Positions 1 through 33,190 of a DNA stretch of 33,190 nt are shown one piece after another; within the stretch, counting starts at the first letter, position 1, and every line of letters begins with the position of its first letter. Source of the stretch: Candidatus Moraniibacteriota bacterium (GTDB lineage: Bacteria; Patescibacteriota; Minisyncoccia; JAHIHE01; JAGLIN01). The translations under genes and the position numbers were made by a program. The stretch spans positions 1 through 33,190 of the forward strand of contig DAOWHY010000015.1 of the NCBI GenBank assembly GCA_030641185.1, in the 5' to 3' direction. The notes beneath the pieces were generated by a model that was not told the DNA's origin, did no database searches, and saw nothing but the letters and a program-made list of their open reading frames with translations.

Positions 1-408
1 CCTTGGTTAGAAAATAATTTCAAAAGTGACTATCAGGGGAAATGGGAATATAGTAATTTTTTTATAAATAAACAAACAATACTCGCATTTTTAATTGGGA
101 CAGTTTCAGAAAGTTGTCATGGTAAGCCGAGGGAGGATAAAGGCAGAATTGGGTATATTAATAAATTAGCCGTATTACCTGAACACAGGGGCAATAAATT
201 ATTAATAAAAAATATGAGCATTGCAGAGTTATTAGTAGAAGATTTTTTTAAGAAATGCAAAAAGGAGGGACTGTCAGAATCCAGATTATCGGTTCTTCAA
301 AACAATATTAGAGCAATAAGTTTTTGGGAAAGAATGGGGTTCCTGATCACTGAAGAGAGGTTGAGTGCAAAAAATAAAAAAATGTTTTTAATGTCTATTG
401 ATTTGTAG
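1..408 (+). CDS. GNAT family N-acetyltransferase (5' end outside window)
   Basis: Frame 1 is open from base 1. It contains LAVLPEHRGNKL (acetyl-CoA motif A-like) and a C-terminal FWERMGF typical of GNAT folds. Confidence 0.75.
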   Translation, partial: PWLENNFKSDYQGKWEYSNFFINKQTILAFLIGTVSESCHGKPREDKGRIGYINKLAVLPEHRGNKLLIKNMSIAELLVEDFFKKCKKEGLSESRLSVLQNNIRAISFWERMGFLITEERLSAKNKKMFLMSIDL

Positions 409-525
409 TATCTATTAAACGCTGCGTTATTATTTTTATAATATTATAATTAGGTTCCAACATATTTACTACGGCGGGCAGACCATCCCAGAGCGGGCAG
501 GCGTTTACGGTACGGATAAAAAAAG

Positions 526-551
526 AGCGGGGAACTTTCCTGCTTTTTTTT
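526..551. terminator. Bidirectional intrinsic-terminator-like hairpin between convergent genes
   Basis: AGCGGGGA/TTCCTGCT stem (8 bp including 2 G-U pairs), with an A-run upstream and a T-run downstream. Confidence 0.5.
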
Positions 552-725
552 ATTTTAATTTATGACAATATAAAAATCAGCTAAAAAATCTGTTATCTGA
601 TTTTTTTCTGTGAATTTTCCAAAAAATCTTCCACACTTTTTACATCTCCATTCTATTATTTCATTATCATTTAACAAAATGTTAAGTTGTTCTTTATATG
701 TTTTTCCAAGTCTTTGTCTTAGATC

Positions 726-1049
726 TTAATATAATTTTTCTAATTTCTTTATGTCATTTATATAAACAACATAATCGCCTTTCGCCGAAAGCAATTCTCC
801 CGTTGATTCATCCTCATAATCAATTTCTTCTTTTGCGATTGAAGCGCCACCAGAATTAACCCCTATCCATTTTAAAATTCTAGGTTTATTGATGTCATCC
901 TGAATTATATTAATTTGGTTATTGTAATAATGATATTTTTTAGTATAACCTTTATAATATGAAGCTATTAATTTATTTAAGACAACTAAAATGTCGATAA
1001 TCTGTTTATTGCTTCTTGAACTAATTGGATTGTTTTTTGTTTTTTTCAT
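726..1049 (-). CDS. Hypothetical protein (107 aa); the frame stays open past its TAA to 555
   Basis: ORF track. No motif recognised. See the finding on the in-frame TAA. Confidence 0.5.
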   Translation of the reverse strand: MKKTKNNPISSRSNKQIIDILVVLNKLIASYYKGYTKKYHYYNNQINIIQDDINKPRILKWIGVNSGGASIAKEEIDYEDESTGELLSAKGDYVVYINDIKKLEKLY

Positions 1050-1120
1050 AGTACTAAGCCATTGTATTTATTATATATTACATTAAATATTATATGTGGC
1101 AAGTTTCTCATTATAATAAT

Positions 1121-1149
1121 TTGATTTTATAATGTTAATAGGGTAGTAT
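1121..1149 (+). promoter_or_regulatory. Sigma70-like promoter candidate
   Basis: TTGATT-17 nt-TAGTAT, about 75 nt upstream of the 1226 ORF. Confidence 0.35.
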
Positions 1150-1225
1150 CAAAGTAATAATGAAAGTATTATTAATATAAAGAATAAAATCATTAAAATA
1201 ATATTAACTTTAATAATAAAAAAAT

Positions 1226-1618
1226 ATGACGAAATTAAATTATGGTCTAGTTTGTGATTATGCTTCTTTTAGTGAAGGGGGTAAATTAAATATTTTAGGA
1301 ATCTTTAAAAATATTAACGCTGTAAGTATTCCATTTACTCATCCCCAATTATTTATAGTTGTTAACATATCTGTTGAAAAAGAAGGTAAATATAAAGAGA
1401 TGATTAAATTAGTAAGGAAAAAAGATAATGTAGAAATAATGAAACCTTTAGAATTTGACTTGTTTCCTAAGTCAATAAGTGAAAAAAAAATTGAATTAGG
1501 AGTTGTAGGACAAATGACTAATATCAAATTTGAAAAAAGTGGAGAATATGTATTTAAAATTTTTTTGAATAATGACTTTTTAGGTGAGGTACCATTTTAT
1601 ATTACTGAAATAAAATAA
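1226..1618 (+). CDS. Hypothetical protein, DUF6941-like pattern
   Basis: LVCDYASFSEGGKLNILGIF...HPQLFIV...GEYVFKIFLNN..LGEVPF matches my recollection of an uncharacterised family. The assignment is from memory only. Confidence 0.6.
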   Translation: MTKLNYGLVCDYASFSEGGKLNILGIFKNINAVSIPFTHPQLFIVVNISVEKEGKYKEMIKLVRKKDNVEIMKPLEFDLFPKSISEKKIELGVVGQMTNIKFEKSGEYVFKIFLNNDFLGEVPFYITEIK

Positions 1619-1622
1619 ATTT

Positions 1623-2066
1623 ATGGGTAATCAACTTAAAGAAAAATATCAAGATAACATTGTTGATAATACAAGTAGTGATACAGTTTTCGACAAAACG
1701 GAACAACGAAGCTTGGAAATAAAAGTTGGTCAGAATGAAATCAAAATCGAAGCGTTATCAGAAAGAATAATAAGCACCCTAAAGATAAAAAAATGGATTT
1801 TTGCTTCTATTTTAACTATACTGGCTTTGATTCTTGGAGCTGGTGTTTTTCTTTCAAATTTACTTTTTAGTTATAATCAACATATTTTTGAAATACAGAA
1901 TAATAATTATAAACAAATTATTGAAATAAAAGAAGATATTAATAATAAATATTATTTAAATTCAATACAAATGAATAACAATTTTAATAAAATTGAAAAT
2001 CAAGAAGAAATTTTAAATTGTTTACAAAATAAAAAATATTGGCAATTTGAAGAGTGTTTGAAATAA
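1623..2066 (+). CDS. Membrane protein with one central TM helix and Asn-rich coiled-coil-like flanks
   Basis: Starts 4 nt after the previous stop. TM segment is WIFASILTILALILGAGVFLSNLLF. Confidence 0.6.
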   Translation: MGNQLKEKYQDNIVDNTSSDTVFDKTEQRSLEIKVGQNEIKIEALSERIISTLKIKKWIFASILTILALILGAGVFLSNLLFSYNQHIFEIQNNNYKQIIEIKEDINNKYYLNSIQMNNNFNKIENQEEILNCLQNKKYWQFEECLK

Positions 2067-2122
2067 GTCTATATAATAATTATAATCATTAACTTGTAAA
2101 ATCCCTTTCAAAAGATAATATC

Positions 2123-2254
2123 ATGGAACAATGGGAAAAGTGGAAAGCAGAGGATAAAGAAGAATTTAACAAACTAATATGGACGTATACTATATTTGGC
2201 GCTTTTTTGATGCTTATTATTTTAAGTTTTATATACGGTAGTCCTTTAGAATAA
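2123..2254 (+). CDS. Small membrane peptide (43 aa)
   Basis: Hand-translated as MEQWEKWKAEDKEEFNKLIWTYTIFGAFLMLIILSFIYGSPLE. It is below the ORF-track cutoff and more plausible than the antisense 2089..2379 ORF. Confidence 0.4.
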   Translation: MEQWEKWKAEDKEEFNKLIWTYTIFGAFLMLIILSFIYGSPLE

Positions 2255-2314
2255 ATAAGACTTGAAATCACGATGACTCTATTTGAATAAGCTTTATAAA
2301 TAAAATTATTAAAT

Positions 2315-3172
2315 ATGAGTACTGATATAAGAACAACTTTACCTTTTTGTTTATATTCAATTGATGACAGGGTATTCAATCTTAATGATGAATATAAAAC
2401 TGAATTTAAATTTGAGAAGTTAAAAAAGGAACCAAGTATAAGAACGTCTCATTCACATAATATTGAATTTATAAATGATAGATGGGGGATTGACGCTTGT
2501 TCAATAATTGAAATTAAAACTAATAAAAAATTCTCTAATTCAGAGGATGCAAAAAAATTCTCATTGAACATTGTAAATAAATTAATTAGATTATATCGTT
2601 TTTATGACAAAGAATCTGTTCATTTAACAGTTTTAAATATTGATGATCTTTTTAATTTTGACTACATACAAGATAAAAAGGGGATAGTGGTTTTTAGTTT
2701 TGGAGGAGGTGCAAAACCATTTGATCTCGCAAAATATAAGGATGTCAGCAACAAAATTGAAATTGCATTAAAAGAAAACAGCAGAGTATATTTTTGGCAG
2801 GAATTACTGCTTAATTCCGACTATTATATTTTTACTGGTGATTATAGAATGTCTGTTTTAGAGAGTGTTATTGCTTTAGAGTTGGTTTTATCAAATTTTA
2901 TCAGGTGTAAGGGAAAAGAAAAAAATATTTCCAAAGAAGAAATTGATGAATTTATAAAAAATGTAGGACTAACGGGTAACATAAAAACAACTATTAAACT
3001 TTTGATGGACAAATTACCAGAAGAAAAAATCTTTATTGGCTGTAAGATTGGTATTACAATTAGAAATTCAATAGTTCATAAAGGCAGAGAGGAGGTAAAT
3101 TTTAATGAAGCTAAAGAAACAATAGAAGCAATAAAAAAAATGATTGAATATTTACAGATAATTGCTAAATAA
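2315..3172 (+). CDS. Hypothetical protein with C-terminal HEPN-like domain (Rx4H)
   Basis: R250-N-S-I-V-H255 (nt 3062-3079) opens the last predicted helix. An upstream helix reads SVLESVIALELVL. Confidence 0.65.
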   Translation: MSTDIRTTLPFCLYSIDDRVFNLNDEYKTEFKFEKLKKEPSIRTSHSHNIEFINDRWGIDACSIIEIKTNKKFSNSEDAKKFSLNIVNKLIRLYRFYDKESVHLTVLNIDDLFNFDYIQDKKGIVVFSFGGGAKPFDLAKYKDVSNKIEIALKENSRVYFWQELLLNSDYYIFTGDYRMSVLESVIALELVLSNFIRCKGKEKNISKEEIDEFIKNVGLTGNIKTTIKLLMDKLPEEKIFIGCKIGITIRNSIVHKGREEVNFNEAKETIEAIKKMIEYLQIIAK

Positions 3173-3327
3173 ACTTTAGTAAAATTGTATAATTAATTTT
3201 TAGAAAGAACTGCTTTGTTATTTTTATAAAGCAATATAAGTAACCTTTTCACAATTAAAAGTTCGGAAATCGTCCCTAAGAGCGAGTAGTCATATAAGAG
3301 GTTTTTTGCAACCAATCTGAACGCCAG

Positions 3328-3356
3328 AAACACTTTTTTGAAAGTGTTTTTTTGTT
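3328..3356 (+). terminator. Intrinsic terminator
   Basis: AAACACTTT / AAAGTGTTT 9-bp stem, 4-nt loop, then a T-run. Confidence 0.6.
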
Positions 3357-3365
3357 TGTATTTTC

Positions 3366-3393
3366 TTGATTTATTGCCTTAAAAGAGTAAGAT
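3366..3393 (+). promoter_or_regulatory. Promoter candidate TTGATT-16-TAAGAT
   Basis: Shares extended flanks with the promoter candidate at 4993-5021. Confidence 0.45.
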
Positions 3394-3470
3394 AAAAATA
3401 TAAGTTGTAGGGAGAATAAAACGACATTCATAAAAAAATAAAACAAAAAAAGAAGGGGGTGGATAAATTT

Positions 3471-3638
3471 ATGAACCAAAAAATATTATTTATATTTGGA
3501 ATTGTATCGGCGCTGACCGGAGCGGGGATAATGTTTCATGGAAATGTATTTGGAGAAAACAACTCAGGTATTGCCACTGTTCTGGGAATTGTCGGCATAG
3601 GCTTGATAGCTAAATCCAAATTCAGGCTGCTTAAATAA
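3471..3638 (+). CDS. Small membrane protein (55 aa, two hydrophobic segments)
   Basis: Hand-translated as MNQKILFIFGIVSALTGAGIMFHG...VLGIVGIGLIAKSKFRLLK. A GAAGGGGGTGG SD-like sequence lies upstream. Confidence 0.6.
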   Translation: MNQKILFIFGIVSALTGAGIMFHGNVFGENNSGIATVLGIVGIGLIAKSKFRLLK

Positions 3639-3675
3639 CAAGTAAGTGAATAAGATAAATCAAACTTATAAAAAT

Positions 3676-4545
3676 ATGAAAAAACTATTATTAATTATAA
3701 GCGCCGTTGTTATCGTTGCGGCGGTTTTGTTCCTGCGGGGCGACGAAGATACCTGGATTTGTGAAAATGGGCAATGGGTAAAACACGGTAACCCTAGTGC
3801 GTCAATGCCGACTGAATTGTGTGGAGAGGAACAAATTGCCGATATTACTAATTTTCAGGAATGCATTGATGCTGGCAATCCGGCAATGGAAAGTTATCCG
3901 CGCCAGTGCCGGGCGGGTGATCAAACTTTTACGGAATATATCGGAAACGAACTTGAAAAAACGGATCTCATTTTTCTTGATTCGCCTCGTCCGAACCAAA
4001 CCATAAAAAGTCTGTTGGCGGTCAAAGGACAGGCAAGAGGATTTTGGTTTTTTGAAGGTGATTTTCCCGTAGTCTTAACTGATTGGGATGGACTGATAAT
4101 CGGCGAGGGGATTGCCGTGGCTCAAGGCGAGTGGATGACGGAAGAATTTGTGCCGTTTACGGCTGAAATCAAATTTGAAGTTCCCGAGTATAAAAACAAT
4201 GGAACATTGATATTTCAAAAAGACAATCCGTCCGGATTGCCGGAAAATGATGACGCACTGGAGATGCCTGTTTTTTTTGAAAAAAATGAGGAAGGGGAGA
4301 GTGTTTTGCCTTTGAATTCTGACGAGGCTTTTGCCATCGCCCGGGAAAATAAAGAATGTTCTATGGCGGGTATATTGACTGACAAATATGTCTATAATGA
4401 AAATACGAAGACTTGGTGGATTGATTTGGAAAGAATGCCGGAGCTTGAAAAAGATGGTTGTAATCCGGCATGCGTGGTAAGCGAGGAAACAAAGTCGGCG
4501 GAGGTAAATTGGAGATGCACGGGGCTAATGCCGGATTCTAATTGA
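3676..4545 (+). CDS. Membrane-anchored or secreted protein with Gmad2 Ig-like domain
   Basis: MKKLLLIISAVVIVAAVLF anchor. GQARGFWFFEGDFPVVLTDWDG...GEW...F fits the Gmad2 pattern. I chose the ATG at 3676 over the track's GTG at 3646. Confidence 0.75.
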   Translation: MKKLLLIISAVVIVAAVLFLRGDEDTWICENGQWVKHGNPSASMPTELCGEEQIADITNFQECIDAGNPAMESYPRQCRAGDQTFTEYIGNELEKTDLIFLDSPRPNQTIKSLLAVKGQARGFWFFEGDFPVVLTDWDGLIIGEGIAVAQGEWMTEEFVPFTAEIKFEVPEYKNNGTLIFQKDNPSGLPENDDALEMPVFFEKNEEGESVLPLNSDEAFAIARENKECSMAGILTDKYVYNENTKTWWIDLERMPELEKDGCNPACVVSEETKSAEVNWRCTGLMPDSN

Positions 4546-4592
4546 ATGTCATTAAGATTATTCTGAAGATGCAATTTTATTTAATCAAAAAT

Positions 4593-4613
4593 ACAGCATT
4601 ACGCTGTTTTTTG
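4593..4613 (+). terminator. Intrinsic terminator
   Basis: ACAGC/GCTGT stem followed by TTTTTTG. Confidence 0.5.
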
Positions 4614-4720
4614 TTTATGGATAACCTGGTCTTGATATAAATGTTAATTTAAGGTGTTAAGAATTTATTAAATTCATTACTTTTTTAATATCTATCATTG
4701 CAAAATTTATCAGGTGGTGC

Positions 4721-4749
4721 TTGCAAAAACGCTAGAAAACCTTTATACT
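4721..4749 (+). promoter_or_regulatory. Promoter candidate TTGCAA-17-TATACT
   Basis: Near-consensus spacing, about 65 nt upstream of the 4815 ORF. Confidence 0.5.
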
Positions 4750-4814
4750 GACTGATGCAGATTGGTTCCAGTCCGGTACTGGGAGCAGACAATTTTTATT
4801 TATAAAATATATCT

Positions 4815-4937
4815 ATGGCAAAAAGAAAAACTGGAGTCGGGAAAAAGAGAAAAGCACATTCTCATAAAACCGCAAAGCGGCTTGAAATTAAGAAGCTTAT
4901 GCTTGAGGAAAAAGCTAAGAAGAAAGAGCGTAAGTAG
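4815..4937 (+). CDS. Small highly basic protein (40 aa)
   Basis: Hand-translated as MAKRKTGVGKKRKAHSHKTAKRLEIKKLMLEEKAKKKERK. It has its own promoter and terminator. The overlapping track ORF 4762..5040 looks spurious. Confidence 0.5.
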   Translation: MAKRKTGVGKKRKAHSHKTAKRLEIKKLMLEEKAKKKERK

Positions 4938-4959
4938 GGTTTATGGCGAGTTTTTAAAT

Positions 4960-4990
4960 AACCTGCTTTTTAGTAGGTTGTTTTATTTTT
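4960..4990 (+). terminator. Intrinsic terminator
   Basis: AACCTGCT/AGTAGGTT stem (one G-U pair), TTTT loop, then a T-rich tail. Confidence 0.55.
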
Positions 4991-4992
4991 TC

Positions 4993-5021
4993 TTGATTTT
5001 AAAAGCAAAGAAGAGTAAGCT
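4993..5021 (+). promoter_or_regulatory. Promoter candidate TTGATT-17-TAAGCT
   Basis: Lies upstream of mutM. Flanks resemble the 3366-3393 candidate. Confidence 0.45.
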
Positions 5022-5056
5022 AAAAGTAGATAAATTATAAAAATAACTCAAAATTT

Positions 5057-5959
5057 ATGCCTGAACTGCCTGAGGTGGAGACAATTAAAAACGATTTAAA
5101 AGAAAAAATTCTTAAGAAAAAAATTAAAAAAGTTGATTTGAGGTTAAAGAAAATTGTAAAAAGTTCCGCGAGAAATTTTGCTTTGGATTTAGAAGGAAAT
5201 AATTTTAAAGATATAAAAAGAAGAGGGAAGCTTTTGGTATTTAGTGTAGAGATGAGACAGCGCTTCGTTCCTACAAATAAATACTTACTTATTCATTTGA
5301 GAATGACCGGGCAATTAATTTATCAAAAGAATAAAAAAATTATCGCGGGCGGACATAGTGATGGCGGTAGAGAAGAGGCAGCGCCTCGTCTCTACAACGA
5401 TTTGCCGAATAAACATACGCATGTTATTTTTTATTTTAGCGATAAGTCCCAATTATTTTTTAATGACCTGCGACGATTTGGCGTGGTAAAAATTGTTAAT
5501 GAAAAAGAATTGGAAGAAATTATAGATGATTTTGGCATAGAACCGCTTGAGAAAAGCTTTTCTTTAAAAGTATTCAAGGATATTATCGGGAATAAAAGCG
5601 GAAACGCCAAAGCATTTTTATTAAATCAAAAATACGTTGCCGGTATTGGCAATATTTACGCTGATGAAATTCTTTTTGAAGCAAAAATTTTGCCAAACAG
5701 AAAAGTTATTTCTTTAAAAATAGAAGAAATTAAAAAATTATATCAGGCAATTAGAAAAATTTTAAAAAAAGCCGTCAAACATCGCGGGACGACTTTTTAT
5801 AGTTACGCCGACGCGCGCGGTCAGAAAGGGAATTTTACCAAATTTTTAAAAGTGTATAAGCGAGAAGGGGAGAGCTGCTTAAGATGTAGAAAAGGTATAA
5901 TTCAAAAAACAAAGATTGCGGGGAGAGGGACGAGGTATTGTGATAAGTGCCAGAAGTGA
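5057..5959 (+). CDS. mutM: Formamidopyrimidine-DNA glycosylase
   Basis: MPELPEVE N-terminus, RRFG, GIGNIYADE (H2TH) and a C-terminal zinc finger CLRC...YCDKCQK. Confidence 0.92.
   Translation: MPELPEVETIKNDLKEKILKKKIKKVDLRLKKIVKSSARNFALDLEGNNFKDIKRRGKLLVFSVEMRQRFVPTNKYLLIHLRMTGQLIYQKNKKIIAGGHSDGGREEAAPRLYNDLPNKHTHVIFYFSDKSQLFFNDLRRFGVVKIVNEKELEEIIDDFGIEPLEKSFSLKVFKDIIGNKSGNAKAFLLNQKYVAGIGNIYADEILFEAKILPNRKVISLKIEEIKKLYQAIRKILKKAVKHRGTTFYSYADARGQKGNFTKFLKVYKREGESCLRCRKGIIQKTKIAGRGTRYCDKCQK
5246..5276. repeat. Intragenic 31-nt element, degenerate copy
   Basis: GTAGAGATGAGACAGCGCTTCGTTCCTACAA is 26/31 identical to 5367-5397. Confidence 0.65.
5367..5397. repeat. Intragenic 31-nt palindromic element
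   Basis: Structure is GTAGAGA-A-GAGGC-AGC-GCCTC-G-TCTCTAC: a 7-bp outer stem plus a 5-bp inner stem. Confidence 0.7.
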
Positions 5960-5978
5960 TAAGACTAATTTAGAACCC

Positions 5979-6087
5979 GCGCGTTTGGAGTGTCAAATGT
6001 AGCCGCAGCGGAGTTTGACTTGAAATATCAATTAATTTTCGCTTTCAGGTAGAGCTCCGCTGCGGCTACACTCTACACTCCAAAGCG
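5979..6087. repeat. Long inverted repeat (about 33-bp arms, about 42-nt spacer)
   Basis: CGCGTTTGGAGTGTCAAATGTAGCCGCAGCGGAG pairs with CTCCGCTGCGGCTACACTCTACACTCCAAAGCG. Confidence 0.7.
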
Positions 6088-6126
6088 TGATAACATTCAA
6101 ATGCGTAAGTCCTATAATCATAAAAA

Positions 6127-7710
6127 ATGTCAATATTAAACCTCAAAAATCTAAAAAACAAAAACATCCATATCGTTGGAATTGGCGGGGCGGAGGGGAG
6201 CGCTATCGCGGAGTTTTTGGTGGGGAATAATATCTCGTCAATAACCGGGCATGATTTTTCTTTGCGGAAAGATTTTAAGAATGCGTTTTATAAAACACAT
6301 TTAAGTTTGAAATTAGACGAAAGAGAAAAAGCGTTAAATCATCTTTTGAATTTGCCGATTAAAATTAATTTTAAAGATCACTATTTGGAAGGAATTGAAG
6401 AAGCGGATCTCGTTTTTGTTTCGCAAGTTTGGTTTAAATATCCACAGAATATGCCGATATTACAGGACTTAAGAAATAGCGGAACGCCATTTAAGACGAT
6501 TACTAATTTATATTTTGAGTTCGCGCCGTGTAAAATAATTTCCATAACGGGAACAAACGGCAAAACGACGACAGCAAGATTGATAAATAGTATTTTTGAA
6601 AATTGGATTGGCAATGCAAATTCTCCCTTTCGTAAAGGGGGCGGGGGGGATTTCGTCACAATACTAATAAATAAAATATCGCCACGAAAAAAACCAAAGA
6701 TTTATTTTGCGGGAAACGACAGGCAGAATATTCAAGTTTTAGATAAGTTAAATGAAATGTCGGAAAATGATATTTTGATTTTAGAAACAAGCAGCACCCA
6801 GCTTTTATTAAATTCCGGCATTAGTCCGCATATTGGAATTATTACGAATATAACGCCAAATCATCTTGACGATCACGGCAGTTTTGAAAATTATCTTGAA
6901 GCAAAAAAGAATTTAATTAAATATCAAAATAAAGAAGATTTTGCGGTTTTAAATTACGACGATGATGTTGTGAGAAAAATAGCAGAGGAACATAATAAAT
7001 CAAAAGTGTTTTTGTTCAGTAAAAGGACGGTGCAAAATGGCTCCACAGCCCTGCGGGGACTATGGAGCCAACATGATGGATGTTTTATTAGGAATGAAAA
7101 AATAATAATTAAGTTTAATAAAAAAGAGCTTGTTATTTGCGATATTAGCGATATTAAAATTCCAGGAAAGCATAATTTGGAAAATGTTTTGGCGGCGGTT
7201 TCTGCGGCTTATCTTTATGGAGTGGATTTGAAAAGTATAAAAAAGGGTGTAACAGAATATACAGGCATAAAACATCGATTAAAGCTTCTTTATAATATCA
7301 ATGAGATAAAATATTATGACGATACGCAAGCGACAACGCCAGAGGCGACAATCGCGGGAATTGAATCTTTTAATAATGACATAATTTTACTGGCGGGCGG
7401 AGATGACAAGGGAATGAACTATGAAAATTTAGCGAGAAAAATAAATAAAGAAGCGAAACTGCTTGTTTTGTTTCCCGGCAGCGCTTCGGATAAGATCGAG
7501 AAACTAATTGATGAAAGCAAAATTGATTTTATAAAAGTAGAAGACTTTTCCGAAGCGATAAATGTTTTAAAAGATTATTATAAAAAAGCCGCTATATTAA
7601 AAGACACGGCAGTTTTAATTTCTCCAGCGGCGGCGCATTTTTATTCAAAGTTTGTGGAAGGGAGCGGGAAGGATTTAAAAGAGTGGGTTAGATCAGTAGC
7701 CAGTAATTAA
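6127..7710 (+). CDS. murD: Mur ligase, MurD-like (UDP-N-acetylmuramoylalanine--D-glutamate ligase)
   Basis: N-terminal Rossmann segment VGIGGAEGSAIAEFL, P-loop ITGTNGKTTT, and GKHNLENVLAAVSAA. The exact Mur paralogue is uncertain. Confidence 0.7.
   Translation: MSILNLKNLKNKNIHIVGIGGAEGSAIAEFLVGNNISSITGHDFSLRKDFKNAFYKTHLSLKLDEREKALNHLLNLPIKINFKDHYLEGIEEADLVFVSQVWFKYPQNMPILQDLRNSGTPFKTITNLYFEFAPCKIISITGTNGKTTTARLINSIFENWIGNANSPFRKGGGGDFVTILINKISPRKKPKIYFAGNDRQNIQVLDKLNEMSENDILILETSSTQLLLNSGISPHIGIITNITPNHLDDHGSFENYLEAKKNLIKYQNKEDFAVLNYDDDVVRKIAEEHNKSKVFLFSKRTVQNGSTALRGLWSQHDGCFIRNEKIIIKFNKKELVICDISDIKIPGKHNLENVLAAVSAAYLYGVDLKSIKKGVTEYTGIKHRLKLLYNINEIKYYDDTQATTPEATIAGIESFNNDIILLAGGDDKGMNYENLARKINKEAKLLVLFPGSASDKIEKLIDESKIDFIKVEDFSEAINVLKDYYKKAAILKDTAVLISPAAAHFYSKFVEGSGKDLKEWVRSVASN
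6613..6657. repeat. Intragenic G-rich hairpin segment
   Basis: CCCTTT-cgt-AAAGGG hairpin followed by G5-C-G7. It encodes NANSPFRKGGGGDFV. Confidence 0.5.
7039..7069. repeat. Intragenic 31-nt palindrome
   Basis: GGCTCCAcagCCCtgcGGGgactaTGGAGCC. It encodes GSTALRGLWS. Confidence 0.55.
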
Positions 7711-7712
7711 AA

Positions 7713-7852
7713 TGTCATTGCGAGGAGCCTGAGTAAGCGTAGCGAACGAGAAGGCGACGAAGCAATCCCGTGACTATACTCTTTGTGCATAGTCACGGGA
7801 TTACTTCGTCATTCCGTTTCGCTATCGCTCAACTTCATTCCTCGCAATGACA
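7713..7852. repeat. TGTCATTGCGAGG-type nested palindromic element, copy 1
   Basis: Ends are TGTCATTGCGAGGA...TCCTCGCAATGACA. Inner arms are GACGAAGCAATCCCGTGACTAT / ATAGTCACGGGATTACTTCGTC. Confidence 0.85.
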
Positions 7853-7859
7853 GATTAAA

Positions 7860-8012
7860 TTATTTTTCTTCCTCAATCAATTCCACTTCCAACGGTTCAG
7901 AAGAAATAACTTCATGTTCCGCGCCGCAAGCGGGACAGACTAAAACTTCTCCCAAATCAGGCATATCTTCTTCCACGGGAATTGGAGTTTTGCATTCTTG
8001 GCAATTTGGCAT
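7860..8012 (-). CDS. LysW-like zinc-ribbon protein (50 aa)
   Basis: Hand-translated as MPNCQECKTPIPVEEDMPDLGEVLVCPACGAEHEVISSEPLEVELIEEEK. It has two CxxC pairs and an acidic tail. Confidence 0.5.
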   Translation of the reverse strand: MPNCQECKTPIPVEEDMPDLGEVLVCPACGAEHEVISSEPLEVELIEEEK

Positions 8013-8154
8013 AGATTTGTGATTAACTGGTTATGGGTTTATTATAATGAGGATTTTGTTTGAAGTCAAAGGAAATGAAATAAATGATTTTGGCTATTGC
8101 TATTTTTATGTTCAGCGCTTTTTTGTTAAGAAGATATTATAACAAAAATTAATT

Positions 8155-8556
8155 ATGACAATCAATTATTTAAAACAATTTTCTCTTCTGAATTTGATTC
8201 TATCTATTTTAGTCACTTTTTTGATTTCTGAACCTGGTGTAATTTCTGGTATTGAACACGCAATAGTTCTAATTGCCTCAGCGGGTTTTATTGCTAGTTT
8301 TTTTATCAAAGAAAATTCACTTACTCATTATCTCAAATTAATATTTTTCAACACGCTGATTTTTAGTTTTTCGTTAGGTTTAATTTTTATGACGTTTGCG
8401 TTTATTTTTGATAGTCAGGTTAGGGAATCTTTTCATATTTATCATTTTATCCTTTTAATTTTTCCTATTTCTTTATATGGGCTATGTAATTTTTTCGGCG
8501 GATTGGCAGGAATTATTCCAAAGGGAATTGTTGAAAGATTAAAAATTAGTGAGTGA
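8155..8556 (+). CDS. Integral membrane protein, unknown function
   Basis: Four hydrophobic segments in the ORF-track protein. Confidence 0.6.
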   Translation: MTINYLKQFSLLNLILSILVTFLISEPGVISGIEHAIVLIASAGFIASFFIKENSLTHYLKLIFFNTLIFSFSLGLIFMTFAFIFDSQVRESFHIYHFILLIFPISLYGLCNFFGGLAGIIPKGIVERLKISE

Positions 8557-8582
8557 AATAAATTTTTTAAGCGATATAAAGC

Positions 8583-8610
8583 AAACTGACATCGTAGTCA
8601 GTTTTTTTAA
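8583..8610 (+). terminator. Intrinsic terminator
   Basis: AAACTGAC/GTCAGTTT stem followed by TTTTT. Confidence 0.6.
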
Positions 8611-8657
8611 ATTCAAAAAGTAGTGTATAATAAAAACAAAGAATAGAAAAATTATTT

Positions 8658-9839
8658 ATGTCTAAATCCAAAAAATTAAAATTTCCAAAAGACTTCCTCT
8701 GGGGTTCTTCGGTTTCTTCGTATCAGGTGGAAGGCAATGTTAATAATTGCGATTGGTCAGAAAAATTTCCGGCAAGGACAGCTTGCAATTATTATTTAAA
8801 TTATGAGCATTATTTTGATTTGGCAAAAGAGTTAAATCAAAATGTCCATCGCTTTTCACTTTCCTGGTCAAGAATTCAGCCGGCAGAGGGAAAATTTGAC
8901 CGTAAAGCAATTCTTCATTATCGAAAAATGCTTTTGGCGCTGGAAAAGAGAGGGATAAAACCAATGGTGACGATTTGGCACTGGACTCTTCCTTTGTGGA
9001 TGTCAGAAAAAGGAGGATGGGAAAATTCAAAATTTCCGGAATATTTTGAGCAATACACGAGATTTGTAGTTGAGGAACTTGATGATCTCGTTGATTTTTG
9101 GCTGACGACGAATGAACCGATGATCTACACTTCTCTTGCCTATATCCTGGGAAAATTTCCTCCTCAAAAAAATAATCTATTAGTTGTTCCAAAAGTTTTT
9201 TACAACTTTGTGAAAACTCACAAAAAAGCATATCAAGCCATCCATGATATTAGCGAAAACGCAAAAGTCGGTGTCGCGCAAAATCTTTCTTTTGTGGACG
9301 CTTATAATAAAAATTCTACTTTAAATAAAACCGTGGCAAGCGCTTTTAATTTTTTTAGAAATCGTTTGTTTTTAGAATTAACAAAAAACTATCAAGATTT
9401 TTTGGGAATAAATTATTATTTTCATGACAGAATAAAATTCAGTCCTTTTTCTTTTCCTCCCCTAAAGATTAAAAATAAAGATAAAGAAGTTTCAGATCTG
9501 GGATGGGAAATTTATCCCGAAGGGCTTTATTATGTCTTAAAAGATCTTAAAAAATATAATCTGCCAATTTATATTACGGAAAACGGGTTAGCGGACAAAG
9601 GAGATAAAAAAAGAGCAAAGTTTATCACAGAACATCTCAAGCAAATTCATCGGGCTATTGATGATGGAGTGGATGTAAAAGGATATATGCATTGGTCTCT
9701 AATTGATAATTTTGAATGGGCAGACGGTTTTGGACCAAGGTTCGGGCTTGTTGAAATGAACTATAAAACAATGGGGACTAAGGTTAGGGAGAGTGCGAGA
9801 GGGTACGCAGAAGTATGTAAAAATAATAGCTTATTTTAG
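8658..9839 (+). CDS. Glycoside hydrolase family 1 (beta-glucosidase-like)
   Basis: FLWGSSVSSYQVEG, acid/base TNEP, nucleophile ITENG, and a WSLIDNFEW tail. Confidence 0.9.
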   Translation: MSKSKKLKFPKDFLWGSSVSSYQVEGNVNNCDWSEKFPARTACNYYLNYEHYFDLAKELNQNVHRFSLSWSRIQPAEGKFDRKAILHYRKMLLALEKRGIKPMVTIWHWTLPLWMSEKGGWENSKFPEYFEQYTRFVVEELDDLVDFWLTTNEPMIYTSLAYILGKFPPQKNNLLVVPKVFYNFVKTHKKAYQAIHDISENAKVGVAQNLSFVDAYNKNSTLNKTVASAFNFFRNRLFLELTKNYQDFLGINYYFHDRIKFSPFSFPPLKIKNKDKEVSDLGWEIYPEGLYYVLKDLKKYNLPIYITENGLADKGDKKRAKFITEHLKQIHRAIDDGVDVKGYMHWSLIDNFEWADGFGPRFGLVEMNYKTMGTKVRESARGYAEVCKNNSLF

Positions 9840-9840
9840 C

Positions 9841-9979
9841 TGTCATTGCGAGGAGCGAAATTATCCGAAGGATAATTGAGCGACGAAGCAATCCCGTAAT
9901 TAAATTCACTGCGCGTAGCTACGGGATTGCTTCGTCGCCTTCTCACTCACTGCGTTCGTTCAGGCTTCTCGCAATGACA
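9841..9979. repeat. TGTCATTGCGAGG-type nested palindromic element, copy 2
   Basis: Starts 1 nt after the GH1 stop. It has the same ends and the same GAAGCAATCCCG / CGGGATTGCTTCGTCG core. Confidence 0.85.
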
Positions 9980-10007
9980 GTATCGTTAAAATATAAAATG
10001 TTAATTT

Positions 10008-10910
10008 ATGACTTGGATTCTAATCACAATCATCGCTCATCTTCTCAACGCCGTTGTTTTAATTATTGACAAGCATCTTGTTTCCAATACCGTTCTTCGT
10101 CCGGTTGCTTATACTTTTTACTCCGGCGTTTTTCAGGTTGGTTTTTTACTCTTAATTCCAATCGTTGGATTTACTTTTCCAGAAACGAGATTTTTAATTA
10201 TTGGTGTTTTAAACGGCGCTTTGTTTATTTTAGCTCTTCTTGTTTTTTACAAAGCGATTCGACTAAGCGAAACATCAAGAGTCATTCCAATCGTTGGCGG
10301 ATCTGTTCCGGTTTTTACTTTCTGCTTGTCTTATTTATTTTTAAATGAACGCTTAAGCATCGCTCAAATTGCCGCTTTTATTCTTTTTGTCTTTGGTGGA
10401 ATTTTGATGTCCACAAAATTTGATAATGGAAAGCTAATTATTATTAAAGGATTTTACTTCGCGATTTTATCCGGGCTTTTTTTCGCGGTTTATTACACGC
10501 TGGCAAAATTTCTATTTTTAAACACAGAATTTTTTGACGGATTTCTTCTCCTGCAATTTGGCGGATTTTTAGGATCGTTATTTTTGTTAATCTCTTCAAA
10601 AAACAGAAAAATAATATTTTCCACTCCACAGACAATCAAAAAAAGAACAGCGTTCTTATTCATCCCAAATAAAATTCTCGCCGCTCTCGCCGCAGTAATG
10701 ATTTTCTACGCAATTTCCATAGAAGAAAGCAGTGTCGCGATTATCAATTCCCTGCAAGCGTCGCAATATGTTTTTCTCCTAATTTTCGCGTTTATTCTTT
10801 CCAAAAAACTTCCTGATTTATATAATGAACAAGTTGGGAAAAAAGTGATTATGAAAAAATTATTAGCGATTGGCTTGATTGGGGTGGGGCTGGTTTTATT
10901 AGTTGGATAA
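10008..10910 (+). CDS. DMT/EamA-like transporter
   Basis: About 10 hydrophobic helices in two halves. The family call rests on architecture only. Confidence 0.6.
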   Translation: MTWILITIIAHLLNAVVLIIDKHLVSNTVLRPVAYTFYSGVFQVGFLLLIPIVGFTFPETRFLIIGVLNGALFILALLVFYKAIRLSETSRVIPIVGGSVPVFTFCLSYLFLNERLSIAQIAAFILFVFGGILMSTKFDNGKLIIIKGFYFAILSGLFFAVYYTLAKFLFLNTEFFDGFLLLQFGGFLGSLFLLISSKNRKIIFSTPQTIKKRTAFLFIPNKILAALAAVMIFYAISIEESSVAIINSLQASQYVFLLIFAFILSKKLPDLYNEQVGKKVIMKKLLAIGLIGVGLVLLVG

Positions 10911-10917
10911 AAAAATA

Positions 10918-10941
10918 CAGTAGGAATATTAGATCCTACTG
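10918..10941. terminator. Hairpin between convergent genes
   Basis: CAGTAGGA/TCCTACTG stem. The right arm overlaps the stop of the minus-strand ORF. Confidence 0.45.
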
Positions 10942-11361
10942 CGAAGCTTCTTCTTTTGTTATTTTTGGCCTTACTATTATTTCGAAGGTAAAACCCAGAA
11001 ATATGCCTAATATGACGAATAGCACAACAAGAAAATCTTCTAATGAGCTATATGGCAGTATGCCGTATGCTAATACATTATAGGCATAATTTACCATGCC
11101 AATTGTCATAACCATAACTATAAAAAATCCTTGACTTCTTGGATAGCATAGATGAACGAGTGGTGATTTGTAAAGCAATACTGTTGGAAAAAATCCTATT
11201 CCTGTCCAAATAATTATTACCGCCCAAAAATTAGGAGCGCCAATGGGAGGTAAAATATACCACACATTCAGCATAATCAGAGCAAATATTGCCAATAATA
11301 TTCCCACTAAACCCATTTTAGATCCAAACTTAAAGTCATTTATTATTTGTTCATTATTCAA
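10936..11361 (-). CDS. Integral membrane protein, unknown function
   Basis: ORF track protein with four hydrophobic segments. Confidence 0.6.
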   Translation of the reverse strand: MNNEQIINDFKFGSKMGLVGILLAIFALIMLNVWYILPPIGAPNFWAVIIIWTGIGFFPTVLLYKSPLVHLCYPRSQGFFIVMVMTIGMVNYAYNVLAYGILPYSSLEDFLVVLFVILGIFLGFTFEIIVRPKITKEEASQ

Positions 11362-11416
11362 TTTTTAGTCCTCCATTTATTTATACCTACAAAAAACATA
11401 ACTCAAATCCAAACTT

Positions 11417-12424
11417 ATGTCAATAATAAAAAACCGCAAAACTTCAAGAAAGAAAATTTTGATAGTTATAATTCTTCTTGCTATGATTGCTTTAATAATT
11501 TATTTTATCTACACTCCAAAAAGAGAAGATGTGAAATATGGCGTAACATTTAGCAAACCCTTTGCCGAACATTTGGGATTAGATTGGCAGGAAACATATT
11601 TAGCTTTATTAGACGACGCTGGCGCGAAGAGAGTGCGCCTGCCGTCATATTGGACAGAAATAGAAACAAAAAGAGGCGAATATTCATTTGAAGATTTAGA
11701 CTGGCAAATTAAAGAGGCGGAAAAACGCGGAGTGAAAATAATTCTTTCCCTGGGGCAAAAACAACCGCGCTGGCCGGAATGCCATATTCCAAATTGGGCA
11801 AAAGAACTTAATGAATATGAACGGCAAGATGAGCTTACTAAAATAATTACAAAAGTTATAGAACGATATAAATATAAAGAAGGCATTATTGCCTGGCAGG
11901 TGGAAAACGAACCCTTTTTGGCCTTCGGAGAATGTCCGGAATTTGACAAAAACTTCCTTGATAGAGAAATTGCCTTGGTCCGTTCTCTTGATAGTCGTCC
12001 TGTTATAATTTCTGACAGCGGCGAGCTTGGCACTTGGTATAGCGCCGCGAAACGAGCGGATATTTTAGGAACCACCTTATATAGAATTGTCTGGAACGAT
12101 CACATTGGCTATGTTCATTATCCGATTGCTTCCGTTGTTTACAGAATAAAAGCGGCAATCATTATGTATATTACCGGCGTGGAAAAAATAATCATCGTAG
12201 AATTACAAGCTGAACCTTGGGGACCGGAAATGATAATTAATACACCGATAGAAGAGCAATACAAATCAATGAGCCCGGAGCAGTTTCGTGAGAACATAGA
12301 ATATGTCAAAAAAATAGAATTTTCAGAAGCTTATTTATGGGGAGGAGAATGGTGGTATTGGTTAAAAACAGTTAAGGGCGATGATCGGATTTGGGAAGAA
12401 GCGAAAGAGGTGTTTGAGAATTAG
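11417..12424 (+). CDS. Membrane-anchored clan GH-A (TIM-barrel) glycoside hydrolase, GH5/GH42-like
   Basis: N-terminal TM anchor, RVRLPSYWTEIE..GEY.F..LDW, and a WQVENEP acid/base motif. Confidence 0.7.
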   Translation: MSIIKNRKTSRKKILIVIILLAMIALIIYFIYTPKREDVKYGVTFSKPFAEHLGLDWQETYLALLDDAGAKRVRLPSYWTEIETKRGEYSFEDLDWQIKEAEKRGVKIILSLGQKQPRWPECHIPNWAKELNEYERQDELTKIITKVIERYKYKEGIIAWQVENEPFLAFGECPEFDKNFLDREIALVRSLDSRPVIISDSGELGTWYSAAKRADILGTTLYRIVWNDHIGYVHYPIASVVYRIKAAIIMYITGVEKIIIVELQAEPWGPEMIINTPIEEQYKSMSPEQFRENIEYVKKIEFSEAYLWGGEWWYWLKTVKGDDRIWEEAKEVFEN

Positions 12425-12439
12425 AAATTAATTTTAACC

Positions 12440-12586
12440 TGTCATTGCGAGGAGCCCAAGTGAGCGTAGCGAACGAGAAGGCGATACCGTACTAAATACG
12501 GCACAAGCTCCGCAATCCCGTGATTAAATTCTTCGCGCATAGTTACGGGATTGCTTCGTCGCTCTGCGGAGCTCCTTGCAATGACA
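12440..12586. repeat. TGTCATTGCGAGG-type nested palindromic element, copy 3
   Basis: Same ends as copies 1 and 2. It carries an extra inner hairpin CCGTActaaaTACGG and AGCTCCGCA/TGCGGAGCT arms. Confidence 0.85.
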
Positions 12587-12594
12587 GATCAAAG

Positions 12595-12623
12595 TTGTCA
12601 TAATTTTTCAAAACTATTATACT
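12595..12623 (+). promoter_or_regulatory. Promoter candidate TTGTCA-17-TATACT
   Basis: The -10 box ends 6 nt before the corA ATG. Confidence 0.5.
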
Positions 12624-12629
12624 AAACAT

Positions 12630-13556
12630 ATGATCAAAATATATAGAAAAAAATTAAACGATTTACGGTTGAAGAAAATAAATAAAATAGAAAATGGCAG
12701 TTGGATTTTAGCCACAAATCCAAATAGAGAAGAAATAAAATCGCTCGCAAAATCTCTTAATCTTGATTGGACAATTCTTGAAGATGGGCTTGATGAAAAT
12801 GAAATTTCGCGGATAGAAAAAGACAAAGTTGGAAATTTCTATATGATTATGAGATTTCCGGTTGAGGATGAAGATCATAATATTATAACTATGCCGATTT
12901 TGGTTGTGATAACACAGGATAATATAATAACTTTATGCAAAACAAAAAATAAGATCATAGATAATTTTCTAACACGCAACAGTGATTTTTGCACAACGCA
13001 CAAAACGAATTTTTTGTTAAAAATTATTTTAGAAATTTTTGGCAGTTATGATTTATATCTGAGTAGGATTTTAAAAGATATAAAATCAAAGAAAATAAAA
13101 ATTGGCAATCTGGAAAATAAAGATATCTTATTTTTAGTTCAGGAAGAAGAAACCCTGAATAATTTTGTCTCTTCATTGTTTCCAGCAATAAATATTTTGG
13201 AAAAAATTCTCAGCGGCCGCTATATTACGATTTACGAAAAAGATAAAGATATTATGGAAGATCTTGTAATGGATAGCAATCAGACAATGGAACTTTCCAA
13301 AGCTGGGTCAAGATCAATTAAAAACATCCGCGAAGCATATTCCGCGATTCTCACAAATGAGCTTAACAAAATTATGAAAATTCTGACTTTTGTCACTATC
13401 TTTCTAACTATCCCAACAATCGTTTCCAGCATTTTCGGAATGAATGTCGCCTTGCCCTTAGAAGGAAATCCTCTTGCGTTTTTGTTTGTGATTATGATTA
13501 TATTTTTATTATCAGTTTTGTTTTTTGCGGTGATAAAGGGGAAGAGGTGGATATAG
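12630..13556 (+). CDS. corA: CorA family magnesium transporter
   Basis: GMN motif (IFGMNV) sits between two C-terminal TM helices. Confidence 0.9.
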   Translation: MIKIYRKKLNDLRLKKINKIENGSWILATNPNREEIKSLAKSLNLDWTILEDGLDENEISRIEKDKVGNFYMIMRFPVEDEDHNIITMPILVVITQDNIITLCKTKNKIIDNFLTRNSDFCTTHKTNFLLKIILEIFGSYDLYLSRILKDIKSKKIKIGNLENKDILFLVQEEETLNNFVSSLFPAINILEKILSGRYITIYEKDKDIMEDLVMDSNQTMELSKAGSRSIKNIREAYSAILTNELNKIMKILTFVTIFLTIPTIVSSIFGMNVALPLEGNPLAFLFVIMIIFLLSVLFFAVIKGKRWI

Positions 13557-13557
13557 A

Positions 13558-13593
13558 TAAATTGTTAAATTGTTCTATTGCTAAATTGTTAAT
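13558..13593. repeat. AT-rich AAATTGTTAAATTGTT-type element, half copy
   Basis: About 30/33 identical to the left arm of 17803-17879. Confidence 0.6.
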
Positions 13594-13604
13594 AATAAAT
13601 TTCT

Positions 13605-14057
13605 ATGCCTATAACAAAAGAAAGATTTAAAATAATCCCGGCTGTTTATCTAATTTTAAAAAAGGACGGAAAAATATTATTGTCGCGGCGATATAATACT
13701 GAACATGAAGACGGAAATTATAGTTTAGTTGCTGGACATCTTGAAGGAGATGAATCATTTCGACAGGCGATGATCAGAGAGGCCAAAGAAGAAGCTGATA
13801 TTACTTTGAATGCTAACAATCTAAAAGTTATACATATTACACACAAAAAGAAAGAGCCCGGCGGTGATTCTGAAAGAGTTGATATTTTTTTAAAAACAGA
13901 CAAATGGAAAGGTAAAATAAAAAATATGGAGCCAAATAAGTGTGATGACTTAAAGTGGTTTTTGATAGATGATTTGCCAGAAAATATAGTTTCTTATATT
14001 AGACACGCTTTAAAGCAGATTGAAAAAAATAAATTTTATAGCGAGTTGGGATTTTAG
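13605..14057 (+). CDS. NUDIX hydrolase
   Basis: Nudix box GHLEGDESFRQAMIREAKEEADI. Confidence 0.85.
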   Translation: MPITKERFKIIPAVYLILKKDGKILLSRRYNTEHEDGNYSLVAGHLEGDESFRQAMIREAKEEADITLNANNLKVIHITHKKKEPGGDSERVDIFLKTDKWKGKIKNMEPNKCDDLKWFLIDDLPENIVSYIRHALKQIEKNKFYSELGF

Positions 14058-14076
14058 ATTTTATTATTGAATAATT

Positions 14077-14697
14077 ATGATAAAAAATATTATTTTTGAT
14101 TGGTCAGGAACTTTGAGCGATGATTTGGTTTCTGTTTATACCGCAGTAATGGAAATCTTTAAAAAATTAGGATTAGAAGTTTTAACATTAGAAGAATTTA
14201 AAAAAGAATTTACTCTTCCTTATATGGAATTTTACAGAAAGTTTAAAAAAGATGTTGACAGGGAGGAACTTCAGAAATTATATGCTGAAGAGATTGAGTT
14301 AGTTGCTAAACCAAGACCGTTTTTAGAGGCAAAAGAAGTATTAGAATTTTTAAGACAGAAAGAAATTAAAATGATTTTACTGAGTGTTTATTTACAAAAG
14401 CAATTGGAAGAAGAAATAGAAAATTATAAATTCCAGAATTTTTTTGTTGATATAAATGGAAGCGTATATGATAAAACCAAAGTTGTCGCGGAGATAATGA
14501 GTAAAAATAATTTCAAATCAGATGAGACTATTTTTATTGGCGATATGACGCATGATATAGATGCCGGCAAAAAAGCGGGAGTAATAACAGTAGCAGTTTC
14601 TTATGGATATCAATCAAAAGAGAAATTACTTGAAAAAAATCCAGATTTTTTAATTGAAAATTTGGGAGAGTTAAAAAATGTTGTACTGTCAGTATAA
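14077..14697 (+). CDS. HAD superfamily hydrolase
   Basis: Motif I is FDWSGTL (second Asp replaced by Ser). A late GDMTHDIDAGKKAG motif is present. Confidence 0.8.
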   Translation: MIKNIIFDWSGTLSDDLVSVYTAVMEIFKKLGLEVLTLEEFKKEFTLPYMEFYRKFKKDVDREELQKLYAEEIELVAKPRPFLEAKEVLEFLRQKEIKMILLSVYLQKQLEEEIENYKFQNFFVDINGSVYDKTKVVAEIMSKNNFKSDETIFIGDMTHDIDAGKKAGVITVAVSYGYQSKEKLLEKNPDFLIENLGELKNVVLSV

Positions 14698-14701
14698 TAA
14701 T

Positions 14702-14753
14702 TGTCATTCCATTGTTAAATGAGCAATTGCTAAGTTGTTAAATATTTGTTAAT
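14702..14753. repeat. Hybrid repeat fragment
   Basis: TGTCATTCC start followed by ATTGTTAAAT..ATTGCTAAGTTGTTAAAT. Confidence 0.4.
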
Positions 14754-14817
14754 ATAAAAGTATAAAATATATGTTAAACAAAACATTATTTCAACAAAAA
14801 AGTTAAATGTTAAAATT

Positions 14818-15978
14818 ATGGATGTTAAATTTGAACACTCAGATTTAAAACTTATTAATCCACCTTTTGAATCAAAACTAGCCGATCTTATTATTGAACT
14901 TGATTATTTGCGTAAAAAACCGCTTGGCGGAACAACTTATCCATCAACCTTTTTTCAGTTAAAGAAAATTTTTCACACTTTAGAAAGTATTGGATCTGCA
15001 CGGATTGAAGGCAATAGAACAACTATTGCTGAATTTATTGAAACAAAAATTGAAAAGAGAGAAACTAAAGATGAAAAAATTATTGAAATACAAAATATGG
15101 AAAAAGCCCTTGCTTTTATTGATGAAAATATTAACAAAACAATAATTAATAGAATATTTGTTAGTGAGCTCCATAAACAAGTCGTTAAAAATCTTACTCC
15201 TCCTCCAGATGGAGAAGGCAGTGAAAATCCAGGTTATTTTAGAAAAAAGAATGTGCGTATTACCAGATCAAATCATCTTCCGCCTGATATGTCCCAAGTG
15301 CCTGCCTATATGGATGAACTTTTTGCTTTTATAAACAAAGAGGATTCTTCAAAATACGATCTTCTTAAAACAGCTCTTGCTCATCATCGTTTTGCTTGGA
15401 CTCATCCTTTTGATAATGGCAACGGAAGAACAGTCAGACTGTTTACATATGCCATGTTGGTAAAACAGGGTTTTAATATCCATATTGGACGGATTATAAA
15501 TCCAACTGCTATTTTTTGCAATGATCGCGATAAATATTATAAATTTTTATCAAAAGCTGACACTGGGATACAAACTGATTTATTAAGTTGGTGCGAATAT
15601 GTTTTGGATGGTTTAAAAAATGAGATAGATAAAATAGATAAATTATTAGATTATAATTATTTATCTAAAAATATTCTATTACCAGCTATTAATTTTTCCC
15701 TAGAAAGAAAATTAATAACACCGCAAGAAGAAAAAATATTGAAAATTGTTATTAAAAAGCAAATTATTCAAGCAGGAGATATTAGAAGTATTTTTCCTGG
15801 CAAAATTCCCGCGGAAGTTTCACGAACAATAAGAAAATTAAAAAATAAAGATATGTTAACGCCAGAGAAAGAAAAGTCAAGAAAATATGTGTTGCATTTT
15901 GAAAATAATTATCTCTTAAGAGGTATTATAGAAATGTTGGATAAAAATAATTTTCTTCCAGTTTCTAAAGATGAATAA
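14818..15978 (+). CDS. Fic family protein (class II-like, N-terminal inhibitory helix)
   Basis: HPFDNGNGRTVR at nt 15403-15438. SARIEG (S/TxxxE(G/N)) at nt 14995-15012. Confidence 0.9.
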   Translation: MDVKFEHSDLKLINPPFESKLADLIIELDYLRKKPLGGTTYPSTFFQLKKIFHTLESIGSARIEGNRTTIAEFIETKIEKRETKDEKIIEIQNMEKALAFIDENINKTIINRIFVSELHKQVVKNLTPPPDGEGSENPGYFRKKNVRITRSNHLPPDMSQVPAYMDELFAFINKEDSSKYDLLKTALAHHRFAWTHPFDNGNGRTVRLFTYAMLVKQGFNIHIGRIINPTAIFCNDRDKYYKFLSKADTGIQTDLLSWCEYVLDGLKNEIDKIDKLLDYNYLSKNILLPAINFSLERKLITPQEEKILKIVIKKQIIQAGDIRSIFPGKIPAEVSRTIRKLKNKDMLTPEKEKSRKYVLHFENNYLLRGIIEMLDKNNFLPVSKDE

Positions 15979-15997
15979 ATTCATAACGATTTAATCT

Positions 15998-16705
15998 ATG
16001 AAACTTGTTTTTGACATTGAAACAATCGGGGAGGATTTTGATACTCTTGATGGGACAACTCAAGGGGTTTTAACGCATTGGATTAAAAAAGATTCGTCAA
16101 ATGAAAAGGAATATCAGATAGCGCTGGAGGATTTGAAAAATGGTTTGGGATTTTCTCCTTTGACTGGCGAGATAGTCGCGATTGGGATTCTAGATTGTGA
16201 AAGTAATAAAGGCGCTGTTTATTATCAGTCGCCAGACAAAGAAGAGAAAGAATTTGAAGAAGAGGGAATTAAATTTAAAGCGATGCCGGAAAAAGAAATG
16301 CTGGAAAATTTTTGGAAAGTCGCGGAAAAATATCAGGATTTCATTGGTTTTAACAGTCGCGCTTTTGATGTTCCTTTTATGGTAGTTAGATCCGCAATTC
16401 ATAAAATTAAACCAAGCAAGAACTTGATGTCAAATAGATATTTAAATAGCCAAATTTATAACGCTAAGCATGTTGATTTGCTTGACCAATTAACTTTTTA
16501 CGGCGCGGTCTATCGAAGAAAAGGCGGACTGCATTTGTGGTGTCGGGCGTTTGGAATAAAAAGTCCCAAAGCGGACGGAGTGACTGGTGATGATGTTGGA
16601 AAGTTATTTAAAGAAAAGAAGTTTCTTGATATTGCCAAATATAATGTCGGTGATTTGCGAGCGACTAAAGAACTATATGAATATTGGGAGAAGTATATAA
16701 AATAA
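15998..16705 (+). CDS. DEDD 3'-5' exonuclease, PolB-exonuclease-like
   Basis: Exo I FDIET, Exo II GFNSRAFDVPF, Exo III YNVGDL. Confidence 0.7.
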   Translation: MKLVFDIETIGEDFDTLDGTTQGVLTHWIKKDSSNEKEYQIALEDLKNGLGFSPLTGEIVAIGILDCESNKGAVYYQSPDKEEKEFEEEGIKFKAMPEKEMLENFWKVAEKYQDFIGFNSRAFDVPFMVVRSAIHKIKPSKNLMSNRYLNSQIYNAKHVDLLDQLTFYGAVYRRKGGLHLWCRAFGIKSPKADGVTGDDVGKLFKEKKFLDIAKYNVGDLRATKELYEYWEKYIK

Positions 16706-16731
16706 AAATTTTAATAAATTAATTCAAAATT

Positions 16732-17046
16732 ATGATTATCACAACAACAGATGAAATTCCAGGTAAAAAAATTATTGAGACAATAGGATTAGTTAAGGGA
16801 AATACCGCGAGAGCGAGAAATGTCGGACGCGATATTTTTGCCTTTGCGAAAAATATCGTCGGCGGAGAAGTTTTGGAATATACAAAACTCATTGCCGAAT
16901 CAAGAGAACAAGCGATAGATAGGATGAAGGAATCGGCGGAAAAAATGGGCGCGAACGCGATTGTTTGCTTAAGATTTTCCAGCACAACAATCAGCGGCGG
17001 AGTTTCAGAAGTTTTGGTGTATGGAACGGCGGTAAAAATTGAATAA
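16732..17046 (+). CDS. ybjQ: YbjQ/UPF0145 family protein
   Basis: Family-typical pattern across the full 104 aa (IGLVKGN...GGE...R..A...M...A...GANAIV..RF). Confidence 0.85.
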   Translation: MIITTTDEIPGKKIIETIGLVKGNTARARNVGRDIFAFAKNIVGGEVLEYTKLIAESREQAIDRMKESAEKMGANAIVCLRFSSTTISGGVSEVLVYGTAVKIE

Positions 17047-17064
17047 TTTAAAATAATAAAAACC

Positions 17065-17211
17065 ATGGAAGAAGAAATGCCAATTTTCGTAAAAATTATT
17101 TTGCTCATAGAAGCAGGGTTGTTTTTATTTTTACTTTTTGCTATTATTATAAAAATTGTGGAAAGAATAAAGGAATTAAAAAATGATAAATACAAAAATA
17201 TCAAAAAATGA
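17065..17211 (+). CDS. Small membrane peptide (48 aa)
   Basis: Hand-translated as MEEEMPIFVKIILLIEAGLFLFLLFAIIIKIVERIKELKNDKYKNIKK. Confidence 0.4.
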   Translation: MEEEMPIFVKIILLIEAGLFLFLLFAIIIKIVERIKELKNDKYKNIKK

Positions 17212-17240
17212 GATTGAATATTAAAGGGAGGTAAAAAATA

Positions 17241-17432
17241 ATGCAAGCATTTCATATAGATGATATTGTTGAGTTGATAGTTAAATGTCCGGGGCATGAA
17301 GAAAATGTTGTCCTTGTTGAAAAAGGTGAAGAAACAAGTGAAGAAGATCGCACATGCTATGGTAGATACAAAATAGTTTTGGTAAATGTAACGATAAGAA
17401 GAGAGATGATAAACAAACAAGACAAAAGTTGA
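17241..17432 (+). CDS. Hypothetical small protein (63 aa)
   Basis: Strong SD AAGGGAGG 8 nt upstream of the ATG. Confidence 0.6.
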   Translation: MQAFHIDDIVELIVKCPGHEENVVLVEKGEETSEEDRTCYGRYKIVLVNVTIRREMINKQDKS

Positions 17433-17458
17433 AATAAAAATCATCTTTTGTTTTTTTT
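17422..17458 (+). terminator. Intrinsic terminator candidate
   Basis: ACAAAAG/CTTTTGT stem with a 16-nt loop, then a T-run (8 consecutive T). Confidence 0.45.
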
Positions 17459-17485
17459 CGTCATTTTAATTTTCCTGCAATTCCC

Positions 17486-17514
17486 TTGACTTAAATTGAA
17501 AATACATATATGAT
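17486..17514 (+). promoter_or_regulatory. Promoter candidate TTGACT-17-TATGAT
   Basis: Lies upstream of secE. An AGCCC-gag-GGGCT hairpin follows at 17542-17554. Confidence 0.4.
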
Positions 17515-17604
17515 GTTAATATAATAAGAATAGATAAAAATAGCCCGAGGGGCTGTTTTAAAAATCAGAAAATAAATCAGAAAATAAATTTTTTAGTTAA
17601 TAAA

Positions 17605-17796
17605 ATGAATGTTATTAAAAGCTCAAATAAGTATATTACTGAAGTAAAAACTGAAGCAAAAAAAATAAGTTGGCCAACCAAAAAAGTGACTGTTAGAGAT
17701 TCTGTTATAGTTGTGGCTATTAGTTTAGCGACCGCCGCGTTTTTAGGAGGCGTTGATTATTTGTTGTCATATTTAATTAAAGAATTTGTCGTTTAA
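17605..17796 (+). CDS. secE: Preprotein translocase subunit SecE
   Basis: EVKTEAKKISWPTKKV followed by a single TM helix, and a position immediately before nusG. Confidence 0.85.
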   Translation: MNVIKSSNKYITEVKTEAKKISWPTKKVTVRDSVIVVAISLATAAFLGGVDYLLSYLIKEFVV

Positions 17797-17802
17797 TAAA
17801 AT

Positions 17803-17879
17803 AAATTGTTAAATTGTTACATTGCTAAACTGTTATGCATAGCACAATTAATAAAGCAATTTAACAATTTAACAATTTA
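17803..17879. repeat. AT-rich palindromic element, full copy
   Basis: Arms are AAATTGTTAAATTGTTACATTGC ... GCAATTTAACAATTTAACAATTT, with 1 mismatch. Confidence 0.7.
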
Positions 17880-17892
17880 ATAATATAGTTAT

Positions 17893-18438
17893 ATGCCAAA
17901 ACAAACAGCTGATTTTGGAAGAAACTGGTATGTTTTACATACTTATTCCGGATACGAAGATAATGTCTGCAGAAATTTAATGCAGAGAATTGAATCTATG
18001 GATATGGAAGATAAGATCTTCAGTGTTTTAGTCCCAAAAGAAAATAAGATAAAAATAAAAAACGGAAAGAGAAAAGTCGTGGAAGAAAGAATTTTCCCCG
18101 GCTATGTTTTGGTGGAAATGATCGTAACTGACGATTCATGGTATGTTGTTCGAAACACCCCGAATGTAACTGGTTTCATTGGTTCAGGAACCACTCCAAC
18201 TCCAATATCGGAAGATGAAATACGCGCGTTGAAAGCAAGAATGGGAGTTAAGGAGCCGAAATATAAAATTGATGTTTCTATCGGCGATATTGTAAAAATC
18301 AATGATGGACCATTTAAGGATTTTGATGGCAAGGTAGATGGTGTTGACGAAGAAAAAGGAAAAATAAAAGTTCTTGTTCAAATGTTCGGAAGAGAAACGC
18401 CATTAGAGTTGGATTTTTTGCAGATCAAAAAGATTTAG
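17893..18438 (+). CDS. nusG: Transcription termination/antitermination factor NusG
   Basis: WYVLHTYSGYE, FPGYVLV, and KOW motif GDIVKINDGPFKDFDGKV. Confidence 0.95.
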   Translation: MPKQTADFGRNWYVLHTYSGYEDNVCRNLMQRIESMDMEDKIFSVLVPKENKIKIKNGKRKVVEERIFPGYVLVEMIVTDDSWYVVRNTPNVTGFIGSGTTPTPISEDEIRALKARMGVKEPKYKIDVSIGDIVKINDGPFKDFDGKVDGVDEEKGKIKVLVQMFGRETPLELDFLQIKKI

Positions 18439-18460
18439 TATTGTCATTTCTAAATTTAAG

Positions 18461-18662
18461 TGTCATCCTGAACTTGTTTCAGGATCTTCCAATTCTTACG
18501 ATAGTTTATCCTATAAATCATCAAACATTTTGACCGAAGCGAAAACATGATTACAATATAAAACAAAAAGACAGTTGTATCTACACTTTAGATGAAAGAT
18601 AATATTAAATAAGATAAATTAACCTAAAATATAAAAGATTCTGAAACAAGTTCAGAATGACA
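18461..18662. mobile_element. MITE-like element with 26-bp terminal inverted repeats
   Basis: TGTCATCCTGAACTTGTTTCAGGATC pairs with GATTCTGAAACAAGTTCAGAATGACA (24/26). An extra TGTCAT lies at 18442. Confidence 0.6.
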
Positions 18663-18687
18663 ATGTTTATTACTAAATACTAAACTC

Positions 18688-19113
18688 ATGGCAAAAAAAA
18701 TTGAAAAAATAGTTAAGTTACAAATTCCCGCGGGGAAAGCTAATCCTGCTCCGCCAATTGGGCCAGCTCTGGGACAGGCGGGAATTAATATTCAGGAATT
18801 TTGCACTCGTTTTAATAACGAATCAAAAGATAAAATGGGAGATGTTATTCCTGTGGAGATTTCAGTTTATGAAGATAAGTCTTACAATTTTATAATGAAG
18901 ACCCCTCCCGCCGCGGAATTATTAAAAAAAGCGGCTGGAATTAAAAAGGGTTCTAAAGAACCGCAGAAAGATAAAGTTGGGAAGATTACAAAAAAGCAAT
19001 TACAAGAAATAGCGGAATTAAAAATGCAAGATTTAACCGCGAATGATGTTGAAGGCGCGATGAAGATTATCGCGGGAACGGCGAGACAGATGGGGGTAGA
19101 GATTAAAGAATAA
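18688..19113 (+). CDS. rplK: 50S ribosomal protein L11
   Basis: [22 protein letters not shown] and full-length conservation. Confidence 0.95.
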
Positions 19114-19184
19114 GAATTTATGTTTAATTTATTAATCAATTAATTAAAATCTTTTTAAAAAAGATTTTAGAAAGGGACTAAAAA

Positions 19185-21608
19185 ATGAAAAAAAGTATTT
19201 ATCAAAAAAAGGGAAGTGTGATGTTTATTGCTTTTCTTCTTCTGTTGTCGTTAGTGTCTGGAGTTGAAGAATCTAAAGCCGTTGTTGATCAGAAAGTTTC
19301 TCCTTGCGATTCTTATGGAGATATAAATTTAGATGGCTATGTAACAGCGGCAGACTCGTCTTTGGCTGCTGATAATATTACGGGCAAAGTTTTTTTTGGA
19401 ACTTATGAAATAATTCTTGCTGATGTTAATTTTAATGGTCGTGTTGATATAGGCGATGTAGCCGCAATTGATTCTTTTGTTGCTGGCAGTATAACGACTT
19501 TTCCCGTATGTAGTAAAAGTATAAAAGTTATAAGCCCTAACGGCGGTCAGATCTTTGAAATAGGACAAGAAGTGGAAATTTCATTTACTAATTCATTAAC
19601 TGAAACAACTATTATCGCAATTACTGATAATTTAAAAACTACTTATGCCATAGGTTCAGCTAGCGGTAATTCTAATAATGCCATACAAAAAATGACTTGG
19701 AGCATTCCTTCAAATGTAGTTTTAGGGAATTATAAAATTTTGATAAAAGCGTTGCCTAGTTTTGGACATGTTATGGCTGGTCAGGATTATAGCGACAATT
19801 ATTTTCAAATTATTGGAAATAAAAAACCTCCTTGCGCTTCATATGGAGATTTAGATAATGACGGTTATGTGACAAATTTAGACGAGACTATGGCTGCTGA
19901 CGGTCTTAGCGGCAAGATAATTCTTAGCGAGTCTGAAGAAAGCCGTGCGGATGTCAATTATAATGGTCGTCTTGATATAGGAGATGTTGCGGCAATCGGT
20001 TCTTTTGCTACCTGTAATATTACAACTTTTCCTGTGTGCGCTACAAAATCAGTAAAAGTTATTAGTCCGAATGGCGGAGAGGTTGTTGATAACGAAAAAG
20101 AGATTTTATGGAGCACGAGTAATCTTGGCAGTGGAGTTTGTTCGATTTATTTGTATAATGCGATTGGCACTGAACAGGTAATAAAGACTATAATGCTTAA
20201 TCAACCTTCGTCTTATACCAGATACCAATGGAATTTAACAAGTGATTATACTGATGGAAAATATAAAATTAGCGTACAGTGTAGCGAGCACGGGAATTCC
20301 GCAGTTTATTCGGATAAGTCAGATAATTATTTTAGCATTATTAGGTCTGGTAAAGCTTCTGTGGATTTAATAGTAGAAAGTGTAAGAATTGATGAATATC
20401 ATAATACCATTGCAAAGATTAAAAATGTAGGCACAGTGGTTTATGACGCCTCTCTTTCTTATAATGACATATTTATTAATTGGAAAGATCTGACAAGCGG
20501 AAAAACTGGATCAATAAAGAATTATAGAATAGTAAATATTCCCGCGGGCGGCTCTGAGGAATTTATTATTACGAAAGATATTGTTGCCGAAGGAGAACAC
20601 AATCTTGAAATAACTGTTGATCCTGATAATGTTGTTATAGAATCTAACGAAAATAATAATGTAAGCAATCTTTCTGTTGTAATTTCTAGTAAAAAACTTC
20701 CAGATTTAGTAATAACAGGAATAGAAGTTAAAAAAGTAGTTGACCCGCATTTAGGCGAGGGTATTGATATCATTGCGCAAGTTAAAAATATAGGTGAAGG
20801 TTATTATATTTACGGTGATTCTAGGGTAGAAAAGTTTATAAGTTGGAGCGATTCAATTAGCGGCAAATCTGGCAGTATAGGAAATTATAAATTAATATCT
20901 ATTTTACCGGGAGAAACAAAAGAATATTCAATATATAGAACGGGGTTAGATCTTGAGTTTTATAATATTAGAATTATCGTAGATCCTGAAAATATTATTG
21001 AAGAATCTAATAATCAAAATAATACTTTCATTAAAAATAGCGCTATAAATAGTTGTCTAATAGATGGAACTCTAGTTAAGCTCCCTAATGATCCTAAAAT
21101 ATATGTAATAATAAATTGCAAGAGATATTGGGTTAAGACCGCGAAAGAATTTCAAAGAAGAGGATATAAATGGGAAAACATTAAAATTACAACTGATGAT
21201 GAATTAAACGCATTGCCAGAAGATTCTGGAAATGCTCAAGATATAAAAGAAGGAGCTATAATTAGAGCCAATGGCGATGTTGATATTTATATTGTAAAGT
21301 ATATAGGCAATAAAAAATTCAAAAGGCTTATTTTAAACCCTTCCGTATTCAGAAGTTATGGGCATCTAAGGTGGGAGGATGTCATAGGGGTAGAAAAAGA
21401 AACTGTAAATTCTTTTACGACTTCAAATTTAGTTCGCAACGCAAGAACCGGAAGAATATACAGATTAACCGCTAACGGAGATAACGGAATAAGAAGGCAC
21501 TTCAGAAGCATTAGCGTAATGCAAAGGCTAGGACACGATCTTGACGCTGTGTATGAAATAAATGAGACTGACGAGAGATCTTACGAACAAGGTGAGGATT
21601 TTAAATAG
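19185..21608 (+). CDS. Secreted multidomain surface protein
   Basis: Signal peptide, two DxNxDGxV...DVNxNGRxDIGD dockerin-like modules each followed by an Ig-like module (VKVISPNGG), two CARDB-like modules (NVG/NIG...VDP(D/E)N...ESNxxNN), and a C-terminal repeat domain. Confidence 0.85.
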   Translation: MKKSIYQKKGSVMFIAFLLLLSLVSGVEESKAVVDQKVSPCDSYGDINLDGYVTAADSSLAADNITGKVFFGTYEIILADVNFNGRVDIGDVAAIDSFVAGSITTFPVCSKSIKVISPNGGQIFEIGQEVEISFTNSLTETTIIAITDNLKTTYAIGSASGNSNNAIQKMTWSIPSNVVLGNYKILIKALPSFGHVMAGQDYSDNYFQIIGNKKPPCASYGDLDNDGYVTNLDETMAADGLSGKIILSESEESRADVNYNGRLDIGDVAAIGSFATCNITTFPVCATKSVKVISPNGGEVVDNEKEILWSTSNLGSGVCSIYLYNAIGTEQVIKTIMLNQPSSYTRYQWNLTSDYTDGKYKISVQCSEHGNSAVYSDKSDNYFSIIRSGKASVDLIVESVRIDEYHNTIAKIKNVGTVVYDASLSYNDIFINWKDLTSGKTGSIKNYRIVNIPAGGSEEFIITKDIVAEGEHNLEITVDPDNVVIESNENNNVSNLSVVISSKKLPDLVITGIEVKKVVDPHLGEGIDIIAQVKNIGEGYYIYGDSRVEKFISWSDSISGKSGSIGNYKLISILPGETKEYSIYRTGLDLEFYNIRIIVDPENIIEESNNQNNTFIKNSAINSCLIDGTLVKLPNDPKIYVIINCKRYWVKTAKEFQRRGYKWENIKITTDDELNALPEDSGNAQDIKEGAIIRANGDVDIYIVKYIGNKKFKRLILNPSVFRSYGHLRWEDVIGVEKETVNSFTTSNLVRNARTGRIYRLTANGDNGIRRHFRSISVMQRLGHDLDAVYEINETDERSYEQGEDFK

Positions 21609-21678
21609 TGACATTAAAGGCGCGATGAAAATTATCGCCGGGACCGCGAGGCAGATGGGAATAGAGGTGAAGGGATAG
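21607..21678 (+). pseudogene. Orphan duplicate of the rplK 3' end (last 23 codons plus stop)
   Basis: Encodes [23 protein letters not shown], against [23 protein letters not shown] at 19042-19113. Identity is 56/72 nt by hand alignment. Confidence 0.8.
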
Positions 21679-21723
21679 AAATCGCATGTTTAAAATTTAT
21701 TTAATAACCAACTAACAAAAAAT

Positions 21724-22791
21724 ATGGAAATAGAAAAATCAACAACAGATAAATCAAAATTAATTTTGGTTATCGCTGTTATAATTTTAGTAGGAGCTTT
21801 GTTTGGCGTTATGGGTTATTTGTTGGGAAATAAAAATAATAATACTGTTATTAAATCAGAAGATCAAATGGCAAAAGATCAAGGCATAGATAATAATAAA
21901 GAAACTGAAAAAGATGAAAATATAGAAGAAGATGTAAGAACTGATGTTAAGGACGAAAAAGAGAATTGGAAAATATATGAAAATGACAAATATGGATTTG
22001 AAGTAACATTATTAGATTCATGGAAGGGGTATGAGGTTTTGACAGAATCTTGGAAGGGAATATCCTTAGATGGCGATTCTAAACAGTATCAAGGTCCACA
22101 GATTATCATCAGAAATCCAAAATGGTCTATTTCTAAACCATGGCAGGATATTCCTATAATGGTCTTTACAAAAGACGAATGGGAATTAATAGAAGCGAAA
22201 AATTTAAGTGTTAATGCTGCTCCCATTGGACCAAATAAATTAGACGAAAACCAACAATATGTTTTTGCCCTGCCTCCGCGCTGGATAGGATTCACTGACA
22301 ACTTAGGGCAAGATGAAGCGCAAGAAATTTCAAAGACCATTAAAGCAATTTCTGTTACTACTAATAAGGACGAGACTGCTGATTGGCAAGTATACGAAAA
22401 TAAAGAATTTGGATTTGAAATAAAATACCCTGAAAACATAGAATATTATCCAAAAACTTGGGGTGTTGATTTTATGGAGAAATCTGAAGCTCAAGATAAA
22501 CTTTTTACTATATATCTTTATAATGAATTGAAGCAATTACCAAACAATGAGACGGGGCTTAGTTTTGAAGACTGGATAAATAAACAGATTGAAAATAAAA
22601 TTTTTGAAGATGGAAGAATATTTAAAAATGACACGCTGACTGGAATTAAAGTGCGAGATCAGGGAGTTGTGCCATTTAAAAACATTCTAGTAAAGAAGGA
22701 TAATAAAACATACAGCTTTGTTATTAGAGAAGATTCTCGGTTTATGGACGTGTTTGATCAAATACTTTCAACCTTAAAATCTGTAAATTGA
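21724..22791 (+). CDS. Membrane-anchored protein with two related domains
   Basis: N-terminal TM helix. ENWKIYENDKYGFEV and ADWQVYENKEFGFEI each start a repeated module. Confidence 0.7.
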   Translation: MEIEKSTTDKSKLILVIAVIILVGALFGVMGYLLGNKNNNTVIKSEDQMAKDQGIDNNKETEKDENIEEDVRTDVKDEKENWKIYENDKYGFEVTLLDSWKGYEVLTESWKGISLDGDSKQYQGPQIIIRNPKWSISKPWQDIPIMVFTKDEWELIEAKNLSVNAAPIGPNKLDENQQYVFALPPRWIGFTDNLGQDEAQEISKTIKAISVTTNKDETADWQVYENKEFGFEIKYPENIEYYPKTWGVDFMEKSEAQDKLFTIYLYNELKQLPNNETGLSFEDWINKQIENKIFEDGRIFKNDTLTGIKVRDQGVVPFKNILVKKDNKTYSFVIREDSRFMDVFDQILSTLKSVN

Positions 22792-22852
22792 TTTAAATAA
22801 TTAATCGTGGGAGCGTTGCAAAATGCGTTATTACCACATAAGAAAGAAAAAT

Positions 22853-23533
22853 ATGAAAAGATCAAAACGATATAAAAGCGTTAAGGAAAAAATTGAGAAA
22901 GATAAAAAGTATAGCGTTGAGGAAGCGGTGGATTTTTTAATTGAAAACGCAAAAGTGAAATTTGACGAGAGCGTTGAAGTTCATTTTAGAACTAACATTA
23001 ATCCCAAACAGGCGGATCAATTAATTAGAGGGGCGGTTGTTTTGCCGCATGGTGTTGGAAAAGAAAAAAGAGTTGCCGTATTTGTTGATGGCGATAAAGT
23101 CGCAGAAGCGAAGGAAGCTGGTGCGGATCTTGTTGGCGGAGAGGAATTGATAAGTAAAATAAAACAGACAAAAGAAATTGACTTTGACGTTTCTGTGGCC
23201 ACACCAGATATGATGAGAAAACTCGCTGGCATTGCTAAAATTCTTGGACCAAAAGGATTAATGCCTTCTCCAAAAACCGATACAGTTACAATGGATATTA
23301 AAAAAACTGTTGAACAACTTAAAAAAGGAAAAATAAATTTTAAAAACGATGATTCTGGAAATGTCCATCAGATGGTTGGGAAAGTATCTTTAGGTAAAGA
23401 TAAATTAAAAGAAAATGTCACTGCTTATGTTCAAGCAATTAAAGATTCTCGTCCCAGCGGAGTAAAGGGGGAGTTTCTTAAAACTATTACGGTGAGTTCT
23501 ACGATGGGAGTGGGGATTAGGATTGGGTTGTAG
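22853..23533 (+). CDS. rplA: 50S ribosomal protein L1
   Basis: MKRSKRYKSV... and GAVVLPHGVGK. I chose the ATG at 22853 over the track start at 22823. Confidence 0.95.
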   Translation: MKRSKRYKSVKEKIEKDKKYSVEEAVDFLIENAKVKFDESVEVHFRTNINPKQADQLIRGAVVLPHGVGKEKRVAVFVDGDKVAEAKEAGADLVGGEELISKIKQTKEIDFDVSVATPDMMRKLAGIAKILGPKGLMPSPKTDTVTMDIKKTVEQLKKGKINFKNDDSGNVHQMVGKVSLGKDKLKENVTAYVQAIKDSRPSGVKGEFLKTITVSSTMGVGIRIGL

Positions 23534-23563
23534 AAATTTTTATGGACAAAAGTTTTTTGTTTT

Positions 23564-23701
23564 TGTCATCCCAGAATTTTTTTCTAAAAGCGAAGCTTTA
23601 GAAAAAAATGTCTGGGATCCAGTAAGTTTCATTTAATAAAATTATTACGATAAATATTATTTATTGAGATAAACTGGATTCCCGCCTCCGCAGGAATGAC
23701 A
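23564..23701. repeat. TGTCAT(C/T)CC-type nested palindromic element
   Basis: The left arm is TGTCATCCCAGA, then a 12-bp AT hairpin, then TCTGGGATCCAG. The right arm is CTGGATTCCCGCCTCCGCAGGAATGACA. Confidence 0.6.
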
Positions 23702-23732
23702 GAAAAAACTATCTAATGCAAAATTTTTAGAT

Positions 23733-23768
23733 AAAAAAAGAGGCCAGTGGTGCTTGTTAAGTCCACTG
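23733..23768 (-). terminator. Intrinsic terminator for the minus-strand gene
   Basis: CAGTGG/CCACTG stem with a T-run on the minus strand. Confidence 0.5.
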
Positions 23769-23778
23769 ACGGCTATGT

Positions 23779-24126
23779 TTACCTATTCTTTTTTATTAAA
23801 GAATCAAGTAAGTTCTTGGCAATTTGTTTTTGCAACTCGAAGGGAGTTGCGCGATTGTTAACAATCTTCATTATCTCCTTTTTTGCGAGCCGCGAAAGTA
23901 GGATGTCTAATGCTTTTTTCTGCAACTCAAGAGGCATTACATAATCCTCAACTATTAAGAATAATTTCCTACTACTAGGATTACTCTTTTCAAGCGTTGC
24001 GACAGCGTCTTTAATCGTTGGCAATACAGTATTATTGAAGAACATTCTTTCAAGAGAGGTGCTTCCTTTCTTTGTGTATTTCTCTTTCTCCTTTTTTATT
24101 ATTTCATCAATTTTTATTTTTGCCAC
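23779..24126 (-). CDS. Hypothetical protein (115 aa) with an internal repeat
   Basis: GTG start with AAGGAGG 9 nt upstream. Repeat is PLELQKKALDILLSRL / PFELQKQIAKNLLDSL. Confidence 0.7.
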   Translation of the reverse strand: MAKIKIDEIIKKEKEKYTKKGSTSLERMFFNNTVLPTIKDAVATLEKSNPSSRKLFLIVEDYVMPLELQKKALDILLSRLAKKEIMKIVNNRATPFELQKQIAKNLLDSLIKKNR

Positions 24127-24212
24127 TTATAGCAACCTCCTTGTTTATTTTTGAAGTCAAAATGCTTCAAATTACTTTATCACAATTTTAAAAACTTGTC
24201 AATCTCAAAAAT

Positions 24213-24710
24213 ATGCCCGAACAAAAAACAAAAAAATGCTGTAACTGCAAAGCGCCGTTTTTAATCTTTGCTTTATTTGTTTTAATTGTTGCGTTTTTTC
24301 TAAATACTAACATTACCAATGAAAATGGCGCGAATGTTGGCTTAAATACAGAGGTAAATGTTGAAAATAATATTGATGATAAGCAGGAAAAAGTAGATAA
24401 ACAAGTAAACGAGAAAAGCGAAGAAAAAGAAAATGTTATTTCTTATTCTTTTGACGCAAGCGATGAAGAAAGAACGGTTTTTTCCGGGCTTTTAAATTAT
24501 GGCGAAGAAAATAATATTGAAGTTGAATATAATAATGATTATGGTGAATACGGGGTTTTCGTAGAAAATATTGCCGGAATTAAAAACGGCGACGATGGGA
24601 AATATTGGCAGTATTATATAAATAATATTTTAGGCGATGTTGCGGCAGATAAAAAAGTTTTAGAAGAAGGAAATGAAGTAGAGTGGAGATTTGAGGAAGT
24701 GCCATTTTAG
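24213..24710 (+). CDS. DUF4430 domain protein, membrane anchored
   Basis: GKYWQYYINN...V..GNEVEWRF C-terminal pattern and an N-terminal TM helix. Confidence 0.7.
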   Translation: MPEQKTKKCCNCKAPFLIFALFVLIVAFFLNTNITNENGANVGLNTEVNVENNIDDKQEKVDKQVNEKSEEKENVISYSFDASDEERTVFSGLLNYGEENNIEVEYNNDYGEYGVFVENIAGIKNGDDGKYWQYYINNILGDVAADKKVLEEGNEVEWRFEEVPF

Positions 24711-24740
24711 GTGTATTTGTAATTATTTCAAATTATTAAA

Positions 24741-24845
24741 TGTCATTGCGAGAGAGCCGCAGCGACCGAAGCAATCCCGCAACTATGCACAAGGAGTTTA
24801 ATTTCGGGATTGCTTCGTCGCCCTTCGGGGCTCCTCGCAATGACA
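24741..24845. repeat. TGTCATTGCGAG-type nested palindromic element, copy 4 (short)
   Basis: TGTCATTGCGAGAG...CCGAAGCAATCCCG...CGGGATTGCTTCGTCG...CTCGCAATGACA. Confidence 0.85.
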
Positions 24846-24861
24846 GTGAAGTTCACAACTT

Positions 24862-25521
24862 ATGAACAAACTAAAAATCATCTCAGCAATACTTCTTATT
24901 TTCATCGGTGTAGCTGGTAGATTTATTCTGGTTGAATATGTCGGCATTCCTAATTTTGAAATAATCACCGCATTATCTTTGATCGCGGGAATATATTTGG
25001 GCGGGGTTTATATGATTATCGTCCCACTGGCAATAATATTTTTAAGCGACTTGGTAATCGGCAATAATTATATTTTTATTTTTACTTGGACAGCGTTTAT
25101 GTTTATTGGGTTGTTTGGATTTTTATTTAGAAAAAAAACTTGTCATTCCCATGAAAAAATTTGTCATTCCCGCACTGAAACAAAGTTCAGCATAAACTCC
25201 GGCGGGAATCCAGTAAACACGACTAATAGTAATTCTAAAAATTTTCCATTCAAAAATTCAATAAAATTAGCATTAATTTCTTCTATATTTTTCTACCTCT
25301 ACACCAACTTCGGCTGGTGGCTGATGTCGGGAATGTATGAGCATACTTTATCGGGACTAATAAGATGCTACTATATGGCAATTCCGTTTTTTAGAAATAA
25401 TTTAATGGGAAATTTGATTTTTGTGCCAATGGGGATTTATGTCGCTTCAAAAGCGGTTTATTGGGTTGAAAATAAAAATTGTAACTTATCTAAATGGAAA
25501 ATAAAACTCAAAACAAAATAG
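24862..25521 (+). CDS. Polytopic membrane protein (ECF S-component/DUF6580-like), interrupted by a repeat-derived loop
   Basis: Hydrophobic helices lie on both sides of a polar insert, TCHSHEKICHSRTETKFSINSGGNPV. The family call is tentative. Confidence 0.65.
   Translation: MNKLKIISAILLIFIGVAGRFILVEYVGIPNFEIITALSLIAGIYLGGVYMIIVPLAIIFLSDLVIGNNYIFIFTWTAFMFIGLFGFLFRKKTCHSHEKICHSRTETKFSINSGGNPVNTTNSNSKNFPFKNSIKLALISSIFFYLYTNFGWWLMSGMYEHTLSGLIRCYYMAIPFFRNNLMGNLIFVPMGIYVASKAVYWVENKNCNLSKWKIKLKTK
25141..25212. repeat. In-frame TGTCATTCCC...GGGAATCCAG palindromic element inside a CDS
   Basis: 72 nt, codon-aligned. TGTCATTCCC is duplicated at 25141 and 25162. The inner sequence CTGAAACAAAGTTCAG resembles the 18461-18662 arms. 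Confidence 0.7.
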
Positions 25522-26621
25522 GCGCTTTTCCTTCGCAGTATATAAAAAAAATGATGGAAAGCGGGGAAATAAAGAACGCTGATGAGAATAATCTTCAGCC
25601 GGCGAGTATTGATTTGAGCATTTCCGAAGAGGGCTATAGAATGAAAGGAGCGTTTTTGCCGAGAAAAAATGAAAGCGTTCGTGATATTATAAAAACAGAA
25701 TCTTTATATAAAATAGATTTAAATAATCCTTTGGAGAAAAATGGGATATATTTAATTAAATTGAATGAAAGTTTAAATCTGTCCGAAAATATATTCGCTT
25801 TTTCTTCTTCAAAAAGTTCTACGGGACGAGTTGACTTACAAACAAGATTAATGATTGATAATTATTCAAGATTTGACAGCGTTCCTTTTGGTTATAAAGG
25901 CGAATTATGGCTTCAGGTTATTCCGAAGTCATTTTTAATAAAATTAAATTATGGAGACAATCTAAACCAAATTAGATTTTTCAATGGCGAAGCAAAACTT
26001 AATTACGAGAAAATAAAAGAAGCTTACTTAAAATATAATCTTCTTTTTGATGAAAATTCAAATATTATAAATCCTGATCAGAAATCGGCGATAGATAATA
26101 ATGGTAGTATTGTGATGAGTATAGATCTTGATGGAGGAAAAAGCGATAAAATAATTGGTTATAAAAATTTATTAATTGACAGTGTTTTGGATTTTTCAAA
26201 AAAGAATTATCATAATCCGGTTGATTTTTTTGAACCGATTTATTCTCCAAAAAATGGCAAGCTAATTTTAGAAAAGGAATCTTTTTATATTTTTTCTACG
26301 AAAGAGCGGATTAGAATCCCTGACAATTTCGCTTCAGAGATGATCGCTTACGATATTTATAATGGGGAATTCCGAAGCCATTACGCTGGTTTTTTTGATC
26401 CGGGATTTGGCTATGGAAAAAACGGAGAGATTAAAGGAAGACAAGCGGTTTTAGAAATCAGATCTTATGAAAATAATTTCATCTTTCGGGACAATCAACC
26501 GATTTGCCGAATGAATTTTGAAAAACTGATAGAGCCAGCTGACTTTATCTATGGCGAAGAAATTGGTTCGCATTATGCAGAACAAACCGGACCGAAATTG
26601 AGTAAGCATTTTAAAAATTAA
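25494..26621 (+). CDS. dcd: Long-form 2'-deoxycytidine 5'-triphosphate deaminase
   Basis: The N-terminus GAFPSQYIKKMMESGEI...LQPASIDLS fits the long DCD family. It overlaps the upstream gene by 28 nt. Confidence 0.75.
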   Translation: MENKTQNKIGAFPSQYIKKMMESGEIKNADENNLQPASIDLSISEEGYRMKGAFLPRKNESVRDIIKTESLYKIDLNNPLEKNGIYLIKLNESLNLSENIFAFSSSKSSTGRVDLQTRLMIDNYSRFDSVPFGYKGELWLQVIPKSFLIKLNYGDNLNQIRFFNGEAKLNYEKIKEAYLKYNLLFDENSNIINPDQKSAIDNNGSIVMSIDLDGGKSDKIIGYKNLLIDSVLDFSKKNYHNPVDFFEPIYSPKNGKLILEKESFYIFSTKERIRIPDNFASEMIAYDIYNGEFRSHYAGFFDPGFGYGKNGEIKGRQAVLEIRSYENNFIFRDNQPICRMNFEKLIEPADFIYGEEIGSHYAEQTGPKLSKHFKN

Positions 26622-26682
26622 CTTTTATTTTTTTTCGTGATAATTTTTATATTATGAACATTGACAAAGGAGATAGAAAATA

Positions 26683-28191
26683 ATGAACGAAAAAATTAAA
26701 ACTAAATGGCCTGCTTATAAAGACAAGATGTTAGTTGCGGGTAATCAAAATAGCCAAGTAGCAATCTGTACTCTGTGGACAAAAAAGGAGTTAATGGCCG
26801 AGAAGTTAGACATGAATAAAATTTCCGTGATTGGAAATTTGTATTCTCCCAAGAGGGGAGTTAGTTTTTTAGTCAGGAATATTTTGGCAAATCCTAAAAT
26901 TAGATATCTGATTGTTTGCGGATTGGATAGGTCTGGCAGCGGACAAGTTTTGGTTGATCTTGCTAAAAATGGATTTAAAAAAAATGAAAGCAAAAAAAAT
27001 AGTAGAGACTATTGGCAAGCAATCAGCAATATTGAGAACAGGATAGATATTGAGATAGAGAGAAAGGCGCTGGAAACTTTTTGCAAATTCGTAGAAGTAA
27101 TAGACGCGCGGGAGGAAAAAGATCTTGGGAAAATTCAAAATGTAATTGATAATCTAAATCAAAATCTACCGTCTTTTATTCCAGATCCCTTGATTTTTCC
27201 GGATCCGCCCAAAGAAAAAACAAATATTTTTCCTGCTGAATCGTCCGCGCATGTTATTAGAGGAGAAAGAATTGCCGAGGTTTGGCTGAAAATTCTGGAT
27301 CATATCTTAAAATTTGGAATTACAGATCAAACTGCTTATCAGAATCAACAGAAAGAAATCATAGACATAATTTCTGTAATCTCAGACGAAGATCCTGATA
27401 ACTTATATATTCCGGGGTGGTTGCCAAATAATAGAGAACATCTAAAGAATTATCTGCCAACTATCTTAACGGGAAATTGTCCTACTGGAACTTCTTATAC
27501 TTATGGTTCCAGAATGCGAGATCATTTTGATGTTGATCAAGTTCAAAATGTGATTGACGAACTTAAGCAAGAGAAATATAGCCGCAGAGCAACAATTAGT
27601 CTTCTTGATCCAAGGATTGACACTAAAAGCAAAAATCCGCCCTGCTTAAACCATTGTTGGTTTAGAATTCAACAAAATAGATTATATCTAGTGTCCACTA
27701 TACGAAGCAACGATATGTTTGAAGCTTGGCCGGAAAATGCGTTTGGTTTAAGGATGTTGCAAAATTTAGTTTGGAAAGAGCTTTTGGGAACTTATTCCGA
27801 AATAAAACTTGGCAATCTTGAAATCCATTCTTTATCTGCTCATGCCTATGACGATTCGTGGGAAGAAGCAAAACAGACTGTGGAAAAGTATTATAATCAA
27901 GTTGTTCCGCATCCAAGAAATATTAGAGATCTGCGAGGAAACTTTATAATCAGGATTGAGAATAATGAAATTATCGTTGAACACTACTCGTCTGATGAAG
28001 TTTTGCTTAATGTCTATAAAAACAAAAAGGCAATGCCAATTTATTTTGAATTAAGCAGGAATGAAGCAATTTCTCTTGTTTCTCATGCTTTATATATCGG
28101 CACCGAATTGCAAAAAGCGGAGGTAGCAATAAAACTGGGAATTGAATACAAGCAAGACCAAGAATTAGATCCAAATACATTAAATTTATAA
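26683..28191 (+). CDS. MtrA-like/DUF4346 domain fused to thymidylate synthase (ThyA-like)
   Basis: SD AAAGGAG upstream. N-terminal AICTLW...ANPKIRYLIVCG. C-terminal PPCLNH (Cys321, nt 27643-27645), RSND and WPEN. Confidence 0.8.
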   Translation: MNEKIKTKWPAYKDKMLVAGNQNSQVAICTLWTKKELMAEKLDMNKISVIGNLYSPKRGVSFLVRNILANPKIRYLIVCGLDRSGSGQVLVDLAKNGFKKNESKKNSRDYWQAISNIENRIDIEIERKALETFCKFVEVIDAREEKDLGKIQNVIDNLNQNLPSFIPDPLIFPDPPKEKTNIFPAESSAHVIRGERIAEVWLKILDHILKFGITDQTAYQNQQKEIIDIISVISDEDPDNLYIPGWLPNNREHLKNYLPTILTGNCPTGTSYTYGSRMRDHFDVDQVQNVIDELKQEKYSRRATISLLDPRIDTKSKNPPCLNHCWFRIQQNRLYLVSTIRSNDMFEAWPENAFGLRMLQNLVWKELLGTYSEIKLGNLEIHSLSAHAYDDSWEEAKQTVEKYYNQVVPHPRNIRDLRGNFIIRIENNEIIVEHYSSDEVLLNVYKNKKAMPIYFELSRNEAISLVSHALYIGTELQKAEVAIKLGIEYKQDQELDPNTLNL

Positions 28192-28260
28192 GATCTTTTG
28201 ATATCTTATTTTTTTGTGATAAAATAAAAGTAAAGAATTTATGAAGTTTAATAAACAAAA

Positions 28261-28953
28261 ATGCTAAAAAATAAATTTAAAGGGAAACTTATTGTCATAG
28301 ATGGAATAGATGGAGCGGGGAAAGCGACACAGACAAAGATATTAATAAAGCATCTCAAAAAACTTAAATATAAAACAGCGACTTTGGATTTTCCGCAATA
28401 TTACAATAATTTTTTCGGAAAGACAATTGGCAGATTCTTAAACAATGAATTTGGCGACGCGCCAAAAACAAGCCCGTACTTAGCGTCAGTTTTGTATGCC
28501 GCGGATCGCTGGGAAGCGAAAAATAAAATTGAAAAATGGTTGAAAGAAGGAAAGATTGTGATTTTGGACAGATATTCTTCTTCAAATCAAATTCATCAGG
28601 GCGGCAAAATTTCAGATCCTAAAAAAAGAAAAGAGTTTTTAAATTGGCTGGAAGAGATGGAATTTAATGTTTTTAAAATTCCGAAACCCGATCTGATTAT
28701 TTTTCTTAATGTTCCGTATAAAATTTCCAAAAAATTGTTAACCAAAAAAGTTTCCCGAAATTATATTAAGAGCGCGAAAAATGACAAAGTAGAAAAAAGC
28801 CGCGTCTATCAAGAATCATCCTATTCACAATCGCTGAATTTGGTTAAAAAATATAACAATTGGGCAGAAATAAATTGTATCAGAAATAATGAATTATTAA
28901 GTCCAGAGGAAATAAGCGATTTAATTTGGAGTAAGCTTGGAAGATTTTTGTAG
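28261..28953 (+). CDS. tmk: Thymidylate kinase
   Basis: P-loop IDGIDGAGKATQ, DRY motif and LID-region lysines. Confidence 0.9.
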   Translation: MLKNKFKGKLIVIDGIDGAGKATQTKILIKHLKKLKYKTATLDFPQYYNNFFGKTIGRFLNNEFGDAPKTSPYLASVLYAADRWEAKNKIEKWLKEGKIVILDRYSSSNQIHQGGKISDPKKRKEFLNWLEEMEFNVFKIPKPDLIIFLNVPYKISKKLLTKKVSRNYIKSAKNDKVEKSRVYQESSYSQSLNLVKKYNNWAEINCIRNNELLSPEEISDLIWSKLGRFL

Positions 28954-28966
28954 ATATTTATAAATG

Positions 28967-28994
28967 TTGACAAGTTTTTTGTTGATGGTATGTT
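28967..28994 (+). promoter_or_regulatory. Promoter candidate TTGACA-16-TATGTT
   Basis: Consensus -35 box, TG dinucleotide two bases upstream of the -10 box (extended -10 like), about 20 nt upstream of the 29015 ATG. Confidence 0.5.
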
Positions 28995-29014
28995 GATACA
29001 GGAGGCGAAAATAA

Positions 29015-29311
29015 ATGCCAGAAGAAATATTACCGGAAAAAAGGGAAGAATTAATGAAAATTGCCAAAGATGTCGGCGATAAAGTTAAAGAGGAAAGAAG
29101 AAAAAAACCACCAGAGCCATTAGTTCAGAAGTTTTCGTTTGACCCTGCTTCTGAAAATAAATGGGAGATAGAAAAGCTTCAAAAAGAAAATGAGAAGCTT
29201 AAAGAAACAATAAGAGAATTAAAAAAAGAACTTGATGGGAGAGTTAAGAAAGTGGAGGAAGAATTGAAAGATCTTGGAAAGATGATTGAACAAAAAAATC
29301 CTAAACAATAA
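29015..29311 (+). CDS. Coiled-coil protein (98 aa), unknown function
   Basis: SD AGGAGG upstream and heptad-rich Lys/Glu sequence. Confidence 0.65.
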   Translation: MPEEILPEKREELMKIAKDVGDKVKEERRKKPPEPLVQKFSFDPASENKWEIEKLQKENEKLKETIRELKKELDGRVKKVEEELKDLGKMIEQKNPKQ

Positions 29312-29336
29312 GGGCAACGCCCTTTATTTTTTTGTT
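29310..29336 (+). terminator. Intrinsic terminator
   Basis: AAGGGC-aac-GCCCTT followed by TATTTTTTTG. Confidence 0.7.
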
Positions 29337-29435
29337 TTATTAAGATATAATAAGTTTACCGTAAGTAGAATATAGGGATTAACTAAATATATAAATTCTA
29401 AGAAGCTAAAAAGCTACAAGCTAATAACCTAATCT

Positions 29436-31382
29436 ATGACTTCCAAAGAACTGCGAAAAAAATATATAGAATTTTTTAAATTAAAAGGACATAGAGAAAT
29501 TCCTTCGGCTTCGTTGGTGCCGGAAAATGATCCGACGGTACTTTTTACGACCGCTGGGATGCATCCGCTAGTGCCGTATTTGATGGGCGAAAATCATCCG
29601 GCCGGAAAGCGGATAGTTAATGTCCAAAAATGTGTCAGAACTGGAGACATAGACGATGTCGGCGATAGCACGCATAATACTTTTTTTGAAATGCTGGGCA
29701 ATTGGTCGCTGGGAGATTATTTTAAAGAAGATTCAATTAAATGGAGCTGGGAGTTTTTGACGGATAAAAAATGGCTGGGGATTGATCCTGAAAAAATAAA
29801 GGTTACAGTTTTTGAAGGAGATAATGACGCGCCAAGAGATAAAGAGTCAATTAAAGTTTGGCAAGAGTGTTTTGAAAAATCGGGAATTTCTGTTGAAGTT
29901 TATGATAAACAAAAAAAGAATAACGAAACCGCGAGAATTTTTCCTTTACCGAAAGAAGATAACTGGTGGGGTCCAGCTGGAAAAACATGTCCGTGCGGTC
30001 CTGACACGGAGATTTTTATTGATTTAGATAAACCGGTAAATTTTGAAAAATGTCCAAGTGGTGATGATTGCAAACCAGGATGTCATTGTGGGAGATATGT
30101 GGAGATTTGGAATAATGTTTTTATGGAATATAATAAAACCGTGAACGGAAAATATGTTCCACTTGCGAAAAAAAATGTTGATACGGGAATGGGGTTGGAA
30201 AGAACGCTGGCGGTTTTGAATGGGTTTGATAATGTTTATGAGACAGACGTGTTGAAGCCGATTGTCAAGAAAGTTCAAATTCAGATAACAGACGAATCCC
30301 TTATTCCAATCCTTTCTCAAAAGGCAAGAGAGATAGAAGAAATCAAATCAGTTAAGATTATTGCTGATCACATTCGAACTTCAGTTTTTATGATTTATGA
30401 TGGGGTTATACCTTCAAATTTGGACAGAGGTTATATTGTGCGTCGATTATTGAGGCGTGCCATTCGACATGGAAATTTATTGAGGTTGCCCAACGGATTT
30501 TTATTGCCAATTGTCGAAACTGTGATTGAAATTTACAAAGAATTTTATCCAGAACTTGAGAAAAATAGGGATAAGATTTTAGAGGAGATTAAAAAAGAAG
30601 AGGAGAAGTTTGGAAAGACATTAAATCAAGGAGCAAGAGAGTTGATAAGATTAGTATTAAGGATGAAAAATTTTGATTCCAATAATCAAGAAAAAATAAA
30701 TATAATAACTGGTAAAGATTTATTTTATGTGTTTTCAACTTTTGGTTTTCCTCTGGAATTAAGTTTTGAATCAATTGAAATCATGGCTATTTCACCTGAA
30801 TTAAAGATAAAATTAGATAAAGAATTTTATAATAAAGAGAGGATTACAAAAGAGTTTAATAAAGAACTAAAAAAACATCAAGAAAAATCCCGCACCGCCT
30901 CAGCTGGGAAATTCAAGGGTGGGCTGGCGGACGCAAGCGAAGAAACAACAAAATTACATACTACAGCGCATTTGCTTTTGGAATCTTTACGGAGAGTCTT
31001 AGGCGATCATATCTTTCAAAAGGGAAGCAACATCAACGCCGAGAGATTAAGATTTGATTTTTCGCATTCGGAAAAATTGATGGATGAAGAGAAACAGAAA
31101 ATTGAAAATTTAGTAAACGAGCAGATTCAGAAAAAACTTCCGGTAAATTGCAAAGAAATGAGCTTAGAAGAAGCAAAAAAAATAAACGCGATGGGCGTTT
31201 TTGAAAATAAATATGGTGAGAAAGTGAAAGTTTATACTATCGGGAAAGATGACGATATTTTCAGCAAAGAAATCTGCGGCGGTCCGCATATCAAAAATAC
31301 TTCTGAGTTGGGAAAGTTTAGAATTAAGAAGGAACAATCTTCCAGCGCGGGCGTAAGGAGGATTAAAGCGGTGTTGGAATAA
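29436..31382 (+). CDS. alaS: Alanine--tRNA ligase, short form lacking the C-Ala domain
   Basis: FTTAGM, WGPAG..CPCGPD.EIF, EIWNNVFM, editing-domain HTTAHLL and CGGPH. It ends at GVRRIKAVLE. Confidence 0.95.
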   Translation: MTSKELRKKYIEFFKLKGHREIPSASLVPENDPTVLFTTAGMHPLVPYLMGENHPAGKRIVNVQKCVRTGDIDDVGDSTHNTFFEMLGNWSLGDYFKEDSIKWSWEFLTDKKWLGIDPEKIKVTVFEGDNDAPRDKESIKVWQECFEKSGISVEVYDKQKKNNETARIFPLPKEDNWWGPAGKTCPCGPDTEIFIDLDKPVNFEKCPSGDDCKPGCHCGRYVEIWNNVFMEYNKTVNGKYVPLAKKNVDTGMGLERTLAVLNGFDNVYETDVLKPIVKKVQIQITDESLIPILSQKAREIEEIKSVKIIADHIRTSVFMIYDGVIPSNLDRGYIVRRLLRRAIRHGNLLRLPNGFLLPIVETVIEIYKEFYPELEKNRDKILEEIKKEEEKFGKTLNQGARELIRLVLRMKNFDSNNQEKINIITGKDLFYVFSTFGFPLELSFESIEIMAISPELKIKLDKEFYNKERITKEFNKELKKHQEKSRTASAGKFKGGLADASEETTKLHTTAHLLLESLRRVLGDHIFQKGSNINAERLRFDFSHSEKLMDEEKQKIENLVNEQIQKKLPVNCKEMSLEEAKKINAMGVFENKYGEKVKVYTIGKDDDIFSKEICGGPHIKNTSELGKFRIKKEQSSSAGVRRIKAVLE

Positions 31383-31387
31383 AAAAA

Positions 31388-31405
31388 ACTGGAATATTGT
31401 CCAGT
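31388..31405. terminator. Hairpin between convergent alaS and the zinc-ribbon gene
   Basis: ACTGGA/TCCAGT stem. The A8 run on + gives a T-run for the minus-strand transcript. Confidence 0.5.
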
Positions 31406-31420
31406 TAATTATTATAATGT

Positions 31421-31585
31421 TTATTTTTTTAAAGAAATTGTTCCTTCTATTTTTTTAACTTTTTGTTTTTTGTATCCGCAATTAAAACAGATGTTCATTT
31501 CTGGTGGAGTTATTGTTTTTTTATCTCCCATATCTACTTTCCCACATTCGCCACCACAGATAAAACTTATATTAGTATTCGCCAT
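31421..31585 (-). CDS. Small zinc-ribbon protein (54 aa)
   Basis: Hand-translated as MANTNISFICGGECGKVDMGDKKTITPPEMNICFNCGYKKQKVKKIEGTISLKK. A GAGGAG SD lies 9 nt upstream. Confidence 0.6.
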   Translation of the reverse strand: MANTNISFICGGECGKVDMGDKKTITPPEMNICFNCGYKKQKVKKIEGTISLKK

Positions 31586-31666
31586 TTGTTTTTTCTCCTC
31601 TGCTTATGTTAAAGCTTTTTCATATTAAAAAATAAAATGCTATTTGTCAATAGTTTACGCAATTGA

Positions 31667-31694
31667 TTGACATTTTTTTGATTTGTAATATACT
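31667..31694 (+). promoter_or_regulatory. Promoter candidate TTGACA-16-TATACT with overlapping inverted repeat
   Basis: TGTCAAT (31645-31651) and ATTGACA (31666-31672) flank or overlap the -35 box. Confidence 0.5.
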
Positions 31695-31737
31695 TTGTAA
31701 GTGAAGTGGAAATTGTGTAAATTTTAATCTCAAAACA

Positions 31738-32070
31738 ATGAGAAATTTAACATTCAATAAAATCTTTCGTCTTTTCTATCCAGCGCAATCGTCAGAAGAA
31801 ATAAGGGCGAAATATAATATTCCAGAAAAATTAAATATTCATGTTGAGCTTGTTAAAGATGGCTATTTTGTTTTGACTTGCAAAGAATTGCCTGGACTTA
31901 TTACAGAAGCAAAAGACGGCAAAGAGCTTATTTATATGTTTAACGATGCGGTGCTTACTTATTTTGATGTGCCTAAAAAAGTGGGGGATATTGTCCATCA
32001 GGAAATGAAAATTGACGGCTACGGCACTTTTGTATTACATGGAAATAATAAAGCATTACAGGAGGTTTAA
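31738..32070 (+). CDS. HicB-like antitoxin-fold protein
   Basis: YFVLTCKELPGLITEAKDGKELIYMFNDAVLTYF fits the HicB N-terminal (UPF0150) pattern. I saw no obvious DNA-binding tail. Confidence 0.6.
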   Translation: MRNLTFNKIFRLFYPAQSSEEIRAKYNIPEKLNIHVELVKDGYFVLTCKELPGLITEAKDGKELIYMFNDAVLTYFDVPKKVGDIVHQEMKIDGYGTFVLHGNNKALQEV

Positions 32071-32072
32071 AT

Positions 32073-32330
32073 ATGGGCAAAAATGATTTTAACAGAAGAA
32101 AGTGTATTAGGGCATTGAAAAAGTTGGGATTTGAAGAAAAGAGCAGCCGTCGCGGGAGCCACGACAAATTTGTAGTTCCTAAACGCTTTTTGAAAAATAG
32201 ACAATCGGATCAACCTCCTTTTATTATGATTCCCAGAAATAGAAATCTTCATTGCCAGTATGCGATAATTAGAGAGTTGTATAATTTTGGAGGAGATGAG
32301 TTGGTAAAAGATTTTTTGAAGAATATTTAA
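32073..32330 (+). CDS. hicA: HicA-like toxin (mRNA interferase family)
   Basis: ALKKLGFEEKSSRRGSHDKF core with the conserved GSH. Starts 2 nt after the upstream stop. Confidence 0.7.
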   Translation: MGKNDFNRRKCIRALKKLGFEEKSSRRGSHDKFVVPKRFLKNRQSDQPPFIMIPRNRNLHCQYAIIRELYNFGGDELVKDFLKNI

Positions 32331-32348
32331 AATTTAATTTTTAGGATT

Positions 32349-32567
32349 ATGAAAAACTTTATCAAAGAAAATTGATTCAAAATTGCAATATTAATAATTT
32401 TAATTTTACTTTCTTACACCTATTTCTCAAATAATAAATATTATTTTATGCACACTAAAGCAGAAGAAAAAAATATAATAATAAGATGTGACAAATTTTC
32501 TGGAAATTGTCGAGAAATTGGTTGTCCTCAAAAATTACCTCAAAGAAATAATATTTATATAAAATAA
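32349..32567 (+). pseudogene. Small membrane/secreted peptide ORF interrupted by an in-frame TGA
   Basis: MKNFIKEN-TGA-FKIAILIILILLSYTYF...RCDKFSGNCREIGCPQ. The TGA is at 32373-32375. Confidence 0.35.
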
Positions 32568-32605
32568 CTTTCAACTTTACAAACTTTTATAACTAACTAA
32601 AACTT

Positions 32606-33190
32606 ATGCCCAGAAAATACCCCATAGAAAAAATCCGCAATATTGGAATTATTGCGCATATAGACGCCGGGAAGACGACAGTCACCGAGCGAATTTTATT
32701 TTATACCGGAATCAGCCATAAAATCGGCGAAGTTCATAACGGCGAAGCGACGATGGATTGGATGGAACAGGAACAGGAAAGAGGAATTACAATCACCTCT
32801 GCCGCGACGACTTGTATTTGGAAAGATCATCAGATTAATATTATTGACACTCCGGGACATGTTGACTTTACCGCGGAAGTGGAAAGGAGCCTGAGAGTTT
32901 TGGATGGTGGCGTAGTTGTTTTTGACGGCGTAGCGGGAGTGGAATCGCAAAGTGAAACCGTCTGGCATCAAGCGGATAAATATCAAGTGCCGCGAATTTG
33001 TTTTATAAATAAAATGGACAGAATGGGCGCTGATTTTTATGCTGACCTTGATTCAATTTATAAGCGTTTAACCAAGAATGCTTTTCCAGTTCAACTGCCA
33101 ATTGGCGCTGAAGCTGATTTTAAAGGCATTATTGATTTATTTGAAAGAAAAGCCCGGGTTTATCAGGATGACTTAGGCACAAAATGGGAA
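32606..33190 (+). CDS. fusA: Elongation factor G (N-terminal 195 codons; 3' end outside window)
   Basis: [29 protein letters not shown]. The frame is open to the window end. Confidence 0.95.

Follow-up and report, generated by a model that had tools for sequence, protein, structure and literature searches.

Two segments of a mutM gene from a Candidatus Moraniibacteriota bacterium are very probably copies of a mobile, RAYT-associated 29-nt palindromic element

The DNA under study, hereafter the window, is the whole stretch of 33,190 nt analysed from contig DAOWHY010000015.1 of a Candidatus Moraniibacteriota bacterium, and it is AT-rich, with 33% GC across its length. It carries an fpg/mutM gene (Table 1) whose 300-residue product has the N-terminal PELPEVE, the H2TH and the C-terminal zinc finger of MutM. 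Pfam searches returned PF01149 (1.3e-30), PF06831 (3.5e-24) and PF06827 (zf-FPG, 1.3e-4), comparison with the MutM of PDB entry 1L1T gave an E value of 1.8e-46, and the AlphaFold2 (AF2) model of the protein reached a pLDDT of 87 and a pTM of 0.85. Within this gene lie two short stretches that resemble each other, and it is most likely that the MutM of the window is still functional and that the decapeptides encoded by these stretches are neutral passengers.

Table 1. Coordinates of the features discussed, in the window unless a relative is named
Feature	Position	Strand	Remarks
fpg/mutM (formamidopyrimidine-DNA glycosylase)	5057-5959	+	intact 300-aa ORF
Copy 1 (site 1), decayed; very probable 29-nt double-foot REP, GTAGAGATGAGACAGCGCTTCGTTCCTAC	5246-5274	.	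VEMRQRFVPT, residues 64-73, element frame 0
Copy 2 (site 2), near-intact; very probable 29-nt double-foot REP, GTAGAGAAGAGGCAGCGCCTCGTCTCTAC	5367-5395	.	(G)REEAAPRLY, residues 104-113, element frame +1
REPIN-like inverted pair, GTAGCCGCAGCGGAG - 41 nt - CTCCGCTGCGGCTAC	5999-6069	.	15-bp perfect arms, GTAG/CTAC feet
RAYT-like gene of relative L002	9085-9690		0.3-3.5 kb upstream of mutM (range for both relatives)
RAYT-like gene of relative L004	6062-6487		0.3-3.5 kb upstream of mutM (range for both relatives)

The preliminary description of this locus had presented the two stretches as copies of a 31-nt palindromic element read in different frames. Indeed, both 31-mers lie where it placed them within the mutM ORF, they agree at 26 of 31 positions, and the frames in which they are translated differ as claimed. 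This match is the top 31-mer pair in the gene and is equalled in none of 1000 codon-shuffled genes (maximum 25); no other comparable 31-mer pair within 400 nt of each other was found across the window, and the search pattern GTAGAGNNGAGNCAGCGC has two matches there, both being the mutM copies, against an expectation of 0.12. The repeat thus stands, and its length has to be revised: the unit comprises 29 nt, from GTAG to CTAC, and the trailing AA shared by the two copies belongs to the flank, since relatives show other bases at this place. The palindromic character likewise holds for one copy only. Copy 2 forms the hairpin, with a DNA fold of -11.2 kcal/mol (z -6.3), and differs by two arm changes from the consensus, which itself folds at -14.0 kcal/mol (z -8.5). 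Copy 1 has decayed and no longer folds, its -0.6 kcal/mol (z +0.76) being no better than that of a shuffled sequence. As to the GC richness that had been noted for both, it is evident for copy 2 (0.44-0.45, compared with 0.22-0.33 in most of the gene) and modest for copy 1, whose surroundings have 0.30-0.33 GC per 100-nt window, the 31-mer itself reaching 48%. The window therefore holds a nearly intact copy 2 and, in copy 1, a decayed relic; a third copy of the 29-mer is absent from the 33 kb. In the cold-seep metagenomes from which the assembly originates, contig depth peaks over copy 2, and the variants that dominate there (5374 A>C and 5382 C>T) turn this copy back to the consensus; the canonical element is therefore abundant in the cold-seep community. 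At the level of assembled contigs of the source samples, none skips either element.

The consensus unit is GTAGAGACGAGGCA-N-TGCCTCGTCTCTAC, with 14-bp arms arranged as a 5' GTAG, a 10-bp GC-rich stem, a loop of 1-3 nt and a 3' CTAC. On either strand, one of the three element frames contains a TAG stop codon and the other two read VETRxCLVST and RDEAxPRLY, these two stop-free frames being precisely those used in mutM. A search for further copies, proposed together with the original observation, gave none elsewhere in the window, one in the relative L002 and at least 119 loci in public genomes, scanned at one genome per species, with 123 copies among the matches listed. The copy of L002 (4262-4290) lies in an unrelated restriction-modification (MmeI-like) gene, where it is read ASVCD-VETRQCLVST-DDITT. 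Among the matches listed, carriers belong to many Patescibacteria classes, Omnitrophota, WOR-3, Calditrichaceae, Bacteroidales and gammaproteobacterial MAGs, and several MAGs (for example DAOWDU01, JAHJJO01, JAGLZA01, LBXA01) have at least three to five copies each. Nearly all of the 123 listed copies match the 29-mer perfectly, the central base being free, and all have sharp GTAG/CTAC borders between unrelated flanks, with a symmetric preference for Y at position -1 and R at +1. Long ORFs contain 56 of these copies (46%), compared with 92 of 123 for random positions, and the in-ORF copies split 27:29 over the two stop-free frames and never use the third. The genes that host them are genuine and often essential, and include those for LigA, LepA, PheT (two copies), IleRS, ComEC (two genes), MetH, radical-SAM enzymes, glycosyltransferases and O-antigen ligases.

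Several other interpretations of these dispersed copies were considered and rejected. A repeat at the protein level does not account for them, given that the frames differ and identical DNA lies in unrelated genes; the similarity is thus one of DNA, as had been proposed from the two frames in mutM. Target-site duplication is not apparent, as 98 of the 123 listed copies lack direct repeats in their flanks and the remainder have repeats of 1-3 nt, which corresponds to chance expectation. Phage carriage was set aside, the 29-mer being present in 0 viral contigs, and so was a CRISPR-like array, the copies being solitary or lying 350-1300 nt apart with unrelated spacing. An explanation by chance similarity, by local duplication within mutM or by an assembly artefact, which could appeal to the presence of just two copies in the window, one of them unfolded, has next to no likelihood in our estimate: the codon shuffles above speak against chance, the same sequence occurs in independent ENA, JGI, NCBI and Logan assemblies as well as in the genome loci mentioned, and a simple duplication would not be expected to leave copies in different frames, at separate places with unrelated flanks, nor copies in unrelated genes.

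The two segments had also been proposed to be lineage-specific insertions into MutM, and on this point the alignment, the further copies and the location in loops are all in favour. In the alignment, the Geobacillus MutM is gapped by 8 residues exactly at MRQRFVPT and has about 21 fewer residues around copy 2, the HMMER alignment to this protein being broken across residues 86-117. Relatives whose MutM is 72-87% identical differ in having both segments, a single one or none, and where a site is empty its loop codons are AT-rich, from which it follows that both copies are lineage-specific insertions. In fact, the homologues fall into length classes of 300, 294, 291 and 287 aa whose differences map to sites 1 and 2, and the clade baseline reads F-DLSQKN-KYL at site 1 and GGHSD-NNN-IINLPNKH at site 2; site 1 is empty (GAT TTG TCC CAA AAA) in L006, L008, L153 and L010. 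The extra residues previously assigned to site 2 do include the element, whereas IIAGGHSD is conserved across the clade and does not derive from it. Clearly, the copies are derived insertions, present or absent among close relatives, of a 29-mer that is elsewhere dispersed with unrelated flanks. The AF2 model places both in loops between beta-strands, as the structural check that had been suggested was meant to establish: the site 1 loop joins strands 59-65 and 75-80, and site 2 is a surface loop comprising the sole segment with pLDDT <50 (residues 101-111).

The net change in length amounts to +18 nt at site 1 and +9 to +21 nt at site 2, and in other hosts to +8 aa (LepA) and about +1 aa (LigA). 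Since 29 nt is not a multiple of three, an in-gene copy must have required an accompanying deletion or compensating indel; a clean filled/empty junction was not recovered for the mutM sites, LepA or LigA. Unrelated insertions are found in the same two loops of more distant Fpg proteins (P0040/P0044, P0083, P0084, P0105). Given this, and given that filled and empty states are not monophyletic (see below), these two N-terminal beta-sandwich loops are insertion-tolerant hot spots with repeated gain, replacement, loss or allele exchange. Of the distant inserts, that of L011 (4606-5601) and L012, which encode the 331-aa proteins P0044 and P0040, is a different GC-rich palindrome of about 90 nt at mutM site 1; it codes for 44 aa and is bordered by a duplicated LSQKNKY (about 21 nt), which points to another mode of insertion, one in which a long target is duplicated. 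In P0105 a GC-rich insert of 44 aa occupies site 2. The neighbouring Mur-ligase ORF (6127-7710) contains another in-gene hot spot, a variable loop at about 6625-6650 in which short GC-rich palindromes vary by relative: the loop contains CCCTTTCGTAAAGGGGG (SPFRKGG) in the window, CCCTCTCCCGCGGGGAGAGGG (NPLPRGEG) in L006 (4617-4637) and GVHSSECR in L002.

We have compared the mutM orthologues as codon-threaded DNA, eleven of them with site 2 filled; a metagenome scan for such orthologues gave one close relative, L132, and the others were fetched singly. Six orthologues (L002, L004, L006, L083, L149, L150) carry the perfect consensus at site 2, keeping all 28 arm bases at a third-codon-position identity to the window of 0.64-0.86; at the same site L151 has two compensated pairs, L132 a different GTAG hairpin and L153 a decayed copy. 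Site 1 is a perfect canonical 29-mer in L150 and a compensated palindrome in L083 and L004. Over the gene as a whole L083 and the window are 90% identical, yet 12 of the 29 element positions at site 1 differ, and an almost perfect palindrome results. In a set of 13 distinct copies pairing extends to 94.7% of cells, compared with 33-48% when partners are slid, and 6/13 pairs are altered on both sides; at most one of 500 shuffles (0-1) reaches the values of pairing or covariation. Orthologous intragenic copies thus retain the stem via compensatory changes. In a neighbour-joining (NJ) tree of mutM from which the element columns were left out, the filled taxa are monophyletic in 0 of 200 bootstraps. 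A history of single gain is rejected by this tree, although recombination could also be the source of the non-monophyly, and the distribution of filled and empty states therefore requires repeated gain, loss or recombination.

Stem retention of this kind might result from selection on the hairpins as a cis-regulatory feature of mRNA or DNA, be it a translation pause, a signal for mRNA stability or processing, or a protein-binding site. Both the perfect arms of the six orthologues at that level of third-position identity and the compensatory pairs are in line with it, as are several G-T (G-U) pairs on the sense strand and the argument of Di Nocera et al. that many REPs act as RNA (PMC3733652). 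We consider this explanation unlikely, however, since the same 29-mer lies in dozens of unrelated genes and at intergenic sites, in either orientation-equivalent frame, and is absent or decayed in close relatives with an intact mutM (L008, L153) and at copy 1 of the window; moreover, the different REP families found at the same site (L132, L083) are better explained by replacement or conversion, and an Rfam search of the whole window matched 0 families. Selection might instead act on the peptide itself, the RDEALPRLY or VETRxCLVST module conferring a new property or interaction on the proteins that carry it, MutM included. The retention of in-frame insertions among relatives at 72-87% protein identity agrees with this, and so does the occurrence of such a peptide at one loop in nearly all RAYTs of the clade (118 of 120, see below). 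It is nevertheless highly improbable, as a single DNA sequence gives two unrelated peptides according to frame, conservation is at the nucleotide level with synonymous sites included, and the peptide varies freely as the arms co-vary (GVGTGHCPVPT versus SVETRQCLVPT). In addition, site 2 is modelled as disordered, with its pLDDT below 50, and copy 1 of the window has drifted with no sign of constraint.

A distinct line of evidence links the 29-mer to a transposase. Y1_Tnp genes are located near mutM in the relatives L002 and L004, and a tblastn search with these against all collected loci detected homologues in 16 element-bearing loci. Among the loci listed, the 29-mer lies within or beside a Y1 transposase gene in about 13, and it is inside the putative RAYT ORF in 12 of the loci (L052, L064, L123, L040, L036, L070, L109, L089, L018, L131, L119, L049). 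Its position there is fixed, just after the HUH motif (PNHxHGI), and it is always read RDEA(L/M)PRLY; in L109 and L131 it also flanks the RAYT gene. A peptide of the GTAG-hairpin type occupies this post-HUH loop in 118 of 120 RAYT homologues, sister-family peptides including VETQNFASLQ, RDALQCVST, VGTGQCPVPT and RNEALPRSY. The best NCBIfam model is REP_Tyr_transpos, with an E value of 1.5e-18 and 67 bits, which is below the 80-bit equivalog cut-off, compared with 20 bits for the IS200 model. In the PDB the only match of these proteins is the E. coli TnpA-REP 4ER8, which is weak (E 0.11), and the JGI annotation of homologues is RayT. These results show that the 29-mer is strongly associated with putative genes of REP-associated tyrosine transposases (RAYT / TnpA-REP). 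That a RAYT mobilises the element may be inferred from this association together with published biochemistry on other REPs. The RAYT-like genes next to mutM in L002 and L004 find no support as source of the mobilising enzyme, as they are flanked by other hairpins, and not by the 29-mer, and that of L002 is also interrupted by such hairpins (TAGGGACAGACC..., GGGCAGACACATAGGTCTGCCC). The window has no RAYT-like gene at the corresponding place upstream of mutM, and a RAYT or Y1 transposase gene is absent from its whole 33 kb.

The arrangement in L109 deserves separate mention: the copies at 21-49, 385-413 and 774-802 lie within and on both sides of the RAYT ORF (120-662), which is REPtron-like. 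Partial element heads abut full copies in this locus and in L070 (about 3380-3424), which suggests nested or aborted insertions. The defence-type cluster upstream of mutM in L002 (1-8356) encodes an SNF2/PLD helicase, RhuM, an MmeI-like methyltransferase/restriction enzyme and an AAA_15 ATPase; the L002 copy of the 29-mer mentioned above lies in the gene of this MmeI-like enzyme.

Other repeats were noticed in and around the window. The REPIN-like pair of Table 1 lies 40 nt beyond the stop codon of mutM, within a larger inverted repeat (5984-6084), and is multi-copy in the source metagenomes, with a depth of 285-342 compared with about 10 (approximately 30-fold) and 8-11 matching contigs; it looks like an inverted REP pair of a family different from the 29-mer. 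A GC-rich palindromic MITE-like family of about 130-165 nt has four intergenic copies (7704-7870, 9812-9990, 12423-12600, 24763-24846), with ends CTGTCATTGCGAGGAGC and core GCGACGAAGCAATCCCG...CGGGATTGCTTCGTCGC, and is also present in relatives, among them L004 and L002, in the latter just downstream of mutM (10915-11040). At 18461-18662 there is an inverted repeat (TGTCATCCTGAACTTGTTTCAGGATC...) with 54-nt arms, 80% complementary and separated by 94 nt. A 211-nt direct repeat with 72% identity (19300-19510 and 19828-20038) lies within an 807-aa ORF (19185-21608), and two neighbouring ORFs share at their 3' ends a 74-nt repeat with 78% identity (19044-19117 and 21609-21682); the 211-nt and 74-nt repeats are probably protein-level repeats or paralogous C-termini.

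Taken together, both segments are, very probably, copies of a mobile 29-nt double-foot GTAG REP, associated with RAYT, that landed in mutM. According to the mechanism we propose, the RAYT, an HUH/Y1 enzyme, would recognise the GTAG foot and hairpin, cleave, and transfer the strand, so that the element would be copied as single-stranded DNA, and, owing to the double foot, either strand would serve as substrate. Survival of the copies in mutM is explained by the tolerance of the loops, the stop-free frames and a net change in length that is a multiple of three. Selection on the hairpin, or re-templating or conversion with other copies as the source, might then maintain or restore the perfect in-gene copies, which would otherwise be expected to decay. 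A bolder proposition, rather unlikely in our view, is that the intragenic copies are actively renewed or swapped at the hot-spot loops by RAYT re-templating, and that the presence of one 29-mer common to several phyla marks recent exchange between them. If so, renewal by RAYT would explain at once the perfect arms, the compensated variants and the occurrence of distinct REP families at one codon position in sister lineages, and the exchange network would span Patescibacteria, Omnitrophota, WOR-3, Calditrichota and others; its vehicle would be a transposase gene whose reading frame contains the enzyme's own substrate.

The reading of both segments as copies of a mobile REP explains two odd, GC-rich and frame-discordant stretches in a housekeeping repair gene and provides a signature for the annotation of candidate-phyla-radiation (CPR) genomes: 29-mers of the form GTAG...CTAC, read VETRxCLVST or RDEAxPRLY, are passengers of a mobile element, not protein motifs or assembly errors. 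With it, the range of RAYT subclass 2.4 and of the double-foot REPs would come to include Patescibacteria and neighbouring uncultured phyla, with an unusually high intragenic share in which essential genes are included. The orthologous mutM series, with its clear stem covariation, constitutes comparative material on how REPs are copied, maintained and lost. No new kind of system is revealed, and the main value lies in CPR annotation and in the comparison of REP maintenance.

The closest relation is to the double-foot REPs, which go with TnpA-REP subclass 2.4, equivalent to RAYT group 4, and which are defined by a 5' GT[AG]G foot and a 3' C[TC]AC foot with a long stable stem-loop between them; the tnpA-REP genes of this subclass contain in-frame REPs (Quentin, Siguier, Chandler & Fichant 2018, BMC Genomics 19:475, PMC6006769). 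In the present case GTAG...CTAC is found in both window copies and in all 123 listed ones, the long stable stem is present in the consensus and in copy 2 and lost in copy 1, and the 29-mer is located inside and flanking RAYT ORFs, in related loci and not in the window. The taxonomic distribution is also patchy and HGT-like. Differences are the identity of a single 29-mer across phyla, the 46% of sampled copies that are intragenic, with two in one mutM, and the carriers, which are mainly Patescibacteria, Omnitrophota and WOR-3, whereas subclass 2.4 was reported as abundant in Cyanobacteria and Bacteroidetes. The word 'Parcubacteria' is absent from the text of PMC6006769. In respect to activity, TnpA-REP needs the GTAG motif and the hairpin in order to cleave single-stranded REPs (Corneloup et al. 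2021, PMC8266576).

REPs wholly inside ORFs are not without precedent. Those tagged by GTAG or CGTC encode extra residues in genes for known proteins, sometimes two per gene, and many of the hosts are replication and repair genes such as uvrA/B/D, polA, recBCD and ligase (Di Nocera, De Gregorio & Rocco 2013, BMC Genomics 14:522, PMC3733652). Likewise, the repair-gene hosts found here include mutM and ligA. In that set, however, GTAG stays unpaired and marks one end of a stem-loop of 20-40 bp, stems are 5-13 bp long, and intragenic copies are a minority; in the 29-mer GTAG is paired with the 3' CTAC, both ends being involved in a 14-bp perfect palindrome, and nearly half of the copies are intragenic. 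Because GTAG is paired and present at both ends, the 29-mer fits the double-foot class and not the GTAG-tagged one. The terms mutM, Patescibacteria, GTAGAG and GAGACG are absent from the text of PMC3733652, PMC6006769 and PMC8266576 were likewise found to be silent on Patescibacteria, mutM and the 29-mer, and for the literal 29-mer sequence no match was found in the literature. There is also a clear likeness to the elements of Rickettsia in that in-frame palindromes lie in many still-functional genes of a small AT-rich genome and add surface peptides. These Rickettsia palindromic elements (RPE) were reportedly described by Ogata et al. in 2000, and we know of no transposase dedicated to them. 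The 29-mer departs from RPE in being 29 nt long, GTAG-footed, RAYT-associated and unrelated in sequence; short RPE families are CGTC-tagged and RPE-1 is a longer palindromic insertion (PMC3733652).

Finally, in REPIN-RAYT systems non-autonomous hairpin repeats are linked to a Y1 transposase that is usually single-copy, and their populations centre on a master sequence (Bertels & Rainey 2011; PMC3116915). REPINs are formed by two inverted REPs and a spacer, are extragenic and are mostly inherited vertically, whereas the 29-mer has a loop of 1-3 nt in place of a spacer, is often intragenic and shows a distribution that looks horizontal. The element thus belongs to a kind already described in other bacteria and, apparently, first noted here in CPR bacteria.

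Follow-up and report, generated by a model that had tools for sequence, protein, structure and literature searches.

A second, diverged rplK 3' end behind a surface-protein gene inserted between rplK and rplA in a Moraniibacteriota bacterium

The rplK-rplA locus and its two rplK ends

We analyzed a window of 33,190 nt from Candidatus Moraniibacteriota bacterium (assembly GCA_030641185.1, contig DAOWHY010000015.1, positions 1 to 33,190, forward strand), an uncultured, ultra-small member of the CPR/Patescibacteria. In this window, a complete rplK is followed by two cargo genes and then by rplA (Table 1). The encoded L11 is 94-95% identical to the L11 proteins of its closest relatives, and exact-protein database look-ups returned no record of either this L11 or the 807-aa protein. 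The 807-aa protein combines a signal-like N-terminus with two dockerin domains, a Kre9/KNH Ig-like domain and two CARDB domains (Pfam); an SD-like AAAGGGA lies ahead of the ATG of its gene, homologs of which also sit in other genomic contexts. The 355-aa protein, which has no Pfam match, contains two repeats of a domain widespread among CPR, and an 85% ortholog of its gene occupies the same position in the related, 99.9% identical loci L173 and L082. The putative L1 operator upstream of rplA recurs, with a covarying hairpin, in front of rplA in 86 of 148 loci, while Rfam, searched over the whole window at gathering thresholds and permissively over 18400-23000, gave nothing relevant and no hit at this motif. 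For rplA, 22853 is the likely start, as homologs are called at 226 aa and the starts align; the mechanically called ORF begins at 22823, inside the putative operator.

Table 1. Features of the rplK-rplA region, in window coordinates
Feature	Position	Strand	Basis or remark
rplK (ribosomal protein L11, 141 aa), complete	18688..19113	+	both Pfam L11 domains full length
Copy W, last 23 codons and stop of functional rplK	19042..19113	+	alignment
Spacer between rplK and the 807-aa gene	19114..19184	+	
Cargo gene 1, 807-aa secreted or surface protein	19185..21608	+	Pfam
Copy R, orphan rplK tail	21607..21678	+	alignment; same junction in L173 at 6836-6922
Flank of the orphan tail, ending at the start of the 355-aa gene	21679..21723	+	42/45 identical to L173/L082
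Cargo gene 2, 355-aa membrane-anchored protein	21724..22791	+	outside the repeats
L1-operator-like RNA motif (GTGGGAG, hairpin, CGTT..ACCAC)	22807..22837	+	directly upstream of rplA
rplA (ribosomal protein L1, 226 aa, ATG 22853)	22853..23533	+	Pfam Ribosomal_L1

An earlier note on this DNA had reported that the end of rplK recurs behind the 807-aa gene, and the computed alignments bear this out. Copies W and R are identical at 56 of 72 nt without a gap, and their local alignment scores 82, against 20.6 ± 2.7 (maximum 35) in 500 shuffles. With blastn, the pair reaches 78% over 88 nt (E=1.3e-14), all other matches within the window having E values of at least 0.04, and a repeat search of the window recovers the two copies as one family. 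Third codon positions hold 10 of the 16 differences, more than the half that had been estimated by hand. The resemblance said to continue for about 30 nt past both stops is present but weak: aligning 19120-19149 with 21686-21721 takes four gaps, and the p value is 0.035 for this comparison alone but 0.37 against the flank of the second-lineage orphan tail. Searched window-wide as a possible general promoter or cassette motif, the post-stop sequence matches the flank of the orphan tail only, a count at chance level. At most 11 consecutive nt, GGCGCGATGAA, are identical in the two copies, a run that most L11 genes conserve because GAM(K) is encoded there; no inverted sites are evident around it. 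The duplication thus described comprises 70-72 nt of coding tail and perhaps also about 35 nt of flank, and the 807-aa gene is, as had been proposed, an insertion between two diverged copies of the rplK end that leaves rplK itself complete.

On the left side of the insertion, the sequence is continuous through rplK. On the right side, the cargo stop TAG (21606-21608) abuts rplK codon 119 with at most one or two shared bases, its AG forming the first two bases of copy R, so that the stop overlaps the first codon of the orphan tail, which lies in the +1 frame relative to the 807-aa ORF. All homologs of the 807-aa protein terminate at the same residue, showing that the TAG is native and the gene not truncated; the orphan tail proper therefore probably begins at 21609, the third base of the Asn119 codon. 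Both the sequence and the homology comparison agree with the earlier observation that no L11 body precedes this tail, and neither a start codon nor an SD sequence is conserved upstream of it in the window and L173. A programmed +1 frameshift joining the tail to the 807-aa protein was rejected, as two or three more in-frame stops follow; the stop is preceded by the codon AAA in the window but by GAG in L173, and hence no slippery site is conserved. The spacer between rplK and the 807-aa gene carries an A/T-only hairpin at about 19146-19168 (folding) and is conserved in L173 (4655-4731). Its segment 19116-19140 co-occurs with 807-aa-family genes elsewhere, 22 of 24 positions matching the sequence upstream of a family member in L172 that has no rplK (p<0.0005).

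The earlier note saw no integrase, and Pfam searches of every ORF of at least 90 aa in the window likewise returned no tyrosine or serine recombinase and no transposase domain. The window holds no com or rec genes either, and a tRNA/tmRNA scan of its whole length found none, so that the insertion point is not a tRNA-type attachment site. The insert amounts to exactly one gene plus 71 nt. An island that targets and restores a gene end, one of the two origins previously suggested, does not hold, since a recombinase is lacking and the insert consists of one gene only. We also rejected an integron-type cassette, since the stop abuts the orphan tail with no attC-like inverted repeat there, no integrase and no attI, as well as a phage or plasmid origin of the cargo, relatives of both cargo genes being absent from viral contigs.

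Occurrence of the arrangement among relatives

The rplK-rplA gap is shorter than 150 nt in 101 of 143 loci. Among close relatives, the spacer is a cargo hot spot: of the 12 loci whose L11 is at least 80% identical to that of the window, eight carry at least 1 kb of cargo, drawn from five or more gene sets. The synteny comparison that had been recommended uncovered unoccupied sites in L001, L002 and L166/L167, where 214-368 nt separate rplK from rplA and the spacers contain no second tail. The 3.7-kb distance noted earlier between the two genes is correct when taken from the rplK stop to the likely rplA start at 22853, but the 807-aa insertion is not its sole cause, because 1.07 kb of it is cargo gene 2 and the spacer varies within the clade. 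In L081, a member of the 807-aa family is followed by a 355-aa-like gene without orphan tail and without rplK, and L174 has a similar cargo block between rpoB and rpoC. A donor-type genome, in which rplK leads directly into an 807-aa-family gene and no orphan tail is present, was not found.

The orphan tail is not unique to the window contig. Among the loci searched for one, a second tail is held only by the window and the L173 lineage, which has the same architecture and the same junction in identical register (TAG followed by Y GAY ATT). As this junction is common to two lineages, the event either predates the window genome or spread between lineages. The orphan tails of both end at the same stop position and share the TAG together with the Gln16/GAG20 states, GAG at codon 20 being common only to the functional and orphan tails of these two lineages. 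The L173 orphan tail differs in a 12-nt ATGGGG expansion and in a Gly-to-Arg change of its last residue, and a stop lies two codons before it in its frame.

Several observations are hints of horizontal spread. The L173 rplK looks mosaic at group-diagnostic sites, with 15 B to 2 A over nt 1-267 and 3 B to 7 A over nt 279-402 (Fisher p=0.004). At four-fold sites, the window and L173 diverge by 57% in the rplK body, 35% at the 3' end of the 807-aa gene and 16% in the 355-aa gene, and L001, with its unoccupied site, is nearer to the window than L173 is in both rplK and rplA. For the window rplK, the drop in identity at the 3' end is inconsistent between references (p=0.05 against L001, p=0.003 against L166, none against L164). 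The idea that the L173 orphan tail is the recipient's own is unsupported, as it has the donor-group Gln16 codon and not the Asn of the group that its rplK body resembles.

Evolution of the orphan tail

The orphan tail of the window is 77.8% identical to the functional tail of its own genome and at most 81.9% identical to the tails of other species, the maximum being reached by L164 and L166. Its amino-acid core is the commonest tail among the closest L11 proteins; the exact ending of copy W is absent from all 120 of them. Compared with the consensus of the closest relatives, the orphan tail shows 11 synonymous and 2 nonsynonymous differences, 11 of the 13 at third positions. Since it is not nearer to its own tail and its differences are nearly all synonymous, we conclude that diverged alleles were brought together, as opposed to a recent local duplication that decayed. 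This agrees with the expectation of a heterologous tail expressed in the earlier note, the two tails behaving as alleles from different lineages.

All of the following statistics rest on 23 codons and two lineages with an orphan tail. Within genomes, functional and orphan tails give dN/dS values of 0.09 in the window (p=9e-4) and 0.02 in L173 (p=4e-6); between the two orphan tails the value is about 0.10 (Fisher p=0.004), and the range over all comparisons that involve them is 0.02-0.12. In neutral simulations, three or fewer amino-acid changes between the orphan tails occurred with a probability of 0.001-0.006. Their mutual divergence is 35% at third positions and 6.5% at the others, as compared with 39% and 6% in functional rplK. 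Least-squares branch lengths, from distances counted by hand, are 7.5 and 4.5 for the orphan tails and 7 and 5 for the functional ones, whereas a neutral copy would be expected to have a branch about 3-4 times longer than a functional tail; the internal branch of the four-taxon tree, by least squares on the same hand-counted matrix, is about 1.5 substitutions. With 50% GC and 65% GC3 in a genome of 33% GC, the orphan tail is not eroded, and its core in the window is free of indels. The label "orphan relic" used previously is therefore right about the lack of a gene body but too simple, as there is no neutral decay. The coding-like difference between the two orphan tails is odd, and our best explanation leaves it unaccounted for.

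Four further ideas about the tail were set aside. Distance to relatives does not identify the native tail, because 72 nt with near-saturated third positions give no resolution. Concerted evolution of the two tails within a genome is unsupported: among the sites at which the orphan tails differ, two follow the genome, two do the opposite and the rest are private. An RNA structure was rejected, the orphan tails folding no better than shuffles (z = -1.0 in the window and 0.0 in L173); a small GCGAUGA/UUAUCGC hairpin is a by-product of the A-M-K-I-I-A codons. Finally, a promoter inside the tail was rejected, the match at 21608-21635 being weak (9/12), one of 33 matches where 20.6 are expected, and not conserved in L173.

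Origin of the arrangement and its known parallels

We read the second rplK tail as a scar left by recombination, of a generally familiar type. We consider it somewhat probable that the insertion was anchored by homology in rplK, either as a combination of one-sided homologous and illegitimate recombination or as a Campbell single crossover, and that it spread by homologous recombination. DNA of a related lineage would have brought an rplK 3' end, a short flank and the 807-aa gene into a genome that had the 355-aa gene after rplK. The left join would have been homologous, inside rplK, and the right one illegitimate, with the base after the cargo stop fused to rplK at the third base of codon 119; the product would be identical if a small circle with an rplK tail had integrated by a single crossover. 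The Campbell-type integration put forward in the earlier note thus fits the tails and the repeats, but one-sided recombination of linear DNA fits the sequence equally. The incoming tail presumably completes rplK, while the other would have been shifted 2.5 kb downstream without a gene body. In the absence of a dedicated recombinase, the likely engine would be host homologous recombination after DNA uptake, in which natural transformation may have had a part. In Escherichia coli, single crossovers of circles with partial homology gave duplications of 109-950 bp, and homology-facilitated illegitimate recombination is documented (PMC3240628). Natural competence with homologous cassette insertion has been shown in Saccharibacteria, the only CPR group for which this is so, and com genes are conserved across CPR (PMC10633639). 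The insertion may have been tolerated because rplA has its own putative L1 operator directly upstream, and separating rplA from rplK need not break L1 feedback. Ordinary homologous recombination with rplK as its anchor would later have maintained the block or carried it from one lineage to another, within a spacer at which this CPR clade appears to gain, lose and swap single cargo genes. Against this reading stand the unmapped left crossover of the window, the failure to find a donor-type genome, the tangled L173 contig and the layout of L081, because the model does not predict a pair of cargo genes lacking both orphan tail and rplK. A single old event would predict neutral decay of the orphan tail in place of the coding-like difference found, and orphan branches as short as those of functional tails do not fit. 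Moreover, a join exactly at the stop codon is unlikely for random illegitimate recombination, unless there was selection for an intact cargo gene.

Other origins account for parts of the evidence. That the contig is an assembly artefact, chimeric between two strains or collapsed at a repeat, is extremely improbable even though the sequence probably stems from a metagenome assembly, related populations occur together and the L173 contig is itself tangled (a 3.6-kb block is present twice). The junction joins nonhomologous sequence, which graph errors at shared k-mers do not produce, and it lies in unique sequence in the L173 assembly, which comes from a different sample set, is 14-17% diverged around the junction and has its downstream part supported by a third contig; as an independent related assembly repeats architecture and junction, we do not regard them as a misassembly. 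A local duplication of about 105 bp of the rplK end at the time of cargo insertion, by template switching or repair synthesis, with the downstream copy drifting as a pseudogene, would agree with the direct repeats flanking the insert exactly, with the codon 20 GAG confined to the tails of the two lineages, and with the window tail-to-tail comparison, which alone is compatible with a mix of constraint and neutrality (p about 0.1). We nevertheless hold it to be very unlikely: the orphan tail is no nearer its own tail than those of other species, the copies not being each other's closest relatives; its changes are 11 to 2 synonymous; orphan and functional branches are equal (7.5 and 4.5 versus 7 and 5); its GC of 50% and GC3 of 65% are un-eroded in a 33% GC genome; it has no indel in the window next to a flank alignment with four; and dN/dS is 0.02-0.12 and not about 1, although the L173 tail has its one 12-nt expansion.

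Two readings, both unlikely in our judgment, would explain why the orphan tails look functional. According to one, a site-specific cassette of the type of e14 or phage 21 at icd carries its own rplK end, enters at codon 119 and displaces the native tail, with the recombinase encoded elsewhere or since lost and with independent integrations in each lineage, each leaving a freshly displaced tail. The identical junction register, the mutual divergence of the orphan tails equal to that of functional rplK, the cassette-free genomes nearer to the window than L173, and a layout like that of icd-e14-icdC, in which the gene reaches into the element and the opposite end carries a C-terminal pseudogene (PMC13626634), speak for it. 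Against it are the lack of recombinase and transposase domains in the insert and the 33-kb window, an insert of just one gene and 71 nt, a longest shared run of 11 nt without evident inverted binding sites, and the lack of relatives on viral contigs; the TAG and Gln16/GAG20 shared by both orphan tails fit one origin followed by block transfer, as does an L173 orphan tail that belongs to the donor group and not to the group of its rplK body. The other reading, whatever the origin, has the orphan tail kept by selection, be it as a spare end for the gene, as an arm of homology by which the cassette could enter naive genomes, or as a peptide of 17 residues translated from the internal ATG 21625. 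In the first version, deletion of the cargo by recombination between the copies would give a functional L11, with an end of the clade consensus, much as e14 excision yields a functional chimeric icd (PMC13626634). The dN/dS of about 0.10 between orphan tails (p=0.004), neutral simulations giving so few amino-acid changes in 0.1-0.6% of cases, and the constant stop position support selection. The evidence comes from only two lineages and 23 codons, and the ATGGGG expansion and last-residue change in L173, its stop two codons upstream in frame, the lack of a conserved start or SD, of a stable or conserved RNA fold (z = -1.0 and 0.0) and of a conserved promoter, the match at 21608-21635 being weak, count against it; the same pattern would arise without selection if the orphan tail were repeatedly patched from rplK alleles by gene conversion or imported DNA.

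If insertion anchored by homology in rplK is the right reading, the locus offers a natural, datable case of cargo gain in genomes with few or no mobile-element genes, in which a conserved essential gene used as a homology anchor leaves a scar that can still be read. In one CPR clade, the rplK-rplA spacer and perhaps also rpoB-rpoC emerge as hot spots for cargo, which helps in locating strain-variable surface proteins that may mediate host attachment, and the putative L1 operator directly before rplA offers a possible reason why the operon tolerates splitting. Should the coding-like conservation hold with more genomes, core-gene fragments may be carried by a recombining allele pool, providing a way to gauge how fast uncultured bacteria recombine; alternatively, the tail may be a component, under selection, of a cassette system that works without a recombinase. 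A bolder and rather doubtful proposal is that the orphan tail is a working part of a recombinase-free, self-targeting cassette system, serving as both a portable right-hand homology arm and a spare gene end. A surface-protein gene could then enter any related genome at rplK with L11 undamaged, its loss by recombination between the copies would be harmless, and either selection or continual exchange with the pool of functional rplK alleles would keep the tail able to code. Reduced CPR genomes could thereby acquire and shed surface proteins reversibly at a ribosomal operon, and the rpoB-rpoC block in L174 would be another instance.

Among known systems, islands at tRNA/tmRNA genes and integron cassettes resemble the present case in the reuse of a conserved gene end for insertion, in single-gene cargo units bounded near their start and stop codons, and in the presence of different cargo at one locus in different strains. 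Unlike them, the rplK locus has no integrase, attC-like inverted repeat, attI or tRNA gene. Homology-facilitated illegitimate recombination likewise combines one homologous anchor with one nonhomologous join, and a Campbell single crossover with partial homology inserts foreign DNA beside its anchor; either can produce a duplication of about 100-950 bp at the anchor (PMC3240628), comparable to the roughly 70-105 bp of rplK end, with one clean illegitimate junction, seen here. The laboratory crosses had identical anchors, whereas the copies here are alleles diverged by 22%, and the window arrangement, with its unmapped left crossover, has persisted or spread across lineages about 15% apart.

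By analogy, the closest known parallel is icd-e14-icdC of Escherichia coli K-12, to which phage 21 also belongs. While e14 is a prophage remnant of 15 kb that has an integrase of its own and excises site-specifically upon SOS induction, the present insert is a single 2.4-kb surface-protein gene, with no recombinase gene in 33 kb, and it targets a gene for a ribosomal protein, in a CPR bacterium. Hill et al. (1989) reportedly found the differences between icd and icdC to be mostly synonymous. In both systems, two copies of a housekeeping-gene 3' end enclose the insert, the functional gene continues into the copy on the element side, and the far end holds a C-terminal fragment with no gene body (PMC13626634); the differences between the copies are largely synonymous. 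In E. coli, recombination between these copies excises the insert, and what remains is a functional chimeric gene (PMC13626634).

Anatomy of the duplicated rplK end

The second rplK end found between rplK and rplA is a recombination scar, left by a cargo insertion at a clade-specific hot spot. The repeat that the earlier note had aligned by hand proved real: the last 23 codons and stop of rplK (the functional tail) and the orphan copy (the relic), which has no L11 body upstream, are identical at 56 of 72 positions without a gap (blastn E=1.3e-14, all remaining matches of the tail query in the window having E of at least 0.04), and their local alignment scores 82, against 20.6±2.7 for shuffles. 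Ten of the 16 differences fall at third codon positions. The relic lies in another frame (+1) than the 807-aa ORF, as the note had also described, and overlaps the TAG of that ORF. Since all homologs of the encoded 807-aa protein stop at the identical residue and family members elsewhere terminate in GAT-TTR-GAR-stop, this TAG is native to the gene. The relic proper thus probably starts with the last base of the Asn119 codon (21609), and what looks like an Asn-to-Ser substitution in its first codon is created by the junction. The similarity that had been followed past both stops is present but weak alone (p=0.035), and it is absent when the relic flank of a second lineage (contig L173) is compared.

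The window is a chromosomal piece of a CPR/Patescibacteria genome with a GC content of ∼33%, and its closest database relatives are labeled Parcubacteria, Paceibacterota, or Moraniibacteriota. The 807-aa protein carries a signal-like N terminus, two dockerin and two CARDB domains, and one Kre9/KNH Ig-like domain, a combination that fits the label "surface protein." No recombinase or transposase domain was detected in any ORF of at least 90 aa across the 33-kb window, in agreement with the initial impression that no integrase is visible, and the window contains no tRNA gene. MITE-like inverted-repeat elements occupy several intergenic spacers, and the same families are present in the database loci L002, L005, L164, L166, and L173. 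Elsewhere in the window, a single 502-aa ORF joins MtrA-like, thymidylate-synthase-like, and PterinBD (DUF4346) domains and adjoins dCTP deaminase and thymidylate kinase genes.

Features of the rplK-rplA region and other elements of the window
Feature	Coordinates	Remark
secE	17605-17796	
nusG	17893-18438	
rplK	18688-19113	
Functional rplK tail	19042-19113	last 23 codons and stop
807-aa gene	19185-21608	
Orphan rplK tail (relic)	21607-21678	
355-aa gene	21724-22791	outside the repeats
L1-operator-like motif	22807-22837	
rplA	22853-23533	likely start
DUF4430 + DUF6580 pair	24213-25521	downstream of rplA
502-aa ORF	26683-28191	
MITE-like elements	18461-18514 / 18609-18662	nusG-rplK spacer
MITE-like elements	7704-7810, 9880-9988, 12434-12587, 24763-24846	intergenic spacers

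A variable spacer and its operator

The genes rplK and rplA are indeed usually adjacent: at 101 of 143 loci, the gap is <150 nt. Within the clade whose L11 is at least 80% identical to that of the window, the content of the spacer varies: it is unoccupied in L001 (L11 94%, 214 nt), L002, and L166/L167, and it holds two small genes in L164 (L11 95%), a DUF4430 + DUF6580 pair in L169/L170 and L003-L005, two membrane-protein genes in L084, and other content elsewhere. A second rplK tail turned up in just two of all the loci scanned, the window and L173. The DUF4430 + DUF6580 pair, which follows rplA in the window, lies between rplK and rplA in L169 (3336-4424), L003, L004, and L005, implying rearrangement around rplA. 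In another locus, L174 (GCA_964412905.1), a 7.6-kb cargo block (6424-14077) separates rpoB from rpoC; it contains a relative of the 807-aa gene, a HepT/nucleotidyltransferase pair, and other genes, and its spacers have short direct repeats in common. The end of rpoC and its flank (17774-17827) are repeated at 21688-21741 in this locus. In these genomes, interruption of conserved operons by cargo may be a general phenomenon.

An L1-operator-like RNA motif (GTGGGAG, a hairpin, and CGYT-N3-ACCAC) ends 15 nt before the likely start of rplA, the mechanically called ORF start at 22823 falling within it. Its stem covaries between loci, and the motif lies directly upstream of rplA in 86 of the 148 loci fetched; an Rfam family matching it was not found. 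In E. coli, the L1 site reportedly lies ahead of rplK, with rplA controlled through coupling, a finding ascribed to Baughman and Nomura in 1983. With such a motif directly before rplA, L1 feedback need not depend on adjacency to rplK, a plausible reason why the site tolerates cargo. Decayed copies of the operator occur in L171 (87-125; GTGGGAACGTT...AACGCATTCAT, with the ACCAC arm gone) and in L083 (∼870-905), upstream of 355-aa-type genes that follow a gene of the same type. They are a second kind of relic, in which flanking ribosomal-operon sequence was carried between cargo genes.

The scar in a second lineage

L173, a contig of an independent ENA assembly, has the same architecture: rplK, conserved flank, a 702-aa gene of the same family whose TAG abuts an rplK tail, flank, a 355-aa ortholog (85%), the L1 operator, and rplA. 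The flank of its relic is identical to that of the window at 42 of 45 positions, and the junction register is the same (TAG/T GAC ATT in the window, TAG/C GAT ATT in L173). L082, obtained from a different sample, matches L173 at 99.9% over 1334 nt, beginning within the relic. The presence of the scar in L173, with L082 nearly identical, rules out misassembly of the window and shows the arrangement to be common to lineages ∼14 to 17% apart in sequence.

In L173 (1-8340), a 3.6-kb block comprising the 702-aa gene, the relic, the 355-aa gene, the operator, and the 5' part of rplA is present twice (431-3909, identical to 4812-8290). An unrelated gene, whose promoter is near consensus (TTTACA-17-TATAAT), precedes the first copy; the rplA of that copy contains a premature TAG at codon 15, which L082 shares, and a MITE leading into rplK interrupts the gene at ∼codon 139. 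The doubled block is either a second genomic copy or an assembly-graph tangle, yet the rplK-to-cargo and cargo-to-relic adjacencies lie in, or are bounded by, unique sequence.

The L173 relic carries a 12-nt expansion (6893-6904): in place of a single ATGGGG it has three, an in-frame gain of Met-Gly-Met-Gly. The 807-aa gene and the L173 702-aa gene (4732-6840) share their 5' UTR and N terminus (84 to 86% nt identity) and their last ∼545 nt (86%) and differ in the middle, suggesting domain shuffling within the surface-protein gene. In the 355-aa gene, the middle (21900-22440) is 93 to 98% identical to L173, against 77 to 88% for the gene ends and neighbors; the four-fold sites of the gene differ by 16% (57% in rplK), yet 15% of residues differ. 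Recent exchange or unusual constraint could lie behind this pattern.

Origin and maintenance of the relic

The relic is 77.8% identical to the tail of its own genome and 79 to 82% identical to those of L001, L164, L166, and L005, values within the range between functional tails of different species. More of the closest L11 proteins end in its amino acid core than in any other sequence, and the window's functional ending (...GVEIKE-stop) is shared by 0 of 120. Measured against the nearest-relative consensus, 11 changes in the relic are synonymous and 2 nonsynonymous (11 of 13 at third positions), and the dN/dS between tail and relic comes to 0.09 for the window and 0.02 for L173. A relic as near to the tails of other species as to its own, with mostly synonymous changes, argues that both copies diverged while parts of working genes, and for the same reasons we reject a recent in-place duplication followed by decay. 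The two tails are thus alleles of different lineages brought together. Over 72 nt with third positions near saturation, distances favor neither copy as the native one. Just past the functional tail, 19116-19140 matches (22/24) sequence that lies ahead of a family member in L172, where rplK is absent, a hint that the 807-aa gene arrived together with the functional tail and its flank.

On the left, homology is continuous through rplK; on the right, there is one clean nonhomologous join, and the end of the anchor is duplicated over 70 to 105 nt. Homology-facilitated illegitimate recombination anchored in rplK would yield this anatomy, as would a single crossover of a circle with partial homology; both routes are documented, the latter with duplications of 109 to 950 bp (PMC3240628). 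The Campbell-type integration proposed in the earlier note is thus compatible with the anatomy, but the illegitimate route fits equally well. Later horizontal movement anchored in rplK is suggested by the apparently mosaic L173 rplK, which changes from the diagnostic states of one sub-clade to those of the other near nt 270 to 350 (p=0.004), by four-fold sites that differ unevenly between the window and L173 (57% in the body of rplK, 35% at the cargo-gene 3' end, 16% in the 355-aa gene), and by the unoccupied L001, which is nearer to the window than L173 is in both rplK and rplA. Saccharibacteria have been shown to be naturally competent and to insert cassettes by homology, and the CPR as a whole conserve com genes (PMC10633639); we infer competence for the lineage of the window.

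Drift of the relics would be expected had the scar arisen once and been passed on by descent. Over codons 2 to 23, those of the window and L173 differ at 10 sites, 7 of them third positions, with 3 amino acid changes (dN/dS ∼0.10; Fisher p=0.004), and neutral simulations gave so few amino acid changes in 0.1 to 0.6% of runs. The relic branches are no longer than those of the functional tails, and the GC content of the relic (50%) is not eroded. This pattern, a signal from two lineages and 23 codons, is unexpected. Translation of the relic is unsupported, as no start or SD is conserved except an internal ATG (21625) and L173 has an in-frame stop two codons upstream, and a function as RNA structure is likewise unsupported. 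In the simplest explanation, functional rplK alleles, whether of the neighboring copy or of imported DNA, would repeatedly patch the relic; in a recombination-dominated population, the relic would thereby evolve as its source gene does. Direct selection on the relic as a spare gene end or homology arm is a more novel alternative.

The locus is not an integron cassette, a candidate rejected for want of an attC-like repeat and IntI. The nearest described parallel is icd-e14-icdC of E. coli K-12, in which icd runs on into the element, a pseudogene of the C-terminal part marks the opposite end, and excision produces a functional chimera (PMC13626634). The locus studied here has a similar layout but does not belong to that family, with no recombinase across the 33-kb window, no other element genes, and no demonstrable core site. 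Without any recombinase, the scar nevertheless resembles the known gene-end duplications at integration sites.

Follow-up and report, generated by a model that had tools for sequence, protein, structure and literature searches.

The window (the whole 33,190-nt stretch of DNA that was analysed) contains a hairpin repeat that lies in-frame within the gene for a membrane protein. Our results make it very likely that a copy of the NTS/SRM hairpin repeat was inserted in-frame into a loop of this DUF6580 protein, that it was then elaborated, and that it is constrained as nucleic acid. NTS (Neisseria Transformation Sequence) and SRM (Ssn-related motif) hairpin repeats, which contain dRS3, are targets of Ssn GIY-YIG ssDNA nucleases (Chenal 2025, PMC11893778). 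The published repeats surround and flank genes, and the NTS consensus is CGTCATTCCCGCGMAVGCGGGAATCYRG, with a 4-nt loop, GMAV (PMC11893778). Features by which the family is recognised include many copies per genome and a gene for a cd10448-type GIY-YIG Ssn nuclease, often with the repeat at its flank.

The element lies in a loop of a DUF6580 membrane protein

24862..25521, + strand: host gene, an ORF for a 219-aa polytopic membrane protein, Pfam DUF6580 (PF20221)

We found that the 219-aa protein matches PF20221 above the gathering threshold (Pfam, E 7e-31, 108 bits against a cutoff of 27); the match places 186 residues on 142 profile positions and spans the insert. The 41 invariant columns common to the host protein and 39 homologues are all kept, on either side of the insert. 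A sequence-only reading of this DNA had described a membrane protein that is hydrophobic around a polar, Cys/His-rich stretch, a description with which both the DUF6580 match and the hydropathy profile agree: the hydropathy minimum falls at the insert, and the flanks and both protein termini are K/R-rich. That reading had also proposed a topology prediction to see whether the insert falls in a loop. An AF2 model of the host protein, which has six predicted helices, places it there: the insert is the sole long hydrophilic stretch, situated between predicted helices 69-97 and 129-156 (the TM4-TM5 loop), and pLDDT is <50 over residues 94-128. The loop that holds the insert is predicted to be disordered and is probably cytoplasmic, and its intact frames suggest that the insert is translated. 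A tryptic peptide of the predicted host protein would be FSINSGGNPVNTTNSNSK.

The host protein is possibly a transporter with a fold like that of ECF S-components. A Foldseek search of the AF2 model against the PDB returned nothing significant, the best match (E 1.9) being an ECF S-component; the non-significant fold matches were ECF S-components and BtuM. DUF4430 is encoded in the neighbourhood of the host gene (Pfam).

The insert is a split and expanded copy of the NTS hairpin

The in-gene element consists of the following parts:

25141..25161, + strand: 21-nt tandem duplicate of the NTS 5' half, TGTCATTCCCATGAAAAAATT, encoding CHSHEKI
25162..25173, + strand: NTS 5' arm with oriented flank, TGTCATTCCCGC, 11/12 against the NTS consensus CGTCATTCCCGC
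25174..25201, + strand: expanded apical loop, ACTGAAACAAAGTTCAGCATAAACTCCG, 28 nt where 4 is normal
25175-25190, + strand: nested 5-bp hairpin CTGAA/TTCAG inside the expanded loop, matching the core of the 18461-18662 hairpins
25202..25213, + strand: NTS 3' arm with oriented flank, GCGGGAATCCAG, 12/12 against the consensus GCGGGAATCYRG

Positions 25141-25212 code for residues 94-117, CHSHEKICHSRTETKFSINSGGNP, in-frame and with 0 stops, as the earlier reading had stated; the forward element contains no stop codon in any of the three frames. The position and frame given for its 72-nt block hold, and the true end of the element is 25213. The duplication that it reported is also present, as TGTCATTCCC has exactly two occurrences, at 25141 and 25162; the 25141-25161 duplicate lacks a 3' arm to pair with. 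GCGGGAATCC lies at 25202-25211. The inner hairpin CTGAAACAAAGTTCAG (25175-25190) matches CTGAAACAAGTTCAG at 18468-18482 (- strand) and 18641-18655 (+ strand), and the claimed likeness to the arms at 18461-18662 is thus confirmed, with 3 matches observed against 0.00 expected in 100 shuffles. The proposed parse of the block into duplicate, inner hairpin and 3' arm was right in these parts but had left out CATAAACTCC, the stretch that separates the inner hairpin from the 3' arm.

Judged by its sequence, the in-gene block belongs to the NTS/SRM hairpin repeats: its arms agree with the NTS consensus at 23/24 positions, while the 28-nt loop does not match GMAV, and an orthologue, L103, carries TGTCATTCCCGCGAAGGCGGGAATCCAG, which agrees with the consensus at 27/28. 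The published SRM expression, HGTCWYN(0-2)YYVSBRHN(0-5)WNVSBRGN(0-2)RNCYNB, had 0 matches in the whole window. The in-gene copy fails it because the loop is 28 nt, and an intergenic copy (23672-23701) fails it because of one stem mismatch; since the expression is too strict for expanded loops, we used a custom GTCAT-plus-hairpin scan. An 8-bp stem, ATTCCCGC/GCGGGAAT, is predicted in ssDNA for the in-gene copy. The 10-mers of the in-gene element alone were non-significant within the window. The RNA fold of the copy is unexceptional (z -1.08), and a function as mRNA structure is not favoured on energy alone.

Related hairpins in the window and across phyla

Four further hairpin loci in the window bear on the element:

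23672..23701, - strand: intergenic, unsplit, complete NTS copy, TGTCATTCCTGCGGAGGCGGGAATCCAGTT; ssDNA fold -7.1 kcal/mol, z -3.65
23564..23622, + strand: intergenic hairpin of related type, TGTCATCCCAGA...TCTGGGATCCAG; -17.5 kcal/mol, z -7.6
18461..18662, no strand assigned: inverted pair of GTCAT hairpins, TGTCATCCTGAACTTGTTTCAGGATC and TGTCATTCTGAACTTGTTTCAGAATC, between nusG and rplK
24741..24846, no strand assigned: intergenic nested palindrome, TGTCATTGCGAG...CTCGCAATGACA, directly upstream of the host gene

The 33-kb window holds 2 NTS-type copies, the one in the gene and the intergenic one at 23672-23701, which agrees with the NTS consensus at 26/28 positions. The ends of the in-gene block had been matched to an element at 23564-23701; this is correct for the right-hand 30 nt (23672-23701, minus strand), and the left end is a different hairpin. 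That hairpin (23564..23622) has an expanded loop with a nested hairpin, the same architecture as the in-gene copy. The hairpins at 18461-18662 are, on the basis of their sequence, the source type of the nested hairpin core, which is also matched upstream of the DUF6580 gene in L026, L027 and L030, as well as in L007. The palindrome upstream of the host gene forms one family with 7713-7852, 9841-9979 and 12440-12586. An Rfam scan of the window returned nothing at gathering thresholds.

The block had been assigned to an intergenic repeat family of this window. That it is a repeat element stands; the family is NTS/SRM and is not specific to the window. Searching for recurrence elsewhere, we found intergenic NTS copies in the window and in the related L002 and L051, and a search for the unsplit form as an exact 29-mer gave at least 119 stretches of representative genomes, spread over several phyla, where about 1e-5 would be expected by chance. 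Nineteen of these stretches are CPR-labelled MAG contigs, several MAGs hold 2-4 matches, and one exact copy is in L209, a Rickettsiales-labelled MAG. The flanks of 118 genomic copies show a weak upstream pyrimidine bias only and no strong target consensus.

Further copies lie in-frame in other genes: PolA in L125 (in the 3'-5' exonuclease domain), UvrA in L193, a DNA pol III delta-type protein in L202 and a DUF2298 protein in L178. Across ~550 kb around DUF6580 orthologues, scanned for perfect or near-perfect stems with loops up to 60 nt, no GTCAT-plus-hairpin element occurred in a long ORF outside this loop. We also considered whether the expanded-loop form is an independent repeat, and rejected this: the 18-mer CATTCCCGCACTGAAACA had 18 matches in 596 Gb against about 17 expected, none of them in the composite context. 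The expanded-loop composite is, as far as these searches reach, lineage-specific; the form was found nowhere outside this gene, so it is not a mobile unit by itself.

Ssn-like GIY-YIG genes adjoin NTS copies in the non-CPR loci L111, L118 and L168, and another lies ~360 nt from an NTS in L212, also non-CPR. By regular expression, tblastn and Pfam, the window contained no GIY-YIG/Ssn gene, and the CPR-related loci examined contained no homologue as close as those of L111, L118 and L168; L088 encodes an 88-aa GIY-YIG protein more distant from Ssn.

Orthologues carry empty, simple, expanded and duplicated forms at one codon

Loop length was measured between the anchors FTW[TS]AF and TNFGW. The spacing is 79 aa in the window and 46-50 aa in ~50 insert-free orthologues. 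Both anchors were present in 43/49 metagenome loci, 39 of which had the 46-50 aa spacing; among the genome loci with both anchors (n=23) the figure was 13/23, the others reaching up to 82 aa. In 14 orthologues, NTS forms (simple, expanded or duplicated) occupy the same codon and frame, in the same orientation in 14/14. The 21-nt duplicate recurs in L026 and L032, L030 has three 5' halves, and L027, L028, L029 and L100-L103 have no 5'-half duplicate. In L104, a different nested hairpin, CCCGTAATAAGATACGGG, is followed by the same ATAAACTCCG as in the window loop. Within the oriented flanks, GTC is invariant (14/14) and the 3' C is kept in 13/14.

One pair of orthologues shows the presence and absence of the insert most directly. 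Residues 1-87 are the same in P0026 and P0047, and from about 126 (P0026 numbering) to the end the two are near-identical; they differ by a loop cassette, with and without NTS, that extends beyond the element. This pair and the 46-50 aa spacing in most orthologues, against 79 aa in the window, agree with the gap that an orthologue alignment had been expected to reveal.

The same arrangement bears on whether the insert is an artefact, arising from mis-assembly across a repeat, or part of a decaying gene, so that the segment would stand outside a working protein. Repeats can yield chimeric metagenome assemblies, and expression of the ORF is predicted from its sequence. We consider this explanation extremely improbable: the in-frame arrangement recurs in 14 contigs from varied samples and assemblies (NCBI, ENA, JGI, Logan), the 41 invariant family residues are retained on both sides of the insert, and the full-length DUF6580 match spans it.

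Could the same codon instead have been entered many times independently, as a hot spot for site-specific insertion? In the tree of the core protein, orthologues with an NTS are intermingled with empty ones, different palindromes occupy this loop in L012/L071, L013/L055, L003, L021, P0011 and P0016, and the arms of the in-gene copies seem recent, being 94% identical to the consensus, all of which would fit recurrent insertion. Against this, orientation and frame are the same in 14/14, and most of the 14 have common flanking codons (AAA AAA ACN upstream, GTN AGY downstream). The lack of a strong target consensus among the 118 copies, whose upstream pyrimidine bias is unlike the A-run here, also argues against a hot spot, and the P0026/P0047 difference exceeds the element, which points to recombinational replacement. 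We therefore regard recurrent insertion as unlikely. The 6-nt flanks of the 14 copies contained no evident direct repeat, and neither a target-site duplication nor a defined insertion junction was identified, the empty loops not being alignable. Across the 14 orthologues, the NTS types are combined with downstream loop types in a mosaic fashion. We infer that a single ancestral insertion was followed by recombinational spread or loss.

Conservation is at the level of the nucleic acid

We compared conservation of the element as DNA with that of the encoded peptide. Mean pairwise codon identity was 0.90 at degenerate arm codons versus 0.47 for 47 core columns, and among 200,000 triples drawn at random from the core columns, 0 were as high as the arms. 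In the codon before GGG, the third base C is invariant although the amino acid is G, D, N or C. Stem cells were paired in 112/112 cases, five sequences have a compensatory C:G to T:A change, and six one-sided stem changes are all C to T, with a G-T wobble retained; the covariation statistic is weak by itself, as it concerns one stem pair only and the sequences are related. On this sequence evidence, the element is constrained as nucleic acid and not as peptide. The high conservation of the arms could also stem from gene conversion or recent recombinational spread and not from selection.

These data modify the earlier proposal that the element had been exapted as a loop: its loop location is correct, and conservation lies at the nucleotide and not the peptide level. 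Under protein-level exaptation, the Cys/His-rich CHSHEKICHSR... would be kept because the transporter uses it as a cytoplasmic loop, for instance to bind a metal or cofactor, or in regulation. Duplications of the 5' half do multiply C-H-S (two in the window, L026 and L032, three in L030), the NTS-coded peptide is identical between the window and L026 despite three synonymous differences, and the neighbouring DUF4430 and weak cobalamin/ECF S-component fold matches hint at a cofactor transporter. Yet what is conserved are synonymous and GC-ending third positions, the residues coded by the hairpin loop vary freely (E/G/T and G/D/N/C), and the compensatory change turns Gly into Asp while the base pair is kept. 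In addition, most family members, including the very close P0047, P0007 and P0012, function without the element, and the loop is predicted to be disordered. This explanation thus appears quite improbable.

A further question is whether the hairpin is kept for a role of the DNA or RNA in situ, as an Ssn site, as a junction for allele shuffling, or as an mRNA structure that influences how the downstream half is translated. The nucleotide-level conservation of the arms, the stem-preserving changes, the NTS/loop mosaics in 14 orthologues and the cassette difference between P0026 and P0047 would fit such a role, as would the Neisseria case, where NTS/SsnA modulates how transforming DNA is integrated (PMC11893778). 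Set against these are the lack of a close Ssn gene among the CPR-related loci examined, the RNA fold of the window copy (z -1.08), the many orthologues without the element, and gene conversion, by which other copies could make the arms uniform just as well. We hold an in-situ role to be possible, though on the doubtful side.

Proposed origin and implications

We propose that insertion and elaboration of the NTS copy proceeded as follows. In a sub-lineage of Parcubacteria/Paceibacterota-like CPR bacteria, the permissive TM4-TM5 loop of the DUF6580 protein would have acquired an in-frame NTS in sense orientation. The ~30-nt insertion would simply have been read through because the forward element is stop-free in three frames, adding ~10 disordered residues (CHSR-x-x-GNPV). 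In the lineage of the window, a second hairpin module with spacer (24 nt) would have been added in-frame into the apical loop, and the 21-nt 5' half would have been tandemly duplicated, again in-frame. The element would now keep its hairpin arms and oriented GTCAT/C flanks and persist as a translated loop, in a loop region that may act as a cassette exchanged between alleles. Mobilisation or maintenance may be ssDNA-based and linked to an Ssn-type nuclease.

A broader idea, which we offer as rather doubtful, is that CPR/Patescibacteria harbour RPE-like 'protein-coding hairpins' from the NTS/Ssn family, selected as DNA or RNA hairpins in housekeeping genes, with the peptide a tolerated by-product. 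CPR organisms are thought to rely on DNA uptake. If the idea is true, the DUF6580, PolA, UvrA and pol III delta-type copies could be intragenic Ssn sites or recombination junctions, and intragenic hairpins would govern which incoming ssDNA is integrated.

The orthologues offer a natural series at one codon (empty, simple hairpin, expanded loop, duplicated half) that is useful for studying the growth of hairpin repeats and their absorption by proteins, and the nucleotide-level conservation raises the question of whether Ssn target sites inside genes are functional. Such inserts also inflate apparent loop variability and can mislead domain and alignment analyses, and through them databases acquire 'conserved' peptides (CHSREGGNPV, SFPRRRESS, VIPAKAGIQ) and spurious small ORFs.

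Comparison with known systems

MITEs such as Correia elements and ERIC are small and non-autonomous and can fuse in-frame with host ORFs (PMC10969869). The element resembles them as a small, non-autonomous repeat in-frame within a host ORF, but differs in that no terminal inverted repeats bound a longer body, and neither a target-site duplication nor a cognate IS was found. With REP/BIME-RAYT systems (IS200/IS605-like Y1) and the Neisseria NIME it has in common short, GC-rich ssDNA hairpins in nested or mosaic repeats, and for REP/BIME-RAYT, too, the proposed agent of spread is a small nuclease or transposase dedicated to the repeats. REPs are extragenic by definition, whereas this element is intragenic, with a GTCAT head and no GTAG-type REP head, and a Pfam search of the window ORFs gave no match to the Y1_Tnp family.

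The closest likeness is to NTS/SRM repeats. The arms and oriented flanks, GTCATTCCCGC...GCGGGAATCCAG, are near-identical and hairpin-forming, unsplit orthologous copies agree with the 28-nt consensus at 27/28 positions, and identical copies are scattered over many phyla, some adjoined by small GIY-YIG genes. The differences are the location inside a reading frame of a CPR bacterium, the 28-nt loop with its nested hairpin (4 nt is usual), the duplicated 5' half, the lack of an ssn gene seen nearby and the failure of the SRM regular expression. A search of Chenal 2025 (PMC11893778) for the terms in-frame, intragenic, 'within coding', Patescibacteria and 'Candidate' came up empty, and a limited literature search yielded nothing relevant on palindromic repeats in CPR or on in-gene NTS copies.

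Rickettsia palindromic elements (RPEs), the 'protein-coding palindromes' of Ogata et al., are ~100-150 bp long, as summarised in PMC10969869. As with RPEs, a palindromic repeat stands in-frame in unrelated housekeeping genes, compatible with fold and function, in a reduced-genome, host-dependent bacterium, and the family is also intergenic. Unlike RPEs, the element has a CPR host and a core of 28 nt (51-72 nt here), and the window holds one in-gene copy, the other in-gene examples coming from different genomes. The analogy drawn by the sequence-only reading thus applies to behaviour, an in-frame palindrome in an intact gene, and not to family membership, the likeness being by description only. 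To our knowledge, in-frame 'protein-coding palindromes' have so far been regarded as a Rickettsia peculiarity. By analogy, our finding can be described as RPE-like, with the NTS family as the repeat and CPR bacteria as the hosts; it would join protein-coding palindromes with the recently described NTS/Ssn hairpin-nuclease family and extend both to the CPR.

A hairpin repeat of the NTS/SRM family lies in-frame within a DUF6580 gene

The 219-aa product of ORF 24862-25521 (+) matches the Pfam family DUF6580 (E 7e-31), and the alignment of 186 of its residues to only 142 profile positions already implies an insertion. We found that residues 94-117 (CHSHEKICHSRTETKFSINSGGNP) are encoded, codon-aligned and with the frame intact, by bases 25141-25212, the 72-nt block that the sequence-only reading had proposed as a translated repeat.

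Parts of the in-gene element, and its unsplit copy
25141-25161, +: 5'-half duplicate, TGTCATTCCCATGAAAAAATT
25162-25173, +: 5' arm, TGTCATTCCCGC
25174-25201, +: 28-nt loop with nested CTGAA/TTCAG hairpin, ACTGAAACAAAGTTCAGCATAAACTCCG
25202-25213, +: 3' arm, GCGGGAATCCAG
23672-23701, -: intergenic, unsplit copy of the outer element

Folded as ssDNA, the in-gene region adopts the expected 8-bp stem and nested hairpin (-8.4 kcal/mol, z -2.65). Its nested core, CTGAAACAAAGTTCAG, matches the cores of both hairpins at 18461-18662 (3 matches vs 0.00 expected), as the same reading had claimed, and is also found in related genomes. The match claimed between the block ends and 23564-23701 narrowed to the minus-strand copy at 23672-23701. 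The window's intergenic elements share the nested architecture of the in-gene element. Four intergenic nested palindromes of ~105-145 nt (7713-7852, 9841-9979, 12440-12586 and 24741-24846) have common outer arms, TGTCATTGCGAGGAGC...GCTCCTCGCAATGACA, and an inner hairpin, GCGACGAAGCAATCCCGT...ACGGGATTGCTTCGTCGC, and three of the four have glycosidase, EamA and CorA genes between them.

Full-text search of the literature with GTCATTCCCGC identified the work of Chenal et al. 2025 (PMC11893778), who describe the 28-nt Neisseria Transformation Sequence (NTS), CGTCATTCCCGCGMAVGCGGGAATCYRG, which includes the dRS3 repeat. The 94-aa GIY-YIG nuclease SsnA binds NTS, acts on it only as ssDNA and in one orientation, and cuts a few nucleotides upstream; a broader bacterial class, 'Ssn-related motifs' (SRM), is also defined (PMC11893778). 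The NTS consensus is identical to the window arms at 23/24 positions and to the copy at the orthologous locus L103 (TGTCATTCCCGCGAAGGCGGGAATCCAG) at 27/28. Species-representative genomes hold at least 119 stretches with an exact match to the 29-mer TGTCATTCCCGCGRAGGCGGGAATCCAGT, where chance would give ~1e-5; together with the 23672-23701 copy, this bears out the earlier claim that the motif is repeated elsewhere. The matches listed fall in Proteobacteria, Planctomycetota, Chloroflexota, Nitrospirota, Cyanobacteria, Omnitrophota and others, and include 19 CPR-labelled contigs. A 96-aa-class GIY-YIG gene directly adjoins the NTS copy at loci L111, L118 and L168, and a GIY-YIG gene lies ~360 nt from it at L212, reproducing the published association. 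Judged by its sequence, the in-gene element belongs to the NTS/SRM family (PMC11893778).

The element occupies a variable loop of the protein

Across 40 aligned homologues, the sole hypervariable region is the segment after '...FGYLxRKK', which is empty in 10 minimal members. We measured the spacing between the anchors FTW[TS]AF and TNFGW, counting only orthologues that gave both. The spacing was 46-50 aa in 39/43 metagenome orthologues and in 13/23 genome loci (the remainder reaching 82), versus 79 aa in the window protein; the insert is thus absent from most orthologues, as expected of an inserted element. Fourteen orthologues with available DNA sequence carry NTS in graded forms, always at one codon position and in a shared frame and orientation.

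Forms of the element in the 14 carriers
L027, L028, L004, L100-L103: simple hairpin
L029, L001: expanded loop
L104: different nested hairpin, then the same ATAAACTCCG spacer as the window
Window, L026, L032: expanded loop and one extra 5' half
L030: simple hairpin and two extra 5' halves

From the intact frames in these 14 contigs, which derive from varied samples and assemblies, we infer that the element is translated. Unrelated palindromes occupy the same loop in L012/L071 (~100 nt, GTCATTGCGAGGAGC...CGCAATGAC), L013/L055 (GTCATTCTGAGGGAGCGAAGCGACCGAAGAATC), L003, L021, P0011 and P0016. Those of the distant orthologues at L012:945-1094 (also L071) and L013:2201-2305 (also L055) are GTCAT-headed and translated, with peptides VIARSRQQAATKQS...SFPLVARNDS and VILRERSDRRIS.

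Proteins P0026 (from L101, NTS present) and P0047 (a near-identical allele, NTS absent) share residues 1-87 exactly and are nearly identical from ~126 of P0026 to the end, differing in a patch of ~38 residues with wholly different loop cassettes. This suggests cassette replacement by allele-level recombination confined to the loop region. In agreement, a neighbor-joining tree of the core proteins intermingles NTS carriers with non-carriers. NTS type and downstream loop type also form mosaic combinations among orthologues.

An AlphaFold2 model of the window protein, built with a 40-sequence alignment (mean pLDDT 67.7), predicted helices at 3-26, 32-46, 50-66, 69-97, 129-156 and 163-218. The insert falls between the fourth and fifth, in a loop as anticipated; pLDDT is <50 at 94-116 and 118-128, the insert and its tail, and this loop is the only long hydropathy minimum. 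Lys/Arg clusters lie at both termini and in the loop, which by the positive-inside rule is probably cytoplasmic. Matches of the model's fold to ECF S-components and BtuM were not significant.

The hairpin, rather than the peptide, is conserved

The core proteins of the 14 carriers are 68-91% identical to the window protein, and codon identity, taken over identical residues of 4/6-fold degeneracy, drops to 0.38-0.52 in the more distant carriers. Degenerate arm codons are nevertheless near-fixed (TCC 12/13, GGG 14/14, CCA 12/13): their mean pairwise codon identity is 0.90, vs 0.47 for 47 core columns, and in 200,000 random draws no triple of core columns attained the arm value. The codon preceding GGG ends in C in 14/14, whether it encodes G, D, N or C. 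All 112 cells of the 8-bp stem are paired across carriers. A double change from C:G to T:A in 5 sequences turns Gly into Asp, and every one-sided stem change is C to T, leaving a G-T wobble; this covariation is supportive, not decisive, as it involves one pair only and related sequences. Together, the third-position data and stem pairing show conservation of the hairpin with its oriented flanks, and not of the peptide. Three processes could each account for this: selection on the DNA or RNA, gene conversion by other copies, or recent spread through recombination.

In-frame copies in other genes

Among the at least 119 exact 29-mer matches listed, most are intergenic and four are in-frame copies within bona fide genes, all hosted by CPR or low-GC MAGs.

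In-frame copies
L125:323-351: Patescibacteria PolA, 3'-5' exonuclease domain; ...VSFPRRRESS...SARNDN...; 207 residues on 172 profile positions
L193:7573-7601: Paceibacterota UvrA; VIPAKAGIQ...LDSRLRGND
L202:3333-3361: low-GC DNA pol III delta-type protein; LCHSREGGNPV
L178:100-128: DUF2298 membrane protein; ICHSREGGNPV, with a second hairpin type

The forward element has no stop codon in any of its frames, and in-gene copies use all three (SFPRRRESS, VIPAKAGIQ, CHSREGGNPV). When ~550 kb of sequence surrounding DUF6580 orthologues was scanned for GTCAT-plus-hairpin elements, with stems perfect or near-perfect and loops of at most 60 nt, none within an ORF lay outside the DUF6580 loop. In-gene copies are thus recurrent, not rampant.

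Other features of the window

The DUF4430 and DUF6580 genes are a conserved pair next to rplK/rplA (window 24213-26621 and 26683-28953; L026-L032, L101-L104), with genes of nucleotide metabolism around them (dCTP deaminase, thymidylate kinase, dCMP deaminase, HIT/NUDIX). A 502-aa ORF (26683-28191) is an MtrA-like, thymidylate-synthase and pterin-binding (DUF4346) fusion. The last 22 codons of rplK (L11; 19042-19116) recur at 21607-21681 with 78% DNA identity, just after an 807-aa CARDB/dockerin ORF (19185-21608). That ORF and a 355-aa one stand between rplK and rplA, and the duplication looks like the scar of a ~2.5-kb insertion. At 31738-32330, a 110-aa ORF without family match directly precedes an 85-aa ORF with a weak HicA-toxin match (26.3 bits, below the Pfam 27-bit cutoff; E 8e-6), and together they may constitute a toxin-antitoxin pair of the hicAB type. 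Housekeeping genes surround the gene for a 386-aa protein of the Fic/DOC family (14818-15978).

Proposed origin and comparison with known elements

In the best-supported account, an NTS copy would have entered a permissive cytoplasmic loop in-frame, been read through, and grown both by gaining a hairpin module within the apical loop and by slippage-type duplication of 21 nt. The expanded-loop form is unique to the DUF6580 gene lineage. A Pfam search of the window ORFs found no GIY-YIG, Y1 transposase or IS, and neither target-site duplication nor target consensus was found in the flanks of NTS copies. The CPR-related loci examined held no close Ssn homologue, L088 having only a distant small GIY-YIG gene. 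That gene (L088:182-448, -; 88 aa, Pfam E 3e-15) lies on a CPR-like contig ~1 kb upstream of a DUF4430/DUF6580 pair, preceded by a 12-bp-stem hairpin (ATTTCTAACGGG...CCCGTTAGAAAT); its product is only 38% identical to Ssn-like proteins over 65 aa.

A term search of PMC11893778 found no mention of 'intragenic', in-frame, 'within coding', Patescibacteria or 'Candidate', and the other literature searched held no report of in-gene NTS copies. One unexpected feature is hairpin-level conservation within a reading frame; it opens the function of intragenic Ssn-type sites to testing. In behaviour, as an in-frame palindrome, the element resembles Rickettsia palindromic elements (PMC10969869), the analogy first drawn for it; its sequence places it with NTS/SRM.
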